Shown one piece after another: positions 1-64,000 of a stretch of 64,000 bases of DNA; position 1 is the stretch's first letter, and every line of letters starts with the position of its first letter. Position numbers and translations under genes: made by a program. The DNA lies in assembly GCA_963764625.1 (NCBI GenBank), contig CAVXTH010000006.1, positions 830,048-894,047 on the forward strand, in the 5' to 3' direction. Source of the stretch: Candidatus Krumholzibacteriota bacterium. Its GTDB lineage: Bacteria; Krumholzibacteriota; Krumholzibacteriia; JAJRXK01. The notes below the pieces were generated by a model. It did not search any database. It was not told where the DNA came from and saw only the letters and a list, made by a program, of their open reading frames with translations.

Positions 1-1625
1 AAATGCTTGCCGCGTCCCCGGCGATACGAAGCGCGCATGAGAGACCTCAGGGCCAGGAGGGACACGAGCGATTCCAGGCGACTTCCTTTCACCCGGCGAA
101 AGAGCTCCTGGTAATCCTTTCCCCCCACCGGCTCATCCGGAAACCAATCCACTCCCAGCTCTTTGAGAGTCTCGATCAGGGCGGAGACTTTCAGTTCGTC
201 CGGGTCTTCGTGCACCCGCCACAACAGAGGCAAGCTCGCCGCGTGTAAGGTCTCCGCCACCGCGCGGTTCGCCTCGAGCATGAATTCTTCGATGATCCAG
301 TGCGTGGTGAGCAAGGCTTTCTCGCGCACACCGCTCACGCGTCCGTCTTCGCCGAACTCCACTTCGAATTCCGGACGCTCCACGAAGAGCGAACCATTCT
401 CACGCCTTCGCGCGCGCAACTTCTCCGCGAGCTGCAGCATGGAGCGCAGGCTTTCCCGCAGAGTCTCCACTTCCAATTCGGGAACCACTCGTTCGGGTGA
501 AATGAGCGCGTCGCTTCCGTCCAGTAGCGCTTGCGCCTGACGATAGGAAAGCGAGGCGCGACTGCGAATGACCGAGGGACCCAGACGAATCCCCTTTCGT
601 TGCCCTTGCGCGTCGTACTGAAGGAACACGGTGAACGCGTCGCGCTTCACGCCGTGGTGAAGGCTGCACGCATTCGACGAGAGGAACTCCGGCAGCATGG
701 GCACCACTTGCCCCGGCGGATACACGCTCGTGGCGCGTGCGCGCGCCTCCCTGTCCAGCGCGGTGTGGGGGGTGACCCTCGACGCCACGTCCGCGATGTG
801 CACCCCGAGGAGAACGCCGCCACCTGGCAGAGCCTCGAGGGAAACCGCGTCGTCATGGTCCTTGGCGTCTTGGGGATCGATACTGAGCACGAAGAGTTCG
901 GAGAGATCCACCCGGGTGTCCACCGGCACCGGGTCGCTCGTAGCGAGCGCGAGCGCCCGCTCGCTGAAGTGGCGCGGCCAGCCCTCGGTGGCGAGGCGTC
1001 GCTCCATGGCCGGCAGGGGTCGATCGGCCGGTCCCAAGACCAAAAGCCCACGCGCTACCGGCTGCTCGGTGGTGGGCTCGAAGGCGTCCACTTCCGCGGT
1101 GGCCAGCTGGTCGGCGGCATCGCGCGGAAGCTCGACCCCTTCCTCCACGAAGAACCCTCCGGAGAGCCCGGGGATTCTCAGCTCCGGCAGAAGCACCCAG
1201 CGCTTTCCCACCGGCAGCAGCTTACCCAGAATCCGCCGTCGTTCGGCCCGCAGGATTCTCCGCAGAATCGCGGTCTCCACGCCCTCGATTTTGCGGCGGG
1301 CGATCTCCACCCGGTCGCCCTCCACCACGGAGGCGACGTCCTCTTCGCGCAGAGGCAGAGATCCTCCTTCTGCCAATTCGACGCGAACTGGCTGCTCGAA
1401 GGTGGAGAGGACGGTGGCTTTGAGGACGACGGCGCCGGAGAGTGCTTGCATTCTCCGGCGCGGCAGGCGGGCGATCCGGCCGTCTCTGGCGAGTTGGAGC
1501 GCCTGACGGCGGAAGGCGCCATAGTGGTGGCGCGCGACACCGAGCGCGCGCGCCATCGCCTTGAGCTTGAAGCTTCGATGCGGATTCCGCTCGAGAAAGC
1601 GCAGGATCTCGAGTTGCCAGTCCAC
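1..1625 (-). CDS. rnr: Ribonuclease R / RNB-domain exoribonuclease (3' end runs off the window; absent from the ORF track)
   Basis: Manual translation from GTG at 1625 (GGAGAG RBS) gives the RNB motifs SIDPQDAKDHDDAVS, LGVHIADVA, SVYPPGQVVPMLPEFLSSNACSL and IIEEFMLEANRAVA, ending ...GKH at the window edge. Confidence 0.93.
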   Translation of the reverse strand, partial: MDWQLEILRFLERNPHRSFKLKAMARALGVARHHYGAFRRQALQLARDGRIARLPRRRMQALSGAVVLKATVLSTFEQPVRVELAEGGSLPLREEDVASVVEGDRVEIARRKIEGVETAILRRILRAERRRILGKLLPVGKRWVLLPELRIPGLSGGFFVEEGVELPRDAADQLATAEVDAFEPTTEQPVARGLLVLGPADRPLPAMERRLATEGWPRHFSERALALATSDPVPVDTRVDLSELFVLSIDPQDAKDHDDAVSLEALPGGGVLLGVHIADVASRVTPHTALDREARARATSVYPPGQVVPMLPEFLSSNACSLHHGVKRDAFTVFLQYDAQGQRKGIRLGPSVIRSRASLSYRQAQALLDGSDALISPERVVPELEVETLRESLRSMLQLAEKLRARRRENGSLFVERPEFEVEFGEDGRVSGVREKALLTTHWIIEEFMLEANRAVAETLHAASLPLLWRVHEDPDELKVSALIETLKELGVDWFPDEPVGGKDYQELFRRVKGSRLESLVSLLALRSLMRASYRRGRGKH

Positions 1626-1650
1626 GACGCGTACTCTCCGGCGGACGGCG

Positions 1651-1746
1651 CTACTTGTTCTTCTTCTTGTGCCGATTCTTCCGCAGACGCTTCTTGCGTT
1701 TGTGGGTGGCGATCTTCTTGCGCTTCCGCTTCTTCCCGCTGGGCAT
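1651..1746 (-). CDS. Small basic ribosomal protein bS22 (AURKAIP1/COX24, DUF1713 family), 31 aa
   Basis: Translates to MPSGKKRKRKKIATHKRKKRLRKNRHKKKNK*, with GGAGG upstream. Matches the Bacteroidota-type bS22 pattern. Too short for the ORF track. Confidence 0.9.
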   Translation of the reverse strand: MPSGKKRKRKKIATHKRKKRLRKNRHKKKNK

Positions 1747-1796
1747 CTGACCCTGACCTCCGATTCACGACTTGCCAAAAGAAGTCGCAGGTAACG

Positions 1797-1827
1797 ATAA
1801 AACACCACCCACCGCAAGGCAGGTGGC
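1797..1827 (-). terminator. Probable intrinsic terminator downstream of hup
   Basis: Minus-strand RNA GCCACCUGCC-UUGC-GGUGGGUGGU followed by GUUUUAU. Confidence 0.5.
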
Positions 1828-1914
1828 CGCCTGAGAGCTGAACCCCGAGAGAGGAACTCGCCTGAGTCCGGCTAGAACGACCTGGCCGGGCCTTTCGCGG
1901 CAACTCCGGAGGAG

Positions 1915-2229
1915 CTAGAGCGAGCCCGCGCCGAAGCCGGCTTGGCCTTCGCTAGAGCCGTCGACGAGCGCCTTGAGCTCGTTGGAGGCCTTGAAGTAGG
2001 GCACAAGTTTCGACGGAACTTCCACCGCGTCGCCGGTCCGGGGATTCCGCGCTTTGCGAGAACGCCTCTCCTTCACCTTGAAACTGCCGAATCCGCGCAG
2101 CTCCACTTTGTCTCCCTCGCACAGCGCCCGGGAGACGTTCTCCAGAATGAGATCCACGACCACGCCCGTATCTTTCTTCGAAAGACCCGTCCCCTGCGCG
2201 ATCATCTCGACGAGCTCGGCTTTGGTCAT
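1915..2229 (-). CDS. hup: HU/IHF family DNA-binding protein
   Basis: MTKAELV..., VELRGFGSF and ARNPRTG motifs. Confidence 0.93.
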   Translation of the reverse strand: MTKAELVEMIAQGTGLSKKDTGVVVDLILENVSRALCEGDKVELRGFGSFKVKERRSRKARNPRTGDAVEVPSKLVPYFKASNELKALVDGSSEGQAGFGAGSL

Positions 2230-2387
2230 CGACTCCCACTCCCTGCAATGGGTTCCCGGCGGCGCCTCAAGCTACTGGCGAGCGATGGTGGAGAGAGGTT
2301 CTCTGCTCTGTTGCAAATTCATCCAACCATGAGAAGTGATAGCAGTCGCTCCGAGCCAAGTCAATGACAAAATTGAACTTGGCCCGC

Positions 2388-2669
2388 TCAGACCGCTCGA
2401 GGCGCCTCCACCTGGACCTCGTCCACCACCCCCACGATCACGGTGCGCACCGGCCCGGCGCTCCCCAGAATCGTCCGCGCCGCCGCGCCGTCATCCACGA
2501 ACAGGACCTCTTCCCCCACCCCGACCCCGGTCACGTCGACCGCAATGAGGGGATCGCCCCCCGACAGCCCAGCCAGAGGAAGCGGCTGCAGAACCAGGAG
2601 GCTGCGGCCTTCCATCTGTGCGTGCTTCACGCTGCCCACCACCGTGCCCACCACGCGCGCGATCCTCAT
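2388..2669 (-). CDS. BMC vertex protein (BMC-P, EutN/CcmL family)
   Basis: MRIARVVGTVVGSVK...AVDVTGVGVGEEVL...IVGVVD. Confidence 0.93.
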   Translation of the reverse strand: MRIARVVGTVVGSVKHAQMEGRSLLVLQPLPLAGLSGGDPLIAVDVTGVGVGEEVLFVDDGAAARTILGSAGPVRTVIVGVVDEVQVEAPRAV

Positions 2670-2974
2670 GACTCGCCCCGGGGGAAGACCCTGCGCAACT
2701 GCCCCCCGCTCAGCATCTGGAGCTCGTCCAGAATCCCCACGATCGCGCAGTCGACCGGGTTGAAGGGATCGGCGAGACTATTGGCCGCCTCGCGGCTGCG
2801 CACGAACCACACGATCTCGTCCCGATTGGCCGAGACCGTATCCGCCGCCACCGCGATCCTCCCCTTGTCCTGCAGGGAGAAATCGAGCGGTTGGATCAAG
2901 AGGAGCCTCTCTCCCGCGAGGCCCTCCGTCTTGCGGGTGGCGACGCAGGTTCCGATGACGCGCGCCAGCTGCAT
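2666..2974 (-). CDS. BMC vertex protein (BMC-P, EutN/CcmL family) with short C-terminal extension
   Basis: MQLARVIGTCVATRK...SREAA...PVDCAIVGILD; ATGA overlap with the next gene. Confidence 0.93.
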   Translation of the reverse strand: MQLARVIGTCVATRKTEGLAGERLLLIQPLDFSLQDKGRIAVAADTVSANRDEIVWFVRSREAANSLADPFNPVDCAIVGILDELQMLSGGQLRRVFPRGES

Positions 2975-2975
2975 C

Positions 2976-3584
2976 TCAGGCCTCCCCGTCGGGGGAGATG
3001 ACGCCCCTCAGCGGAGATTCTTGGCCCGCTCCGCCGTCCAGATAGGCGGCGTAGTCGGGATGGGGACGGGGAAGGATCGCGGTCTGCACCAGCATGCTGG
3101 GGATGCGCAGCGCGCCGACGCCGGCCTGCACCGCTGCCTCGACGTCCGCCACCTCTCCCGCCAGGTGGTACACCGCCTTGCCGCCGATGCCCGCGCCCAG
3201 CCGGATGGAAAGCAAGCGAACCGCGGCGGCCTTCAGGGAGGCATCCGCCGCCCGCAGAGCGGCAGACACCGTCGCGGTTTCCACGACTCCCATCGCGGCG
3301 ACTCCGGCAGCGGGAAGAGAACTCTGCAGCGCGCGCGCCAGCTCGGAATGAACCCGCGGCAGAAAGAGAGCGTCCACGAGTTGTTCGTCGCAAACCTGGA
3401 GGCCCTTTTCCATCGCGGCCTCGACCTCGGCGATCGCGCCTTCAATCGCCACTAACAACTTTCCGGGGGAGACTGGCGTCGCCATCAGAAGATGGACGGA
3501 GGCCGTCTTGAGCATCGCATCGCACACGAGCGAGCCGCGAGCAAGACTGCTGCATTCGATGAGCCCTAGAGAGGTGGTGTCCAA
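2976..3584 (-). CDS. Tandem-domain BMC shell protein (BMC-T, PduT/BMC-T1-like)
   Basis: Two BMC domains: LGLIECSSLARG..DAMLK..PVSPGK and MGVVETAT..AADASLKAA..GIGGK..GEVADVEAAV. Start placed at TTG 3584 after a GGGGA RBS. Confidence 0.9.
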   Translation of the reverse strand: MDTTSLGLIECSSLARGSLVCDAMLKTASVHLLMATPVSPGKLLVAIEGAIAEVEAAMEKGLQVCDEQLVDALFLPRVHSELARALQSSLPAAGVAAMGVVETATVSAALRAADASLKAAAVRLLSIRLGAGIGGKAVYHLAGEVADVEAAVQAGVGALRIPSMLVQTAILPRPHPDYAAYLDGGAGQESPLRGVISPDGEA

Positions 3585-3594
3585 CGCGGTCCCC

Positions 3595-5118
3595 CTAGAC
3601 GATGCGGAATTCGCCCACGAGAGTGCAGCGCCGGCGCCGCGAGAAGGAGCGGGGATCGGTGAGTCCCTCGCCAGTGGGAGTGGCGATGGTGAAAGAGGTG
3701 TATCCCTCTCCCCCCTCACCGAGTCCGGCGAAATTGGGACCGTTCTTCACGAAGATCGACGCGTTGCACATGCGGGCCATCTTCCCGAGACGATCCACGC
3801 GTTTGCTGTGCATGACGAAGGTGTGACCGTTCCCTGCCTCCATCTCCACCGCCAGGCGCATGGCCTCTTCCGCGTCGGCCACCGCGCACAAGGGCATCAT
3901 GGGCATGAGCTGTTCGGTCCACAGCAGGGGATGGTCGCAGGAGACCGGCCAGATGGCCAGGCGACAGCTCTGTGGAACTTCGACGCCGATCTTGGCCAGG
4001 ATCGTCCGCGCCGTCTTTCCCACCCACTCACGGTTGATGACGGCCTTCTTCCTCGGGCCCCGCATCTCCTGGAAGATCACTTTTTCCAAGCGCGTGATTT
4101 CATCGGCCGAGAGGATGCGATTCCCGCAGCGCTCGAGCTCTTTCAAGAGCTGACCACACACCGACTCCACCACGATGATTTCCTTCTCACAGGTGCAGAT
4201 GATCCCGTTGTCCAATCCGCCCCCCAGCGTGATGTCGCGCGCCGCTTTCGCGAGGTCCGCGGTTTCGTCCACCACCGCCGGTGGGTTTCCTGGGCCGCCG
4301 GTAATGCACTTCTTCCCCGAATCGAGCGCCGCCCGCACCACTCCCGGTCCCCCGGTGACCACGAGGAGACGCACCGTCTTGTGCTGCATGAGGGCTTGCG
4401 CGGTCTCCAGCGTGGGATCCTTTACGCAGCAGAGTAGATTGCGGGGCGCTCCGACTTCCAGCGCGGCTTCGTTCATGATGGACATCGCGAGCCGGCTGAC
4501 GTTTTTGGCCGCGGGATGGGGATTGAAGACCACCGTATTCCCCGCCGCGAGCATGGCGATGCCGTTGTTGATGATGGTCTCGCTCGGATTCGTCACCGGA
4601 GTGATCGAACCGATCACGCCGTAGGGAGCCCACTCGCAGAGCATGAGACCGTCGTCCCCGCTCATGCTCTCCGGACAAAGAATCTCTGGACCGGGAGTCT
4701 TGCGGATGACGAGTCGGTTCTTGATCTGTTTGTCCTCGGCCCGGCCCAGTCCGGTCTCGGAGACCGCCAGCTCGGAAAGAAGAGGGACACGCTCCTGAAG
4801 ACGCTGCCGGATGACCCGGATCATCTCCTCGCGCCGCTGCAGGGGAAACTCCTGGTATTGCTCGAAGGCGGCCCGGGCCGCGCGCACCGCTTCGTCCAAG
4901 GTGGGGAAGACCCCGTGCATGGCGGCTTGGGGGGACGCTCCCCCGCCGGGTATTCCCTGCCCCAGACTCGCCGGTCGCGGGGGGCGCGTCGTGGCGTGCG
5001 AGGGACCTGGCGCTGACGAACCCACGGCGGCGCTCGCAGCGCGTTCGCTCTGCATCGCGGCGGCGCGGCGTTGCGCCGCGCGCACCAGCTCGGCCAAGCG
5101 ATTGTCGTTGAGCGACAT
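3595..5118 (-). CDS. Acylating aldehyde dehydrogenase (EutE/PduP-like) with N-terminal encapsulation peptide
   Basis: APYGVIGSITPVTNPSET, GGPGNPPAVVDETAD, catalytic region DNGIICTCEKE and TIATPTGEG. The amphipathic N-terminus LNDNRLAELVRAAQRRA is followed by a ~50-aa P/A/G/S linker. Confidence 0.93.
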   Translation of the reverse strand: MSLNDNRLAELVRAAQRRAAAMQSERAASAAVGSSAPGPSHATTRPPRPASLGQGIPGGGASPQAAMHGVFPTLDEAVRAARAAFEQYQEFPLQRREEMIRVIRQRLQERVPLLSELAVSETGLGRAEDKQIKNRLVIRKTPGPEILCPESMSGDDGLMLCEWAPYGVIGSITPVTNPSETIINNGIAMLAAGNTVVFNPHPAAKNVSRLAMSIMNEAALEVGAPRNLLCCVKDPTLETAQALMQHKTVRLLVVTGGPGVVRAALDSGKKCITGGPGNPPAVVDETADLAKAARDITLGGGLDNGIICTCEKEIIVVESVCGQLLKELERCGNRILSADEITRLEKVIFQEMRGPRKKAVINREWVGKTARTILAKIGVEVPQSCRLAIWPVSCDHPLLWTEQLMPMMPLCAVADAEEAMRLAVEMEAGNGHTFVMHSKRVDRLGKMARMCNASIFVKNGPNFAGLGEGGEGYTSFTIATPTGEGLTDPRSFSRRRRCTLVGEFRIV

Positions 5119-5135
5119 TCTGTCTCCGAGACGAT

Positions 5136-5423
5136 CTATTTCTGGTAGACGAGTTTCCCGGCGATCTCGAGCGAATCGACGATTCCCATCACGATCGCAT
5201 CCACGGGGCGTTCCTTCGTGAGCTCCGTCATTCTCGAGGACGAGCCGGAGGCGTAGATCACCACTTCTCCCACACCCGCTCCCACCGCGTCGACCGCCAC
5301 CACGTAACTGCCCACCGGCTCGCGATTCACGTCGACGGTCTTGAGGACGAGCAGTTTCACCCCCCGTAAGCTCTGCTCCTTACGGGTGGCCACCACGGTG
5401 CCGATGACCTCGGCGAGTTGCAT
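5136..5423 (-). CDS. BMC vertex protein (BMC-P, EutN/CcmL family)
   Basis: MQLAEVIGTVVATRK...AVDAVGAGVGEVV..SGSSSR..PVDAIVMGIVD. Confidence 0.95.
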   Translation of the reverse strand: MQLAEVIGTVVATRKEQSLRGVKLLVLKTVDVNREPVGSYVVAVDAVGAGVGEVVIYASGSSSRMTELTKERPVDAIVMGIVDSLEIAGKLVYQK

Positions 5424-5426
5424 GGG

Positions 5427-5717
5427 TTACTTGCCGTCGGCCACGCCACCGATGGGCAAGGTGTCTTGCACATTCATGTGGGGCCTCGGGATGACATGGA
5501 CGCAGATGAGCTCGCCGATCTTGGAAGCAGCAGCTCCCCCCGCATCGGTGGCCGCTTTCACCGCTGCCACATCTCCGCGCACGATGGCGGTGCAATAGGC
5601 ACCCCCGATTTTCTCGTATCCCACCAAGCTGACGTTGGCAGCCTTCACCATGGCGTCCGCTGCCTCCACCATGGCTGCGAAGCCACGGGTTTCGATCATC
5701 CCCAGCGCTTCCTTCAT
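5427..5717 (-). CDS. BMC hexamer shell protein (BMC-H, PduA/EutM-like)
   Basis: [48 protein letters not shown]; AAGGAG upstream. Confidence 0.96.
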
Positions 5718-5789
5718 GGCAGCTCGTGCTCCTTGCTCTAGAGAACTCAAGGGGTTGCGGCACCAGTGGCGGGCGCAGCCCGAGGGCGA

Positions 5790-5818
5790 AACCTAGCAGG
5801 GGGCTCAGTTGGTGTCAA
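5790..5818 (-). promoter_or_regulatory. sigma70-type promoter of the BMC operon
   Basis: TTGACA-N17-TAGGTT on the minus strand, ~70 nt before the BMC-H start. Confidence 0.7.
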
Positions 5819-5836
5819 TGGAGGGGAGAGTCGCAA

Positions 5837-5870
5837 GAGAACGCTCCTGCGGGCCCGCAGGAGCGTTCTC
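5837..5870. repeat. Perfect 34-bp palindrome (strong hairpin; terminator or operator)
   Basis: GAGAACGCTCCTGCGGGCCCGCAGGAGCGTTCTC equals its own reverse complement. Confidence 0.9.
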
Positions 5871-5992
5871 ATCCTCAATCAACGGAGGAAGTTTATGCGC
5901 CACCCACATCAGCCGCGTGCCGGCACTGACCAAAACAAACCAGCGAAGGGTATGAGCAGCCCGACAATCCCGTGCGTGGCAGGCGGCGCGTC
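5837..5992 (-). ncRNA. Candidate structured small RNA (~155 nt), unclassified
   Basis: sigma54-like motif upstream, an 11-bp closing stem with minus-strand-specific G-U pairs, internal stems, a CUUCCUCC linker and a terminal palindrome hairpin. Confidence 0.45.
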
Positions 5993-6002
5993 CTTCTGAT
6001 GC

Positions 6003-6070
6003 ATCAAGACGCGTGCCGCCAAGCTTTCCCGGGGCAAAATCGATATAGCGCAATTAATTTCAGTCACTTA
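6003..6070 (-). promoter_or_regulatory. Putative sigma54 (-24/-12) promoter with upstream AT-rich IHF-like site
   Basis: CGGCACG-CGTC-TTGAT at 6018-6003 (GG-N10-GA rather than GC). TTTCAGTCACTTA at 6058-6070 is one mismatch from WATCARN4TTR. Confidence 0.45.
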
Positions 6071-6096
6071 GGCTTATGGCCCTGCCGCGGGCCCTC

Positions 6097-7437
6097 TCAG
6101 CTCTCGCGCATTCCGCGCACGGGGCGACGGGCCGCGTGCAGCGTGCGCATCAGTTCCTCGTACGCGGGCTTCCACTCGACCCTGCGCCGAGAGAGAACGG
6201 TGCGCAGGGTCGCCAGCGCCTTTTCCAGCTCGTAGTCGACGAGGCCCGCGCTTCCTCCCCAACGAAAGCTCTCGACGTGGCGCGGGGGAAAGTCGGCCCC
6301 AAAGAGGTTCACGCAGACGCCCACCACCGTGCCCGTGTTGAACATGGTGTTGATGCCACAGCGGACGTGGTCGCCCAGAATCGGCCCCAGAAATCGCTGC
6401 TGCGTGTCGATCTCCCCCGAGCCGAGATCGACCCGCACCGAGCCGTAGTTATTCTTCAGGTCGCTGGCGTTGGTGTCGGCGCCCAGATTCACCCAGCTTC
6501 CGAGGTACGCGTGGCCCAGAAAGCCATCGTGCTGCTTGTTGCTGAGATCCAAAATGACCGCTTCCTCGAGCTCGCCCCCGAGCTTACAGAGAGCCCCCAC
6601 GGAGGATCCCTCCCGCAGTCGCGTCATGGGATGCAGATGAGATCCGGGTCCGAGATAGGCCGGACCCTGCACCGTCACGTTCGCCTCGATCACCGCACCG
6701 GCGCCAATGAGGATGGGCCCCGACTCGGCGTCGAGCACCACGCCCGGTTTGACCTTCGCCCCCGGTCCAAAGAGCACCTCACTCTCTGCCAGGATGTGCA
6801 CCCCCGGATAGAGGATGGCGGTGCTGGAGTCCCCGAAGCCGCGCTGACCCAAGAGTTCGATCGCCGGTGCGCCGTCTTCGAACACCACCCCAAAGATCCG
6901 GCGTGGAACCGCACCCTGGCGGGCAATGCTGGCGAAGTCACGCCGCAGGTCCTCCTCGTTGGCCGCGATCAGGTCCCACGGGTGAGAAAAAAGCACGAGG
7001 GACGAGGGGTTCGACTGCAGGGCTACCAGTGAGCCCATGTCCCCCTGCGCGCATTTCCGCGCCGCGGCGGCGGAGAGCCAGGCCGCACCCCACCGGGGCT
7101 TCGCTTCCAAGCTCGCCAGGAAAAGCTGGTCGCGCGAAGCGACGTCTTCGTAGAGCGCGCGCAGCTCTTCCACCGAAATCCTGAGCCGCGCGTTCAACAC
7201 CAGGACCCGCGCATCTTCGTCGATCGGCTGGAGCAGCTCGGGAAGGCTGAGCGAGAGAAGGGCCCGCAGCTCATGGCGCACGTAGGCGCGCACACGTCCC
7301 GTAGCCACCATCTCCGCCCGCTCGCGCAGGTTCAACGCGCCGCTGCGGAGCTCGAACATCGGCCGGGTGGAGGACACCGGCCACAGCTGATCCTGTGCGC
7401 CGTCTTCCACCAGGAGAATGATCGGATCCTTGGCCAT
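6097..7437 (-). CDS. Alternative GlmU-like sugar nucleotidyltransferase/acetyltransferase (NTP_transf_4 plus LbH)
   Basis: LWPVSSTRPMFELRSGA N-terminus, hexapeptide repeats, SNKQHDGFLGHAYLGSWVNLGADTNASDLKNNYG. Confidence 0.88.
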   Translation of the reverse strand: MAKDPIILLVEDGAQDQLWPVSSTRPMFELRSGALNLRERAEMVATGRVRAYVRHELRALLSLSLPELLQPIDEDARVLVLNARLRISVEELRALYEDVASRDQLFLASLEAKPRWGAAWLSAAAARKCAQGDMGSLVALQSNPSSLVLFSHPWDLIAANEEDLRRDFASIARQGAVPRRIFGVVFEDGAPAIELLGQRGFGDSSTAILYPGVHILAESEVLFGPGAKVKPGVVLDAESGPILIGAGAVIEANVTVQGPAYLGPGSHLHPMTRLREGSSVGALCKLGGELEEAVILDLSNKQHDGFLGHAYLGSWVNLGADTNASDLKNNYGSVRVDLGSGEIDTQQRFLGPILGDHVRCGINTMFNTGTVVGVCVNLFGADFPPRHVESFRWGGSAGLVDYELEKALATLRTVLSRRRVEWKPAYEELMRTLHAARRPVRGMRES

Positions 7438-7520
7438 GCGGTCCTCCTGCGGCGAGGCAGAGAGACGAGAGAAGGGCGACCTCGCTAGAGACCGCCCTCT
7501 CCCCATTCAGTCCGTCGAAG

Positions 7521-7596
7521 TGGTGGAGCCAAGGGGGATCGAACCCCTGACCTCATGACTGCCAGTCATGCGCTCTCCCAGCTGAGCTATGGCCCC
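7521..7596 (-). tRNA. tRNA-Ala(GGC)
   Basis: GGGGCCATAGCTCAGCTGGGAGAGCGCATGACTGGCAGTCATGAGGTCAGGGGTTCGATCCCCCTTGGCTCCACCA; cloverleaf with encoded CCA. Confidence 0.97.
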
Positions 7597-7613
7597 GCAA
7601 AACCTGAGCCGTG

Positions 7614-7641
7614 AATCTAGAGTGTAGGGGATTTCTGTCAA
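7614..7641 (-). promoter_or_regulatory. sigma70 promoter for tRNA-Ala (and possibly the GlmU-like gene)
   Basis: TTGACA-N16-TAGATT on the minus strand. Confidence 0.6.
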
Positions 7642-7667
7642 GAGTTCAGGCTCGAATCGCCGCGTAG

Positions 7668-7696
7668 TTGACACGAGGGCCTCCCCTTCCTACGCT
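7668..7696 (+). promoter_or_regulatory. sigma70 promoter for tRNA-Leu
   Basis: TTGACA-N17-TACGCT followed by a GC-rich discriminator. Confidence 0.7.
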
Positions 7697-7714
7697 GCCG
7701 GCGCCATGCTTCGT

Positions 7715-7800
7715 GCCGGAGTGGCGGAACTGGTAGACGCGCGGCACTCAAAATGCCGTGGACACTGTTCGTGTGGGTTCGAGTCCCACCTCCGGCACCA
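7715..7800 (+). tRNA. tRNA-Leu(CAA)
   Basis: GCCGGAGTGGCGGAACTGGTAGACGCGCGGCACTCAAAATGCCGT...GGGTTCGAGTCCCACCTCCGGCACCA; long variable arm. Confidence 0.96.
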
Positions 7801-7867
7801 ACGCTCCTAGAGCCAGGCTTTTGCCCTTTCGCGGCACGGGTCACGCCACCGCCCTTGCTTCCCCGGC

Positions 7868-8222
7868 TCAGGGTTCCTTCGGAAATTCGCCCAGCACGTA
7901 GCGTCGATGACCGCCGGCCAGCGGCGTCTCGCTCGCGTCGAAGGCCTTTACCTCCAAGCTCAGCGAGTCACAATCGACGAGCACCCGCATCATGTTCTCA
8001 TTGAGAGCGAGCAGGGTGTCCGAGCTGCTCTGCTGAAACAGGAGCCGGTAGCCTGACCACACGCGGACCAGATAGGAATCGGCTCCGTTCGACCGCCGGC
8101 CAGTGGAGTTCTTGGGGCCGGGCGGGCGGGGTTTGCTCGGCCTTGTGTCCACACGCACCCAGGCAGAGGGAGACGCCCAGTAGCAAAAGAACCGAAACGA
8201 GAAGGGATCGGGTCGTGTTCAT
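7868..8222 (-). CDS. Small hypothetical lipoprotein (FN3-like), split by a +1 frameshift near 8087
   Basis: Signal peptide and lipobox (LCLGAC). LHWPAVE joins GADSYLVRVW if one base is removed. Confidence 0.6.
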
Positions 8223-8328
8223 GGACAAAATCCTAGCCGCGACGCGCGCGGTCGCACAAGGATCCCTCTCGTCATTCGTGCCAAGTTGCGATATCTTGCA
8301 GCACTCGAACCGGAATTGTTGATTCAAG

Positions 8329-9456
8329 ATGCGACGCACCGTACCCCTCTTCTTGGCGCTCCTTGCCATCCTGCCGTTCGGCGGCACTTTCGGCTGCTCG
8401 CCTGGAGGCTCTCCCTCCCTCCCCAAGCGCGAGACCGGCCATCCGATCCTGCTGATCCACGCGCAAAAGAGCGGAAACGAGGAAGCGAAAAACGACCGGG
8501 TCTGGGCGGAAACCCTCGAGTCCACATTCGGAGGCTGCGACCTCTGGGGATCCGCGCGCTTCGCCGCCTCGGTGAAACACGACTCCCTCTCCAATCGCCT
8601 CCTCGTCGTCTTCACCCACGCCGCCCTGAGCGAACTGGATACCCTGACGATTGAAAGAGTCAACGAGTACGTGAAACGGGGCGGCATCGCGTTCCTGGAC
8701 ACTCCGCCAGAACCCTGGGCCACGGCGGCCGGTCTCAGGGCCGTGTTCACTCGTGAACGCGAGGAGCTGCCCTGGCCCCAGGCGCTCAGCTGGCACACCG
8801 GCGCACCGAATTCCTCCAACTGGAACACCGCGGAATCGAGCGAAGGAGCCCTCCCGGGCTCGCTGCCGCCGGCTCCCCTTCGCTTCACTCAACTGGGATT
8901 CCGCCCCGCGAGCTACGGCCTGCGGTCGGTGGGCAGTCCATTCGGAATGTCCTCGATCTGGTGGACGAGTCGGGGAAAAGGGGGGTGGATCAGCGAGGCC
9001 CTGTGTCTACCGTGCCTCTTGCAGGCGCTCGCGCGCGACTCCTCCCTCTCGGAGATTCGCCGCGCGCAGTGGCGTGCGGCCATCGTCCACGCGCTACTGG
9101 CCCCCGACATCTTCCCCCTGCCGATTCCGCACGTAGGGGACTCGCCCTTCTCGCCACCGCCCACCGCCGATCGACTGGAAGAGTGGCGGGCCCTTCGCAT
9201 GGGGGTCCATCTCGCTCCCACCTGGCAAGCGCCGCGCACTCTTCACCTGAGAGTCAGCGTTCCCTCGCAGAATTTCACCGCCGCGGTCGCGGTGCCGCTG
9301 CGTTGGCGAGGACGGAGCCTGAGCGACTGGACGAGCTCGTGGTCCAAGACCCAGAGCAAGAGCGCGCAGCACGGAGGGCAGGACTGGCGCCTCTTCTCCG
9401 TACCGGCCGGCGAGTCCACCCTCGACCTGCGCTACAGCCCGACCCGCTGGCGATGA
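8329..9456 (+). CDS. Hypothetical exported protein / lipoprotein
   Basis: Signal peptide ending TFGC; segment VNEYVKRGGIAFLD resembles GATase-like folds; fills the gap between neighbouring genes. Confidence 0.65.
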   Translation: MRRTVPLFLALLAILPFGGTFGCSPGGSPSLPKRETGHPILLIHAQKSGNEEAKNDRVWAETLESTFGGCDLWGSARFAASVKHDSLSNRLLVVFTHAALSELDTLTIERVNEYVKRGGIAFLDTPPEPWATAAGLRAVFTREREELPWPQALSWHTGAPNSSNWNTAESSEGALPGSLPPAPLRFTQLGFRPASYGLRSVGSPFGMSSIWWTSRGKGGWISEALCLPCLLQALARDSSLSEIRRAQWRAAIVHALLAPDIFPLPIPHVGDSPFSPPPTADRLEEWRALRMGVHLAPTWQAPRTLHLRVSVPSQNFTAAVAVPLRWRGRSLSDWTSSWSKTQSKSAQHGGQDWRLFSVPAGESTLDLRYSPTRWR

Positions 9457-9604
9457 ACGCAGCCGGCGAGCCGGTTTCAGCGGACGCGGAAGGGAATCTC
9501 GCGGTGAGCGACAATCGAGGCACTCTTTGCTATTCTAGAGAGCTTCGAGTCGAGAGCCCTCGAGCTTCCTCTCGACGAACGACCCTTTGCGCCAAGGTAG
9601 TAGA

Positions 9605-10630
9605 GTGCCCGATTCCAACATCATCACCATCGAACGGCACATCCAAGATGTGCAGTCCCAACACCCCCACGCTCGCGGAGAATTCTCGGGCCTTCTGCGC
9701 GACATCGCCTTCGCTTCGAAGATCATCGCTCATCACGTCAACCGAGCGGGTCTGGTCGACATCCTAGGCGCTACCGGAAAGCGAAACATCCAGGGAGAGA
9801 GCGTCCAGAAACTGGATCTCTACGCGCACGAAGTCATGGCGCGCATCGTCGGCCGCGGCGGGCGCGTCTGCCTCATGGCCAGCGAGGAGAAAGAGGACCC
9901 CATCCCGGTGGAGAACGACAATCTGACCGGCGACTACGTCCTGCTCTTCGATCCCCTCGATGGTTCGAGCAACATCGACGTGAACGTCTCGATCGGCACG
10001 ATCTTCTCGGTTTTGCGGCGCGTGAGTCCGAAGGGTCCGGTGCAGTCGGAGGATCTGCTCCAGCCCGGATACAAACAGTATGCCGCGGGCTACGTGATCT
10101 ACGGCAGCAGCACCATGTTCGTGTACTCGGCGGGGCACGGGGTGCACGGCTTCACCCTCGATCCGACGGTGGGCGAGTTCCTTCTCTCCCACGAGAACAT
10201 CACCACGCCCGCGCGGGCCACGGTCTACAGCACGAACGAAGGTCACGCCGAACGCTGGGATCCCACGGTTGCGCAGATCGTGAATCGATACAAGACAGGG
10301 AGCGCGGAGCGGCCCCCGCTCACCGCGCGCTACATCGGCAGTCTAGTCTCGGATTTCCACCGCAATCTTCTGCGCGGAGGGGTCTTTCTCTACCCGGCCC
10401 TGAGCGGCCCGGACGGCGAGAGTCCTCGCCCGAAGCTCCGCCTCATGTACGAGGCGAATCCTCTGGCCTTCGTGGTCGAGCAGGCCGGGGGTTACGCGAG
10501 CAATGGCGAGGCTCCCATTCTGCGGATTCAGCCGGAGAGCTTGCACCAGCGAGTCCCCTTGTTCCTGGGCTGCAAAGAAGACGTACAGCGGATCGAATCG
10601 GATTATAAGACCATGAGCCGGGCTCGATGA
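9605..10630 (+). CDS. fbp: Class 1 fructose-1,6-bisphosphatase
   Basis: NIQGESVQKLD, FDPLDGSSNIDVNVSIGTIF, RYIGSLVSDFHRNLLRGG, KLRLMYEANP. Confidence 0.96.
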   Translation: MPDSNIITIERHIQDVQSQHPHARGEFSGLLRDIAFASKIIAHHVNRAGLVDILGATGKRNIQGESVQKLDLYAHEVMARIVGRGGRVCLMASEEKEDPIPVENDNLTGDYVLLFDPLDGSSNIDVNVSIGTIFSVLRRVSPKGPVQSEDLLQPGYKQYAAGYVIYGSSTMFVYSAGHGVHGFTLDPTVGEFLLSHENITTPARATVYSTNEGHAERWDPTVAQIVNRYKTGSAERPPLTARYIGSLVSDFHRNLLRGGVFLYPALSGPDGESPRPKLRLMYEANPLAFVVEQAGGYASNGEAPILRIQPESLHQRVPLFLGCKEDVQRIESDYKTMSRAR

Positions 10631-10682
10631 TTCCTACTGCTGCGCCCCGGTGCCAACAATCTTCGTCTCAAGAGGAAGCGCG

Positions 10683-12872
10683 ATGAATGGATCTCGGTTG
10701 TCCCGTAGCTTGTCGACCCTTCCCCTGCTCTTCGGCTTGTTCGCTCTGCTTCTCTGCGCACGCGCGCACGCGGTGAGAGCGCAGGATTCCACGCACCCGA
10801 GGATCATCGTTCTGGGCTTCGACGGAGTCGATCCGGACCGGTGCCGCCAGTACTTTCAGGAGAACGACCTCCCCCATCTCTTGAGGCTCTCGCAAGAGGG
10901 AACTTTCTCCGACCTGAAGACCACCTATCCGGCGCAATCTCCGGTGAGCTGGGCCACCTTCGTGACCGGGCAGAATCCGGGCTATCACGGCATCTTCGAC
11001 TTCCTCTACCGCGTACCCTTCACTTACACCCCGGACATCGCGCTGGCGAAACGCACCACCGAGCCCTTGATGCCCTCCAAGAGCCGACGCGGCCTTTTGA
11101 CCGCGGCGGCGGGAATCATCGCGCTCTTCTTCGTATTCGGAGTCCTCCGTCTCTTCCGGGCCTCCCCGAAGTTGGCCCTGATCGTCGCGGTACTTCTCGC
11201 TCTCCCCGCGTGGGGCGTGGGTTATCTGGCTTTCTTCCGCTGGTTGCCCTATGAACTGCCGCGTCCGGAAAATCGACGCACCGGAACGCCGTTTTGGGAG
11301 TACGCCGCGGCCAGTGGCCTGCGGTGCAAACTGATCGACATTCCCATGACCTTCCCCGCCAAGCAAGTGGACGGAGTCCATCTGACCACCGGCTTGGGGA
11401 CGCCCGACGCGCGCGCCACCTGGGGCCTCTTCGGTCTCTATTCCACCAAGACCTTTCAGACCAAAGCCACCGAGACCGGAGGCGTTCTCACCACCGTCCA
11501 CTGGAACGACAACCACGCGAGCGCCGCGATCCTCGGTCCGACCCTGGTTCCCAGCCAAGGGGACGCCAGTGTTCCCATGGAACTCACTCGGGAGGATGAC
11601 GGGGCGGTGAAATTAGAAGTCGGCGGGCAGAAGATTCAGCTTCACGTCGGAGAATGGAGCGACTTCGTAACGCTCAGCTTCCAGGCCAATCCGCTTCTGA
11701 AGATGATGGCGAGCACGCGCTTCAAGTTGCTCGAACTCGAGCCGGACTTGAGGCTTTACCAAGAGCCGCTCAATTTCCTCCCCTGTCACCTGCCGCCCAC
11801 CGTCAACATCTCGGACCCGCGCGATTGGGCCTGCGAGCTGGCCCACGAATACGGACCGAGGGAAACGGTCGGCTGGTCGATCGCCACGAATCCGCTCCGG
11901 GACGATGTCATCGACATTCCCACTTTCCTGGAAGATCTGGATTTCACCCTCGAGAATCGCAAGCGCGTGGTCATGGGAGAGCTCGCCAAGAAAGACTGGG
12001 ACCTCTTCGTCGGCGTCTTTCTCTCAACCGATCGCATGCAGCACATGATGTACCGCTTCATCGACCCCGGGCACCCCAACTACGATCCCGTGTTGGCCAA
12101 GCTCTACGGCGGACAGATCCTCGCGATCTACCAGAAGATGGATGCGATCGTGGGCGAGGTCATGGATCGTTACCTCGATGGCAACACCATCCTCATGGTG
12201 GTCAGCGACCACGGTTTCCATTCCTTCCGCTATGGGGTGAACTTGAACACCTGGTTGGCAAAGAATGGTTTCATGACTCTCAAGGGGAACCCCAACACGC
12301 CAGATGAACACAAGAAGCTGGACGATCTCTTCGATCCCGAAGGCAGCTTCTTCAAGAACGTGGACTGGCCGAAGACGAAGGCCTATTCCATCGGGCTCGG
12401 CAGCATCTACGTCAATCTCCAGCTGCGGGAACCCCAAGGTTCGGTGAGCGCGAGCGAGTACGATCAGGTCCGGCAGGGAATCATCGACGGGCTGAAGCAG
12501 TTGAGGGATCCGCGCTTTCCCGACACTCCGGTGGTGCTCGACGTGGTGCGTCGCGATTCGGTGTTTCACGGGCCGCGTTTTCTAGAGGCGCCCGATCTTC
12601 TGGTGTGTTTCAATGAGAACTACCGGGTGTCCTGGCAAACCGCACTCGGCGGCTTGCCGCCCGACGTGATCGAGAACAACATGGACAACTGGAGCGGAGA
12701 TCACTGCAGCTTCGATCCCCGCATCACCGCCGGCATTTTCTTCTGCAGCCGCAAACTTCCCGACAAGGCGCGCTCGATCCAGGACATCGGGCCGACGGTT
12801 CTACGCTATTTGGGGGTTCCCCTTCCCGGCAATTTCGACGGAAAGCCGCTGCAACTCGCCGACACTCCCTGA
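10683..12872 (+). CDS. Alkaline phosphatase superfamily / nucleotide pyrophosphatase-phosphodiesterase with internal transmembrane hairpin
   Basis: Signal peptide, LGFDGVD, QSPVSWATFVTGQNPGYHGIFDF, TDRMQH, VSDHGF, SGDH. Confidence 0.88.
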   Translation: MNGSRLSRSLSTLPLLFGLFALLLCARAHAVRAQDSTHPRIIVLGFDGVDPDRCRQYFQENDLPHLLRLSQEGTFSDLKTTYPAQSPVSWATFVTGQNPGYHGIFDFLYRVPFTYTPDIALAKRTTEPLMPSKSRRGLLTAAAGIIALFFVFGVLRLFRASPKLALIVAVLLALPAWGVGYLAFFRWLPYELPRPENRRTGTPFWEYAAASGLRCKLIDIPMTFPAKQVDGVHLTTGLGTPDARATWGLFGLYSTKTFQTKATETGGVLTTVHWNDNHASAAILGPTLVPSQGDASVPMELTREDDGAVKLEVGGQKIQLHVGEWSDFVTLSFQANPLLKMMASTRFKLLELEPDLRLYQEPLNFLPCHLPPTVNISDPRDWACELAHEYGPRETVGWSIATNPLRDDVIDIPTFLEDLDFTLENRKRVVMGELAKKDWDLFVGVFLSTDRMQHMMYRFIDPGHPNYDPVLAKLYGGQILAIYQKMDAIVGEVMDRYLDGNTILMVVSDHGFHSFRYGVNLNTWLAKNGFMTLKGNPNTPDEHKKLDDLFDPEGSFFKNVDWPKTKAYSIGLGSIYVNLQLREPQGSVSASEYDQVRQGIIDGLKQLRDPRFPDTPVVLDVVRRDSVFHGPRFLEAPDLLVCFNENYRVSWQTALGGLPPDVIENNMDNWSGDHCSFDPRITAGIFFCSRKLPDKARSIQDIGPTVLRYLGVPLPGNFDGKPLQLADTP

Positions 12873-12894
12873 ACTCGCATTGCTTCGTTTCGGC

Positions 12895-14461
12895 TCAGGG
12901 TTGGGTGGAAAACTGGTACCACCGCAAATCGGTGCCGTTGGGAATGTGCGCGATGAGGCGCGCCATGCGAACCTCTTCGGGATAGGGAATGAGCGGGGAG
13001 GTCGAGTTCACCCCGGCCGACATCACGTGATCGCTGTTGGGCGAATGCGTCATCCACAACACGTGACCCAGCTCGTGCACCAGGATGCGATCCAGGAGTC
13101 CCGCGGTCTCCTGTTCGTAGACCTTGACCACGACCAGTTGGGGGATGCACTGGAAGAGGCAGTACTTGTCAGGGGGATCCACCATCCTCACCTCGCCGAG
13201 TATCCCCCCTCCTGACTGCCCACTCACGTAAACATTGAAATCCGCCCCGTACTCCGGCTTGCCCACCACCGGTAGTCAGAAGTTCCTCGCCGGCCTCGTC
13301 GTTCCAGGTCTGGATCGCGGTCTGCATGGCGGTGGTCACGCTCTGTCCCGCGATGGTGGAGGCCGAATCGGCGTCGACGCGCACCGGGATGGGGTAGCTC
13401 TCCCATCGCCGCAAAATCGGTGGGCTCGCGCCGTCCTTCACTTTGGACGCCATGATGTAGAGAAAATCGAGACTGTTGATGAAAGTGTCCCTGGGACTGG
13501 TGATGAAGACCTGGGGCAGGGGCTTGAAGAGAAGCGCATCGAACTCCTGATCTTGGAGCTCGAGCGAGTCACTGACCACCCAGTAGTACGAGTAGGCCTC
13601 CAGAGGTCGGGTGGGCTTCAGCGTCAGTCGGTGACGGGACAGATCGGGGATGTCGCCGATCACGTACCTCCCGTCGCTTCCGCTGAGTGCCTGATACTGG
13701 CCCACCTGAGCCAGTACTTCGGGAAAGCCCTCGACTCCTCCCCCGTCTTTGAGTCGCGTCACGCGTCCTTCCACCTTGTAATGCCCGGTGCTCAGGCTCG
13801 TGCTCTCGCGGCTGAGCGTCGATCTACGTCCCAGGATGTCGACCACCTGAACTCTCATGTAGTACTGGGTCTTCTCGATCAAATCCGTCAGGAGGTGACT
13901 CTGCACGATGATGGTGGAATCCTGGGCAACGCTCGCGAAATCCAATCCCTCCAGATTGTCCTCGGTGATGGGTGCGGTCGAATAAAAGAGGCGGTAATGG
14001 TGGATGAGCTCGGTTCCGGTCCCCGGCCTCACCCAACTCGTCGCGATACTCCCGGGCAGCGCGCCCCGGCTGGCTTGCATGAGAGCAACCGGAGCCGGGG
14101 GACTGGTGTTCGCGTCGCTCACCGTCAGCATCCAGCGCGCCACGATGGGAGCATCCACCGGCGGCAGAACGACCTTGATCTCGACTTGGCCGATGCGGTC
14201 CGCACGCCAGGCGAACGAGCTACCGGTGGCCACGGAGTCCTCGTCGAGATAGAAGACACCCAAGGCGGGAGTGCCGTCCTTGCGCGTGATCTTGACTTTG
14301 AAGGTATCGAGGGCGTCGATACTGACCGCACCGGGCACCGGGTCGAAATGGTACGCCTGGTTCGCGCCGGGATCGGTGGGAGAAGACGAGTTGGAGCACG
14401 CAAAGAGGAGCAGCGCGGCTGAAAGGCCCAGAGTCAGGCTCAGAACCCCATTGTGTCGCAT
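12895..14461 (-). CDS. Lipoprotein with FN3-like domain and C-terminal metzincin (matrixin-like) protease domain; +1 frameshift near 13273
   Basis: Lipobox LLFAC. RRWESYPIPV..AIQTWN continues, after removing one base, into HELGHVLWMTH and a Met-turn (HVMS). Confidence 0.75.
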
Positions 14462-14541
14462 CGCCCCGGTGCACCTCGAACAGGAGTGGAAAGACGCGGA
14501 ATCTCCGTGATCAACAACTTAGGAATGCCCCAGCCAGGGTG

Positions 14542-16161
14542 TCAACGCCGCCCGTGTAGCAGAGAAGGGGCCAGCCACCACTTCTCGATCCCGTAGAAGG
14601 GTGAGAGGTTGTTGGGCGTGCAGTCTTGGAACGCGGTCTGGATGCCCACCAAGGCGTCGTAGTAGTAGAGCATGGTCCAGGGTTGCTCCTTGGCGCAGAG
14701 CTCCTGGAAGCGGTACCAGATGACCCGCGCCGCGTCAGTGTCCATCTCCGCCAGTCCCTGCTCCACCAGCTCGTCCATTTCGGGGTTGGAATAGCCGCCG
14801 TAGTTGACCGCCCCCCCGGTGCAGACCAGCATCGTGGGGTCCACGGACATGCGGCTTCCGAAATGGCCGTAGTACACGTCGTAGCGCCCGGCGCGTACTT
14901 CGGACAGCGCAGCCGAATACTCCATCAGGCGGAGTTTCACCCGGATCCCAATCCGCGACAGATTCTCCTGCAGGATGAGGGCTCCGTTCTCGCGCACCGG
15001 GTCCCCCGTCCTCGTCGTAATCTCGATTTGGAAGGGCTTGCCGTCCTTCTCCACCACTCCGTCGCCGTCGGTGTCGGCAAATCCCGCCTCCTGAAGCAGG
15101 CGAGCCGAGAGCGCGGGGTCGTACGCGTCGGGCGCCAGATTGGCGTCGTGCGCCCAGGCCAGGGCGGGAACGATGATGGAGGCGGCCGGTTGGGCTCGCC
15201 CGAACATCAGGTTCTCGGTGAAGGCCCTGCGATCGATCCCGTGCGAAATGGCGCGTCGAACCCTGGCGTCGCTTAAGAACGGCCGCCGCACGTTATAATT
15301 CAGATAGCCGAACATCCGGCCCGAGATGGGGTAGATCTTGATCCAGGGGGTGCTCTTCCTCAGCCGTCCTTCGTCCTTGGGCGCGATGTTTTCCACCATG
15401 TCCACTTCGCCGGCTTCCAGGCGCAGGAGCCTTACGGCCTGTTCGGGCGTGAACTCGAAGATGATCTCGTCGAGATAGGGCTTGGGACCGAAGTAGTGAG
15501 GATTGCGCTCGAGCACGATGCGCGTGCCCGCCTCCCAACTCTTCAGTTGGTAGGGGCCCAGGCCGATCGGATGGCGATTGATCGGCCAGCTCTGCACCTG
15601 GTTAGGATCGAGACGGTCGACGACGTGAGCCGGAAACAAACTCAGATTCGCGTTGAAGAGCTGGTCGCGGTTGCGGTGGGTGAAGCGCACCTCCACCGTC
15701 TGACTGTCCAGCGCGGTGAAGGACTCGATGTCGTTGAAATTGCTCCGGCGCGAAGAGGAGATCCGAGGATCGACGTACAACTCGTAGCTGCGCTGCACGT
15801 CGTAGGCGCTGAAATCCTCGCCATCACTCCATTGGACCCCCTTGCGCAAGTGGAAGGTCAGCGTGAGCCCGTCCTGGGACCAGGTCCACGACTGAGCCAG
15901 ATCGGGTTCCCACTCCAACCGTTCGTTCATGCTCACCAGCCCGTCGTTCACCAGGGCGAGAATGCGGCTGCTGTAGCCACTGGTGGTGATGAGACTGTTG
16001 AGCACGTCCGGTTCGGAACCCGCGGCGACGCGCAAGCTTCCACCGTACACCGGTTCGGCCGGGATCGCCGGCGTTGAAGCCTTGTGCGATTCACTCTGAC
16101 ACGCCGGCAGCAAAAGGAGCAATCCGGTGAGCAGAAGGCTGAGATTCCGATTCCACGACAT
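14542..16161 (-). CDS. Peptide/nickel ABC transporter substrate-binding lipoprotein (family 5, OppA/AppA-like)
   Basis: Lipobox LLPAC; PDLAQSW..DGLTLTFHLRKGVQWSDG, GLGPYQL, DARVRRAI. Start set at MSWNRNL. Confidence 0.92.
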   Translation of the reverse strand: MSWNRNLSLLLTGLLLLLPACQSESHKASTPAIPAEPVYGGSLRVAAGSEPDVLNSLITTSGYSSRILALVNDGLVSMNERLEWEPDLAQSWTWSQDGLTLTFHLRKGVQWSDGEDFSAYDVQRSYELYVDPRISSSRRSNFNDIESFTALDSQTVEVRFTHRNRDQLFNANLSLFPAHVVDRLDPNQVQSWPINRHPIGLGPYQLKSWEAGTRIVLERNPHYFGPKPYLDEIIFEFTPEQAVRLLRLEAGEVDMVENIAPKDEGRLRKSTPWIKIYPISGRMFGYLNYNVRRPFLSDARVRRAISHGIDRRAFTENLMFGRAQPAASIIVPALAWAHDANLAPDAYDPALSARLLQEAGFADTDGDGVVEKDGKPFQIEITTRTGDPVRENGALILQENLSRIGIRVKLRLMEYSAALSEVRAGRYDVYYGHFGSRMSVDPTMLVCTGGAVNYGGYSNPEMDELVEQGLAEMDTDAARVIWYRFQELCAKEQPWTMLYYYDALVGIQTAFQDCTPNNLSPFYGIEKWWLAPSLLHGRR

Positions 16162-16283
16162 CGCGGGCCTCGAACGCTGGAGCTTCAAGCGGTGGGTCCA
16201 TTCGGGCGGACACCACGGCGAATGTAACGCGTGCATGGCGTCATCGTCCATCCCTTCCCCAAATCGCGAGGCTCCCCACCGTC

Positions 16284-17171
16284 TCACGAAGCCGCGCTTT
16301 TTTCCCCGTTCTGGAATTCGTCCCCCGCGAGACGGTCCCCATTGCGCTCCTCGTCGACATTCTTCATGCGTACAAAGAGGGAGATGACGGCCACCGTCAA
16401 ACCGAACAGGCATACGATGGTGGCTCCCATCGGCCAGTCCTTTTGGTAGGACAGAAGCGATCCCAGAATCGAGACCACGAACGCGAGGGCCCAGGCCCAG
16501 TACAGCCGCGCCGCTCCCCTCTTTCCGAGAAGGGTGGAACAGACCAGGGGCACGATCAGATACGAAAACACGGCCAGCACACCGGAGACTTTCACCGAGC
16601 TGGTGACCACCAGTCCGAACGAAGCGTAGAACAGGAAGTCCCACTTCTTCACCGAAAGTCCCATCTGTCGCGCTTTCTTGTGATCCTGAGAGCACGCCAT
16701 GAGTTGGCGGCGACTCAGGTACAGGAATGCGCCCACGATGGAGTAGAGCACCGCCATGATCAGGATGTCTTTCCAGGTGACCCAGCCCAGTGCCTCGCCA
16801 CTGAGAGCGCCGCGCACGTGCTCGGCTCCGTGGGGCGCGTTCGACAGGAGCACCAGATTGGCCGCAGTGGCCAGAGCGAAGGAGATTCCGATGAACGCCT
16901 CCTGCAGCACCGAGTGATTGCGGTCCCAGAGAAAACTGAACAACGCCGCCCCGCAAAGGGTGAAGCCGAACGACCAAAAGTACATGCTCGGATCGTGCGG
17001 GTCGGCGCCCAGGAGGAAGGCGACGCTTCCTCCCAGGGCCGCGATCTGCGCCAGAGCGAGATCGACGAAGATCACTCCCCGAGCCAGCACGTGCTGGCCC
17101 AGGGAGGGATGAATCAAGACCAGAAGCAGGCATGCCAACATCGGCAGCGCCATGACGTGCAGAAATTCCAT
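16284..17171 (-). CDS. Metal ABC transporter permease (ZnuB/MntB-like)
   Basis: HVLARGVIFVDLALAQIAALG, VVTSSVKVSGVLAVFSYLIVP; multiple TM helices. Confidence 0.9.
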   Translation of the reverse strand: MEFLHVMALPMLACLLLVLIHPSLGQHVLARGVIFVDLALAQIAALGGSVAFLLGADPHDPSMYFWSFGFTLCGAALFSFLWDRNHSVLQEAFIGISFALATAANLVLLSNAPHGAEHVRGALSGEALGWVTWKDILIMAVLYSIVGAFLYLSRRQLMACSQDHKKARQMGLSVKKWDFLFYASFGLVVTSSVKVSGVLAVFSYLIVPLVCSTLLGKRGAARLYWAWALAFVVSILGSLLSYQKDWPMGATIVCLFGLTVAVISLFVRMKNVDEERNGDRLAGDEFQNGEKSAAS

Positions 17172-17183
17172 TGGCCAACTACC

Positions 17184-18107
17184 TCACTTCTCGGACAGAG
17201 CCGTGGCGATCGAGGAGACGAGTACATCGAATTTGGAGAAGACGTCGTCGGTGTCAGGAAGACCGCCGGCTTCGGTGGCGATCTCAAGAGCAGTGCCACC
17301 GGCCCGCTTCGCGACCTCGTTGCACGCGTCGGCGTTGTAGTAGGGCTGATAGAGCACCAGCTTGACCCCCTCGGCCCTCATCGCCTTGGTCAGATCGGCC
17401 ACGTGATGAGGTGAAGGTGGAATGCCCGGCTTGGGTTCGACGTTTTCGAAGATCTTCAGACCGAAGCGCGTGGCAAAGTAGATGAAGTTCTTGTGGTAGG
17501 TCACGACCTCGGCGCCCTTATAGGGTTCCATCTCCTTCTCCCACTTCGCCAGCGAGGCCTCCATTCTCTCCTTGAAGGCCTTGGCGTTGGCGGCGTAGTC
17601 GTCCGCGTTGGCGGGATCGAGGCGCGAGAACACCTCTGCCAAATGGTCGGCGACGATCTCCAGATTTTTTGGATCGGCGTAGTAGTGGGGATTCCCCAGT
17701 GGATGCACGTCTCCCTCGCCGCGGCTCACGGTGCCGGTGGGTTTTTCCAGCACGGGAACGCCTTCCGAAGCGTCCACGAAGCCCTCTTGGCCCGGCTGGA
17801 TCTTGGGGTTGCGGCTCCCCGGCAAGACGAGCGGCAGCCAGCCGATGTCCAGCTCCAGTCCGGTCGACACGTACACGTCGGCGTGCTGGATGGCCTTCAT
17901 CAGGCTCGGCTTGGCCGGGACGTAGTGGGGATCCTGGTAGCCCTTGCACAGACTCTTGGCCTCCACGTGCTCGCCGCCCACGAAACGGGCGACCGACGCG
18001 AGGTCGGTCAGGGAGGTAGCCACTTTGAGCTTGTGTTCGGCCCGCGCTGGCTGGACCACGAGCAGGCTCAGGCTCAGTAGGGTCAGGGTTCGAAACAGCG
18101 ATTTCAT
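17184..18107 (-). CDS. Metal ABC transporter substrate-binding protein (ZnuA/TroA family)
   Basis: QDPHY, GDVHPLGNPHYY, VVTYH, EPKPGIPPS. Confidence 0.93.
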   Translation of the reverse strand: MKSLFRTLTLLSLSLLVVQPARAEHKLKVATSLTDLASVARFVGGEHVEAKSLCKGYQDPHYVPAKPSLMKAIQHADVYVSTGLELDIGWLPLVLPGSRNPKIQPGQEGFVDASEGVPVLEKPTGTVSRGEGDVHPLGNPHYYADPKNLEIVADHLAEVFSRLDPANADDYAANAKAFKERMEASLAKWEKEMEPYKGAEVVTYHKNFIYFATRFGLKIFENVEPKPGIPPSPHHVADLTKAMRAEGVKLVLYQPYYNADACNEVAKRAGGTALEIATEAGGLPDTDDVFSKFDVLVSSIATALSEK

Positions 18108-18164
18108 GAGTTCCTCCAGAGTGGGTTGTCGTTCAGGCCCGTAGCTCTCATTGCGCCCATCTCT

Positions 18165-19271
18165 CTAGTAGGCATGAGCTGGGTGGTAGCCGATGGTCGT
18201 GCTCATTTGCACCATGAGCCGGTGGTCAGTTGGTTTGAAGCCACTGCCGTCGTCGCCCTGGGTGACGCTGTACTCCAGACGCACGAAGGAGAACTCCGAC
18301 GGACCCCAGGCGATGTTCGCCGAGGCGCGGCTCACCTTCCCGGCAATCGGATCGCCACTGGGATCGGCCAGGACGTCGGTGAAGCAATCGCGGGATCGCT
18401 CGCCGCGGACTCCCACCCACCATCGTTGTGACAAGCGGTACTTCAGCGATGCGTACCAGCCTCGCTGCTCCTTGAAGTAATCCCCGCCCGCGAAGGCACC
18501 CTTCTGGATGTACTCCCCTTGCAGGATCCAGCCGCGGCTGTTCGAGCGGCGCAACGGAACGTTGCGAACCGTCAAATCCGCGCCGAACACCGCGTGCCGG
18601 TGACCGTCCGCTCCCCGCCCCTGCAGAAACGACTGCCCGAGTTCGAGCGTGGTCGATTCATCGAGATCGAACTGGTTTTTGAAATGTGCGAGGTAGGGGA
18701 TGTTCCCGTGGCGCGTCGAGCCGAAGTCGAGCGGATTCTCCTCGGTGACATCCATCGCCTTGAAGATGCCCGCGGTGAGCTCGGAGTACCACGGCAGGGG
18801 AGTGAGCCACGAGGCCTCCAGACCCGAGTCCTTGAAGCCCTCCTCGCCGATGGTGTTGCCCATGATCACCGGGGCCTGAATGAACGGGAAGGCATGGGTG
18901 TGAAGAAGCCCGTGCTTACCGAAGTCTCCCCTCAGCTTGCCCACCCTCAGCTCGATGCCGGGGATCCGATCGGTCCTGGCCACGATTTCTTCTGGATCCA
19001 CCCCCTCGGGCGTGAAGCTGATGTTGGACCAGAAAGTCCAGTAGGGATCGACCACCGAGATCGCGCTGATCTCGGCCGAGTCGAACTGGATGTTGTAGGG
19101 CGCGTCGATGTCGGGCGCGATCTGACCCGAGAACAGCGCGTTCATCCCGATCGAGGGATTCGAGAGATTGGAAAAGATCGAGCTTGTCGCCTGGGCCGAT
19201 GCGCACAACGGCGACAAGGCCACGGAGAGTACGATACAGACACACGTGCAAACGCGTATGAAGCGTCTCAT
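18165..19271 (-). CDS. Outer-membrane beta-barrel of the type that accompanies ZnuA/B pairs (metal-uptake porin/receptor-like)
   Basis: Signal peptide, NPSIG, FGKHGLLHTHAFPF, PSEFS, C-terminal IGYHPAHAY; AGGAGG RBS. Confidence 0.8.
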   Translation of the reverse strand: MRRFIRVCTCVCIVLSVALSPLCASAQATSSIFSNLSNPSIGMNALFSGQIAPDIDAPYNIQFDSAEISAISVVDPYWTFWSNISFTPEGVDPEEIVARTDRIPGIELRVGKLRGDFGKHGLLHTHAFPFIQAPVIMGNTIGEEGFKDSGLEASWLTPLPWYSELTAGIFKAMDVTEENPLDFGSTRHGNIPYLAHFKNQFDLDESTTLELGQSFLQGRGADGHRHAVFGADLTVRNVPLRRSNSRGWILQGEYIQKGAFAGGDYFKEQRGWYASLKYRLSQRWWVGVRGERSRDCFTDVLADPSGDPIAGKVSRASANIAWGPSEFSFVRLEYSVTQGDDGSGFKPTDHRLMVQMSTTIGYHPAHAY

Positions 19272-19281
19272 GCGCAATAAA

Positions 19282-19342
19282 CCTCCTAAAAGAGTCGGAA
19301 ACGAGCGTCGAAAAAGTCGCGCTTGGTTCAGACTCGTGGAGG
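19282..19342 (-). promoter_or_regulatory. Predicted SD-sequestering hairpin (translational attenuator)
   Basis: mRNA CCUCC-AC-GAGUC (Pro-Pro-Arg-Val codons of the leader) pairs with GACUC-UUUUA-GGAGG (SD of the barrel gene). Inner stem AGCG-CGA/UCG-A-CGCU. Confidence 0.65.
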
Positions 19343-19642
19343 CCCGCGCACACTCGGAGTGCGCACGTCGAAAGTGGAAGCGGGAATCGCCACCGCGGTG
19401 GTCACCAGAGTGATGGTGATCGGCGGCGGGTCCAGCGCCTGAGGCGCCGAGGGAGGAGTGACGTGCGCGAAGGCCATGACGCAGATGGCGCAACTCTGGT
19501 TCTCGTGTACGTCGGAATGGTGGTGATACTGAAGAACGAAGGGGGTTCCCACCAGGCCCACCATCGCCAATCCGGCCAGCACGAGGGCCAGGCCGGTGTA
19601 GCGGCGGATCTGCGAGAGACGGAGCACTGGGTTCTTCTCCAT
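19328..19642 (-). CDS. DUF2946-like (CruR/CutF-type) leader protein with His cluster, CxxC and C-terminal RGPP arrest motif
   Basis: N-terminal hydrophobic signal, YHHHSDVHENQSCAIC, Pro-rich spacer, ..SVRGPPRV*. Confidence 0.8.
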   Translation of the reverse strand: MEKNPVLRLSQIRRYTGLALVLAGLAMVGLVGTPFVLQYHHHSDVHENQSCAICVMAFAHVTPPSAPQALDPPPITITLVTTAVAIPASTFDVRTPSVRGPPRV

Positions 19643-19694
19643 CACGAATCTCAGGGGAGGTCCAACTCAAACGAGGGCGCATGCCCTCCGAGGC

Positions 19695-19723
19695 ACTCTA
19701 GCGCCAAGCAGAAGCCATGGCAA
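19695..19723 (-). promoter_or_regulatory. sigma70 promoter of the metal-uptake operon
   Basis: TTGCCA-N17-TAGAGT on the minus strand. Confidence 0.6.
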
Positions 19724-19734
19724 GGGTCGAAGAC

Positions 19735-22344
19735 TCAGGCCGGCGAGGAGCTGAGCTCGAGCTGACCGTTCTTCACATCCACCAGCACGCGCTCACCGTC
19801 GGTGATGGTTCCGGCGATCAGCTCTCGGCTCAGCCGCGTCTCCAACTCTCGCTGGAGATAGCGCTTGAGTGGGCGCGCACCGTACACGGAATCGAAACCC
19901 TCGCTTCCGATCAGTTTCAGGGCTTCGGGCGTCAGCTCCATCGTGATATTCCGTTCGGCCAGGCGCTTCTTGAGGTCCTCGATCAAAAGGCCCACGATCT
20001 GCTCGATCTCGTCACGGTGGAGAGGTTTGAAGAGAATGATCTCGTCGACACGATTGAGAAATTCGGGGCGGAAGTGCGCGCGCAGTTGACCCAAGACCAC
20101 TTCCTTCGCCGACATCGTGATCTCACCATCACTGTCGACCCCGCCGAGTAGCTCTTGGCTGCCCAGGTTCGAGGTCATGATGATCACGGTGTTCTTGAAG
20201 TCCACCGTGCGGCCCTTGCTGTCGGTGAGACGTCCGTCGTCCAGGATCTGCAGCAACACGTGAAACACGTCCGCATGGGCTTTCTCGATCTCGTCGAAGA
20301 GAACGACGGTATAGGGCTTGCGGCGCACCGCTTCGGTCAGCTGTCCGCCCTCTTCGTAGCCGACATAGCCCGGGGGGGCGCCGATGAGGCGCGCGACCGC
20401 GTGCTTTTCCATGTATTCGGACATGTCGATGCGCACCAGATTGTCCCGGCTGTCGAAGAGGGCCCCCGCCAGGGTCTTGGCCAACTCCGTTTTCCCCACC
20501 CCGGTGGGTCCCAAGAAGATGAAGCTCCCGATGGGGCGCCTGGGGTCCTTGATGCCGCTGCGAGCGCGGAGCACCGCGTCGGCCACCTTCTGTACCGCCT
20601 CGTCCTGGCCGATAACCCTTTGGTGTAGAATCTCGTCCAGGCGCAGCAACTTCTCCCTCTCCCCTTCCATGAGACGCGTGACGGGAATCCCGGTCCAACG
20701 GGCCACGATCTCCGCGATCTCCTCTTCGGTGACCTCTTCGCGCAGAAGCGCGTCTCCTTCCTGGCGATCCTCCAGAGCGTGCTGTGCCTCTTCGAGCTGC
20801 GCCTGCAGTTGCGGGATCTGGCCGTGTTTGAGGGTGGCCGCCTTCTCCAGGTCGTAGCTGCGCTCCGCATCGCTCACCTGTCGCCGCGCCAGCTCGATTG
20901 CCTCGCGCAAGCTCCGCACTTTCTCGATGGCTTCCTTCTCGTTCTCCCACTGGGTCCGCATCTGGTCCCCCCGCTCGCGCAGAGTTGCCAGTTCCTGGCG
21001 GAGGTCCTTCAAACGCCTGCGGCTGGGTTCATCCTCCTCTTTCTTCAGAGCCGCTTCCTCGATTTCGAGCTGCATGATGCGCCGGGAGACCTCATCTAGT
21101 TCCTGGGGCATCGAGTCGATCTCGGTGCGAATCATGGCGCACGCCTCGTCGACCAGATCGATGGCCTTGTCGGGAAGGAAGCGATCGCTGATGTAGCGAT
21201 TGGAAAGAGTGGCCGCGGCCACCAGGGCATTGTCCTGAATGCGCACTCCATGGTGCACCTCGTAGCGTTCCTTGAGACCGCGCAGAATCGAGATGGTGTC
21301 TTCCACGCTCGGCGCGTCCACCACGATGGGCTGGAAGCGGCGTTCCAACGCGGCGTCCTTCTCGATGTGCTTGCGGTACTCGTCCAGGGTGGTGGCGCCG
21401 ATGCAATGCAGCTCTCCGCGGGCCAGCATTGGCTTCAGCAGATTTCCCGCATCGGTGCTGCCTTCGGTCTGTCCGGCGCCGACGATGGTGTGCAATTCGT
21501 CGATGAAGAGCAGGATGCGGCCCTCGCTGCGTTTGATCTCGTTCAAGACCGCCTTCAACCTCTCCTCGAATTCACCGCGGTACTTGGCGCCGGCCAGAAG
21601 CGAACCCATGTCCAAAGAGAAGATGGTGCAGTTCTTCAGCCACGCGGGTAGATCACCGCGCACGATGCGCTGGGCGAGACCCTCGACGATCGCCGTCTTT
21701 CCCACTCCCGGCTCTCCGATGAGAACCGGGTTATTCTTGGTCTTGCGTGAGAGGACCCTGACGACTCTGCGAATCTCGGCGTCGCGTCCGATCACCGGAT
21801 CCATCTTGCCCGACCGAGCCAACGCCACCAGATCGGTTCCGTAGCGATCGAGAACCTCGTAGGTCTCCTCGGGGTTCTGACTGCTCACGCGCTGCCCGCC
21901 GCGCACCTGTTGCAGGGCGCTGAGCAGACGCTCGCGGGTGACTCCGGCCTGCTTCAAGAGCCGGCCGACCGGATGGTCGTTCCCCAGCTCGATCATGGCC
22001 AACAGGAGATGCTCCACCGAGCTGAAGTCGTCTCCCAGCCGCTTGGCCTCCTCGGCCGCGTCGTCCAGCACCTGCTGCAGCCGCGGCGCCGCGAAGACCT
22101 CCCCGCTGCTTCCCGGTCCGGAGACCTTGGGCAAGGAGTCCAGCTCCTTTTGCAGGGAGTCTTCGAGCACCGCCATCGGAATGTCCATGCGCCTGAGCAG
22201 CCGCGGCAAAAGGCCCTCTTCCTGGTGCAGCAGGGCGCTCAGAAGGTGTTGCACGTCCACGCTCTGGTTCCCGCGCTTGACGGCACGGCCCTGCGCCTGC
22301 GCCAGTGCCTCTTTCGACTTTTCCGTCAATCGATTCAAATCCAC
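19735..22344 (-). CDS. clpB: ATP-dependent chaperone ClpB
   Basis: Two AAA+ modules ([16 protein letters not shown]), long M-domain coiled coil, GARPLKR. Confidence 0.97.
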
Positions 22345-22372
22345 GGAAGGATCTCCTCGAGTTCGCGTGCTC

Positions 22373-25300
22373 TCAGCGCAAGAGGACCATCTTGCGACTC
22401 TGGATCGAGAATCCCTCGACCTCCAGACGAGCGAAATATACTCCAGAAGAAACTGCTCTGCCGGAGTCGTCGCGACCGTCCCAGCGAAACTCGTGTTGCC
22501 CGGGCGCGAGGCGCTGCCGCAGCAAGAGGCGGACTTTTCTTCCCGCCAGGTCGAAGATGGTCAGCCCGCACGCGCGCGCATCGCCCGTGGGCAGTGCGAA
22601 GGCAACGAGGGTGGAAGGGTTGAAGGGGTTGGGAACGTTGGGATCCAGTCGTGGCACGGCGGGGCCGTTCGCACTTGCCCCACCTTCGGCGCGCGCGAAG
22701 CTCGGCTGCTGCAAGTAGACTCCGTCCCGTCGGGCGTTCTGGTGGAAGGTGGGCCAGGGCGCGAGATTCGGATCGAAGGTCCCCCCCATGTCCCACACGT
22801 GGATGAGTCGATCCCACGAGGCGAGCACGATGTTCGCCTTTCCGTCTCCGTTGAAATCGCACAGGGTCGGGGTGGCTCGAATGAATCCGTCCAGGGGAAT
22901 CGGGAAGCCGTCGAACACCGTTCCGTCGGCGTGAAACACGTAGAGAAGGCTGGGGAGATTGTCCAACCCTCCCCCGATGCCAAACACGATGTCGAGCCCT
23001 CCGTCTCCGTCCAGGTCGGCCACCACCGGGCTACCTTCGGACAGTCCGGGCACCACTTGGGGCCAGCCCGGCATTTCATTTCCCTGGTGATCGAAGATGT
23101 GCACCCGCGCCTCCGCGCGCGACTCGATCGAAACCGCGACGATCTCGAGCTGGCCGTCGCCGCCGAAGTCGGCCAGTGCCGGCGAGGGAGCCTGGGAGTC
23201 GAACTCGACGGACCGCCCGTGCAGATACATCGGGAAGTTCCCGAAGCGGCTCCCGTCGCTTTCCCACACGTACAGGCTGTCGTTCTCGCAGGGAGCCACG
23301 ATCTCCATCTTCCCGTCCCCGTCGAGATCGCCCACTGCGCAACTGGCGAGGAACGACGCTCCCGGTCCCAGGTTCTTGGGCCAGCCCGTCGCGTTCCCGC
23401 TACCGTCACCTTTCAGTGCGTAAAAGAACTCGGGCGCTCCGTTCAGGAAATTGGAACCAAAGAGGATCTCGGGTTTCCCGTCGCCGTCGACGTCGTAAAG
23501 GGCCGGCGTGGTGCGACCATAGCTCTCGCCGCTTCGCCGCGGCGCGATGGGCCCGATCGTCGCGGGATTCGAGTCGCCGTCGGCGACCTCGCTTCCATCC
23601 AGGTGGAACGCGTGCGTGTATCCAGTAATGTCGTTGGTGACGATCTCCAGGTTTCCGTCCATGTCCAAATCGCCCAGAACCGGAGTGGTCCAGGTGGACG
23701 CGGCGAGGGTCTTGGGCCAGCCGCTCACGAGCTGACCGTCGGCCTCGTACACGTAGAGTTCGTGGGTGGTCCAGTTGGCACCGACGATCTGCCGGTCTTG
23801 CCCGCTCTGATCCAGGTTTCCCAGGGACATTCCCGAGGGTTGATATCCTCCGCCCACTCCGGAAAGAGGTCCGAAGGTCTGCGCGTTGTCGTCTCCGTCC
23901 ACCTTCTCCCGGCACAGACCGTCGATCAGGTAGATGAAGCCCGAGCCCACCGCCATCTCGAGCACCCCATCGCCGTCCACGTCTCCCACCGCGAGAGCAC
24001 CGCTGGTCTCCTGGTCCATGGGCAGGGGAAAGCAGCTCACTTCCGGAGGCGGGGTCACCGCCTCGACCACGGTCGAGGGAGGACCAGCCAGTCCGGCGCG
24101 GTCGATGGCCCTCACCCGGTACTCCAAAGTGGTGCGATCGGGCAGGTTCTCGTCGAGGAAGATCGAACCCGAGAGCAGGACATCGGCGTTGGCCACGACC
24201 CAAGTGCTCTGCCCCTTCTCACGCCGTTCCACCTGGTATCCCAAAAGGTCCGCGTCGAGGGAAGGGTCCCAGCGCAAGAGCACCGATCCGGCCTGCGCGA
24301 GACCGGGCGCCAGTCCTTCCACCATCGCGGGGCGACGGAGATCGAACTCGTAGGACCAACTCGCGCCCGCGCCGTCGCTGAGAAGCAGACGATAGAGATG
24401 GGGGCTCGCGGTCTCGCTCTCCGTGATTTCGAAGAGGTCTTGCGCGTTGTCCTGGGTGCTCAAGGGACCGTCGAGAACTCCCCAATGCGCGGTGGAGTCC
24501 GTTACCACCGCGGCGGGATCGAGCGCGCGCAGCACTCCGTTCACCGAGTCGATGCGAGCGGTGCCGAAGTTCTTCAGGAGGAATTGCAGGCCGACTGTCT
24601 CTCCCGCGTCCACGACTTGATCCCCGTTGCCCGCGGAGTCGTCCAGCTGGAGCGAGACGATCTCGAGCTGTCCACCCGAAAGGGTCAAGTTCAGGGAATC
24701 ATCCCAGTGCCCGCCGCCACTCTCATCGATGCTAAGGGCGAAGGAGACCCGGCTGGCGTCGGAAATCTCCGGGGCCAGCTGGACCAGGAAGCTTCCCTGC
24801 GCCGCGGCGGTGGCGCCGGCGGCCAGCGGCGCGAAGTTCGTCTGGGCCTGCACCACGCTCACCCTCGGATCCGAAGAGCTCAAGGCGAGGGTCCCTGCCG
24901 CCGAGGCGGTCTGCCCTCCATTGACCACACTCGGCAAGAACGCCACCAACTCGCCGGCCTCGGGAATCCCGTTCCCGTTTCCCGCGCTGTCGTCGAGCGT
25001 GTACCCCGCGAGCGCGAGGCTGGTCTGCGGGCTCGGCACCACCTGGATCGTTGAGCCAAAGGGCATGACGTCGCGCCCGCTCACCCAGAGTTCCCAGGCT
25101 CCTGCCTCGCCAAAGGAAACCGGAAGGCTCACGTGGCCGGAGGCGTCGGTCCATCCCGCGACGAGATCCTCGCCCGACTTTCGCAACACCACCGCGACCG
25201 AATCCACTCCCGCCCCCTCAGTGTCGCTCACCGTGACCTGGACCGGCCCGCTTCCCACCTCGACCGTGCTCGGCGCGCTCACCTGAATCGCCGTGGGGGC

Positions 25301-27136
25301 GGAGGTCCACATGCGCATGGCCGGATCTCCCAAGAGGGTGTAGACGAGCTGGGTCCAGCGATCGACCGTGTTGTAGAAGGTGTCGACGGCGAAGCCCAGA
25401 CGGCTCTCCAGAATCGCGTCGCCCAGTCGCTGGCGGTGGGCCGAGAACAGCGCTTTGTACAGCGCCTGCTGGTAGGCGCTGGTGGTATTGTCGAACGCGG
25501 CCCGCGAGGATCCGATCGACGCCACGGAACCGCCGTTGGGATTGCGCAGAAAGCGCTCGAGCAGGCAGTTGAAATCGAAGGCGGCCGAGTCGCAATTGAG
25601 CGCCACCAGCACGAAAGTGGAGGAGCCATTGCTCAGGGCGTCGGCATCACTCACAAGAATGTTCGCGTCGCCGACACTCATGTTGTAGTAGAAGCCGTGG
25701 CCGATGTGATGGAAGAGGCCGTAGGCCCCGGAGTTCATATCGGAGATCACCGCGGCGCGAGTCTCCTCCACCGCTCCGGGATAGCTCAGGTAGTTCTGGT
25801 AGCGGCGGGTGATCGTGAATGCCCCCGGCTGGGCGAGCTCGATGGTGGAGATCAGGCCCTCACTGAAGACCGCGCCGTCGCGAATGATGGGATCGCCCGG
25901 TTGCCACCCCTGGGGAAAGAGCACCTCGCTGCCGAAGAGAGCCCGCGCGAAGCGGTCCCCTCCTGCCCCGCTCTCGTACGCCAGGACTTTGTCCACGAAG
26001 ACAGTGGCCTCTTCCACCGTGTTCACCGGCGCCCGTCCGATGGCGATCTCGGGCACGAAGTCACAGTAGTCTCCTGGATCCACTCCGTTGACGAAGGGCT
26101 CGCCAAAAGTAGCGTCCCCGTCCGCGTTCCAGTTTCCGTCGAGACCCGCGTAGTAGAGGTCGGCCGGAATCTCGGTTTGCCCTCCCTGTGGGTAGTAGGT
26201 CGAAGTGACGAAGCGGGTGGGAATGATCTCGGTGTCTCCTCCGAGCAAGACGTAGTCGACGCCCCACTTGGCATACGCATCCTGCAGGTACAATCGAATC
26301 GTTTCCGCCAAATCGAGTCCCTGCCGCTGCGAGGCCAGAATCTCCTCGACGGTCACCACGATCGAAGGGAGACCTTGCCGTTCCCGCAGCTCCGCCAGCC
26401 GCGAGAATTGCGGTGCCAGAGCATCGGTGGTGATCACCAGGTAGCGATAGGGCCCGGTCAACAAGCTCGGAGTGACGAGTTTCAGCGAGCCCTCGGGGGC
26501 AAGCGCGGCGGTGACCGCCGCCGCAGTGGCGGGCCCATCGAAACGATCCAGATCGAGGGGATTGGCGATGCTCGATTGGATCGCGGCCTTGTCCCGCGCC
26601 TCGATGGACGCGCTTTGCCGGAGTCGTCGTACCACGCCTGAGGGAACGCTGGCCCTCTGCAGCTCGAGAAGGACGCGCCCCCCTTCGCGCAAGTAGAGAT
26701 CACCGCTCTGCGGATCAAGCCGCAACGGGTGCACACGCAGATAGATCAGATGGCGGCCGTGCCGCCATGCGTCACCGAGATACTCGACCGGCTCGTTGGC
26801 CCCGGGCCCAATCGCCTGCCGCGCGGGTAGCTTGGGAGGGAGAGTCAGGTCCGCTGCGCGCGCGGCCAGCACTTCCTTTCCGCCCTCCAGCCTTAGCGCC
26901 TGAACCCGACTCGTGGCGGGAATCATCAGACAGTAGCTGAGAGTGGGAAGCGCGGACCCATCCGCTCGCCCGGGCCAAGGAGCTTGGGTCAGGAAGAACT
27001 CGTCTTGGTCGGGACCCGGCGCGCGCCTGAGATCGGAGAGAGTGGTGGTGAGTGGCAGACTCACGGTATCCTGCGCCGCCGCTGAGGAGACACCGAGCAC
27101 CGTGATGATGAGCGTGCAAAGGACCGAGAATCGCAT
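22373..27136 (-). CDS. Secreted C25 (gingipain-like) cysteine peptidase with Ig/FN3 domains, FG-GAP-like repeats and FlgD-Ig/CTD tail
   Basis: Signal peptide, [21 protein letters not shown] and LNCDS dyad, GDLDGDG repeats, [29 protein letters not shown]. Confidence 0.88.
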
Positions 27137-27158
27137 GCCAGACCTTACGCGTGGGCGA

Positions 27159-27187
27159 GGCCCATCCCGTTAGGCTCGGGACGGGCC
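27159..27187 (-). other. Intercistronic hairpin between the two C25 genes
   Basis: GGCCCGUCCCG-AGCCUAA-CGGGAUGGGCC with no U-tract. Confidence 0.55.
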
Positions 27188-27218
27188 CCTGCATCCCCCC
27201 ACAATTCGCCCAACCTGG

Positions 27219-30200
27219 CTATTTTGCCAAGGTCATTTTCAAACTGCGAACCTCCGTGCCAACTTCCAGGCGCGTGAAATAGACTCCGGAGGCCACGCTT
27301 CTTCCGCTCGCGTCGCGGCCGTTCCAGCGAATCTCGTGGTGGCCGGCCGGCAGCGGCTGCGCCAACAAAGTGCGAACCCTTCGGCCGGCGAGGTCGTAGA
27401 TCGTCACCCGTGCCATCGCCTCGTTCAATTCCGAAGGCACGTCGAAGTTGATGACGGTGGAGGGGTTGAACGGATTCGGTACGTTCTGACGGAGGACGAG
27501 ACGCGAAGCAGGCGTGCTGCCCTGGGTCTCCACTGCGGTCGCGGTGGGATCCTGGTACACCCCGGTCCGCTTGTAGTTGCCCTGGAAGGTGGGCCAGGGC
27601 AAGAGAGTCGGATCGTAGGCGCCTGGTAGATCCCAGGCGTGCAGCAGATTGTCGTACCCCGCGAGCAACAGATCGACGTCGCCATCTCCGTCGAAGTCGG
27701 TGAGCAACGGCGTACCCCAGGGACTCCCCGACAGCGAGATGGGGAATCCGGCCATGGTGCTGCCATCGGCCTTGAACGCGTACAGATTGTCGGGAATGTC
27801 CTCTCCGCCGGAGGCAAAGATGATGTCCGGTACTCCGTCTCCGTCGATGTCTCCCAGGATGGGAGAGGAACGCGAGAACGCGGCAATGCTCTGCGGCCAA
27901 CCGTTCTTCACCACGCCGTCGTGCTCGAACACGTAGATGGAGACATTCGTGCGCGAGAGAACGCTCACTCCCACCATCTCCAGCTCGGGGTCGCCGTCGA
28001 GGTTGCCCACCGCGAATGACGGCGTCTTGCCGTCCAGATCGTCGCTGTTGCTGCTGAAGTGCATCGGGAAGTTCATGTAGTTGCTGCCATCGGGCTCCCA
28101 GATGTACAGCGAATCGTTCTCGCACGGGAAGATGAGTTCCACCGTGCCGTCACGATCGAGGTCGGCGATGGTGATGCTGGTGGCATTGTAGCCGTTGGGC
28201 CCCAGGTTTTTGGGCCAGCCCGGAGCTTCGGTCCCATCGTACTTGTACGCGTGGACCATGTTGTCGGTGCCGTCGCGCCAGTTGGTCCCGAAGATCATCT
28301 CCCGCCCCCCGTCCTGATCCAGGTCGTAGAGGCTGATGGTCGAGCGGTTGTAGATCTCTCCGGTGCGAACCGCGAACACCCCGTTGGTGCCGGCGTTGGA
28401 ATCTCCATTGAGAACTTCGCTCCCATCAACGTGCCACGCGTAGGTCTTGCCCCCGACCGTGTTGGTCACGATCTCCGGCTGCAGATCACCATCCAGATCG
28501 CCCACCGAGAACGAAGCCCAGTTCTGCGAGCCGGTGTTCTGGGGCCAACCGGGCAGTGGGTTTCCATTGGTGTCCAGGACGTAGGCGTTTTTTCCCAACC
28601 AGTCGCCGGCCAGGATTTCCAAGCCGGGATTGCCGTCGAGATTGGCCAGGGTGATCCCGGCGAAGGTGAAGTCGCTTCCCAGGTTGTTGATCGGGCCCAG
28701 AGTCTGCGCGTTGCCGTCGCCGTCCAACAGTTCGTTGGCGTGGGCGTCGAGGGCATAGACCAGATTTCCGCCCAGTACCGCGAACTGAACTCCGTCCGCG
28801 CGCAGATCGCCCACCGCGAGTCCGCCCTCTACTGTCGAATTCGTGGGCAGCGGATAGGCGTTGCCGATTTCCGGGGGAGCCGTACTGGCCGAAACCTCGG
28901 AAGTCCGCGGACCTTCCACCCCGGACGAGTCGACGGTCGCCACTTCGTAGTAGTAGCGCGTCAGAGTGGCCAAATCGTCGTCCCGGAAGAATCCCGAGCG
29001 CAAGAGGACGTCCTGCGTGATCTCCGCGTAGGGCCCGCCTTGCGTATTCGATCGGTACACTCGGTAGCCCATCAAGTGGTTCGCGGTGGAGGGTTCCCAG
29101 TGCAGCGCGATGGTGGTGGGTCCCAGATTCGTGAACGGAACCACCCCGGTGGGAGGAGCCGGCTCGCGCAATTCAATCGAGTGCGTCCAGGAGTGACCCT
29201 TGGAATCCATGAGGGCCAGGATCATGCGGTTTTCTGTGCTTGTGTCGCTCTCGGCGACCTGGAAATTGGTATTTCCGTAGGCGCTCACCTTCACGCCGAG
29301 ATCGGGCCAGGTATCGTTGCCCTGCGAAATGGTGAGGTTGGGCGAGCTGCTGGACAGAACTCCGGTGATCCCCGAGAGTTCCCCGGCGCCGTAGTTTTTG
29401 ATCTCCACGTGAAGCTCGACCACTTCCCCCGGCTGGGGGATGCCGTCGTTGTTGCCGGTGACCGAATCGTCACTGAAGACGCGCACCACCTGCGGTTCGG
29501 GAGCGATCACCTTTAGATAGACCCGCTGGGTCCAGGTGTTCGGGCCCGAAGTGCTCACCAGATCGAAGCTGAGGGTGGTTCCGTCCGTAATCGAGGGACT
29601 CAGGTCGATGCTCACCGGATCGCTCGGATCGGCGGTGGCGCTCCCGGCGAGGTCCCCCACCGTGATCGTCGAGTCGGTCACCGTCGCGCCCGTGGCGTCG
29701 ACCGGACGCAGCACCGCGTCTACCCCACCGGCGAAACTGCCGTTGCCGTTGTTCTCGAAGTGGAAGTACCAGTCGATGCTTTCACCCGAGTCCGCGAGAC
29801 CGTTCCCGCCCCCACCATCGTCGATGCTCAAAGGCGACCCCACGATGTTGGCCGCGGCCGCGCCCGCCACCGTGATGGTCTGGAACTGCGGCTGCAAGCT
29901 CGCTCCATCCACCACCACGTCGATCGTGCCCTGGGTCAGCGGCTGGAAATCGATCGTGACCTGTCCCGTGAGAGTGTCGGTCAGGCCCGTCGCCCAGACC
30001 TCTCCCGGTTTGTGCAGGGTGACCCGGGCTGCCGGCACCGGAAGCCCCGTGTCGCTCACTCCCACCGTGATCTGGCTCGTCCCCAGAGGAACCGAGCTGG
30101 GTTTGGTGACGAGCGGGGTCACTGGCGGTTTCCGCCACATGCGAAGGGCGGGATCGCCCAGGAGGGTGTAGCAGAAGTGTGTCCAGCGTTTGAATTCCTC

Positions 30201-32039
30201 CGAATTCAGCGAAGGAGGGGTGAATTTGTCGCGGGCGGCGTTCATGGCGTCGCCCAGTCGCGTGTTGCCCAACACGAAGATCTGCCGGAAGAATTCCTGT
30301 TGGTAGTCGTTCGCGGTGGAGGGGAACGCCTCGCGGCTTGCTCCCAAACTGGCCACGCTTCCTCCACCCGAGTGCTGGATGTAGGTCTCGAGGAGGCAGT
30401 CGAAATCGAACGCACCGGATGAACAGTTGAGGGCGTTGATCACGAAGTAGTTGGGGGCGTTGGCAAGACCCAGCGCGTCCCCGGCGAAGATGTTCGCGTC
30501 ACCCACGCTCATATTGTAGTAGAAGCCGTGACCAACGTGGTTCACCAGACCGAAGTGACCGGTCGTCATGGAGTCGAGGGCCGCCTGCTGGGTCTCCTGC
30601 AAAGTGTAAGGATAGGCGGTGTAGTTCTCGTAGAGACGGTCGCTGTCGATGAGGTTTCCCGGCGTGATGAGCGAGTTGAAGATGATGTTTTCGCTATAGG
30701 TCGCGCCGTCGAGGTTGATGGTCTGCATCCCGTCCCAATCGGAGGGAAAGAGCACCTCGCTCAGAAATAGGGCCTTGCCCAGATACGCGCCATTGCTGGT
30801 GGGAGTCTGGTACTCGAGACACTTGTCGACGAAGGTGGTGGTCTCGAGCAGATCGTTCACCGGCGCGCGTCCTACCACGACTTCCGCGATCATGTCCTGG
30901 TAGTCACCGGGATCGAGGAACGACTGATAGGCCTCTCCGAAGATCCCGTTCCCGTTCGCGTTCCAGTTTCCGTCCAGAGCGCCGAAGTAGAGGTCGGCCG
31001 GAATGTCGGTGTGCCCCCCGGACGGATAGAAGGTGCTGCGCACGTACCGCGGCGGGATGATTCCCGCATCCCCGCCCAAGAGCACGTAGTGAAGCCCCCA
31101 CTTCGCGTAGGCTTCGCGCAGGAAGTTGCGAATCGTCTCCTGCAGATCCACTCCGTGGCGATAGTTGGCGAGAATCCAATCGGTGGTGACGACCTTCGTG
31201 CGCAAACCGTGCGCGATGTGGTCGTCCGCGAGTCTCTGGAACTCGGACACCAGGGAGGGAATGGTCACAATCACGTAGTCGACGCGTCCACCCGCGAAGA
31301 CTTCGTCCTCGGCCAGCGGCGAGGGCGCCTTGGTCGAAGAGGATTTGAGCAACTCGGGCATGATCCCGGCCGGAGGCGCGTACGCCGAAACCTGTCCGGG
31401 GTTGACCACGAGCTCTCTCACCCGCGCGGCGGCGCGCTCGGCCACCCCCGGCCAGGCGATTTCACGCTCTGCGACATCATCCATCGCCTGATCGGCCAGC
31501 TCGAGGTTCAGCTCACCGCTCTGGAGAATCTCCACCGCTCCATTGCCGAGCACGCGCATCGGAAAGATGTCCACCGAACCCAGTCGGTATCCCTCCATGA
31601 CGGAAAAACCCTGTCCCCTCGCCGCAGCGGAGGGGAAGATGCCGCCATCGCTCCAGTCCTCGCGCAGTCCGTCCATGCTCACGCTGACTGCGTTTCCCTG
31701 ATCGCTCACCAGTTCCTTCGCGCGCGCCAAGTTGCTCGGACCACTCACGCGCTTCCACTTCGCGTTCACCAGTTCGACTCGAGACAGTGTCTTTCCCTGA
31801 GGAAGCAACACCCTCCAGGTCGTGTACGGAAGAGCCGGCGCTCCGGTGGCGCGCAAGTTCTCCATCCCGGGAAGGGAGTAGATGAGTCCATCGGGAGACT
31901 CGACGAGCTCCAGCTGCGCGGCGTCGAAGCCCACGGGAAGCTCGATCTGCGCGGCCAACGCATCCGCCTGGGGAAAGAAACAGAGGAGAGCAAAGCTCAG
32001 AACGGAAAGTCGGAACGAAACCCGGTGGACTGGGTTCAT
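27219..32039 (-). CDS. Second C25 (gingipain-like) peptidase paralog with the same architecture
   Basis: Start MNPVHRV after AGGAGG; propeptide-like region GAPALP, NHVGHG and LNCSS dyad, FG-GAP-like repeats, [24 protein letters not shown]. Confidence 0.88.
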   Translation of the reverse strand: MNPVHRVSFRLSVLSFALLCFFPQADALAAQIELPVGFDAAQLELVESPDGLIYSLPGMENLRATGAPALPYTTWRVLLPQGKTLSRVELVNAKWKRVSGPSNLARAKELVSDQGNAVSVSMDGLREDWSDGGIFPSAAARGQGFSVMEGYRLGSVDIFPMRVLGNGAVEILQSGELNLELADQAMDDVAEREIAWPGVAERAAARVRELVVNPGQVSAYAPPAGIMPELLKSSSTKAPSPLAEDEVFAGGRVDYVIVTIPSLVSEFQRLADDHIAHGLRTKVVTTDWILANYRHGVDLQETIRNFLREAYAKWGLHYVLLGGDAGIIPPRYVRSTFYPSGGHTDIPADLYFGALDGNWNANGNGIFGEAYQSFLDPGDYQDMIAEVVVGRAPVNDLLETTTFVDKCLEYQTPTSNGAYLGKALFLSEVLFPSDWDGMQTINLDGATYSENIIFNSLITPGNLIDSDRLYENYTAYPYTLQETQQAALDSMTTGHFGLVNHVGHGFYYNMSVGDANIFAGDALGLANAPNYFVINALNCSSGAFDFDCLLETYIQHSGGGSVASLGASREAFPSTANDYQQEFFRQIFVLGNTRLGDAMNAARDKFTPPSLNSEEFKRWTHFCYTLLGDPALRMWRKPPVTPLVTKPSSVPLGTSQITVGVSDTGLPVPAARVTLHKPGEVWATGLTDTLTGQVTIDFQPLTQGTIDVVVDGASLQPQFQTITVAGAAAANIVGSPLSIDDGGGGNGLADSGESIDWYFHFENNGNGSFAGGVDAVLRPVDATGATVTDSTITVGDLAGSATADPSDPVSIDLSPSITDGTTLSFDLVSTSGPNTWTQRVYLKVIAPEPQVVRVFSDDSVTGNNDGIPQPGEVVELHVEIKNYGAGELSGITGVLSSSSPNLTISQGNDTWPDLGVKVSAYGNTNFQVAESDTSTENRMILALMDSKGHSWTHSIELREPAPPTGVVPFTNLGPTTIALHWEPSTANHLMGYRVYRSNTQGGPYAEITQDVLLRSGFFRDDDLATLTRYYYEVATVDSSGVEGPRTSEVSASTAPPEIGNAYPLPTNSTVEGGLAVGDLRADGVQFAVLGGNLVYALDAHANELLDGDGNAQTLGPINNLGSDFTFAGITLANLDGNPGLEILAGDWLGKNAYVLDTNGNPLPGWPQNTGSQNWASFSVGDLDGDLQPEIVTNTVGGKTYAWHVDGSEVLNGDSNAGTNGVFAVRTGEIYNRSTISLYDLDQDGGREMIFGTNWRDGTDNMVHAYKYDGTEAPGWPKNLGPNGYNATSITIADLDRDGTVELIFPCENDSLYIWEPDGSNYMNFPMHFSSNSDDLDGKTPSFAVGNLDGDPELEMVGVSVLSRTNVSIYVFEHDGVVKNGWPQSIAAFSRSSPILGDIDGDGVPDIIFASGGEDIPDNLYAFKADGSTMAGFPISLSGSPWGTPLLTDFDGDGDVDLLLAGYDNLLHAWDLPGAYDPTLLPWPTFQGNYKRTGVYQDPTATAVETQGSTPASRLVLRQNVPNPFNPSTVINFDVPSELNEAMARVTIYDLAGRRVRTLLAQPLPAGHHEIRWNGRDASGRSVASGVYFTRLEVGTEVRSLKMTLAK

Positions 32040-32274
32040 GTTCTTCCTCCTGGAATGCAGCTCTCCGCGGGATGGTTCCGTCGAAGAGGCAAGAGTTGCG
32101 TAAATAGAAGAGAACCAACGACCCGGCTTCGATCGCCCCTGCCGTGGGACGGTATCTTCCCCCAGAGCACACGGTATACGTGCGCTGAAGCCGGAAGACC
32201 GACTGCGCAGAGGAAAGCGAACAGGAGCCTGAGTCTTTTTCACGAGTTGCGAGCCCAACGAGATCGTGGGTCAG

Positions 32275-32304
32275 ATTCTACCCCAAGCCCGTCGGAGCGG
32301 TCAA
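32275..32304 (-). promoter_or_regulatory. sigma70 promoter of the C25-C25-clpB unit
   Basis: TTGACC-N18-TAGAAT, giving a ~230-nt leader. Confidence 0.55.
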
Positions 32305-32338
32305 GGGTGTCCCATGCTAAGCTGTTATGAAACAACGA

Positions 32339-33667
32339 TTAGCGATAGCTCTGGGTCGCGGAAATGCCCTCGCTCAGCCGCCGAAGATAAAGATGGGTCC
32401 CCGGGGCAAGCGGCTGGCTCCGGGCCAGGGGGATGTCGAGAAGGAGCGGTCGTTCCGTGTAGTTGCGAATGATGGTCCACGGTCCCCGTTGCAGAACCGA
32501 CCAACCCCGCCGCCTCAGTTGCGCGACCTCGACATCCACACAATAGCGGACTTCGCCGGTGGATTCAAGTTCGGTGAGCAGGCGTTTTAGTTGCAGCCGG
32601 CCCGCCCGCGACACCAGGGGATTCAGATGCGAGAACTGAAGCCGGTGCGCCTCGACGATCGCGGGCTCCCCTCGTCCCCATGCCCGTGCAACTTGATCCG
32701 CCGCCTGCGAGGCGCCCGCGAAACATTTGGGGTCCGGATCGCCGTAGGGTTCCAGGTGCACGTTTCTGTCCAGGTACACGAATCGATTCGCGCAGCGATC
32801 TCTCCAACGAGAGATGACCTTGATCACCCGGCGCTCGATCTTGCCCCCCAGCCCACTCCGGTTCAGCCCGGGATCGATCTGTTCCCGCTTGGCTTGCACC
32901 ACTTGCAGTCCCTGTCGCGCCCACGCCCGTTCGTCCTGCGCGCCCCAGGTATAGTCCGGAGCAATCACGCTCGCGGGCGCGCGTCCGAATCGCTGGCGAA
33001 ATAACTCACACGACAGATCGGCGAAGGCACGCGCCTGTTCCCCGTTGCCGCTGCCGAGCTCGGTCAATGTCAGCCAATGCGGAAACGCGACCACTCCAAA
33101 GGCGCGTGCACGCACGCTCAAACTGGAAGCCTGCGCAACGGCGTGTTCGTAGGCACCGAGGTCGAAGTGGGTGAGTCCGTGCAGCTCGGCGCGCCATACT
33201 CCCTGCGTGCGCGCCTCGTCCACCGCCTGGTTCAGCCCCGGTCGCGCATAGGCGCCGCAGCTTCCCGGCTGCCGCAAGAGCACCGAGCTTCCCTGAAGGT
33301 GGAAGTCATTCGTTCCGCACGAATCTAGATCGATGGCGGCCATGATGTGGTTGGCTTGAATGACCGCCGGCAATCCGTCGCTGTCGCGATGGGCGCGCAG
33401 AATCGCGGTCAAGGACTCCACGTCCGCCGCGGTCTCCAGAGAGGATTCCGCGTAGCGCTGAAGCCAAGGACTCAGATGGGCGCTCTGGTTCGCGATCGCC
33501 CGCGCGGCCCGAAGATCGGGAACCCAGGCCTCCATACCCCAGTCGTCGCTTTCGATCACCACGAGGTGCCAGCGGCCGAGGTCGATCGCGGAGGGAGCGG
33601 GCGAGAGAAAGTGTGCCGTGGCGAACGCCAGGTACACCAGAACCACGAGGAGACCGGCTCGCTTCAT
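32339..33667 (-). CDS. Polysaccharide deacetylase-like (NodB-fold) membrane-anchored protein
   Basis: N-terminal TM helix, VVIESDDWG, ELHGLTH, APDYTW, EAHR. Confidence 0.65.
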   Translation of the reverse strand: MKRAGLLVVLVYLAFATAHFLSPAPSAIDLGRWHLVVIESDDWGMEAWVPDLRAARAIANQSAHLSPWLQRYAESSLETAADVESLTAILRAHRDSDGLPAVIQANHIMAAIDLDSCGTNDFHLQGSSVLLRQPGSCGAYARPGLNQAVDEARTQGVWRAELHGLTHFDLGAYEHAVAQASSLSVRARAFGVVAFPHWLTLTELGSGNGEQARAFADLSCELFRQRFGRAPASVIAPDYTWGAQDERAWARQGLQVVQAKREQIDPGLNRSGLGGKIERRVIKVISRWRDRCANRFVYLDRNVHLEPYGDPDPKCFAGASQAADQVARAWGRGEPAIVEAHRLQFSHLNPLVSRAGRLQLKRLLTELESTGEVRYCVDVEVAQLRRRGWSVLQRGPWTIIRNYTERPLLLDIPLARSQPLAPGTHLYLRRLSEGISATQSYR

Positions 33668-33669
33668 TC

Positions 33670-34336
33670 TCACCTCTCTGAGCTGGCGCGATAGATCTGA
33701 CACCAGTACCGGCCGTAGCTCATTCCCTCTTCTTCCACTTTGCGCGCCAGCGCTTCCACCTGACGGGGAGCGTAGCCCGAGCGGAACAGCCACGCGATGG
33801 GGGCACGCGGCGTCTGGACCACTTCCTCATTCTGCAGAATCGTCTCCCATTGCGGAATGCCGAAACGCCTTTTGAAGAGAGAACGCACCCCCTCGGGCGA
33901 GACCGTGGCCGCGGCCCGATCCGTTTGCGTCTCCGCCAAGAGCTGCAGCGCCTGCCGGTAGTTTCTCTCGGCCGGAGTCTTCCCCTTGGGATGATCCTCC
34001 AGGACAAAGACCTGGCCTCCATCGCCCAGACAGCGGTGGACTTCGTCGACAGTTCGTCCGGCTGCTTCGCGTATCGAGCTGACGGAGGAGATTCGCCATC
34101 ACGACCGCTTGCAGAGAGTGAGTGCGAAAGGGAAGTCGCGCCGCGTCGGCGGCGAGAGCGATGTAGCCGGCGGGATGCGGAGGATAGGCGCGATCCAAGA
34201 GAAAGGGATGAAGGTCGAGGGAGTCCATGCGCGCGCTGAAGTTTCCCTCGCCGGCGCCAATCTCGACCAATGGACCACGCGCTTGCGCGGTGCGCAGTTC
34301 CTCAGTGATTCTCGTCTCCAAGGGCCAGAACGACAT
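33670..34336 (-). CDS. Class I SAM-dependent methyltransferase; +1 frameshift near 34072
   Basis: LVEIGAGEG and ADAARLPF, continuing as VDEVHRCLGDGGQVFVLED in the next frame. Confidence 0.7.
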
Positions 34337-35609
34337 CGTCGTGTGACGCTCCCCCCTCTTTCGCTTCCGCCGCGATGAGATCGGCGGAGGCCATTTCCTG
34401 CGTCGGCGCTTCCGCCGCCCGCGACGGAGAGGTCCGGCTGGCGGAGGCGCCCAGAACTTCCGGACGAGCCCACTGCTGCTGCGAGTACCGCGGCATCTCG
34501 ATGATCTCCGCCAGCTGGCGTCGTGAGACCTCCGACACGAAGTACTCGCGCGCTCCCAGCAGATATTCGATCGCTTCCCGCGCCGTCGGTCGACCGGTAC
34601 GAGGCAGAGTGTACGCGATTTCCACCGCCATGGCGGCCAAAGCGCCCAGGGCCAAGATGGAGGCGTTCGCCTGCCCGCCAATGAAGACGGCAAAGCCGGC
34701 GAAGGCCAGCGAGGCGAACCACAGCGCGCTGGTGGCGCGCCGGGGACTCATTCCCAACCGGAGCAGACGATGATGCAGGTGCTCGTCGTCAGCGCGGAAG
34801 ATACTCACGCCGCGCCGTCGGCGCCGGAAAATGGTGGTGGCGGTGTCGAGGATCGGGATCGCCATCGCGACGACCGCGATGAGGGGAAGGCTCGGGGTCG
34901 TCTGACTCAGCCCGATGGCCAGTCCGGCCAGCCACAGGCCCAGAAGCATCGAACCCGCGTCGCCCAGGAAGATACGCGGGTACGAGAGGTTCGAGCGCAA
35001 GAATCCCAGGACGCCGCCCAGCATCGCTCCCACGAAGAGTAGCCCCACCGGATCGGTGGGATAGATCGCCATGCCCATCCCCGCGAGCACGATGATCCCG
35101 ATGCCGCTCGCCAGGCCGTCCAGCCCATCGATGAGATTCATGCTGTTGATGAACCCCAGGTACCAGAACAGGGTGAAGGGTCCGCCGAGCAGACCCAACT
35201 CGACCGTGCCCAGGAAGGGAAGGCTGATCTGGTGCAGGGTCAAACCGGAAGCCATGGGGAGCATCACGACCGCGACCTGGCCCAGGAGCTTCTTCTCGGC
35301 GTGGAGTCCAAAGCGATCGTCCAGGACCCCCAGCACCAAAGTCCCCAGACCGGCCAGGCCCAATGCGGCGAAGGAATGGGCCGAGAAGGGCAAATCGACA
35401 AAAAATGCCAGAACCCAGGCAGTGAGCACGACCGACGCGTAGATCGCCAGCCCTCCGCTACAGGGCACCGCCTCTCGCTGCGAGCGGCGCCAGGAGGGAT
35501 GGTCGACCAGTCCCATCGCCATTCCCAGGCGACGAACCAGAGGCATCAGGAGATGAGAGAGAAGGGCGCACGCAGCCACCAGCGCCAGAAGATGCGGAAT
35601 CGAGATCAT
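34302..35609 (-). CDS. WecA/TagO-family undecaprenyl-phosphate HexNAc-1-phosphate transferase with C-terminal tail
   Basis: SGGLAI, GVLDD, NSMNLIDGLDGLA, IFLGDAGS, HLHHRL. Confidence 0.92.
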   Translation of the reverse strand: MISIPHLLALVAACALLSHLLMPLVRRLGMAMGLVDHPSWRRSQREAVPCSGGLAIYASVVLTAWVLAFFVDLPFSAHSFAALGLAGLGTLVLGVLDDRFGLHAEKKLLGQVAVVMLPMASGLTLHQISLPFLGTVELGLLGGPFTLFWYLGFINSMNLIDGLDGLASGIGIIVLAGMGMAIYPTDPVGLLFVGAMLGGVLGFLRSNLSYPRIFLGDAGSMLLGLWLAGLAIGLSQTTPSLPLIAVVAMAIPILDTATTIFRRRRRGVSIFRADDEHLHHRLLRLGMSPRRATSALWFASLAFAGFAVFIGGQANASILALGALAAMAVEIAYTLPRTGRPTAREAIEYLLGAREYFVSEVSRRQLAEIIEMPRYSQQQWARPEVLGASASRTSPSRAAEAPTQEMASADLIAAEAKEGGASHDDVVLALGDENH

Positions 35610-36772
35610 CAACCGCCTACCTGGTCTCCACGAACCGGAAGCAGATCCGGCTCGCGAAGCGCCCTAAGAGTTACTCTCAGCCCCGCGCTCCCACGTAAAC
35701 GAGCGGGCCCGATTCGATCCGGCCGCCGCCAGGCGCTCGCGCAGGGTCGAATCGTCGGCCAGGCGACGCATAGCCCGTTCCAATTCCCCGCTATTCCGCG
35801 GATCGACGAGCAGAGCGGCGTCCTCGGTCACTTCGGCAGTGGCGATCCCTTTCGAGGTCAGCACGGGGCACCCCCTGGCCATGGCTTCCAACGCCGGAAG
35901 GCCGAAGCCTTCGTAGAGCGAGGGAAACAGGAGCGCCAGCGCCCGGTCGTACTCCTTCAGGAGATCGGACGGACGGCAGTACCCCAAAATCTTCAGTCGG
36001 GAAGGATCCGGGTGGGCCAGGATCGTCCGCCGAATACCGGCGTCTTCCCACCCGCGGCCCCCGACGACTCGAAGCGCGGGAAAATCGGGATCGAAGCGAC
36101 ACAGCGCCGCGTGCGCCGTGAGCAAGCGCTCCAGATTCTTCCGAGGCTCCAATGTGCCGACGAAGAGAAAACTCGATCGCGGCACGCCTTGGCGCCGGGA
36201 CCATCCTGCTTCCTCTTCCTCGCCGTTAACCAGGTAGGCTGATGGAACTCCTCCGGGAGCGATCCTGATTTTCCTGACGGCGCTCGGCTCGTACTCGGCG
36301 AGTTCGCGCGCCATCGTTCTCGTCGTCACGAAGACGAGCTTCGATCTACGGATGGATCGCCGCACCACGAACTGGTAGTAGAGGCGTTTCATCCGCGGCA
36401 TCGTCGCGGGGTAATGGTGAAAGGTGAGATCGTGCACCAAAACCGATGTGGCGAAGCGTCCCCACAGCGGCGCGATGAAGTTCACTCCCATCACCAAATC
36501 CACACCCAGGCGTTCCGCCAGTCGCGGGACCGTGGTGTGCGTCGCCATCATGCGACCCCACGAGTCATCGCGCAAGAGCTGAATTGGCTCCACCGAGAAC
36601 CCGTCGATCCCCCGCAAAAAGTCGAATTCTCGCGGGTGAACCGCCGCGATGACGAACTCTTCGTCCTCGCAGAGTCATGCGGCTCAGAGCGCGAATCAGC
36701 TTCGAGGGTATAGACGCCCACACCGGTCTGGCCGGGTCCGACCTGGAGAGCGGGGATGAGAATTCGCCTCAT
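35609..36772 (-). CDS. GT4 glycosyltransferase (MtfB-like); three +1 frameshifts (~36701, ~36669, ~35675)
   Basis: TGVGVYT, VHDL, FVGTLEPRKN, PSLYEGFGLPALEAMARG. The repaired frame ends with a TGATG overlap into the wecA-like gene. Confidence 0.85.
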
Positions 36773-36773
36773 C

Positions 36774-38157
36774 TCAGCTCACGCCTTCCCGGCGCACCGC
36801 CGCGGCCGCCATCCCGCCTAAAAGCCAGAGGTGGGGCAGATTCAGCTGGCTAAAGGTCAACATCTGCAAAAGCATGGCCGCGAGGCAAGAGGCCAGCACG
36901 AACGAGAGGGCGCTCTCCCCCCTGCCACCGGGCCGAAACAGGCGCCGAAGCGGCGACAGAGGCCGCGCCAACACCCAGGCCCACAAAAGGGCCCCCACCG
37001 CTCCGGTCTCGGCCAACACGCGCAGAGGGAAAGCTATTCGTGACCGGCCAGCCGAAGACGGCAGCGTTTCCCGAGTCCGCCGCAACCCGATAGAACCAGA
37101 AACCGAATCCACTCCAACCCACCCCGAACAGCGGGTGCGCCAGAAAGAGGCTCAGCGCGGCTTGCCAGGAGCTCAGCCGCGTGAGATTCGAGAGATCGTG
37201 ATGGGCGAAGCTCTGGGCCATCCGGGCCACGAGAAGGCGCGGCAGCTCGGTGATGCCGCCGGCGGTGAACAAGGTGCTCAGCACATTCGCACCCAAAAGC
37301 AGGAGGACGCCCACCGGAATTCCCACCCGCTTGGAAGGACGGGGAAGGATTCCGCGCGCCATGCCCATCCCGGTGAGAAAGAGCAAGAGCAGAAAGCCGA
37401 GGTACACTCCGCGGCTGAAGGTCAGGAGCAGACACACCAATCCCAACAGCAGCGCGAGCGCGCGCCACGCTCTCGACCATCCCCGCGCACGCGTCAGTGC
37501 CATGGTGGTCAAGGGGAGAACGCACAGTAGATAGCTTCCGAAGTAGAGGGGCTCCGCCGCGCCGGAGCGCACCCGCGGGATGCCCACGAAGCTGTGCCCC
37601 AGATAGAGTTCGTCGCTTCCCGACGCGATCGCGGAATTGGAGGAGAGAATCGCGAGCAGTCGATGCCCGGCCGGCAGCTCCACCAGAAACGCCAGCGCGA
37701 GATACAACCCTACCAGCGACGAGAGCAAAAGCCCCAGGCTCGCCGCGCGCTCCCAGCGCAGAAGAGTGCGCTGCGGATCCGCGCTACGCGCCAGGAGCAT
37801 GGTGGGAAGGAGAGCCAGCGCGAAGAAGTAGATGAGTTGCACCGATTGTTTCAGTGCTTTCAGCCAGGGCAGCTCGCCTTGCAGCCCCATCTCCTGCAAG
37901 CGCCACAGCGCCGCGGTGCCCAAAAGGATCCACAGAAGAAGAGCTAGCCAGCGCTCTCCCTCTTCATCCCTTCCCTGCCAGCCCAGAAACGGCAGGAGAA
38001 GCAGAGCCAGCCCCCCGCTCACGAGCGCCGGTTGCGCTCCGGTGCCCAGCGAACGGCCGACGAGCAGCTGCGCCAGGCCCACGCCAATCCAAGGGAGGAG
38101 AAAGAGGGTCGCGGCCAACAACCACTCGGCCGAGCTGAGCGCGCCACGACGCGGCAT
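36774..38157 (-). CDS. O-antigen ligase/polymerase family (Wzy_C) membrane protein; +1 frameshift near 37028
   Basis: RVRSGAAEPLYFG, TFSRG, SNLTR, PLFGVG; TNSFP continues as LRVLAETG after repair. Confidence 0.8.
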
Positions 38158-38162
38158 CGCGT

Positions 38163-39931
38163 TCACCGGACCAAAAGGCCCCCCGCCGCGTGCCCCGTGC
38201 CCTCCAGGAGGCGCGCCGCGTCCTTCAAATTCGCCCGTCGCGTACGACCGGTCCGCGCGACGAGAAGCGCGAGACCGGGTGGCGAGAGTTTCGTCGAGTA
38301 CAGCTCCTCGAAACTCCCGGCCGCGACCTCCAGATCGGGTCGGAGCTGCGCCAGGCGGGCTCTTCACCCGCGAACCCAGATCCAGAACGTTTTCGCCATC
38401 GACTCCCACCAGCCACAGAGCCCCCAGCCCTTGTTGCAGTCGCTGTGCCGCGGCCACCGCTGCGAGATCGGGCGGAATGCTTCCGCCTTCGGAGCTAGGT
38501 CGGGAGAGCACCGCAACTCCGGTGAGCCACGCGGCCTCGTCGGCGTCGCGCACGGTGGGATCGAATCCCTCCACCACCGCGCCCGCGCCACTTCCCAAGA
38601 GGATGGTGATCAACAGAGCTCCCGCCATCGCCATGAGCCTGCGGGGAGACGAGGGGCGCAAGGGAATCTCGGCCGGATGAATGGTCTGGAGGCGACTGTC
38701 GTGCTTTTGCGCGAGCATCTCCGCCTCGACCATGCGCTGCTGTACCAGCTCGTAGGTCTCCTTGGCCATCTTGGCCTCGCGCTCGTAGCGGGCTTCCGCC
38801 GCGGCCAGGGCGGGAATGACCACCATGCGCGATTGCAGCGAATCCACTTCGGCGTCGAGGCGCTCCACTTGCGCCTTGCGGCCCAGGATGTCGGGCTCGA
38901 AGTCGTGGATGGCACCGAGGAGTTTCTCCGCCAGGGCGACTGGATTCCCTTCGAGCGAGGGATCGCTGGGAAGGGTTCGACCCTCTTCCTCCAGCACCGA
39001 AGCCGCGCGATCGATACGCTTGCGCAAGCTCTGGATCTGCGCGGCGTCTTCGTCCGCGCCCGCCGCCAAGAGGTACTGCAGGCGGGCCCGGTCCCTGGAT
39101 AGTTGCTTGCGCAGGGCGTCGGCCACCGACGCGGGATCGCTGTGTAGACTGGCCTGGAATCGCGAATAGATCTTCGCGAGTTGTGCCTCCCGTTCGCTGA
39201 GGCGGCTCTTCTGGCCCGAGAGCTCGGCGTCGTTCATCGCCGCCTCGGCGCGCAGGCGAATGATCTCGCGCACCACCGCGCGCCCTTCCTCCACCAGGTC
39301 CATCACCTGTTGCTTGCTGCGGAAATTTTGCAGCTCCTCGTTCCGATCGTCGAGGATCTTGTGCCACTTCGCCTCTTCCGCGCGCAGGTTGTCCTAACCA
39401 CTCCACCGTCGCGCTGCGGTTGAGGCTGTCCTGCACCGTGGCGTAGGTGCGCAGAGCCAGGTTCGCCAAGCGCGCAGCTCCCTCCGCGGTGGACGCGGTG
39501 GCTTCCACTCGAAGGACTCCGGTCTTGTCTCTCGAGCTCGCGCGGAGCCGGTCATCGAGCGCCATGAGCAGAGCCTCGTCCTCGTCCTCGCTTTTCTTCC
39601 CTCCGAGCTCGCGTAGTTCTTGCAGAAGCTCGGGATCCTGATCGCGGATCGCGTGCACGATGGCTCGGTGCACCGATCCGCTGCGCAAAACCTCGAGGTG
39701 ATTGTTGACGACGAAAACGTACTGCACCGGGAAAGGCCGGCCGTTGCCGAAGCGCAGATCGGCTTCGACCTCGCGGTAGGGAACGATCGTGCGTGCCACC
39801 GCGCGGTAAAGGGTGGGAGTGGTGAGCAGGTAGATGGCAGTTCCCAGAATGGACACCAGCAGCGCCGCCAGGTAGGACCAGCGGTGGCGCCTCACAAACG
39901 CGAAGTAGGGAGCCAATGGCGCCGCATTCAT
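38163..39931 (-). CDS. Wzc/GumC-like polysaccharide co-polymerase with degenerate kinase domain; +1 frameshifts near 39395 and 38361
   Basis: Two TM helices flanking a long coiled coil, PAEIPLRPSSP motif. The repaired tail LLVARTGRTRRANLKDAARLL lacks Walker A and a Tyr cluster. Confidence 0.78.
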
Positions 39932-39992
39932 GGTTCTTCTTTCCGCATGGCCTTCTTTAGTAGCATGGAAGGCCCCGGCGGCCAAGTCAGAA

Positions 39993-40592
39993 TCATGCCG
40001 AGGGAGGGTTCTTCGGGCTCCTCGCGGCTCGGGCATGGGCGTCCGCTCTGGCCAGGGCGGCCTGGACGATCCCGCCCAGGGTGCACCGCGGGGTCTCTCC
40101 CGGCGCCCCGTGCACCAGATGCAGCTCGAAGGGACACTCCAATCCCGAGACGGAACGAATGGCGTGAAGGCCGGCGTGAAACTGCGGCGTCTGGGCTTCC
40201 CGCGACTGCATGACGCAGCCGATGCTCTTGGGAAACAGCGTCCAGGCAAAGATCCCCAGCAAGTAGAACGAGCGCGAACTCATCGCCGTCTTGTTCGCCA
40301 GACACCAGAGCAAGAGATCTGGAGAGTCGAGCCTCTCGGATTGGAGTCGCTTGAGTCTCCTCTCGTCCACCGCGCCCCAATCGGCCACCCGGACCGGACC
40401 CTCGGACCTGCCATCGTTCGCCGCCAAATTCCCCAAACCCTCCCGCAGTTCACTCACCATCCTTCGCACGCGGTGGGAGTCGTCGGGCCCGGTGACCGCC
40501 ACGGAAAAACTGGGCGCCGAATGCGGGCGCAGAAAACTACTCGCGACTCGCTCCCAGCGTTCGCCCACCGCGTGCTCGCGCGCCTGGTTCAT
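39993..40592 (-). CDS. Hypothetical protein translationally coupled to the ParA-CBM48 gene
   Basis: ATGA overlap with the upstream stop; no recognisable catalytic motif. Confidence 0.65.
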   Translation of the reverse strand: MNQAREHAVGERWERVASSFLRPHSAPSFSVAVTGPDDSHRVRRMVSELREGLGNLAANDGRSEGPVRVADWGAVDERRLKRLQSERLDSPDLLLWCLANKTAMSSRSFYLLGIFAWTLFPKSIGCVMQSREAQTPQFHAGLHAIRSVSGLECPFELHLVHGAPGETPRCTLGGIVQAALARADAHARAARSPKNPPSA

Positions 40593-41677
40593 CGAGCCTC
40601 TCCCGAAGGCACCACCAGAACCGAATTCACCTGTCCGTAGGTGTTGCGCACCTGCTCGGGGTTCTCAGGGTCGGCGGTCCAAACCCCGTCCACGATGAAC
40701 TTGTACTCGTAGCAACCGGGAGCAATGGGTAGCTGAGCTTCCCAGTGCCCCTCCCCTCGCCGCTCGAGTTCCATTCCTTCCACCGACCAGTCGTTGAAGT
40801 CGCCGGTGACGCTCACCCGTTCCGCCGCGGGAAAGTAGCCGTGAAAGAGCACGCCGGCGGCCTTGACAAAAGGACCGTGCAAGAGCTCCTCCCACTCCAC
40901 CAGTTCCTGGCCGTCGACCGTCCATTCGCTGGACAGAAGTTCGGAGGCGAGGGCGGCGAAATCGGCCGCGGCCCGGCTGCCGCGATCGAAGCGATCGATC
41001 GGACTCCCGGCCTGCGCGGCTTCGCGAAGTCTCACCGTGGAACGGATGACGGTCTGCGCCAGGCATCCCGGCTGCAGCGCGCGCAGATCCTCCAGAATGC
41101 GTCGAGCGTGGCGGGTGCGCAGATCGAATGCGCTGGCCACGATGCGCAGCCGGGGCGCGTGTCCGCGTTCGGCCTGCAGGCCGCGAAGAGTGGCGGAGAA
41201 GCGTTGTACCGCGTCCACCGAGAAACGCCCCGCATCGACCGGCAGCACGACTTCCGAGCTCGCCAGGAGGGCGTTGAAGGTCAAGAGCCCGACCTGCGGT
41301 GGGTTGTCGATGATGACGAAGTCGTAGGGCATGTGCGAGACGGCCAGACATCCCACAAGGCGCCGCAGTTTGCGCGGAGCGTTCGAGAGATCCTGTTCCA
41401 CCGTGCTCAAGTCGATGTCGGCCGGAACCAGGAAGAGCTCGTTGCCCACCGTGATCCGTGCATCCTCTACCTTGAGCCCCTCTTGCAAATAGAGGTCTCG
41501 CGTGCTGAGGGCGAACTGGTTGGGTTCGAGACCCAGGGCAAGCGTGGCGTGACCTTGAGGATCGTTGTCGATGAGGAGGACGGTGTGACCGGAACCGGCG
41601 AGCGCCGAGGCGAGATTGACGGCGATCGTCGTCTTGCCCACTCCACCCTTTTGATTTGCTACGGAGAGAATACGCAT
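40589..41677 (-). CDS. ParA/Soj-family ATPase fused to a C-terminal CBM48 (AMPK-beta-type glycogen-binding) domain
   Basis: NQKGGVGKTT, IDNDPQG, VIIDNPP; tail VSVTGDFNDW..PGCYEYKFIVDGVWTADPENP..GQVNSVLVV; GAGGAG RBS. Confidence 0.92.
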   Translation of the reverse strand: MRILSVANQKGGVGKTTIAVNLASALAGSGHTVLLIDNDPQGHATLALGLEPNQFALSTRDLYLQEGLKVEDARITVGNELFLVPADIDLSTVEQDLSNAPRKLRRLVGCLAVSHMPYDFVIIDNPPQVGLLTFNALLASSEVVLPVDAGRFSVDAVQRFSATLRGLQAERGHAPRLRIVASAFDLRTRHARRILEDLRALQPGCLAQTVIRSTVRLREAAQAGSPIDRFDRGSRAAADFAALASELLSSEWTVDGQELVEWEELLHGPFVKAAGVLFHGYFPAAERVSVTGDFNDWSVEGMELERRGEGHWEAQLPIAPGCYEYKFIVDGVWTADPENPEQVRNTYGQVNSVLVVPSGEAR

Positions 41678-41921
41678 CGGAAACTCCTCTGCGAAATGCC
41701 ACAGAGCAAGTGAGCCCGATGTTCATGCTCGAGTTGTCTTCGCAGGGGCTCGACGATTCATCGTCTTCCCGCGAGACGGGCGAGTGCGCAAGAAACCGCG
41801 CTGGGGCAGAATCGCAGGAACCTTGCCTGGGCGCAGCATCTCCCCGACCGTCGTTGCGGTCAAGTCCCAAGCGCGCCTCCGGCCGCGGGGCCGCCAAGCT
41901 GAATTCAGCCGCTCCAGCCGC

Positions 41922-42365
41922 TCAATGAACCCCGATCCAGCCCTTTCCCAGCCAGTAGACCACGATTCCCACCGCGATTCCGCCCAAGACCTCCTGCCAG
42001 CTATGGCCGACTAGTTCTTTGAGGCGGGTTCGATCGACCTGGTGGGTCTCGTGGAGCTCGTCGACCATCTCGTTGAGGAGCTGGGCCTGGCGGCCCACTT
42101 CCTGTCGCAACCCGGTCGCTTCGAAGATGAAATAAAGACTGAAGATGAGCGAAATGCTGAAGAGGATGGAATCCCCCCCCTCGACCGAGTAGATGCTGAG
42201 GGTGAGGGTCGTCACCAGCGCGCTGTGACTGCTCGGCATGCCCCCGGTGTCCAGCACTCGAGCGACCGCGCGCACGCCTTCGGCCTTCGCATTTAAGAAG
42301 GGCTTCAAGAGCTGCGCGATCGCCATGCTGCCCAGAGACAGCCAACCGATGCTCCCAATCAACAT
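41922..42365 (-). CDS. Divergent PAP2 family membrane protein (DUF212)
   Basis: AQLLK, TGGMPSSHSA, LKELVGHSWQEVLGG. Confidence 0.9.
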   Translation of the reverse strand: MLIGSIGWLSLGSMAIAQLLKPFLNAKAEGVRAVARVLDTGGMPSSHSALVTTLTLSIYSVEGGDSILFSISLIFSLYFIFEATGLRQEVGRQAQLLNEMVDELHETHQVDRTRLKELVGHSWQEVLGGIAVGIVVYWLGKGWIGVH

Positions 42366-42415
42366 GATGGGCCAAGGCTAGAGGAGCGCAGGCGTTCGAG
42401 CAAGCGTTCCCCTCG

Positions 42416-43456
42416 CTATTCCTGGAAGGGTTGCTGACTGCTGAAGGCCGGCGCGTCCACGTGGAAGAGCTGGATATAGAGCCCGGGGAAAAGAATGCGT
42501 TGGTTGAGCCAGTCGTGAGCCTTCAAAAAGGCGGGGCCCAAGGGGAGTTTGCGGATCACGGGGTCGAGCCAGTAGATAGGCTCGAGCTCGATCCCCATCC
42601 CGAAGCGGTTCTTCAGCTCCTCGATGTTCAGACTCGTGATCTCATAGCTGAGAAAGACACACACCCAGGGACGCTGGTGCGGGCCGATGTCGTAGCCCAG
42701 ACCGAAGCGTCCGTTGGCGTGGTCGTGCCAGATGCTGGCCAGCGTGGCGTTGTCCTGTTCCGAAGGGCGAAACGCCCGCCCCCAATCCTTGTAGCCGAAC
42801 TGCAGGGAGAAGCGATCGATCCATTCGTGTCGAGCCGCCAGATCGCGCCCCTTGGTCGCCATCATCGCGCCCGTGAAATTCGCCACCGGATCGAGAGGGT
42901 CGAAGCGCACGTTGTGGACCCAACCGTTCAAGATCTCCATGTACATTTCGCTGCCGAACTCCCCCCACCACACTCCCTGGGTTCGGGCCCGCCCCGGCTG
43001 CACACCGGCGAAGCGCTGGGTCGCCGCCACGATCCCGCCCAACTCGCGCACCAGGAAGGCGTGCCCCACGAAGTCGTAAACATAGGCCTTCTCCAGACGC
43101 ACGATCTTGAACTTGCTGTCGACACGCCGTCGGCTTCCCACGTGGGTGGCGATGCCATAGAGGGCCAGGTAGGTGGAGGCGACCATGAGCTGCTGGCCCA
43201 GCCCCAATTGCCTGGGCTCAACTTCGGTCTGGGCTCTCCAGCTATCGTGCAGATTCGGTGCTTCCAGCGGGTCGGCTTGGGGAGTGAGGAACTCGTCGCC
43301 GCTCAGAGCGAGAGAGTACCGCGGGGAGCCGAGCTTCGCGTCGCTCTGTGCCCGAGCCGGTGCGGCCGTGAAGGCGAGCACGAGGAAGAGCAGGAGCAGC
43401 GCATGCCGAGGGAGCGCGTCCGCCGTAAGGCCAGAAGATGTCAGAGCGCGAATCAT
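42416..43456 (-). CDS. Exported YfiM/DUF2279-like protein
   Basis: Signal peptide; DFVGHAF and EILNG....FDPLDPVANFTG pattern. Confidence 0.6.
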   Translation of the reverse strand: MIRALTSSGLTADALPRHALLLLFLVLAFTAAPARAQSDAKLGSPRYSLALSGDEFLTPQADPLEAPNLHDSWRAQTEVEPRQLGLGQQLMVASTYLALYGIATHVGSRRRVDSKFKIVRLEKAYVYDFVGHAFLVRELGGIVAATQRFAGVQPGRARTQGVWWGEFGSEMYMEILNGWVHNVRFDPLDPVANFTGAMMATKGRDLAARHEWIDRFSLQFGYKDWGRAFRPSEQDNATLASIWHDHANGRFGLGYDIGPHQRPWVCVFLSYEITSLNIEELKNRFGMGIELEPIYWLDPVIRKLPLGPAFLKAHDWLNQRILFPGLYIQLFHVDAPAFSSQQPFQE

Positions 43457-43499
43457 CGGCAGAGTTTTACTCCCGACACCGCGTGATGGGCAGGAAAAA

Positions 43500-44381
43500 T
43501 CAGACCCCGCGCGCCATTTCGGTGAAATCGTTGGCCAAGGCGTCGAACGGAGCGTTCTTGCGGCGGAAGGCCAGTAGCTCGCGGTAGGCCAGAGGGGTCT
43601 TGAACACGCGTCGCAGCGAGCGCGACGCGCCCTCGGCCACCGCCTCGGGAAGCACGCTCCACCCCAGACCCAGCGACACCAGCTGCCGCAGCACTTCGGG
43701 GCTGCCGCTCTCGAGCGTGATCTTGGGGGTGATCCCGCGCTTGCTGAGGGCGGCGTCGATGAGGGCTCGCGTGCGCGATTTGGGCGGATAGAGAATCCAC
43801 TCGCACGCCCGCAGGTCCTTTCCGTGGCTTCCCGGCGGCGCGTAGATCAGCAGGGGTTCGCGCCTTATCCGCACCGCGGAAAAGTCCGGGTCGACCTGGG
43901 GTCCGATGGCGAAGGCGAGATCGAGCTGGAAGTGACGCAGCGCACTCAGAAGTTGCTGACTCGGCGCGACCGTCAGGGCCAGGTCCACCTCGGGGCGTTG
44001 CGCGCGGAAACTCTGCACCACGGCCGGCAGCACGTAGAGACTCGCGGCGTCGATCATCCCCACCCGCAGCACTCCGCTTCTCCCCTGGCGGCGGTCCTGC
44101 AGGCGGCGATCCACTTCCTCCGCTCGCTCCAGCACTTCCTGGGCGAAGCGCAGGAACTCCTCCCCCGCCGCGGTGAGCTGGCGCTTGCGTCCCTCGCGCT
44201 CGAAGAGCGCCACCCCGAGCCGCTTCTCCATCTCGCTCAAGGCCTGGGAGAGCGCCGGCTGGCTGACGTTCAGGGCCCGAGCTGCATCGCTGATCCCGCC
44301 CCGGCGCTGCACCTCGCGGAAGTACAGCAAGTGCTGGAAGTGCAGGTTCAGGGGCAATTTGGTGGAAGCGGACTTGTTCAC
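43500..44381 (-). CDS. LysR-family transcriptional regulator
   Basis: HTH ISDAARALNVSQPALSQALSEMEKRLGVALFER and LTAAG; start set at GTG 44381. Confidence 0.95.
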   Translation of the reverse strand: MNKSASTKLPLNLHFQHLLYFREVQRRGGISDAARALNVSQPALSQALSEMEKRLGVALFEREGRKRQLTAAGEEFLRFAQEVLERAEEVDRRLQDRRQGRSGVLRVGMIDAASLYVLPAVVQSFRAQRPEVDLALTVAPSQQLLSALRHFQLDLAFAIGPQVDPDFSAVRIRREPLLIYAPPGSHGKDLRACEWILYPPKSRTRALIDAALSKRGITPKITLESGSPEVLRQLVSLGLGWSVLPEAVAEGASRSLRRVFKTPLAYRELLAFRRKNAPFDALANDFTEMARGV

Positions 44382-44426
44382 GAGAAACCCCTCTCGACGC
44401 GGCGGACGGGGGCGCGCCTTCAAGAT

Positions 44427-44443
44427 CATAAGTATATCTTATG
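44427..44443. promoter_or_regulatory. LysR-type binding site (T-N11-A dyad)
   Basis: CATAAG-TATAT-CTTATG inverted repeat in the AT-rich lysR/ino1 divergent gap. Confidence 0.7.
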
Positions 44444-44552
44444 GTACTTACAACTTTTATCCATTAGCATAATATATTGGCCTCGCCTATCCTGCTGCTG
44501 CCAAGGCAAGCGCCTTCGGCCGAATCCTTAGAGCCACCCAGGAGGTAGCGCC

Positions 44553-45869
44553 GTGAGCAAGCCCATCGAAATCGCCCCCGCCAAAGGGAAACTGGGAATC
44601 CTGACCCCCGGCATGGGTGCCGTGGCGACCACTTTCTACGCGGGGGTTCTGAGCCTGCGCAAGGGACTCTGCGATCCCATCGGATCCCTCACCCAGATGG
44701 GCCACATTCGTCTGGGCAAGCGCACCGAGGACCGCCAGCCGCTCATCCGCGAGTTCGTTCCCCTGGCCCATCTCGACGACCTCGTCTTCGGCGGATGGGA
44801 TCCCATCTCCGAGAACGCCTACGAAGCCGCGACCACGGCCGGTGTCCTGAAAGAGAAAGATCTGCTGCAGGTCAAGGATGAGATGAGCGCGATTGTGGCC
44901 ATGCCCGCGGTCTTCGACAAGAACTGGGTGAAGAAGCTCGACGGCATTCACGTCAAGAGCGGCAAGACGAAGATGGATCTGGCGGAGCAGCTCATGGCGG
45001 ACATGGACGAGTTCAAGCAGAAAAACGGCTGCGATCGTCTGGTCATCGTGTGGTGCGCCAGCACCGAGGTCTACGAGGAGCCGAGCGAGGTCCATCAAAC
45101 GGTGCAGGCCTTCGAGGAAGGACTGCGCAACAACGATCCGCGCATCAGCCCCAGCCAGATCTACGGCTACGCCGCGATGAAAAAGAAGGTGCCCTTCGCC
45201 AACGGCGCGCCCAATCTCACCATGGACGTCCCGGCCATCATGGAGCTGGCCATGGAGAACCGCGTGCCCATCGGCGGTAAGGATTTCAAGACCGGCCAGA
45301 CCTTGATGAAGACGATCCTCGCCCCCGGCTTCAAGGCCCGCATGCTGGGTTTGAACGGCTGGTTCTCGACCAACATCCTGGGCAACCGCGATGGCGAGGT
45401 GCTCGACGATCCGGGCAGTTTCAAGAGCAAGGAAGTGAGCAAGCTCAGCGTGCTCGACACCATCTTGCAGCCCGAGAAATATCCCACTCTCTACAAAGAC
45501 CTCTACCACAAGGTGCGGATCAACTACTATCCGCCGCGTGGAGACAACAAAGAAGGCTGGGACAACATCGACATCTTCGGCTGGATGGGTTACCCCATGC
45601 AGATCAAGATCGACTTCCTGTGCCGCGATAGCATTCTCGCCGCGCCCATCGTGCTGGATCTGGCGCTCTTCATGGATCTGGCCCAACGCGCCAACCAACG
45701 CGGGATCCAGGAGTGGCTCTCGTTCTACTTCAAGAGCCCCCAGGCTGCCCCGGGCCTGTATCCCGAGCATGATCTCTTCATTCAGCAGACGAAGCTCAAG
45801 AACACGCTGCGTCACTGGATGGGAGAAGACCTCATTACGCACTTGGGTACCGAGTACTACCCCGAGTAG
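44553..45869 (+). CDS. ino1: myo-Inositol-1-phosphate synthase
   Basis: WCASTE, FANGAPN, GKDFKTGQT, NILGNRDG, CRDSILAAP; AGGAGG RBS. Confidence 0.95.
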   Translation: MSKPIEIAPAKGKLGILTPGMGAVATTFYAGVLSLRKGLCDPIGSLTQMGHIRLGKRTEDRQPLIREFVPLAHLDDLVFGGWDPISENAYEAATTAGVLKEKDLLQVKDEMSAIVAMPAVFDKNWVKKLDGIHVKSGKTKMDLAEQLMADMDEFKQKNGCDRLVIVWCASTEVYEEPSEVHQTVQAFEEGLRNNDPRISPSQIYGYAAMKKKVPFANGAPNLTMDVPAIMELAMENRVPIGGKDFKTGQTLMKTILAPGFKARMLGLNGWFSTNILGNRDGEVLDDPGSFKSKEVSKLSVLDTILQPEKYPTLYKDLYHKVRINYYPPRGDNKEGWDNIDIFGWMGYPMQIKIDFLCRDSILAAPIVLDLALFMDLAQRANQRGIQEWLSFYFKSPQAAPGLYPEHDLFIQQTKLKNTLRHWMGEDLITHLGTEYYPE

Positions 45870-45878
45870 TCTCGAGAC

Positions 45879-47129
45879 TTGAGCACTGAAGTCGACACCC
45901 GGCGTCCACGACTCCCGGCGGCGATTTCGTATGGAGCAGCCTTCTACGGCTCTCTGTTCGTGAATCTCGCCCAGTCGATCCTCCTGTTCCGCATTCTGGG
46001 ACCGGCGAGGACCGGCGTGTGGCTGGTGCTCTTTCTGCTCTTCGACTACGGCCAGCATTTCCACTTCGGGGTCAATCCCTCGCTGAATCGGCAACTCCCC
46101 TTGCGGATGGGTCAAGGCCGAAGCGACGAAGTGCTCCTCTACGCGCAGCGCTGCGCCGGTTTGCTCACGCTTCTCTGCTGCGCTTGGGTGGTCACGGCGG
46201 GCGGGGTGTCGTTGGTGTTCTACCGCGCGCACCCCTTCGGGGCCGCCGCGTTCATCGTGGCGGTGATCCTCGAGCTCTGGCTGCAGTTCCACCTCGGCCT
46301 GCTCAAAACGCACTCGCGCTTTGGCCGGGTGGGGCTGGTTCTGCTGTTCCGCTCCTTGCTCAACCTGAGCCTTTTGCCGATGGTGGTGGCCTACGGGCTG
46401 CACGGCGCATTCGTGCGCCTCGTCATCATGCAGGTCTTCGCCCTCATCCTCGCGGTGATCTGGGCGCCCCTGCATCCGCGGCTCGATTTTTCCGGCAATC
46501 GCTACGAGATCTTCCGCGACGGTTTTCCGCTTTTGGCGGTGGCGTTGGTGTTCAGCTTCCAGTTCACCATCAACAAGGCGCTCATCGCGGCCGGCTACGG
46601 GCAGGCGGTGGTGGGAAGCGAGTACGGTCTGGCCGCGGTGGGACTCTCCATCATGATGGTGGTTCCCGGAGCCCTCGGCGTCACCTCCTACCCCAGCATG
46701 CTCCAGCTCTTCGGGGCCTACGGGCGAGCGAGCCTGCTGCGCGCGCGCGTGCTCCGGCACACGCTCTACGTGGTGGTCATCTCGACGGTCGCCGTCGTCC
46801 TGGGGTGGCTTCTGCTTCCCTGGGTGGTGGCCACCGCCCTGCCGGCGTACCAGCAGGGAGTCCCGGCTGCTCGCTGGATTCTCCCGGGGGTGATCTTCTT
46901 CTCGGCCTCGGTGCCCTCGACCTACTTCCTGCAGACCATTCGCCATCAGGACCGGCATCTGGTGGTCAGTCTCTGCGCGCTCGGCCTCCAGATCGCACTG
47001 GTGGAACGCGTCATCCATCGAGGTGGTTCGGTGGTGGAGGTCTGTCAGGTCACCTCCTTGGCCTACGCGATCTACGGAGTGGTCCTGTTCTCGGTCTTTC
47101 TGTGGGGAGCCAGGGAGCGCGCGAGTTGA
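45879..47129 (+). CDS. Wzx-type oligosaccharide flippase
   Basis: About 12 TM helices, RILGP..G.W start pattern. Confidence 0.75.
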   Translation: MSTEVDTRRPRLPAAISYGAAFYGSLFVNLAQSILLFRILGPARTGVWLVLFLLFDYGQHFHFGVNPSLNRQLPLRMGQGRSDEVLLYAQRCAGLLTLLCCAWVVTAGGVSLVFYRAHPFGAAAFIVAVILELWLQFHLGLLKTHSRFGRVGLVLLFRSLLNLSLLPMVVAYGLHGAFVRLVIMQVFALILAVIWAPLHPRLDFSGNRYEIFRDGFPLLAVALVFSFQFTINKALIAAGYGQAVVGSEYGLAAVGLSIMMVVPGALGVTSYPSMLQLFGAYGRASLLRARVLRHTLYVVVISTVAVVLGWLLLPWVVATALPAYQQGVPAARWILPGVIFFSASVPSTYFLQTIRHQDRHLVVSLCALGLQIALVERVIHRGGSVVEVCQVTSLAYAIYGVVLFSVFLWGARERAS

Positions 47130-47195
47130 CACGCGCGCGGGTTCGAAGATAGCCTCGCTCAACCCCTCCATCCCACTCGCTTGGAAAGAGTCTCC

Positions 47196-48377
47196 ATGGA
47201 ACCCATTCCCTTTCACATTCCTTCCATCGACGAGAGCGACATCCCCGGAGTCCTCGAGGTGTTGCGCGAGCGCTGGGTGACCACCGGTCCCAAGTGCCGT
47301 CAATTCGAGACGGAATTCGCCCAGTACCTGGCCGAGGAATCCGGGGAGGAACTGCACTGCATCGCGGTGAATTCGGGCACCGCGGGCTTGCATCTCGGCC
47401 TGGAGGCACTGGGAGTGGGCCGCGGCGACCTGGTCCTCACCCCCAGCTTCACCTTCACCGCCTCGGCCGAAGTGGCGCGCTATCTGGGCGCGGACCCGCT
47501 CCTGGTGGACAACGAACCCGATCAATTCCACGTGAGCGCCACCGCGTATCGAAATGCGTACGCGAAGCTACCCAAGGACCAGCGCAAGCGCGTGAAGGCG
47601 ATCGTGCCAGTGCACTACGGCGGCATCCCGGTGGAGATGGATGAACTCGAGGACTTCTGCCGCGCCGAGCGGCTCGGGCTGGTGGATGACGCCGCACACG
47701 CTCTGCCCACCCGGCGCAAGGGCAAGCTCATCGGGCGCTACGGCGATGTCACTTCCTTCTCCTTCTATGCCACCAAGACTCTCTGCACCGGAGAGGGCGG
47801 CATGGCCGTCACCCGCAATGCCGAGCTGGCGGCGCGCATGCGCACCATGCGTCTACACGGCATCAGCCACGACGTCTTCGATCGCTACCGGAAGACAGAC
47901 AGTTGGTACTACGAGGTGGTGGCGCCGGGCTACAAGTACAACATGAGTGACATCATGGCCGCGCTGGGCCTGAGTCAATTGAAGCGAGTGGACAGTTTCC
48001 GGCTCCGTCGTGCCGCCATCGCCGCCGCGTACTCCGAAAACTTCTCCGCCGTCGACGGGCTGATCGCCCCCAAGGAAAGCTACGGCAGCGACCGCTATGC
48101 CTGGCACCTCTACCCCCTTCGGGTCAAGGGGGGACGCGCCGTGCGGGACGCGTTGATCACGAAGCTGGCCGGGCGCGGAATCGGCACCAGCGTTCACTTC
48201 ATCCCTTTGCATCTACAGCCCTACTACCGCGACACCTACCAGCTGAGTCCCAAGGATTTTCCGAACGCCCAGGCCCTGTTCGAGAGTGAAATCTCCTTGC
48301 CCATCTACCCCTTCATGAAGATCGAGCAGCTCCACTGGATCATCAAGCAAGTCGTTGATTGTATGTCGATTGAGTGA
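47196..48377 (+). CDS. DegT/DnrJ/EryC1 sugar aminotransferase
   Basis: NSGTAGLHL, DDAAHA, SFYATKTLCTGEGG, GYKYNM. Confidence 0.95.
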   Translation: MEPIPFHIPSIDESDIPGVLEVLRERWVTTGPKCRQFETEFAQYLAEESGEELHCIAVNSGTAGLHLGLEALGVGRGDLVLTPSFTFTASAEVARYLGADPLLVDNEPDQFHVSATAYRNAYAKLPKDQRKRVKAIVPVHYGGIPVEMDELEDFCRAERLGLVDDAAHALPTRRKGKLIGRYGDVTSFSFYATKTLCTGEGGMAVTRNAELAARMRTMRLHGISHDVFDRYRKTDSWYYEVVAPGYKYNMSDIMAALGLSQLKRVDSFRLRRAAIAAAYSENFSAVDGLIAPKESYGSDRYAWHLYPLRVKGGRAVRDALITKLAGRGIGTSVHFIPLHLQPYYRDTYQLSPKDFPNAQALFESEISLPIYPFMKIEQLHWIIKQVVDCMSIE

Positions 48378-48409
48378 ACACGAGTGAACCCGGCAACGAG
48401 CTTTCGAGC

Positions 48410-48437
48410 TTGACACCCCCGGCCCGGCGACTAGTCT
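48410..48437 (+). promoter_or_regulatory. Internal sigma70 promoter before the sugar transferase
   Basis: TTGACA-N16-TAGTCT. Confidence 0.5.
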
Positions 48438-48476
48438 CATGCCGATTGGGCAAGTTCCAGCGTCCGGGAGAGGGGA

Positions 48477-49073
48477 ATGCCGCGATTCATCGATATCACC
48501 GCTGCGGCACTCGGCTTGGTGCTGGGGGCTCCGCTGTGGTTTGTCATCGGGTTGGCGGTGAAGCTTACTTCTCCGGGACCGGCGCTCTTTTCCCAAGAAC
48601 GCATCGGCCGTCACGGACACCTCTTCCAAATTCTGAAATTTCGCACCATGCGTCTCGACCCCACGGGTGAGTTCTATCTTCTCACTCTCGGAGACCGCGA
48701 TCCGCGCGTGACCAAAGTGGGACGCCTACTCCGTCGCTGTAAGCTCGACGAAATTCCCCAGCTCTTCAACGTCCTGCGCGGAGAGATGAGTCTGGTGGGT
48801 CCGCGTCCGGAAGTTCCGAAGTTCGTGAGCTTGCACGACGCGCTGCAGATCGAAGTCTTGAGCGTGCGTCCGGGGCTGACCGATCCCGCCAGCATCGTAT
48901 TTCGCAACGAGAGTTTGCTTCTGGAGAAGGCGCTCGATCCCGAGCGCTACTATCGCGAGAAGATCCTGCCACGGAAACTCGCGCTCAGCCGCAGCTACAT
49001 CAATCATCGCTCACCGCGAAGCGACGTCGGCATCATCGCCAAGACCCTGCAGAAGGCGGTCTTCCGCGGCTAG
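48477..49073 (+). CDS. Monotopic phosphoglycosyl transferase (Bac_transf, PglC-like)
   Basis: [33 protein letters not shown]. Confidence 0.95.
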
Positions 49074-50257
49074 AGTTCTGGCGGTGGCTTTGGCTTCTCC
49101 CACCCCTCGTTTCGCAGCATTCCCAGGTACACGAAACCCGAGAGATAGGTCGCGCTGAGCGGATTGTCCGTAAGCGCATACAGGGTGAGCCCGACCATGA
49201 AGGCCAGAAGGAAGGGCCGGTCGTTGCTCGCGAAGCGGCCGTGCATGCGCCAGGCCCACAGGACGATCGCCAAGAGGAGGATGAGGCCCCCCACCACGCC
49301 TCCCTCCACCACGAAGCGGAGGTATTCGTTGTGAGGGAAGTTCGGGTCGAAGACCCCCTCCTGTCCCGCGCCCAGACCCCGCCCGAACCAGATGCTCTTG
49401 TGAAACTGATCGAGGTACCGGGCCCAGATGATCCTGCGACCGCTGAAGTTAAACTGGTCGCCGCCCATTCCGTACATGCGGTCGACCATGACGGGTGCGT
49501 AGACCACCATAGCCACCCCCACCGCCATCGCCCCCACATACGCCCAGCCCTTCAGGCGCCACAGGGCATTGCGGGCGTCGCGGGAGCGGATGAAATACAC
49601 CAGCGCAGCCACGAACGCGGCGAAGAGGCCCATCCGCGCGCCGCTGAAGATCAGAAAGATGAGATTCAGGAAGATCAGGGCCCCCATCGGCCAGCGGCGC
49701 GTCCGCACCCACTCGTGGAGGGCTACCAGGACTCCCGCGAAGGCCAGAGCCGCGAAGTAGTCGCCCTTGGTTGCTCCCTGGAGACGGAAAACTCCGCCGA
49801 AATACCCGGTGTAAACGCGGTGGAAGCCCCCGAACTGGAAAATCAAACCCACCAGCACGCTGATGAGTGGAAGGAGTGCGACCAGAAAGGCCAGGGGCAT
49901 CCGCCTGCCCGGTCCGAACTTCGCCTCGACGAACAGCCAGGGAAGCGCAAGCGCGAGGACCGCCTGCAAGGTGTAGGTGGGTTTCAGGCCGGGGGCCAAA
50001 TGATGGCTAAACCAGCCCAGGAAGAAGGTCTGGACCAAGATGAAACAGAGGGCATACAGGGGCCAGGGTTCGTGCTTCTTCCACAGCCCGAAGGCGGCGA
50101 CGTTGGCGTAGAGAGCGAGGAGCAGCAGCAGGCGTTGGGCGGGCTCGAGCCATTGAGCGGTCCCTGAGGAGATCTGGCCGTAGAAGACGTAGCGAAATCC
50201 CACCGCCAAGAGGGCGGTCGCAGAGAACAAAGAGATCGTAGCTACCCGTTTGAGCAT
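49070..50257 (-). CDS. O-antigen ligase family protein (WaaL/Wzy_C)
   Basis: RLQGAT, SGARMG, SGRRIIW, FGRGLG, PHNEYLR..EGGVVG. Confidence 0.85.
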   Translation of the reverse strand: MLKRVATISLFSATALLAVGFRYVFYGQISSGTAQWLEPAQRLLLLLALYANVAAFGLWKKHEPWPLYALCFILVQTFFLGWFSHHLAPGLKPTYTLQAVLALALPWLFVEAKFGPGRRMPLAFLVALLPLISVLVGLIFQFGGFHRVYTGYFGGVFRLQGATKGDYFAALAFAGVLVALHEWVRTRRWPMGALIFLNLIFLIFSGARMGLFAAFVAALVYFIRSRDARNALWRLKGWAYVGAMAVGVAMVVYAPVMVDRMYGMGGDQFNFSGRRIIWARYLDQFHKSIWFGRGLGAGQEGVFDPNFPHNEYLRFVVEGGVVGGLILLLAIVLWAWRMHGRFASNDRPFLLAFMVGLTLYALTDNPLSATYLSGFVYLGMLRNEGWEKPKPPPEL

Positions 50258-52158
50258 CAGGCTCCGGCCGCGTCTTTCCGCGTGCCGGGGATCACGCGGA
50301 GTTCGGGTACGGTCTCGCCCTCGGGAAGATTGCCGCTGTAGGCCGGCACGAGCGAGTGAAGCAGATGGAACAGCTCGCGGCGCTCGCCCTTTTCCGCCGC
50401 CAGAACGAGGTGATCCACCTCGTTTTCCAGCTGCGGGTCGAAGCTTTCCTCACGGAGTGCGCAGAGAATGCTGGGATGTGCGGTGGCGACTGGGTTCTCC
50501 CGCTGCGTCCAGAGTTCCTCGTAGAGCTTTTCTCCCGGACGCAAGCCGACGATCTTGATCTCGATGTCCTTCTCGGGCTCCAGTCCGCACAGCCGAATGA
50601 AGTGACGCGCCATGTCCAGAATGCGCACCTGTTTGCCCATGTCCAGAATGTAGGTCCCTCCCACTTCGTCCATGGCAGTGGCGCAGAGCACCAGCGACAC
50701 TGCCTCGGGGATGCTCATGAAGTAACGGCGAATCTCCGGATGGGTGACGGTGACCGGTCCCCCGTGGGCGATCTGCTTGCGGAAGAGCTGGACCACGCTG
50801 CCGTTGCTGCCCAGGACGTTCCCGAAGCGAATGACCGCGAAGCGGGTTTCGCTCGTTCGATCGAGGTCTCCCACGATGCGCTCGGCGATGCGCTTGGTGG
50901 TTCCCATCACGCTGGTCGGTCGCACCGCTTTGTCGGTGGAGATGAAGACGAAGTTCTTGCAATGGAATCGATCGGCCAGCCGCGCCACGTTGCGCGTACC
51001 CTTTACATTGTTGCGCACCGCTTCTTCGGGGAAGTGCTCGAGCACCGGCACGTGTTTGTAGGCGGCGGCATGAAAGACCACTGAAGGCCGGTAGCGCACG
51101 AAGATGCTCTCGAGTTTGGCTTCGTCACGCACCGAGGCCAGTACGGGCACGCAGCGCGCCTGCGGATGGCGGGCGGCGAGTTCGTGTTCGATCTCGAAGA
51201 GGGCGTTCTCGTTCTGATCGAGCAGAATCAGGCGGGCCGGTCTCTGCTGTAGGATCTGCCGGCACAGCTCGCTGCCGATCGATCCCGCGGCGCCCGTGAC
51301 CAGCACCGTCTCGTTCTTCAGCAGCTCCGCCACGCTCTCGTGGTCGGTGAGGATGGGCTCGCGGCTCAGGAGATCGTCCATGGAGAACTCGCGCCACTCT
51401 CCGATGCGGGCGCGGCCGTTGAGCAGCTCGTCCAGGGGCGGGATGCGCTTCACCGGCAGCTTGGTGGAGCGAGCCAGGGTCATGATCTCCCGCATGCGCG
51501 GCGCGCCGATGTCGCGGCAGATGGCCAACAGAACGCTGTCCGCCTTGAACCTCTCGACCACCGCCGGAAGTTCATCGATTGTCCCTTCCACCGGCACGCC
51601 GTGGACGTGCAGGCCCTGCTTCATGGGGTCATCATCGACAAAGGCCACCGGCTGGAGGTCGGCCAGGGGCTGGCGGGCGATCGCGCGGACCGCGGCTTCG
51701 CCCGCGTCGCCGGCCCCGATGACCACGGTCCGGCGCGAGGCGCGGGAGTCCTGGAGGAGTTCCTGGGAGACCCGCAGGCTCATGCGGGCCGCCGAGAAGA
51801 TCAGCAGCGAGATCAAGAGGTCGATGGCCAGGATGGTGAGCAGGAAGGCCGGCAGCTGGAAGGCCAGGGTGAGGCCCATGAGCAGGGCGTTCGCGCTGAA
51901 GATGGCCAGGGCGGTCGAGATGAGGTCGCCCACGTCGGCGTAGCGCCACATGCCCCGGTCGACCCGGAAGAAGACCAGCGCGAGGATTTTGACTGCGAGC
52001 ACGCAGGGCAGGCCCCGGATGAACCAGGGCGACCAGCTGGAGAGCGGCAGCCCGAGTTTGAGGGCGAAGGCGCCAGCGTACGCCGTCAAGATACAGGCCA
52101 CCAGGATGGACCAGATCAGGAAGGCGCGGTAGCGGATGCCTGTGGTTTGGGGGGGCAC
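50257..52158 (-). CDS. Membrane-bound nucleotide-sugar 4,6-dehydratase (CapD/PglF/WbpM)
   Basis: Four N-terminal TM helices, GAGDAG, TGAAGSIGSEL, HAAAYKHVP, ISTDKAV, RFGNVLGSNGSV, RPGEKLYEEL. Confidence 0.96.
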   Translation of the reverse strand: MPPQTTGIRYRAFLIWSILVACILTAYAGAFALKLGLPLSSWSPWFIRGLPCVLAVKILALVFFRVDRGMWRYADVGDLISTALAIFSANALLMGLTLAFQLPAFLLTILAIDLLISLLIFSAARMSLRVSQELLQDSRASRRTVVIGAGDAGEAAVRAIARQPLADLQPVAFVDDDPMKQGLHVHGVPVEGTIDELPAVVERFKADSVLLAICRDIGAPRMREIMTLARSTKLPVKRIPPLDELLNGRARIGEWREFSMDDLLSREPILTDHESVAELLKNETVLVTGAAGSIGSELCRQILQQRPARLILLDQNENALFEIEHELAARHPQARCVPVLASVRDEAKLESIFVRYRPSVVFHAAAYKHVPVLEHFPEEAVRNNVKGTRNVARLADRFHCKNFVFISTDKAVRPTSVMGTTKRIAERIVGDLDRTSETRFAVIRFGNVLGSNGSVVQLFRKQIAHGGPVTVTHPEIRRYFMSIPEAVSLVLCATAMDEVGGTYILDMGKQVRILDMARHFIRLCGLEPEKDIEIKIVGLRPGEKLYEELWTQRENPVATAHPSILCALREESFDPQLENEVDHLVLAAEKGERRELFHLLHSLVPAYSGNLPEGETVPELRVIPGTRKDAAGA

Positions 52159-52571
52159 TGTGGGGCCGGCTCCTTTGGATTCAAACGGGGTTTCTGGGGA
52201 GGTGATAGGATAGGACCATCCATCCCGATACGTCTACAGCGCAAACTCAAGCTCGGCCCTTCCCCCGCCTTTTTGCGTTTGTAGATCGACGCAACCCCCG
52301 GATGTGAGCTCGTAGCCTGGTGATGTCTACGCCCCGCCCAATTTCACTCCGATTCGAGAACCTCACCGTTTGCTGCGCCGCTCGTGATAGTCCTTCCCCA
52401 ACCAGACTAACTCCAGTTTGAAGAATCTCCTCAACGGTCCAGCAGATTATCGTCGACTGAGACCTTCGCACTCCGTAATGGCTATTTCCCTTGCGAGCAA
52501 GGCCGTGATAAGTTCTTGCATCTCCGCGTACTCGTTCTGGATGCACCATTCCACGCAATGGGGGTCTATGT

Positions 52572-53345
52572 ATGAAGATCGCATACACGAGCGAATTCTT
52601 CGAGTTCGTCAATGCAGGGAGAAGGAAAGAAGGGAAGAAAGAATCAGGCGTGTTCGCGCTGGTAGCGAGAGCTCTGAAGGTGCGACCAATCGTCGCTTCA
52701 ATCTTTCTCTTTGAGAGAATTTGTGGTTTCGTTCTGGCCCTACCGATACCAATCTATTCCACGCTTGTCAGAATGTTTGTCACGGCCATTCCTGGATTAC
52801 CCACTTTTGCAGGGATGTACATTCGATCCCTCTATTACCGGATTGTGCTCAAGAGAATGGAATCCAACGTCTTCATAGATCAGAACGTATTCTTTGCATT
52901 TCCCAAAGAAGTCGAATTGGATGAGTTTTCCTATATCGACAAGGGCGTCACTTTAATGGCGAATACATGCAAAGTTGGAAAACGCGTTCACATCGCCCCA
53001 CGAGTCATAATTACCGGTGGTGGCGATTTTGAGATTGAAGATTATGCATGCATCGCGACTGGCTCGAACATTATCACCTCTACGGAGGTTTTGAAGGATG
53101 GCGCCAGGTGTTCTGGCCCAATGGTCGAACCTGAACAAAGAAACGTTCTTAGGGGTCGCGTTCTAATACAGAAGGATGCTTTCATTGGTACGAACGTGAC
53201 AATTCTCCCCAATGTTACAGTTGCACAAGGGAGCGTTGCTGGCGCGAATGTCGTGCTATCAAAGAGTACTGAGCCTTGGATGATCTACGTTGGAGCGAAA
53301 ACTCTGAAATTGGCTGAACGGGAACGGGTCAAATGGGGCGATTGA
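52572..53345 (+). CDS. Hexapeptide-repeat (LbH) acyltransferase
   Basis: VGKRVHIAP.., IQKDAFIGTNVTILPNVTVAQGSVAGA. Confidence 0.85.
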   Translation: MKIAYTSEFFEFVNAGRRKEGKKESGVFALVARALKVRPIVASIFLFERICGFVLALPIPIYSTLVRMFVTAIPGLPTFAGMYIRSLYYRIVLKRMESNVFIDQNVFFAFPKEVELDEFSYIDKGVTLMANTCKVGKRVHIAPRVIITGGGDFEIEDYACIATGSNIITSTEVLKDGARCSGPMVEPEQRNVLRGRVLIQKDAFIGTNVTILPNVTVAQGSVAGANVVLSKSTEPWMIYVGAKTLKLAERERVKWGD

Positions 53346-54538
53346 CGCCACAGTTCAAATCACAAGCGTCACCCTCCGTGCTAGACGTGTGGAGCGAACC
53401 AGAAAGAACCCTCTCCTTCTTTAAGGGTCGAGTTGCCTTTTATGGAATTCTTCGCGCCGCGAATATTGGCGCTGGAGACGAAGTCCTGCTTCCCGGTTTC
53501 ACATGCGTTGTCGTACCAGCAGCAGTGCTCTACACCGGTGCCCTCCCGGTCTTCTATGATATCAATCCACGGCAGCTCAATGGCGACCCGGATGCCGCCA
53601 TCTCGAAGATTAACGAGCACACGCGGGCGGTCATAGTACAACACACTTTCGGCGTACCGGGAGAGCTCGGAGCTCTTCCTGAGATCTGCCGTGCTCGGGG
53701 GATCCTCCTAATCGAAGATTGTGCGCATGCTTTAGGCGCTTCCCTCTTTGCGCAGCAGGTTGGCACCCTGGGTGATGCCGCATTCGCCAGTCTACAATGG
53801 TCTAAGCCTATAACCACTGGTTTAGGGGGTTTGGCCAGGATAAATACCGCTGGGCTATGGGAAGGTCTCCGTGAATTCCATGACATGGAGTGCTCCTCCC
53901 CTACTTGGAGGGAAGAGACATTCCTTACACTTGCATCGATAGCCCATGCCAAGTTTTTTCGTCCTTCGCTTTTCTGGGGAGCACAGAACGTTTATCGTCG
54001 CCTTGGTAGGATGGGAATTGTGAAGGGAAGTTCAGACCGATGTGAACTCTCCTCCCCCGAAAGGCCTGCAGTCTATGCCAAGAAATACGGAGCACGGCGC
54101 TCCGCTCGCCTGCGAGCTGTCCTACAGACCTTACCCGAGACGGTGGCTCACCGCCGGCGCATCGCGCACTTTTACTGTCAGCGACTCCAGCAGTGGGATA
54201 TTGCCCTGCAGGAGGAACCGAAAGGGGCATTTAGTGTTCCGTTGCGAGTCCCAATTCGGGTTCGGCAGCGAGAGCGTTTGCTCGAGGAAGCCAGACGAAG
54301 TCGGATTGAGCTAGGGGATTGGTTCAATGCACCACTTCACCCTGGAGAGGTTGTTCAAGAAGCCTTTGGCTATGAATCTGGAACGTGCCCGCACGCAGAA
54401 CGTGCAGCTTCAGGCCTCGTCAATCTGCCGACGCATCCTGGTGTAGATCGGAAAGCCGCGTTCCGCATACTAGACTTTCTAAGTGAACGCCGCGAGTTCT
54501 TGGTGAAATCCAGTGGAACTTACGGAGACCAGCCCTGA
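53333..54538 (+). CDS. DegT/DnrJ family PLP-dependent aminotransferase
   Basis: LPGFTCVVV, QHTFG, IEDCAHALG, SKPITTGLGG. Confidence 0.88.
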   Translation: MGRLTPQFKSQASPSVLDVWSEPERTLSFFKGRVAFYGILRAANIGAGDEVLLPGFTCVVVPAAVLYTGALPVFYDINPRQLNGDPDAAISKINEHTRAVIVQHTFGVPGELGALPEICRARGILLIEDCAHALGASLFAQQVGTLGDAAFASLQWSKPITTGLGGLARINTAGLWEGLREFHDMECSSPTWREETFLTLASIAHAKFFRPSLFWGAQNVYRRLGRMGIVKGSSDRCELSSPERPAVYAKKYGARRSARLRAVLQTLPETVAHRRRIAHFYCQRLQQWDIALQEEPKGAFSVPLRVPIRVRQRERLLEEARRSRIELGDWFNAPLHPGEVVQEAFGYESGTCPHAERAASGLVNLPTHPGVDRKAAFRILDFLSERREFLVKSSGTYGDQP

Positions 54539-55673
54539 CTCGGGAGAACGCAGCTTGAAAGTCCTCGTCATCGCGAGTTACGACCGCTCCTTGATCACTT
54601 TTAGGGGAGACCTGCTGCGAAGCATGGTCGAAAGCGGCCATGAAGTTGTCGCGTGCTCACCAAACTTTTCGGACAGAATCCGAGAGTCTCTCGCTCTCCT
54701 TGGGGTACGGCACCACAAGATCCGGATGGCGCGAACCGGAATGAATCCACTCATGGATCTGGTGACCTTTGCCGCGTTGCTTCGGCTCATTCGCGCAGAG
54801 CGCCCAGACCGTGTACTTGCTTATACGGTTAAGGCAGTAATATACGCATCGCTGGCCGCAAAGCTCCTGCGCTTTCCCCAACTGTATTCCATGATCACGG
54901 GATTGGGCTACGCCTTTAGTTCTCGCCCCGGCTTTAAGCGTAAAGCTAGTTCTGCAGCGGTTCGAGTATTGTACCGCCTTGCTCGCGGAGGAAGCAAATG
55001 CCTTTTCTTTCAGAACCCCGACGATCTGGCAGAGTTCCGACGTTGCCGCCTCATTGGGAAACACACTGGCACCGTGATGATCAATGGGTCTGGCGTGAAC
55101 ATTGACTTCTACCCAGTTGTCCCCCTAAATCAGGATCCCGTGTTTCTCTTGATAGGGCGCTTGGTCGTGGAGAAGGGAGTTCGGGAATATGCCGAAGCTG
55201 CCAAAGTGGTCCGCGAGCAGTACCCTCAAGCCAGATTTATGCTGGCCGGCTGGTTGGATTCGAACCCCGATGCCATTTCGGAATCTGAACTTCAAGGATG
55301 GATAGGAGACGGAACGATTGAGTATCTGGGTCAACTGGAAGACGTCCGACCGGCCCTGGCCTCTTGCCGTATCTTCGTTCTTCCTTCGTATTACCGTGAG
55401 GGTACACCCCGAACCATCTTGGAAGCTATGAGTATGGGCCGGCCTGTGATTACAGCAGATACACCCGGTTGTCGGGAAACTACGCAAAATGGCGTAAATG
55501 GTTATCTGGTTCGTCAAAGAGATAGCACCGATTTAGCCGAGGCGATGGTGAAACTCTTGGAGAGTCCACAAACTGCCGAAAAGATGGGGCGCGCGAGCCG
55601 AAGAATAGCGCAGAACAAGTATGATGTTAAGAAAGTCAATCGCGTTATCCTCAACAGCATGGGTTTATCGTGA
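54513..55673 (+). CDS. GT4 glycosyltransferase (PglA/CapM-like)
   Basis: FRGDL, ITGLGYAF, FQNPDD, GSGVN, PSYYREGTPRTILEAM. Confidence 0.93.
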   Translation: MELTETSPDSGERSLKVLVIASYDRSLITFRGDLLRSMVESGHEVVACSPNFSDRIRESLALLGVRHHKIRMARTGMNPLMDLVTFAALLRLIRAERPDRVLAYTVKAVIYASLAAKLLRFPQLYSMITGLGYAFSSRPGFKRKASSAAVRVLYRLARGGSKCLFFQNPDDLAEFRRCRLIGKHTGTVMINGSGVNIDFYPVVPLNQDPVFLLIGRLVVEKGVREYAEAAKVVREQYPQARFMLAGWLDSNPDAISESELQGWIGDGTIEYLGQLEDVRPALASCRIFVLPSYYREGTPRTILEAMSMGRPVITADTPGCRETTQNGVNGYLVRQRDSTDLAEAMVKLLESPQTAEKMGRASRRIAQNKYDVKKVNRVILNSMGLS

Positions 55674-55821
55674 GATACATACTCCGTATAAAAGGTCCTC
55701 CTGACCACCCTTTCCTCTACCTCGTAATATTACCCGTACCTTCGCCGCGAAGAGGAACTAAATCGACCAGACTTTCGGGGTCTTGGAACTGTCCCACGGT
55801 GCACGACAGGATGGAACACGA

Positions 55822-56982
55822 GTGAGCCAGGCACGCCTTCGAGTCTTACATGTGACAACTGGCCTCGCAACCGGCGGGGCTGAACGCGTGTTATTTGGTT
55901 TGCTGCGGGGCGGGCTTGCCGCAACACACGAGACGTCGGTACTATCCCTGACTGATCTGGGCACATATGGGCAACGAATTCAGGACTTAGGTGTAACAGT
56001 CAGCGCACTGGGCTTGAGCGGGGTAACGGATGCCCTTCCGGCTCTCTGGCAACTTCGGAAATATGTTAGTCATTTGCGCCCCGACCTGATCCAGGGATGG
56101 ATGTACCACGGAAATTTCGCTGCGTGGCTCACCTTACAGGGTTTCGTGCCCAGGCACTGCGCTCTCGTCTGGAATATACGACATTCACTCTACGGACTCG
56201 GAAACGAGAAGCCATTATCACGTTGGGTTATCCGAGGAAATCGCCTCGTATCTTCTCGCACTGATCTTGTCATTTATAACAGTTATGTCTCACGGAAGCT
56301 GCATGAGGACTTTGGCTTCGCCAGCGCCTGTTCGCGTGTAGTTCCCAACGGTTTTGACTTGGACGAGTTCAAGCCGTCACTTCATACGAAACAGCACATA
56401 CGTGGCGAGCTTGGTATTCCAGATGACGCGTTTGTTGTCGGACATATCGCGCGATTCCACCCAATGAAGGATCATTCGAATTTTCTGAGAGCAGTAACCC
56501 AGGTAATTCGTAACCACAGCAATGTCTTCGCAATTCTGATTGGCAAGAACATCGATTGGAACAACGAAATGATACTTCGTGAAATTCCCCCAGATTTAGA
56601 AAAGAACGTCCGACTTCTTGGGGAACGACGCGACATACCCGATATTCTGAGGGCACTGGATATGCTGTGTCTCAGCAGTGCCTGGGGCGAGGCGTTTCCG
56701 AATGTGCTTGGAGAGGCAATGGCCACGGGGGTTCCGTGCATAGCGACCGATGTGGGGGACAGCTCCATTATCATTGGAGATACTGGATTCACCGTCCCTC
56801 CATGCAATTTGGATGCGCTGGCATCGGCCATTGAGAGCTTTATTACCCTGCCAAGTCAAACGCGGATTTCACTAGGGCGCGCTGCGCGTGCTCGCATAGA
56901 GGCAAACTACTCTCTGCCTAAATCAGTTGCCCACTACGAGGCTCTTTATCAGGAATTGTATGACAAGAAGGAACGGCAGTAG
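55822..56982 (+). CDS. GT4 glycosyltransferase (WbnK-like)
   Basis: GLATGGAE, QGWMYHGN, RFHPMKDH, GEAFPNVLGEAMA. Confidence 0.93.
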   Translation: MSQARLRVLHVTTGLATGGAERVLFGLLRGGLAATHETSVLSLTDLGTYGQRIQDLGVTVSALGLSGVTDALPALWQLRKYVSHLRPDLIQGWMYHGNFAAWLTLQGFVPRHCALVWNIRHSLYGLGNEKPLSRWVIRGNRLVSSRTDLVIYNSYVSRKLHEDFGFASACSRVVPNGFDLDEFKPSLHTKQHIRGELGIPDDAFVVGHIARFHPMKDHSNFLRAVTQVIRNHSNVFAILIGKNIDWNNEMILREIPPDLEKNVRLLGERRDIPDILRALDMLCLSSAWGEAFPNVLGEAMATGVPCIATDVGDSSIIIGDTGFTVPPCNLDALASAIESFITLPSQTRISLGRAARARIEANYSLPKSVAHYEALYQELYDKKERQ

Positions 56983-56984
56983 GC

Positions 56985-58928
56985 ATGTGCGGAATCGCAG
57001 GATACTGGCAAGGTCACATCGATCCCGACTTGGGTGTCGCTCGGAGAATGGCAGACCAACTTCACCACCGAGGCCCTGATGATGCTGGCGTCTGGGCGGA
57101 CGCCAATACGGGTCTCGCACTGGCGCATCGCCGACTTGCTGTGGTCGAACTATCCGCTGCAGGACAGCAGCCAATGGTCTCCGCGTGCGGAAGATTCGTT
57201 CTCATTTACAACGGCGAGATCTACAACCACTTAGAACTGCGCCATGACCTGGAACAAGAGTTGGGTACTCTTCACTGGCACGGTCGCTCCGACACTGAAT
57301 CGCTACTGGCAGCGTTAAGTCACTGGGGTATTGAGGGTGCCCTCAAACGTGCCAATGGAATGTTTGCGTTTGCTCTTTGGGACCGCCACGATCAGACACT
57401 CCATCTCGCCCGGGATCGCATGGGCGAGAAGCCGCTTTACTATGGGCGAGTCGGCGGTGTGTTCATGTTTGGATCTGAGCTGAAAGCTCTCCGGGCTCAT
57501 CCCTCATGGAGGGGCGAGATTGACCGGAATGCCTTGCGTCTTTACCTCCGCCATAACTATGTCCCCAGCCCTTGGAGCATCTACCGTGGGATCTTCAAGC
57601 TGCGCCCGTCACACTACGTCACCGTGCATGCCGCTGGAAATGAGATCAGCCCTGCACAGTGTTATTGGGATCTTGAGGAGATCGCGGCTCAGGGAGTGTC
57701 GAATCCAAGAGATGAATCATCAGGGTTGATCGAGGAACTTGATACTCTGCTTCGAGACGCGGTCGGCCGGCGCATGGAAGCGGATGTAGCACTCGGAGCG
57801 TTTCTTTCCGGTGGTTACGATTCCACGACCATCGTGGCGATTATGCAATCCCTCTCAACAAGCCCGGTTAAGACCTTCAGTATCGGCTTCCATGATGACA
57901 GCTTCGACGAAGCAAGGTATGCCAAGGCCATCGCCACCCACCTGGGAACCGAACACACGGAACTCTACGTGACACCCGCCGAAGCGATAGCAGTTATCCC
58001 GCAAATGCCAAGACTTTGGGACGAGCCATTTGCGGACTCATCGCAAATCCCGACCTATCTCGTCAGCCGTCTCGCCCGGCAACACGTGACCGTCGCGCTA
58101 TCTGGGGACGGCGGAGATGAACTTTTCTGTGGCTATAATCGGTACGCACTCGCACACAGTATCTGGCGCACCTTAGGTCGCCTGCCAGTGTCACCTCGAA
58201 GAGGAATTGCAAACTTACTGGACCTCGCTTCTCCGCAAGCAGATCATCTCATGGGCCTTCTTCCCAAGCAATACCGCGTTCAACATGCGGGCGATCGCCT
58301 GCCGAAGCTTGCACGGCTTTTACGGAGCAATAACGCCACCTCCTTCTATTCAACGCTGATCTCCGGGTGGGACGATCTGGACAATATTATGATTGGGGGT
58401 GATGAGCCAAAAACGCTTTTCAACGACGCGAGTTGTTGTCCATCCCTGACGGATTTGCGGGATCGTATGATGTATCTTGACTCCATGGTGTACTTGCCAG
58501 ACGACATCCTTACGAAAGTAGATAGGGCAAGCATGGCCGTCAGTCTGGAGGCACGAGTGCCTTTGCTGGACCATCGTCTCGTTGAATTTTCTTGGCGGGT
58601 ACCCAAGAAGTACAAGGTACGCGATGGCGAAGGCAAGTGGCTCTTGCGGCAGGTTCTCCACCGCTACGTACCCCACGAGATGATGGGTCGACCGAAACAT
58701 GGCTTCGGAGTTCCCATAGGAGGTTGGCTGCGCGGGCCCCTATTGAACTGGGCGGAAGAACTGCTTGATGAAAAGCGATTGCGCGAGGAAGGATTCTTTC
58801 ATTCAGATCCCATACGACACCACTGGCACGAACACAAAACGGGCAAACGCCGGTGGCACTCACGTATCTGGAGCATACTGATGTTCCAAGCTTGGCTCGA
58901 GGCACAGCAACGCACAAACGGTGAGTGA
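56985..58928 (+). CDS. asnB: Glutamine-dependent amidotransferase of the asparagine synthetase family (glycan-associated, WbpS-like)
   Basis: MCGIAG, HRGPD, NGEIYN, FLSGGYDS, SGDGGDELF, KVDRASM. Confidence 0.95.
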   Translation: MCGIAGYWQGHIDPDLGVARRMADQLHHRGPDDAGVWADANTGLALAHRRLAVVELSAAGQQPMVSACGRFVLIYNGEIYNHLELRHDLEQELGTLHWHGRSDTESLLAALSHWGIEGALKRANGMFAFALWDRHDQTLHLARDRMGEKPLYYGRVGGVFMFGSELKALRAHPSWRGEIDRNALRLYLRHNYVPSPWSIYRGIFKLRPSHYVTVHAAGNEISPAQCYWDLEEIAAQGVSNPRDESSGLIEELDTLLRDAVGRRMEADVALGAFLSGGYDSTTIVAIMQSLSTSPVKTFSIGFHDDSFDEARYAKAIATHLGTEHTELYVTPAEAIAVIPQMPRLWDEPFADSSQIPTYLVSRLARQHVTVALSGDGGDELFCGYNRYALAHSIWRTLGRLPVSPRRGIANLLDLASPQADHLMGLLPKQYRVQHAGDRLPKLARLLRSNNATSFYSTLISGWDDLDNIMIGGDEPKTLFNDASCCPSLTDLRDRMMYLDSMVYLPDDILTKVDRASMAVSLEARVPLLDHRLVEFSWRVPKKYKVRDGEGKWLLRQVLHRYVPHEMMGRPKHGFGVPIGGWLRGPLLNWAEELLDEKRLREEGFFHSDPIRHHWHEHKTGKRRWHSRIWSILMFQAWLEAQQRTNGE

Positions 58929-59042
58929 TGCCGCATACACTCAGCCGAGTGACCTCATCAGTCCTCCAACCACCCCCATCAATACTACCAGCACCGCACT
59001 TATTATCGATCGCGCCATCTTCCTGGGGCATTTGTCCCAACT

Positions 59043-60098
59043 CTAGTTATGCAACGACTGTAGGATAATCTTCAGTACAGCACTACACGAGTACTTCTCC
59101 ACAACACGACTTCTGCCCCGGCTTCCGTAGTGCAATCTGAGTGCCGGTAAGGTTACAAGCGCTCTGAGTGCTCGGTACCAATCATCACTCGTTCGTGCAA
59201 CTAGGCCATACTCCTGATCGCCGACAACAAAGCTGTTCTCGCCAACATCACTCACTACCACAGGAAGCCCAGAGGCCATCGCCTCAAGGGCCTTTAATGA
59301 ACACTTGCCGCGACTCCACGGTGAATCCTCTAACGGCATTGTACCGATATCGCAGCGCCCAACCTCTTCCGCAATCCTTCTGATGTCCTGCCAACTACTC
59401 CAACCGTAATCGACTTCAACCCTGTTCTCAAGAGATGCAAATAGCAGCCTCACATCATCGCTGCCAAGCGCGCTCAGAATTTGCATGCGAAATGAACAGA
59501 CCCTCGACAATCGCTCCAGTGGTTGAACCAGTATCCGGAGTGAACGTAAATTTGCTGGCGCATTTCCCACCCAGACAATTGTTGGAGGTGTGCTATATTC
59601 TCGCGCTGCTCTCTCAAACTCCGGAGCAACTGCCGTTGGCACCATTAGGGCACTTGTGTGCTTTCGGGCATACTCCGCCAAGTAGTGACTCCCGCACCAT
59701 GCGGCATCGCTAATCCGCAAGACAAGGGGCAGAGCGTAGTATAGCGGATGTGGAAACCCAAGTTTCCATGACAGTTGAATGGCATCGTCAAAATCAAAGA
59801 TGACCCGCGCACGTCTTAGCCTTACAAGGGCACAGAGTACAGCGACTCCCAAATGTGCTGTTCTGTGAACCACCAATACTCCACCCGGTGAAGTGGCGCT
59901 CAACGCAGCAATAAGGGGCCGCAATCCCACCCACCATACTCGTGATTTCCCTATAGAGCGCATTTGGCCCGTGATGATCTTTACTTGCCATTTTTGCTTT
60001 CGTAGCTCCTCAGCTAGGAGATACACACGATGATTAGCACTTGCTTCTCGTCGATCACCCTCCGTGAGAAAGACCACGTGGTGTTTTGGCTTTACCAT
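59043..60098 (-). CDS. GT4-like glycosyltransferase
   Basis: IFDFDDAI, MPLEDSPWSRGKCSLKALEAMASGLPVV. Confidence 0.88.
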   Translation of the reverse strand: MVKPKHHVVFLTEGDRREASANHRVYLLAEELRKQKWQVKIITGQMRSIGKSRVWWVGLRPLIAALSATSPGGVLVVHRTAHLGVAVLCALVRLRRARVIFDFDDAIQLSWKLGFPHPLYYALPLVLRISDAAWCGSHYLAEYARKHTSALMVPTAVAPEFERAAREYSTPPTIVWVGNAPANLRSLRILVQPLERLSRVCSFRMQILSALGSDDVRLLFASLENRVEVDYGWSSWQDIRRIAEEVGRCDIGTMPLEDSPWSRGKCSLKALEAMASGLPVVVSDVGENSFVVGDQEYGLVARTSDDWYRALRALVTLPALRLHYGSRGRSRVVEKYSCSAVLKIILQSLHN

Positions 60099-60106
60099 GG
60101 CACATA

Positions 60107-61687
60107 TCACCGCAGCTTTTGCTGCCATTCCCTAATTTCATGCCGTAGCTGTGGCGATATTAGAACGAAAATCAGAACCAGCACGCACACCACAAGACAC
60201 GTACCTAAGATGCGAAACACGCTGCTAGACAAGGTCGTGCCTGCCGAACTCAGAGGCATGACAATTGAACTCAGGAACACTGCTGCAACTACAGTGAGAT
60301 ACAGCCCGCAGACCACGAAGAGACGCTTCCAGAGTAATCGACACGAAGCTATGCCTATACCTCGCATGCTTGGCTGCAGCAATAGGCCGCCCATCCACAA
60401 GAACGCCACAAGTGACGTAACAGCTGGAATTCCGACTAAACCGAACCTACGAAATGCAACTACATCCAGTACCAGATTAGCTACGGCCATCCCGATAGCC
60501 AACAAAGCGCTGCGTGAGCCCTCTCCTGCGAGAAATGCAATCCGCGTGAACAACGCTCCAAGAGCCATTGGAACGAGACCCAGAGCATATACGCGCAGGC
60601 AATTTGCAATCTGCGCTTCAGCTAGCAAAGTCATTCGGCCGTATCCAAATAGAGCGCTGACGAGTGGATTTGAGAGTCCCCAGAGGAGTATCGCGGCAGG
60701 CCCCGTGGTTGCGAGCAATAATAGGATGCTCTTTGCTGCCGTATCATGGGTTCCGGCTGCTTCATCTTCGTTCCAGGTCCTTCCTATCTCAATGAATGCC
60801 ACGGTTACTAAACTCATTCCCAAAAGGGAATGTGGCATTGCCAGGAGTTTGTAAGCGAACTGCAATGTGGCTGTCTCGCCAACAGCACCCTGCGATGCGA
60901 TAATCTTATCTGTTAGGAAAGTGACTGTCGGCAGAAGAGGCACCACAAGAGCCGCTAAAGACTCTATTCCAAGATTTCCTGCCGTCTCTACACCGCCAGG
61001 GGGAAATTCGCTACTCTGGCCATAAGATCCACTCTGTGCTCGCAAGGACCATTTCAGTAGGAAGTAAAGTTCACAGATCAGACCACATAGCAGTCCAATG
61101 GAAACGGAGACAATTCCAAGTGTCTGCCCCGCGAGGATCAATAGCAAAACTGATCCGAGACTTCTCAGAGCGGTAAGCACCGTTACACGCCCGTGTTGCC
61201 CAGCGTACCGGACCATGGTTCCCCATACCATTGCCAATCCAAAACCCAGAGGCAGAGCCGCCATGGTAGCCAGGAGGATTGCTGATAACTTGTGCTCCTC
61301 TGCTGATAGCGGGCGGAGAAAGAGCGCACCAGGCGCCACCATTGCGAGTACCATCAATCCAAGGCTGGCGACAATCGCGATACCACCAATTGGACGCCAC
61401 AGTGATAGTGTACGTCGCACTAAATTGGTGTCCCCAACGAAGCCGCCAGTCTGGGCCAGTCGAGGCGTAATCATCAGTTGAGAAGCGCTCGCGATGCTCA
61501 TAGCCAAAGCGCTTGCAAATCCGAATGTGAGCGCGTAGATATCTGTTGTGGAAGATGTTCCAAACTTGGCCGCAATGAGCATTTCTCTGCATATGCTCAG
61601 CACTGCAACTAGAGCCGTGCCTAGCAAAACTCGAAAAGACGACTTGGCAAGCCACGCAGTTGAGTTACCCTGGCGCTCTGAGTGCAA
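60107..61687 (-). CDS. MurJ/MviN-like (MOP family) flippase
   Basis: REMLIAAKFGTS..TDIY, DKIIAS, LFGYG; many TM helices. Confidence 0.82.
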   Translation of the reverse strand: MHSERQGNSTAWLAKSSFRVLLGTALVAVLSICREMLIAAKFGTSSTTDIYALTFGFASALAMSIASASQLMITPRLAQTGGFVGDTNLVRRTLSLWRPIGGIAIVASLGLMVLAMVAPGALFLRPLSAEEHKLSAILLATMAALPLGFGLAMVWGTMVRYAGQHGRVTVLTALRSLGSVLLLILAGQTLGIVSVSIGLLCGLICELYFLLKWSLRAQSGSYGQSSEFPPGGVETAGNLGIESLAALVVPLLPTVTFLTDKIIASQGAVGETATLQFAYKLLAMPHSLLGMSLVTVAFIEIGRTWNEDEAAGTHDTAAKSILLLLATTGPAAILLWGLSNPLVSALFGYGRMTLLAEAQIANCLRVYALGLVPMALGALFTRIAFLAGEGSRSALLAIGMAVANLVLDVVAFRRFGLVGIPAVTSLVAFLWMGGLLLQPSMRGIGIASCRLLWKRLFVVCGLYLTVVAAVFLSSIVMPLSSAGTTLSSSVFRILGTCLVVCVLVLIFVLISPQLRHEIREWQQKLR

Positions 61688-61711
61688 CTTAGACTTCCCT
61701 CGAAGTAGCCA

Positions 61712-62962
61712 TCAACCTCTGTGTGCACCAATACGCCTGAGTGGATATCGTGCCCCAGATTTGACTCCAACCGTCAGGAAATGCAACACAAGGAGCACGG
61801 CAAAGAAGTATGCAGATTTCGGATGGGCAAGAAAGCCTCCAAATGGGCTCAAGATCATTGCTGACGAGACAAAGGCGGTCAACCCCACAATGGGGACTGT
61901 TGGAGCAGCTCTCATTCTGAAAAACAACCACTGCACGAGGAGCCCGTAGCAGAACGGGATAAGTATAAGCCCCACCTCTCTGCCGTCTTCATAGGGTTCT
62001 CTGAAGAAACTATACGTATTGAACTCCATGGGAACACTATAAAACAAGGCGTTATCCGCAGACATTACAGTTGGCTCAAACTGCGAAATTGCCTTTGCTG
62101 CACCTCGCAAGGTGGCTTTGCCATAATACTCCTCAGACTGGAAGCGACTGAATATTCCAAATGTCGAGATTGGTCCTGCAATGTAAACCAGTGGCTTAGC
62201 CAAGGGCGAAAATAGCTCAGGGAGATTCACCATTCCGACCTGAACATAGTCCCGCGACTCATCTTTGAAGTATGCGTCGTAGGCAACGAAGAACCCGGCA
62301 CCTAGCACGAAAGTGACGAGAACACTTCTGAATATTATTTTGCCCGCTGCCTTGCCCGAGTCGTAGAGTATCGCCATGATGGTAACAAGTACGGCTTGCA
62401 TAAAATACGACTTGATTCCAGCAAATGGAGTCGTAAGGAGCGAAACGGCTGCCAGCGTATACCAGCCCCACTTCCACGATTGAACTCTTCTCCCTTGGAC
62501 CACCAATAACCCGGGCACCACAATATTGAGCAGAGACAAGTAGCCAATGACTGGAAGCTGAAATCCTAGTCGCTCGACTTCTTCTGGTGCAATGAAATAA
62601 ACGAGTAGTGTTGTTTTCTTACTAAACTCGTAAACCAGATAGGCAAAACCTAACAATGCTATGCTGGCAATCCCGAGTAGTGTCCTTCTTGGATATACGC
62701 ACCTCTTCACACTAATGAGTTTCGATCCGTTAGCACAGCTGATGATACAGGCACCAGCGAGAAATGAAGCCATTCCCAATCCAAGAAGTAGTTCTTCTCT
62801 GAGCTGGAGTGGGTAGAGATCTACAATACCGCTCTCGTAGACGACTATCGCCAACAGCCATGAGCTGGTAAATGCCGTCATAGGATTAACCAAGGAGTGT
62901 ACAGCCCGTTGGGAAATAGCAATTGAAATAACCCAAAGTCCGCACGTAATAAGTAGCAACAT
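61712..62962 (-). CDS. O-antigen polymerase (Wzy)
   Basis: Polytopic; YIAGPI and FNTYSFFREPYEDG (NxYT..YxDFG-like) pattern. Confidence 0.78.
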   Translation of the reverse strand: MLLLITCGLWVISIAISQRAVHSLVNPMTAFTSSWLLAIVVYESGIVDLYPLQLREELLLGLGMASFLAGACIISCANGSKLISVKRCVYPRRTLLGIASIALLGFAYLVYEFSKKTTLLVYFIAPEEVERLGFQLPVIGYLSLLNIVVPGLLVVQGRRVQSWKWGWYTLAAVSLLTTPFAGIKSYFMQAVLVTIMAILYDSGKAAGKIIFRSVLVTFVLGAGFFVAYDAYFKDESRDYVQVGMVNLPELFSPLAKPLVYIAGPISTFGIFSRFQSEEYYGKATLRGAAKAISQFEPTVMSADNALFYSVPMEFNTYSFFREPYEDGREVGLILIPFCYGLLVQWLFFRMRAAPTVPIVGLTAFVSSAMILSPFGGFLAHPKSAYFFAVLLVLHFLTVGVKSGARYPLRRIGAHRG

Positions 62963-62964
62963 CG

Positions 62965-63927
62965 CTAGCTTTCGATCAACTGCGCGTAGCGCAGGAAACG
63001 GACTGCATCCCAAATGCCAATTCCCATCAGTGCGATCATAAAGCCCGCGATTAATCTGAAACTTCGACGGGGCATGGCTTTCCTATACGGAGGCACTGCG
63101 GCATCAATAACATCGATCACCGGTAGGTTCTTAACAGCCTCTATGCGTGCCAGCTCGTATTGGGCTGTCAAAGTAGTAAATACTTGCTCATTTAACTTTA
63201 CCTTACGGATGAGACGCGATTCTTCCATCCTGAGGCTCGGTGAAGACTGGATCGCTCTGTTCTCCTCTCGAAAGTTCTTTAGTGCCAATTCCACCGAATG
63301 TAGTTCGTCATTTATAGATTTCAGCCGACCCTGGATGAATGTGCGCTGTTGGCTTGCATGTTCATTCGCATTATTCACAAGACGGCGGTTGAGAAGCTCT
63401 GTCATCCTTGTGGCAATCTCAGCAGCCAACGCCGCTGATGGCGCCAATATCCTCAGCCGGACCACGTTGGTGCGGTTATCGTAAAACACGTCGAGATACG
63501 TTCTGCGGAATCCATCAACGGTCCTCTCAAAATCGTGCGCCTTGACCTTCTTCTTCGCGAGATATACTTCGAAGAGAGGTTCGGGATTGCCTTCAAATAC
63601 GACGGTGTCTCGAAGGACTTGCGAAACCAGAGATCTACTGCGAAGTATTTCGGGTAGCATTACCCCCTGCCCTGCCTCTCCCAGGCCCAGGCGCTGAAGG
63701 GCGATTGCACTTGGGTCGTCCTGCGCAAGTCCGCCAATCGAGAGATTACTTTGCCGGTTGTACACGAGTTTTGCTTCGGAAGCGTAAAAATTACGTTGGA
63801 AAAACGAAAGCCCGACAAGGACGGCACCACAGACAAAAACACCTATGCCGCGCGAGACGAGGTGGCGCCTCCATGCAAGATACATCCAGGTGAGAATCCC
63901 GATCTCATCTTGGCGTCGTGTTTCCAT
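62965..63927 (-). CDS. Wzz/GNVR chain-length determinant
   Basis: Two TM helices, ILRSRSL, coiled coil, QYELARIEA..VIDAAVPP..AMPRR. Confidence 0.85.
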   Translation of the reverse strand: METRRQDEIGILTWMYLAWRRHLVSRGIGVFVCGAVLVGLSFFQRNFYASEAKLVYNRQSNLSIGGLAQDDPSAIALQRLGLGEAGQGVMLPEILRSRSLVSQVLRDTVVFEGNPEPLFEVYLAKKKVKAHDFERTVDGFRRTYLDVFYDNRTNVVRLRILAPSAALAAEIATRMTELLNRRLVNNANEHASQQRTFIQGRLKSINDELHSVELALKNFREENRAIQSSPSLRMEESRLIRKVKLNEQVFTTLTAQYELARIEAVKNLPVIDVIDAAVPPYRKAMPRRSFRLIAGFMIALMGIGIWDAVRFLRYAQLIES

Positions 63928-63955
63928 ATCCCTTCCGTTTAAACTTATCACATCA

Positions 63956-64000
63956 CTAGTTCGCGTTGTGCACCACGAAGTAGATCGTGGCGAGGCTGGC
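63956..64000 (-). CDS. 3' end of an upstream gene, possibly a Wza/SLBB polysaccharide export protein
   Basis: ...ASLATIYFVVHNAN*, a hydrophobic C-terminal helix immediately before wzz. Confidence 0.35.
   Translation of the reverse strand, partial: ASLATIYFVVHNAN

What the first reader, a model, noticed from the sequence alone, without database searches (positions are those of the whole stretch)
39993..41677. ParA ATPase fused to a glycogen-binding CBM48, with a coupled orphan partner: candidate carbohydrate-positioning system
Seen: an intact ParA/Soj domain (KGGVGKT, DPQG, Walker B, and the basic DLRTR and IRSTVRL segments that correspond to Soj's DNA-binding region) is fused to an AMPK-beta-type CBM48 (GDFNDW, YEYKFIVDGVW, DPENP). 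A 199-aa orphan overlaps its stop (ATGA). No ParB is present in the window. Known: orphan ParA/MinD ATPases position non-DNA cargo through adaptors (McdAB for carboxysomes, ParC for chemosensory arrays, BcsQ in cellulose operons), and CBM48 binds alpha-glucans. Inference: the cargo-binding module is built into the ATPase, so it could spread glycogen granules over the nucleoid or couple glycogen stores to the polysaccharide machinery encoded downstream. The orphan's N-terminus (AVGERWERVASSFL) could be the ATPase-activating peptide. I know of no characterised protein with this architecture, though uncharacterised homologs may exist.
Basis: partly seen in the sequence, partly recalled or inferred. 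Interest (0 to 1): 0.78.

Follow-up and report, generated by a model that had tools for sequence, protein, structure and literature searches.

The report
Glycogen-binding ParA ATPase with conserved partner
A ParA-type "positioning" ATPase carries its own glycogen-binding domain and travels with a previously undescribed partner gene; the pair is real, occurs in many bacterial phyla and may organise sugar stores in the cell, but nobody has tested this.

Summary
Window 40589-41677(-) encodes an intact Soj-like ParA fused to an AMPK-beta-type CBM48. Its stop overlaps (ATGA) the start of a 199-aa gene. ParB is absent from the window, and a separate canonical parA-parB pair lies on another contig.

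The fusion is not an artefact. Contigs from four independent runs bridge it. It occurs in 110 of 151 sampled genomes of the phylum (Krumholzibacteriota by record titles), in 57 of 101 Omnitrophota genomes, and in loci labelled with about ten further groups. ATPase, Soj-type DNA-binding and sugar-binding residues are nearly invariant.

The "orphan" belongs to a small, fast-evolving partner family (166 representatives). It sits directly downstream in 40 of 43 loci. It has an N-terminal motif like the start of ParB and, in its long form, a body resembling a P-loop-less MinD/ParA fold.

In this phylum the pair sits inside a strictly conserved envelope-glycan operon. One relative instead places the fusion at the head of a complete glycogen gene cluster.

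Best reading (about 0.45): ATP-driven tethering or spreading of alpha-glucan particles on the nucleoid. Main rival: organiser of the neighbouring glycan machinery. I found no paper on it. This scan has noted the fusion before on other DNA (173 notes).

The parts
40589..41677 (-). ParA-CBM48 fusion gene (362 aa)
   Evidence: Pfam AAA_31 2.6e-40 plus AMPK1_CBM 7.4e-14. Best solved relatives are ParA 8ray (3e-34) and Thermus Soj 1wcv (5e-31). Full-length homologues in 110 of 151 genomes of the phylum.
40928..41677 (-). ParA/Soj ATPase domain (res 1-250): deviant Walker A 41630-41650, DxD 41552-41569, Walker B 41297-41317, Soj-type Arg segments 41111-41125 and 41018-41041
   Evidence: Coordinates. 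K10, G11, G12, G14, K15, D37, D39, D124 and R187 are invariant in 118 of 118; position 216 is R in 107 and K in 9.
40607..40858 (-). CBM48 / AMPK-beta-type glycogen-binding module (res 274-357)
   Evidence: Pfam. Alignment to AMPK beta1 CBM 1z0n at 6.8e-09. W297 in 116/118, K/R326 in 117/118, W333 in 117/118, F/Y347 in 115/118, N351 in 115/118.
39993..40592 (-). Partner gene (199 aa, short form), start overlapping the ParA stop (ATGA)
   Evidence: A jackhmmer profile seeded from a distant locus finds it at 1.3e-12. The family lies directly downstream in 40 of 43 loci. 166 representatives among 1.84 billion proteins. AF2 model pLDDT 81.
40530..40565 (-). Partner N-terminal motif (res 10-21), a diverged form of the family's ParB-like peptide
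   Evidence: Alignments. The motif is found downstream of the fusion in 33 of 44 loci of the phylum and 34 of 77 multi-phylum loci, and in 0 of 96 control windows. The regex did not match the window's own clade.
41922..42365 (-). DUF212 (divergent PAP2) membrane protein, conserved upstream neighbour
   Evidence: Pfam 1.4e-34. Upstream on the same strand in 41 of 42 loci.
38166..39931 (-). Wzz/PCP-like chain-length-determinant gene, broken in the window by 1-nt insertions at 39395 and 38361
   Evidence: Matches intact 581-614-aa ORFs of L009 and L011-L013 in three frames. Alignments. Independent contigs lack the extra bases. GNVR and TIGR03007 hits.
36774..38157 (-). Wzy_C (O-antigen ligase/polymerase-like) gene, 1-nt insertion at 37030
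   Evidence: Pfam Wzy_C 8.8e-13. Downstream in 35 of 35 loci. The indel is absent from the X1 and X2 contigs.
35664..36617 (-). GT4 glycosyltransferase
   Evidence: Pfam Glycos_transf_1 4.7e-26. Present in 33 of 34 loci.
34302..35612 (-). Glycos_transf_4 (WecA/MraY-type polyprenyl-phosphate sugar-phosphate transferase)
   Evidence: Pfam 1.3e-30. Present in 31 of 31 loci.
32339..33793 (-). Conserved 484-aa protein with one N-terminal hydrophobic segment and no family hit; last conserved gene of the array
   Evidence: No Pfam hit. Present in 30 of 30 loci. Hydropathy.

Best explanation
This is a two-gene ParA-type positioning module whose cargo-binding part is built into the ATPase.

Shown by sequence: an intact Soj-like ATPase, an intact CBM48, and a coupled partner gene.

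Inferred mechanism:
1. With ATP the protein forms the usual sandwich dimer and binds the nucleoid non-specifically through the conserved Soj-type arginines.
2. Each dimer then presents two CBM48 modules that bind alpha-1,4/1,6-glucan. Many weak contacts hold glycogen particles on the chromosome.
3. The partner's N-terminal ParB-like peptide triggers ATP hydrolysis and release. Particles are therefore handed on, spread out and inherited by both daughters instead of clumping.
4. The partner's body looks like a MinD/ParA fold that has lost its P-loop. It may dock on the ATPase or on a second component.

In this phylum the module is inserted in, and probably co-transcribed with, an envelope-glycan operon. 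That may couple carbon storage to surface-glycan synthesis, but this link is unexplained.
For: Domain integrity. Walker A (both lysines), the DxD motif, Walker B and R187 are invariant in 118 of 118 members; position 216 is R or K in 116 of 118. The closest solved proteins are DNA-binding chromosomal ParA/Soj: 8ray 3e-34, 1wcv 5e-31, 6iub 5.6e-24.

CBM48. It aligns to the AMPK beta1 glycogen-binding module. The aligned Trp, Lys/Arg, Trp, aromatic and Asn positions are kept in 115-117 of 118. Two of those 118 lack the CBM altogether.

Not the chromosome's own ParA. A canonical parA followed by parB lies on contig C8.

Wide spread. Present in 110 of 151 genomes of the phylum and 57 of 101 Omnitrophota genomes. 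All 80 best loci of a third search cover both domains; their titles name Planctomycetota, Myxococcota, Rokubacteria, Thermodesulfobacteriota, Acidobacteriota, Gemmatimonadales, Eisenbacteria and others.

Partner. It lies directly downstream in 40 of 43 loci. Of 51 genomes with a detectable partner, 49 also have the fusion. An N-terminal motif is shared across phyla and resembles the first residues of this genome's own ParB. About half of the 50 best structural matches of the long form are Mrp/MinD/ParA/Get3/NifH-class proteins, led by Cfd1 (Z 11.0, 196 residues, rmsd 4.3).

Glycogen link. The genome has GlgA (497.8 bits) and a phosphorylase. In relative G029 the fusion heads a same-strand cluster: CBM48-only protein, two GT4/GT5-type synthases, GH57 branching enzyme, GT35 phosphorylase, GH77.

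Separability. The module occurs without the glycan operon in G022, G028 and Omnitrophota. The operon occurs without the fusion in G069.
Against: No binding or localisation has been measured.

In the phylum the gene order DUF212, fusion, partner, Wzy_C, GT4, WecA-like, 484-aa protein is nearly invariant (41/42, 40/43, 35/35, 33/34, 31/31, 30/30). The glycogen reading does not explain this.

G022 and G028 (96% complete) have the pair, but no GlgA, GT35, GH57 or GH13 match was found. Families f6 and f8 have no TIGR02095 GlgA (0 of 26), although 13 of those 26 genomes have the fusion.

Alpha-glucan genes lie within the flanks (up to 10 kb on each side) in only 3 of the 65 multi-phylum loci that have at least 8 kb of flank in all. 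GH57 genes are on other contigs in 5 of 5 Omnitrophota genomes.

Genus g30 has GlgA in 5 of 5 genomes and the fusion in 0 of 5, so glycogen metabolism does not need it.

Profile-profile comparison of partner and ParA is not significant (probability 0.2%).

The window's own partner has a degenerate version of the motif.
Confidence: 0.45

Rival explanations
1. Organiser or regulator of the neighbouring envelope-glycan machinery, working like BcsQ or TadZ/CpaE. The ATPase and partner would place or gate the WecA-like / GT4 / Wzy_C assembly line. The CBM48 would bind a cytoplasmic glycan intermediate, or use glycogen as a landmark.
For: The same-strand gene order is strict across the phylum, with overlapping stops and starts in L052. 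Pfam CBP_BcsQ reaches 39.1 bits (cut-off 21.3). The window's clade has a Wzz/PCP gene directly after the partner. The short partner model matches the CpaE N-terminal domain (Z 11.5, rmsd 2.8, 122 of 122 residues).
Against: The fusion and partner occur without Wzy_C, GT4 or WecA nearby in G022, G028 and Omnitrophota. The operon persists without the fusion in G069. NCBIfam BcsQ scores 70.4 bits against a cut-off of 157.85. No cellulose synthase is in the operon. The conserved CBM48 residues are those for alpha-glucan. Neither protein has a membrane segment.
Confidence: 0.2
2. Glycogen-sensing regulator. As in AMPK, the CBM48 would report the state of the glucan store. It would change the ATPase's DNA binding or dimerisation and so tune chromosome organisation, replication or operon expression, without moving glycogen.
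For: The CBM is of the AMPK-beta type, not the enzyme type (AMPK1_CBM scores above CBM_48). The linker between the domains is short and conserved (W262, L266, G268), which suggests fixed docking. Soj-type ParAs are known regulators of DnaA (recalled, not checked here). Co-transcription with a glycan operon would suit a carbon-status switch.
Against: No regulatory target is identifiable. There is no DNA-binding domain beyond the ParA surface. The dedicated partner with a ParB-like peptide is typical of positioning cycles, not of sensors.
Confidence: 0.12
3. Ordinary DNA-partition ParA of an integrated or former mobile element that happens to carry an extra domain. The partner would be a divergent centromere-binding protein.
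For: It is most similar to DNA-partition ParAs. The partner has a ParB-like N-terminal peptide.
Against: The partner has no ParB_N, HTH or RHH domain and no Pfam hit. The chromosomal position and gene order are fixed across a phylum. The CBM48 is under strong conservation. No repeats or mobile genes were noted beside it.
Confidence: 0.04

Closest known systems
Chromosomal ParA/Soj of ParABS systems (solved: ParA 8ray, Thermus Soj 1wcv/2bek, H. pylori Soj 6iub)
   Same: Deviant Walker A with signature lysine, DxD, Walker B and the two Soj-type arginine positions. Alignment over residues 2-249 at 3e-34 to 5.6e-24. The partner starts with a ParB-like peptide.
   Different: It carries a C-terminal CBM48. 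It has no adjacent ParB_N protein, and the genome has its own parAB elsewhere. The partner body is an alpha/beta domain with no ParB, HTH or CTPase fold.
McdA/McdB carboxysome positioning and other orphan ParA/MinD plus adaptor systems (review PMC11407121, passages searched)
   Same: An extra ParA with a small, fast-evolving, lineage-specific partner encoded next to it. McdA 6noo is a detectable relative (3.6e-12). The expected mechanism is nucleoid-based ATP cycling.
   Different: Here the cargo-binding module sits on the ATPase and not on the adaptor. The presumed cargo is a polysaccharide, not a protein shell. The review has no occurrence of glycogen, carbohydrate or granule in its main text.
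AMPK beta-subunit carbohydrate-binding module (CBM48; 1z0n, 1z0m)
   Same: Same Pfam family (AMPK1_CBM 52.2 bits). Tryptophans, the basic residue and the asparagine are conserved at the aligned sugar-contact positions. The identity of the contact residues is recalled from the 1z0n literature.
   Different: It is fused to a bacterial P-loop ATPase and is not part of a kinase scaffold. The leucine of the AMPK loop is replaced by Phe/Tyr.
BcsQ (cellulose) and TadZ/CpaE (pili): ParA/MinD ATPases that place envelope machines
   Same: A ParA/MinD-family ATPase encoded inside an envelope-polymer operon. Weak Pfam BcsQ hit. The partner fold resembles the CpaE N-domain.
   Different: It is below the NCBIfam BcsQ cut-off. 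There are no bcsA/B or tad genes. Its DNA-binding arginines are of the Soj type.
Nucleoid tethers of storage granules such as PhaM/PhaF for PHB (recalled, not checked here)
   Same: The proposed outcome is the same: storage particles held on the chromosome so that both daughters inherit them.
   Different: Those are passive DNA-binding proteins. Here there would be an ATP-driven ParA cycle with a dedicated activator.

Membership tests
ParA/Soj-type deviant Walker A ATPase (Pfam AAA_31/CbiA) | Deviant Walker A KGGxxK[ST] with signature lysine | tested here: met
   KGGVGKT at residues 10-16. K10 and K15 are invariant in 118 of 118.
ParA/Soj-type deviant Walker A ATPase (Pfam AAA_31/CbiA) | Family profile above the curated cut-off | tested here: met
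   AAA_31 138.7 bits (cut-off 27); CbiA 70.4 bits (cut-off 25.4).
ParA/Soj-type deviant Walker A ATPase (Pfam AAA_31/CbiA) | Walker A' (DxD) and Walker B aspartates | tested here: met
   D37, D39 and D124 are invariant in 118 of 118.
ParA/Soj-type deviant Walker A ATPase (Pfam AAA_31/CbiA) | ATP-dependent dimerisation and non-specific DNA binding | not testable with these tools
   Only the arginine positions can be read: R187 in 118 of 118; position 216 is R in 107 and K in 9. Their role in Soj is recalled.
ParABS chromosome or plasmid partition system | Adjacent ParB (ParB_N / CTPase fold) partner | tested here: not met
   The only ParB_N hit in the genome is at C8:172168. The downstream gene has no Pfam or NCBIfam hit.
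ParABS chromosome or plasmid partition system | NCBIfam equivalog ParA_partition above cut-off | tested here: not met
   NF041546 scores 102.4 bits against a cut-off of 180.
ParABS chromosome or plasmid partition system | parS or centromere repeats near the locus | not tested
   No repeat search was run on the locus.
CBM48 / AMPK-beta glycogen-binding module | Family profile above the curated cut-off | tested here: met
   AMPK1_CBM 52.2 bits (cut-off 26.8); CBM_48 39.8 bits (cut-off 22.4).
CBM48 / AMPK-beta glycogen-binding module | Conserved sugar-contact residues (two Trp, Lys, Asn) | tested here: met
   Alignment to 1z0n. W297, K326, W333 and N351 are present and kept in 115-117 of 118. Which residues contact sugar is recalled.
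CBM48 / AMPK-beta glycogen-binding module | Binds alpha-glucan | not testable with these tools
   Needs a pull-down or ITC.
Orphan ParA plus adaptor positioning systems (McdAB-like) | ParA-family ATPase with an adjacent small partner that is not ParB | tested here: met
   The partner lies directly downstream in 40 of 43 loci. The start overlaps the stop in the window.
Orphan ParA plus adaptor positioning systems (McdAB-like) | Partner N-terminal peptide that stimulates the ATPase | tested here: inconclusive
   A conserved N-terminal motif similar to the start of ParB is seen in 33 of 44 and 34 of 77 loci. The window's own copy is diverged, and stimulation is untested.
Orphan ParA plus adaptor positioning systems (McdAB-like) | Partner binds the cargo | not testable with these tools
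   Here the cargo module is on the ATPase. The partner has no recognisable binding domain.
BcsQ (cellulose biosynthesis) | Equivalog score and bcs gene neighbourhood | tested here: not met
   TIGR03371 scores 70.4 bits against a cut-off of 157.85. No cellulose synthase genes among the neighbours.
BY-kinase (Wzc/CpsD type) | eps_fam profile and C-terminal tyrosine cluster | tested here: not met
   TIGR01007 scores 35.4 bits against a cut-off of 108.05. The C-terminus is the CBM48, with no Tyr cluster.
MinD/ParA (SIMIBI) fold, for the partner | Structural similarity of the body and an intact P-loop | tested here: inconclusive
   Long-form model: Cfd1 Z 11.0, MinD Z 10.0, ParA 8ray Z 9.2. No Walker A lysine in the alignment. 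hhalign probability 0.2%.

The most novel reading that the evidence does not exclude
This would be the first ParA/MinD-type system whose cargo is a storage polysaccharide. A nucleoid-riding ATPase grips glycogen particles through its own CBM48. It is cycled by a partner made of a ParB-like activating peptide on a dead MinD/ParA fold. In Krumholzibacteriota the module is wired into an envelope-glycan operon, so that carbon stores and surface-glycan synthesis are handled together.
Probability: 0.4. Interest if true: 0.85.

Novelty: new variant of a known kind. Interest (0 to 1): 0.7.

Why it matters
How bacteria place and inherit glycogen is an open question. Known ParA/MinD cargos are DNA, protein organelles and envelope machines, and the 2024 family review does not mention glycogen.

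This family is large, spans many phyla, and has a clear domain logic. It gives a short list of point mutants to try: Walker A lysine, Soj-type arginine, the CBM tryptophans and the partner peptide. The question therefore becomes directly testable in E. coli or in vitro.

It also shows a design not described for the family: the cargo module sits on the ATPase, and the activator looks like a degenerate relative of the ATPase itself.

If instead the module serves the adjacent glycan operon, it would be a new kind of spatial control for Wzy-type pathways.

Tried and rejected
- Complex prediction. ParA residues 1-262 (two copies), two ATP and the partner gave no answer: score 0.04 against a mark of 0.32, and controls were not run. 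This is no evidence either way.
- Foldseek of the short partner model against PDB gave only weak, mixed hits (TM at most 0.5; G-alpha, Bms1, flavodoxin-like).
- VIA-align of the short form gave generic GTPase and receiver-domain matches, Z 10-12.
- The ESM Atlas search of the long partner scored 0.84, below the recognition mark.
- Profile-profile comparison of partner and ParA was not significant.
- The partner profile gave no hit in Omnitrophota loci beyond the N-terminal motif.
- Rfam found no match in 39800-42500, and the sigma-70 scan found no promoter-like site.
- No RNA holder was listed among public runs, so expression and co-transcription could not be examined.
- Literature searches found no paper on the fusion: ParA + CBM48; ParA-like + carbohydrate-binding module + AMPK; ParA MinD + glycogen + positioning; ParA + MinD + glycogen granules + nucleoid; ParA-like ATPase + glycogen; McdA + McdB + storage granules. 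Supplements are closed and were not seen.
- GH13 GlgB is rare in the phylum (13 of 151 over cut-off), so it was useless as a glycogen marker.
- The window's 818-aa "Wzz-Wzy fusion" ORF was rejected as a reading-frame artefact.
- My first Wzz N-terminal query was one base out of frame. Its hits reflect DNA similarity only, and one search replaced it.
Full report
**1. The observation**

The minus-strand ORF 40589-41677 encodes 362 residues. Pfam places a ParA-type domain at residues 1-170 (AAA_31, 2.6e-40; CbiA, 1.7e-19). It places a glycogen-binding module at residues 274-357 (AMPK1_CBM, 7.4e-14; CBM_48, 5.7e-10), and both CBM models score above their curated cut-offs.

The last bases of the gene read cgATGA, so the ATG of the next ORF (39993-40592, 199 aa) overlaps the TGA stop. 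That ORF has a third-position GC of 0.80, the same as its neighbours.

A ParB_N search of the whole 3.57-Mb, 9-contig genome finds one hit. It lies on contig C8, directly after a 270-aa canonical ParA that is 34% identical to the fusion. The fusion is therefore an extra ParA without a ParB of its own.

**2. The fusion is real and widespread**

- Contigs from four public metagenome runs, differing from the window by 1-2%, bridge the ParA/CBM boundary. One of them (X1 record 6) also crosses the ATGA junction. No listed contig lying within 39993-41677 shows an indel there, though none spans that stretch whole.
- A word-indexed protein search listed 120 best hits, of which 118 carry PF16561.
- In GTDB species genomes, 48 loci encode it. 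Nearly all are titled Krumholzibacteriota or Krumholzibacteriia.
- In an even sample of the phylum, 110 of 151 genomes have it. That is 87 of 117 high-quality genomes and 57 of 69 genera.
In an Omnitrophota sample, 69 of 101 genomes match at 1e-45 or better, and 57 of these matches reach the CBM.
- A further search seeded with an Omnitrophota member found 574 related stretches. All 80 kept cover both domains. Their record titles name Omnitrophota, Planctomycetota classes, Myxococcota, Rokubacteria, Thermodesulfobacteriota, Deltaproteobacteria, Acidobacteriota, Gemmatimonadales, Eisenbacteria, Krumholzibacteria and a Bacteriovoracaceae MAG.

**3. Both halves are under selection**

I aligned the 118 hits of 340-410 aa, dropping two truncated ones. 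Two of the 118 lack the CBM.

| Part | Position | Conservation |
|---|---|---|
| ATPase | K10, G11, G12, G14, K15, D37, D39, D124 | 118 of 118 |
| DNA-binding (Soj-type) | R187 | 118 of 118 |
| DNA-binding (Soj-type) | 216 | R in 107, K in 9 |
| CBM48 | W297 | 116 of 118 |
| CBM48 | 326 (K or R) | 117 of 118 |
| CBM48 | W333 | 117 of 118 |
| CBM48 | 347 (F or Y) | 115 of 118 |
| CBM48 | N351 | 115 of 118 |

The two arginines align with the arginines of chromosomal ParA 8ray in the FDxR and NVRL segments. Their role in DNA binding is recalled from work on Soj.

The CBM aligns with the AMPK beta1 module solved with cyclodextrin (1z0n, 6.8e-09). Which residues touch the sugar is recalled. The linker is short and has conserved residues (W262, L266, G268).

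**4. The "orphan" is a conserved partner**

Simple tblastn finds it in only six close loci. A jackhmmer profile seeded from a 291-aa gene at the same position in a distant locus recovers it at 1.3e-12.

A profile of 23 members detects the family directly downstream, on the same strand, in 40 of 43 loci that have a complete fusion gene and at least 700 bp beyond it. Twenty-two of those loci had contributed to the profile. Two of the three misses had tblastn hits.

Against 1.84 billion representatives the profile finds only 166 proteins, in a long form of about 270-300 aa and a short form of about 180-200 aa. A second profile, of long forms, finds the partner in 51 of 151 genomes of the phylum. 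By my comparison of the two lists, 49 of these also have the fusion, and the partner lies next to it. That profile misses the window's own short form, so it undercounts. No Pfam or NCBIfam model matches.

**5. What the partner looks like**

The family has a conserved N-terminal motif. In most of the phylum it reads R-x-H-H-I-S-x-I-A-H-x-F-L. In Omnitrophota, Rokubacteria, Myxococcota and other groups, the gene at the same position starts with a basic residue followed by L-G-R/K-G-L-x-D/E-V/I-S-H-L-F-L. Intermediate forms occur inside the phylum (L047, L144).

The first residues of this genome's own ParB have the same L-G-K-G-L-S-A-L-I pattern.

I wrote a regular expression after seeing the sequences, so it is post hoc. 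It finds the motif within 420 nt downstream of the fusion in 33 of 44 loci of the phylum and in 34 of 77 multi-phylum loci. It finds it in 0 of 96 control windows 3 kb upstream. The window's clade has a diverged version that the expression does not match. It keeps the V-A-S-S-F-L part.

Structure models:
- The short-form model (pLDDT 81) is a five-stranded alpha/beta domain behind an N-terminal helix. Its best matches are generic: a Rag-like GTPase (Z 12.3), the CpaE N-domain (Z 11.5) and receiver domains.
- The long-form model (pLDDT 84, with the first 45 residues at low confidence) matches mainly the Mrp/MinD/ParA/Get3/NifH class. Examples are Cfd1 (Z 11.0, 196 residues, rmsd 4.3), P. furiosus MinD (Z 10.0), ApbC (Z 10.0), and ParA 8ray and ParF (Z 9.2).
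- The strand-loop-helix where a P-loop would sit has no lysine. Profile-profile comparison with the ATPase is not significant.

I therefore describe the body as MinD/ParA-like and P-loop-less, with moderate confidence.

**6. Gene context in the phylum**

All genes are on one strand. The order is DUF212 (divergent PAP2), the fusion, the partner, a roughly 190-aa secreted protein (or, in the window's clade, a Wzz/PCP gene), Wzy_C, GT4, a WecA/MraY-type transferase, and a 450-480-aa protein with one N-terminal hydrophobic segment.

Counts among loci with enough flank:

| Gene | Present |
|---|---|
| DUF212 | 41 of 42 |
| Partner | 40 of 43 |
| Wzy_C | 35 of 35 |
| GT4 | 33 of 34 |
| WecA-like | 31 of 31 |
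| 484-aa protein | 30 of 30 |

Pfam confirmed the families in a locus only 50% identical, where several stops and starts overlap. This looks like an undecaprenyl-phosphate-linked envelope-glycan pathway.

The association is strong, but it breaks in both directions:
- G022 and G028 (family f8) have DUF212, the fusion and the partner, followed by a peptidase, with no glycan genes.
- An Omnitrophota locus has the fusion between a pilin gene and two unknown ORFs.
- G069 keeps DUF212, a partner-like ORF and the whole glycan array but lacks the fusion.

**7. The glycogen link**

For:
- The window's genome has GlgA (497.8 bits) and a phosphorylase on contig C8, plus four other CBM48 matches.
- In G029 the fusion heads a same-strand cluster. 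It contains a 125-aa CBM48-only protein, two GT4/GT5-type synthases with starch-synthase domain hits, a GH57 branching enzyme with the BE_C domain, a GT35 phosphorylase and a GH77 glucanotransferase.

Against:
- GT5 GlgA was found in 0 of 17 f6 and 0 of 9 f8 genomes, although 6 and 7 of them have the fusion. G029 suggests that f8 uses other synthases.
- G022 and G028 (96% complete) gave no GlgA, GT35, GH57 or GH13 match.
- GH57 genes are on other contigs in 5 of 5 Omnitrophota genomes tested.
- With G029's enzymes as tblastn queries, only 3 of 65 multi-phylum loci with at least 8 kb of flank hold a GH57 gene, and none holds GT35 or GH77. Single-query sensitivity across phyla is limited.
- Genus g30 has GlgA in 5 of 5 genomes and the fusion in 0 of 5.

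Related genomes are not independent, so I make no statistical claim.

**8. Interpretation**

The constant features across phyla are the intact Soj-like ATPase, the intact CBM48 and, in many lineages, an adjacent partner with a ParB-like peptide. This is the anatomy of a ParA positioning cycle in which the ATPase itself holds the cargo.

The most economical cargo is cytoplasmic alpha-glucan. I therefore favour ATP-dependent tethering or spreading of glycogen particles on the nucleoid (about 0.45). All mechanistic steps are inferred.

The phylum-wide operon keeps alive a role in organising the envelope-glycan pathway (about 0.2). A sensor role modelled on AMPK is also possible (about 0.12).

**9. 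Known or new**

Six literature searches found no paper on the fusion. The main text of the 2024 review of the ParA/MinD family has no occurrence of glycogen, carbohydrate or granule (passages searched only).

This scan has noted the fusion before on other DNA: 173 notes in at least 155 genomes. Of their claims:
- I confirmed the multi-phylum spread and the ParB-like partner peptide.
- I could reproduce adjacency to GH57 only rarely.

New here:
- the Krumholzibacteriota partner family and its MinD/ParA-like body;
- the invariant envelope-glycan operon;
- the G029 glycogen cluster;
- the genomes that have the module without detectable glucan genes.

**10. Assembly quality**

The window's Wzz/PCP and Wzy_C genes are interrupted by single extra bases at 39395, 38361 and 37030. 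Independent contigs lack exactly these bases: X1 and X2 at all three sites, and X3 and X4 at 38361. They are probably assembly errors or strain-specific lesions. The 818-aa ORF that looks like a Wzz-Wzy fusion is an artefact of them.

Noticed in passing
window 37030, 38361, 39395: Three single-base insertions break the Wzz/PCP and Wzy_C genes and create a false 818-aa ORF (36850-39306). Contigs of independent runs lack these bases, so they are likely long-read assembly errors or strain-specific lesions.
   Followed up: yes
L108 (G029:C33:29500-44500), 4467-4844: A stand-alone 125-aa CBM48 protein with a basic N-terminal tail sits between the fusion and the glycogen synthase genes. No recognisable partner was found there. 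It could be a cargo-bound adaptor that replaces the partner.
   Followed up: partly
L111 (G069:C7:1124000-1136500), 10236-10808 minus strand: A partner-like ORF (profile E 1.5e-12) is kept between DUF212 and the glycan genes in a genome where the ParA-CBM48 gene itself was not found. It is either a relic or a partner used by another ATPase.
   Followed up: partly
L126, L134, L136, L139, L146, L155, L166, L169, L175, L185, L197; and L133, L149, L165, L178, L181, L190: In many Omnitrophota and Planctomycetota loci the gene after the fusion is not the ParB-like partner. It is either a roughly 108-aa membrane protein with a conserved E-G-K-F-F-A motif or a roughly 130-aa protein with a lysine-rich, histone-H1-like N-terminus. 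These are alternative partner classes.
   Followed up: no
rows G193, G205, G222, G214, G230, G175, G187, G204, G220, G245, G226, G176: Twelve Omnitrophota genomes have close ParA relatives that match only residues 1-255 but lie in open frames of 390-515 aa. These are ParA proteins with a different, unexamined C-terminal extension.
   Followed up: no
window 41678-41921 and the same spacer in 41 loci: The gap between DUF212 and the fusion gene is kept at about 170-310 nt in all loci. There is no Rfam match and no sigma-70-like site in the window. It may be a conserved leader or an internal promoter.
   Followed up: partly
window 52000-64000: GC content falls from about 0.64 to about 0.52, and third-position GC of ORFs falls from about 0.8 to about 0.5. 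This may be a horizontally acquired segment.
   Followed up: no
window 22373-32258 minus strand: Two giant tandem proteins (1587 and 1679 aa) carry Peptidase_C25 (gingipain-like), FG-GAP repeats and a C-terminal FlgD_ig domain.
   Followed up: no
window 32339-33793 minus strand: The conserved 484-aa last gene of the array has no family hit. It shows D-D-W and H-G-x-T-H segments that recall metal-dependent polysaccharide deacetylases (a recalled resemblance, untested).
   Followed up: no
window 44553-52158: A second surface-glycan gene set lies beside the operon: myo-inositol-1-phosphate synthase, a 416-aa multi-pass membrane protein, a DegT aminotransferase, a Bac_transf sugar transferase, a second Wzy_C and Polysacc_synt_2.
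   Followed up: no
L196 (2,977-bp contig titled Methanobacteriota archaeon): A full-length fusion with a ParB-like partner sits on a short contig binned as archaeal. This is more likely a binning error than an archaeal occurrence.
   Followed up: no
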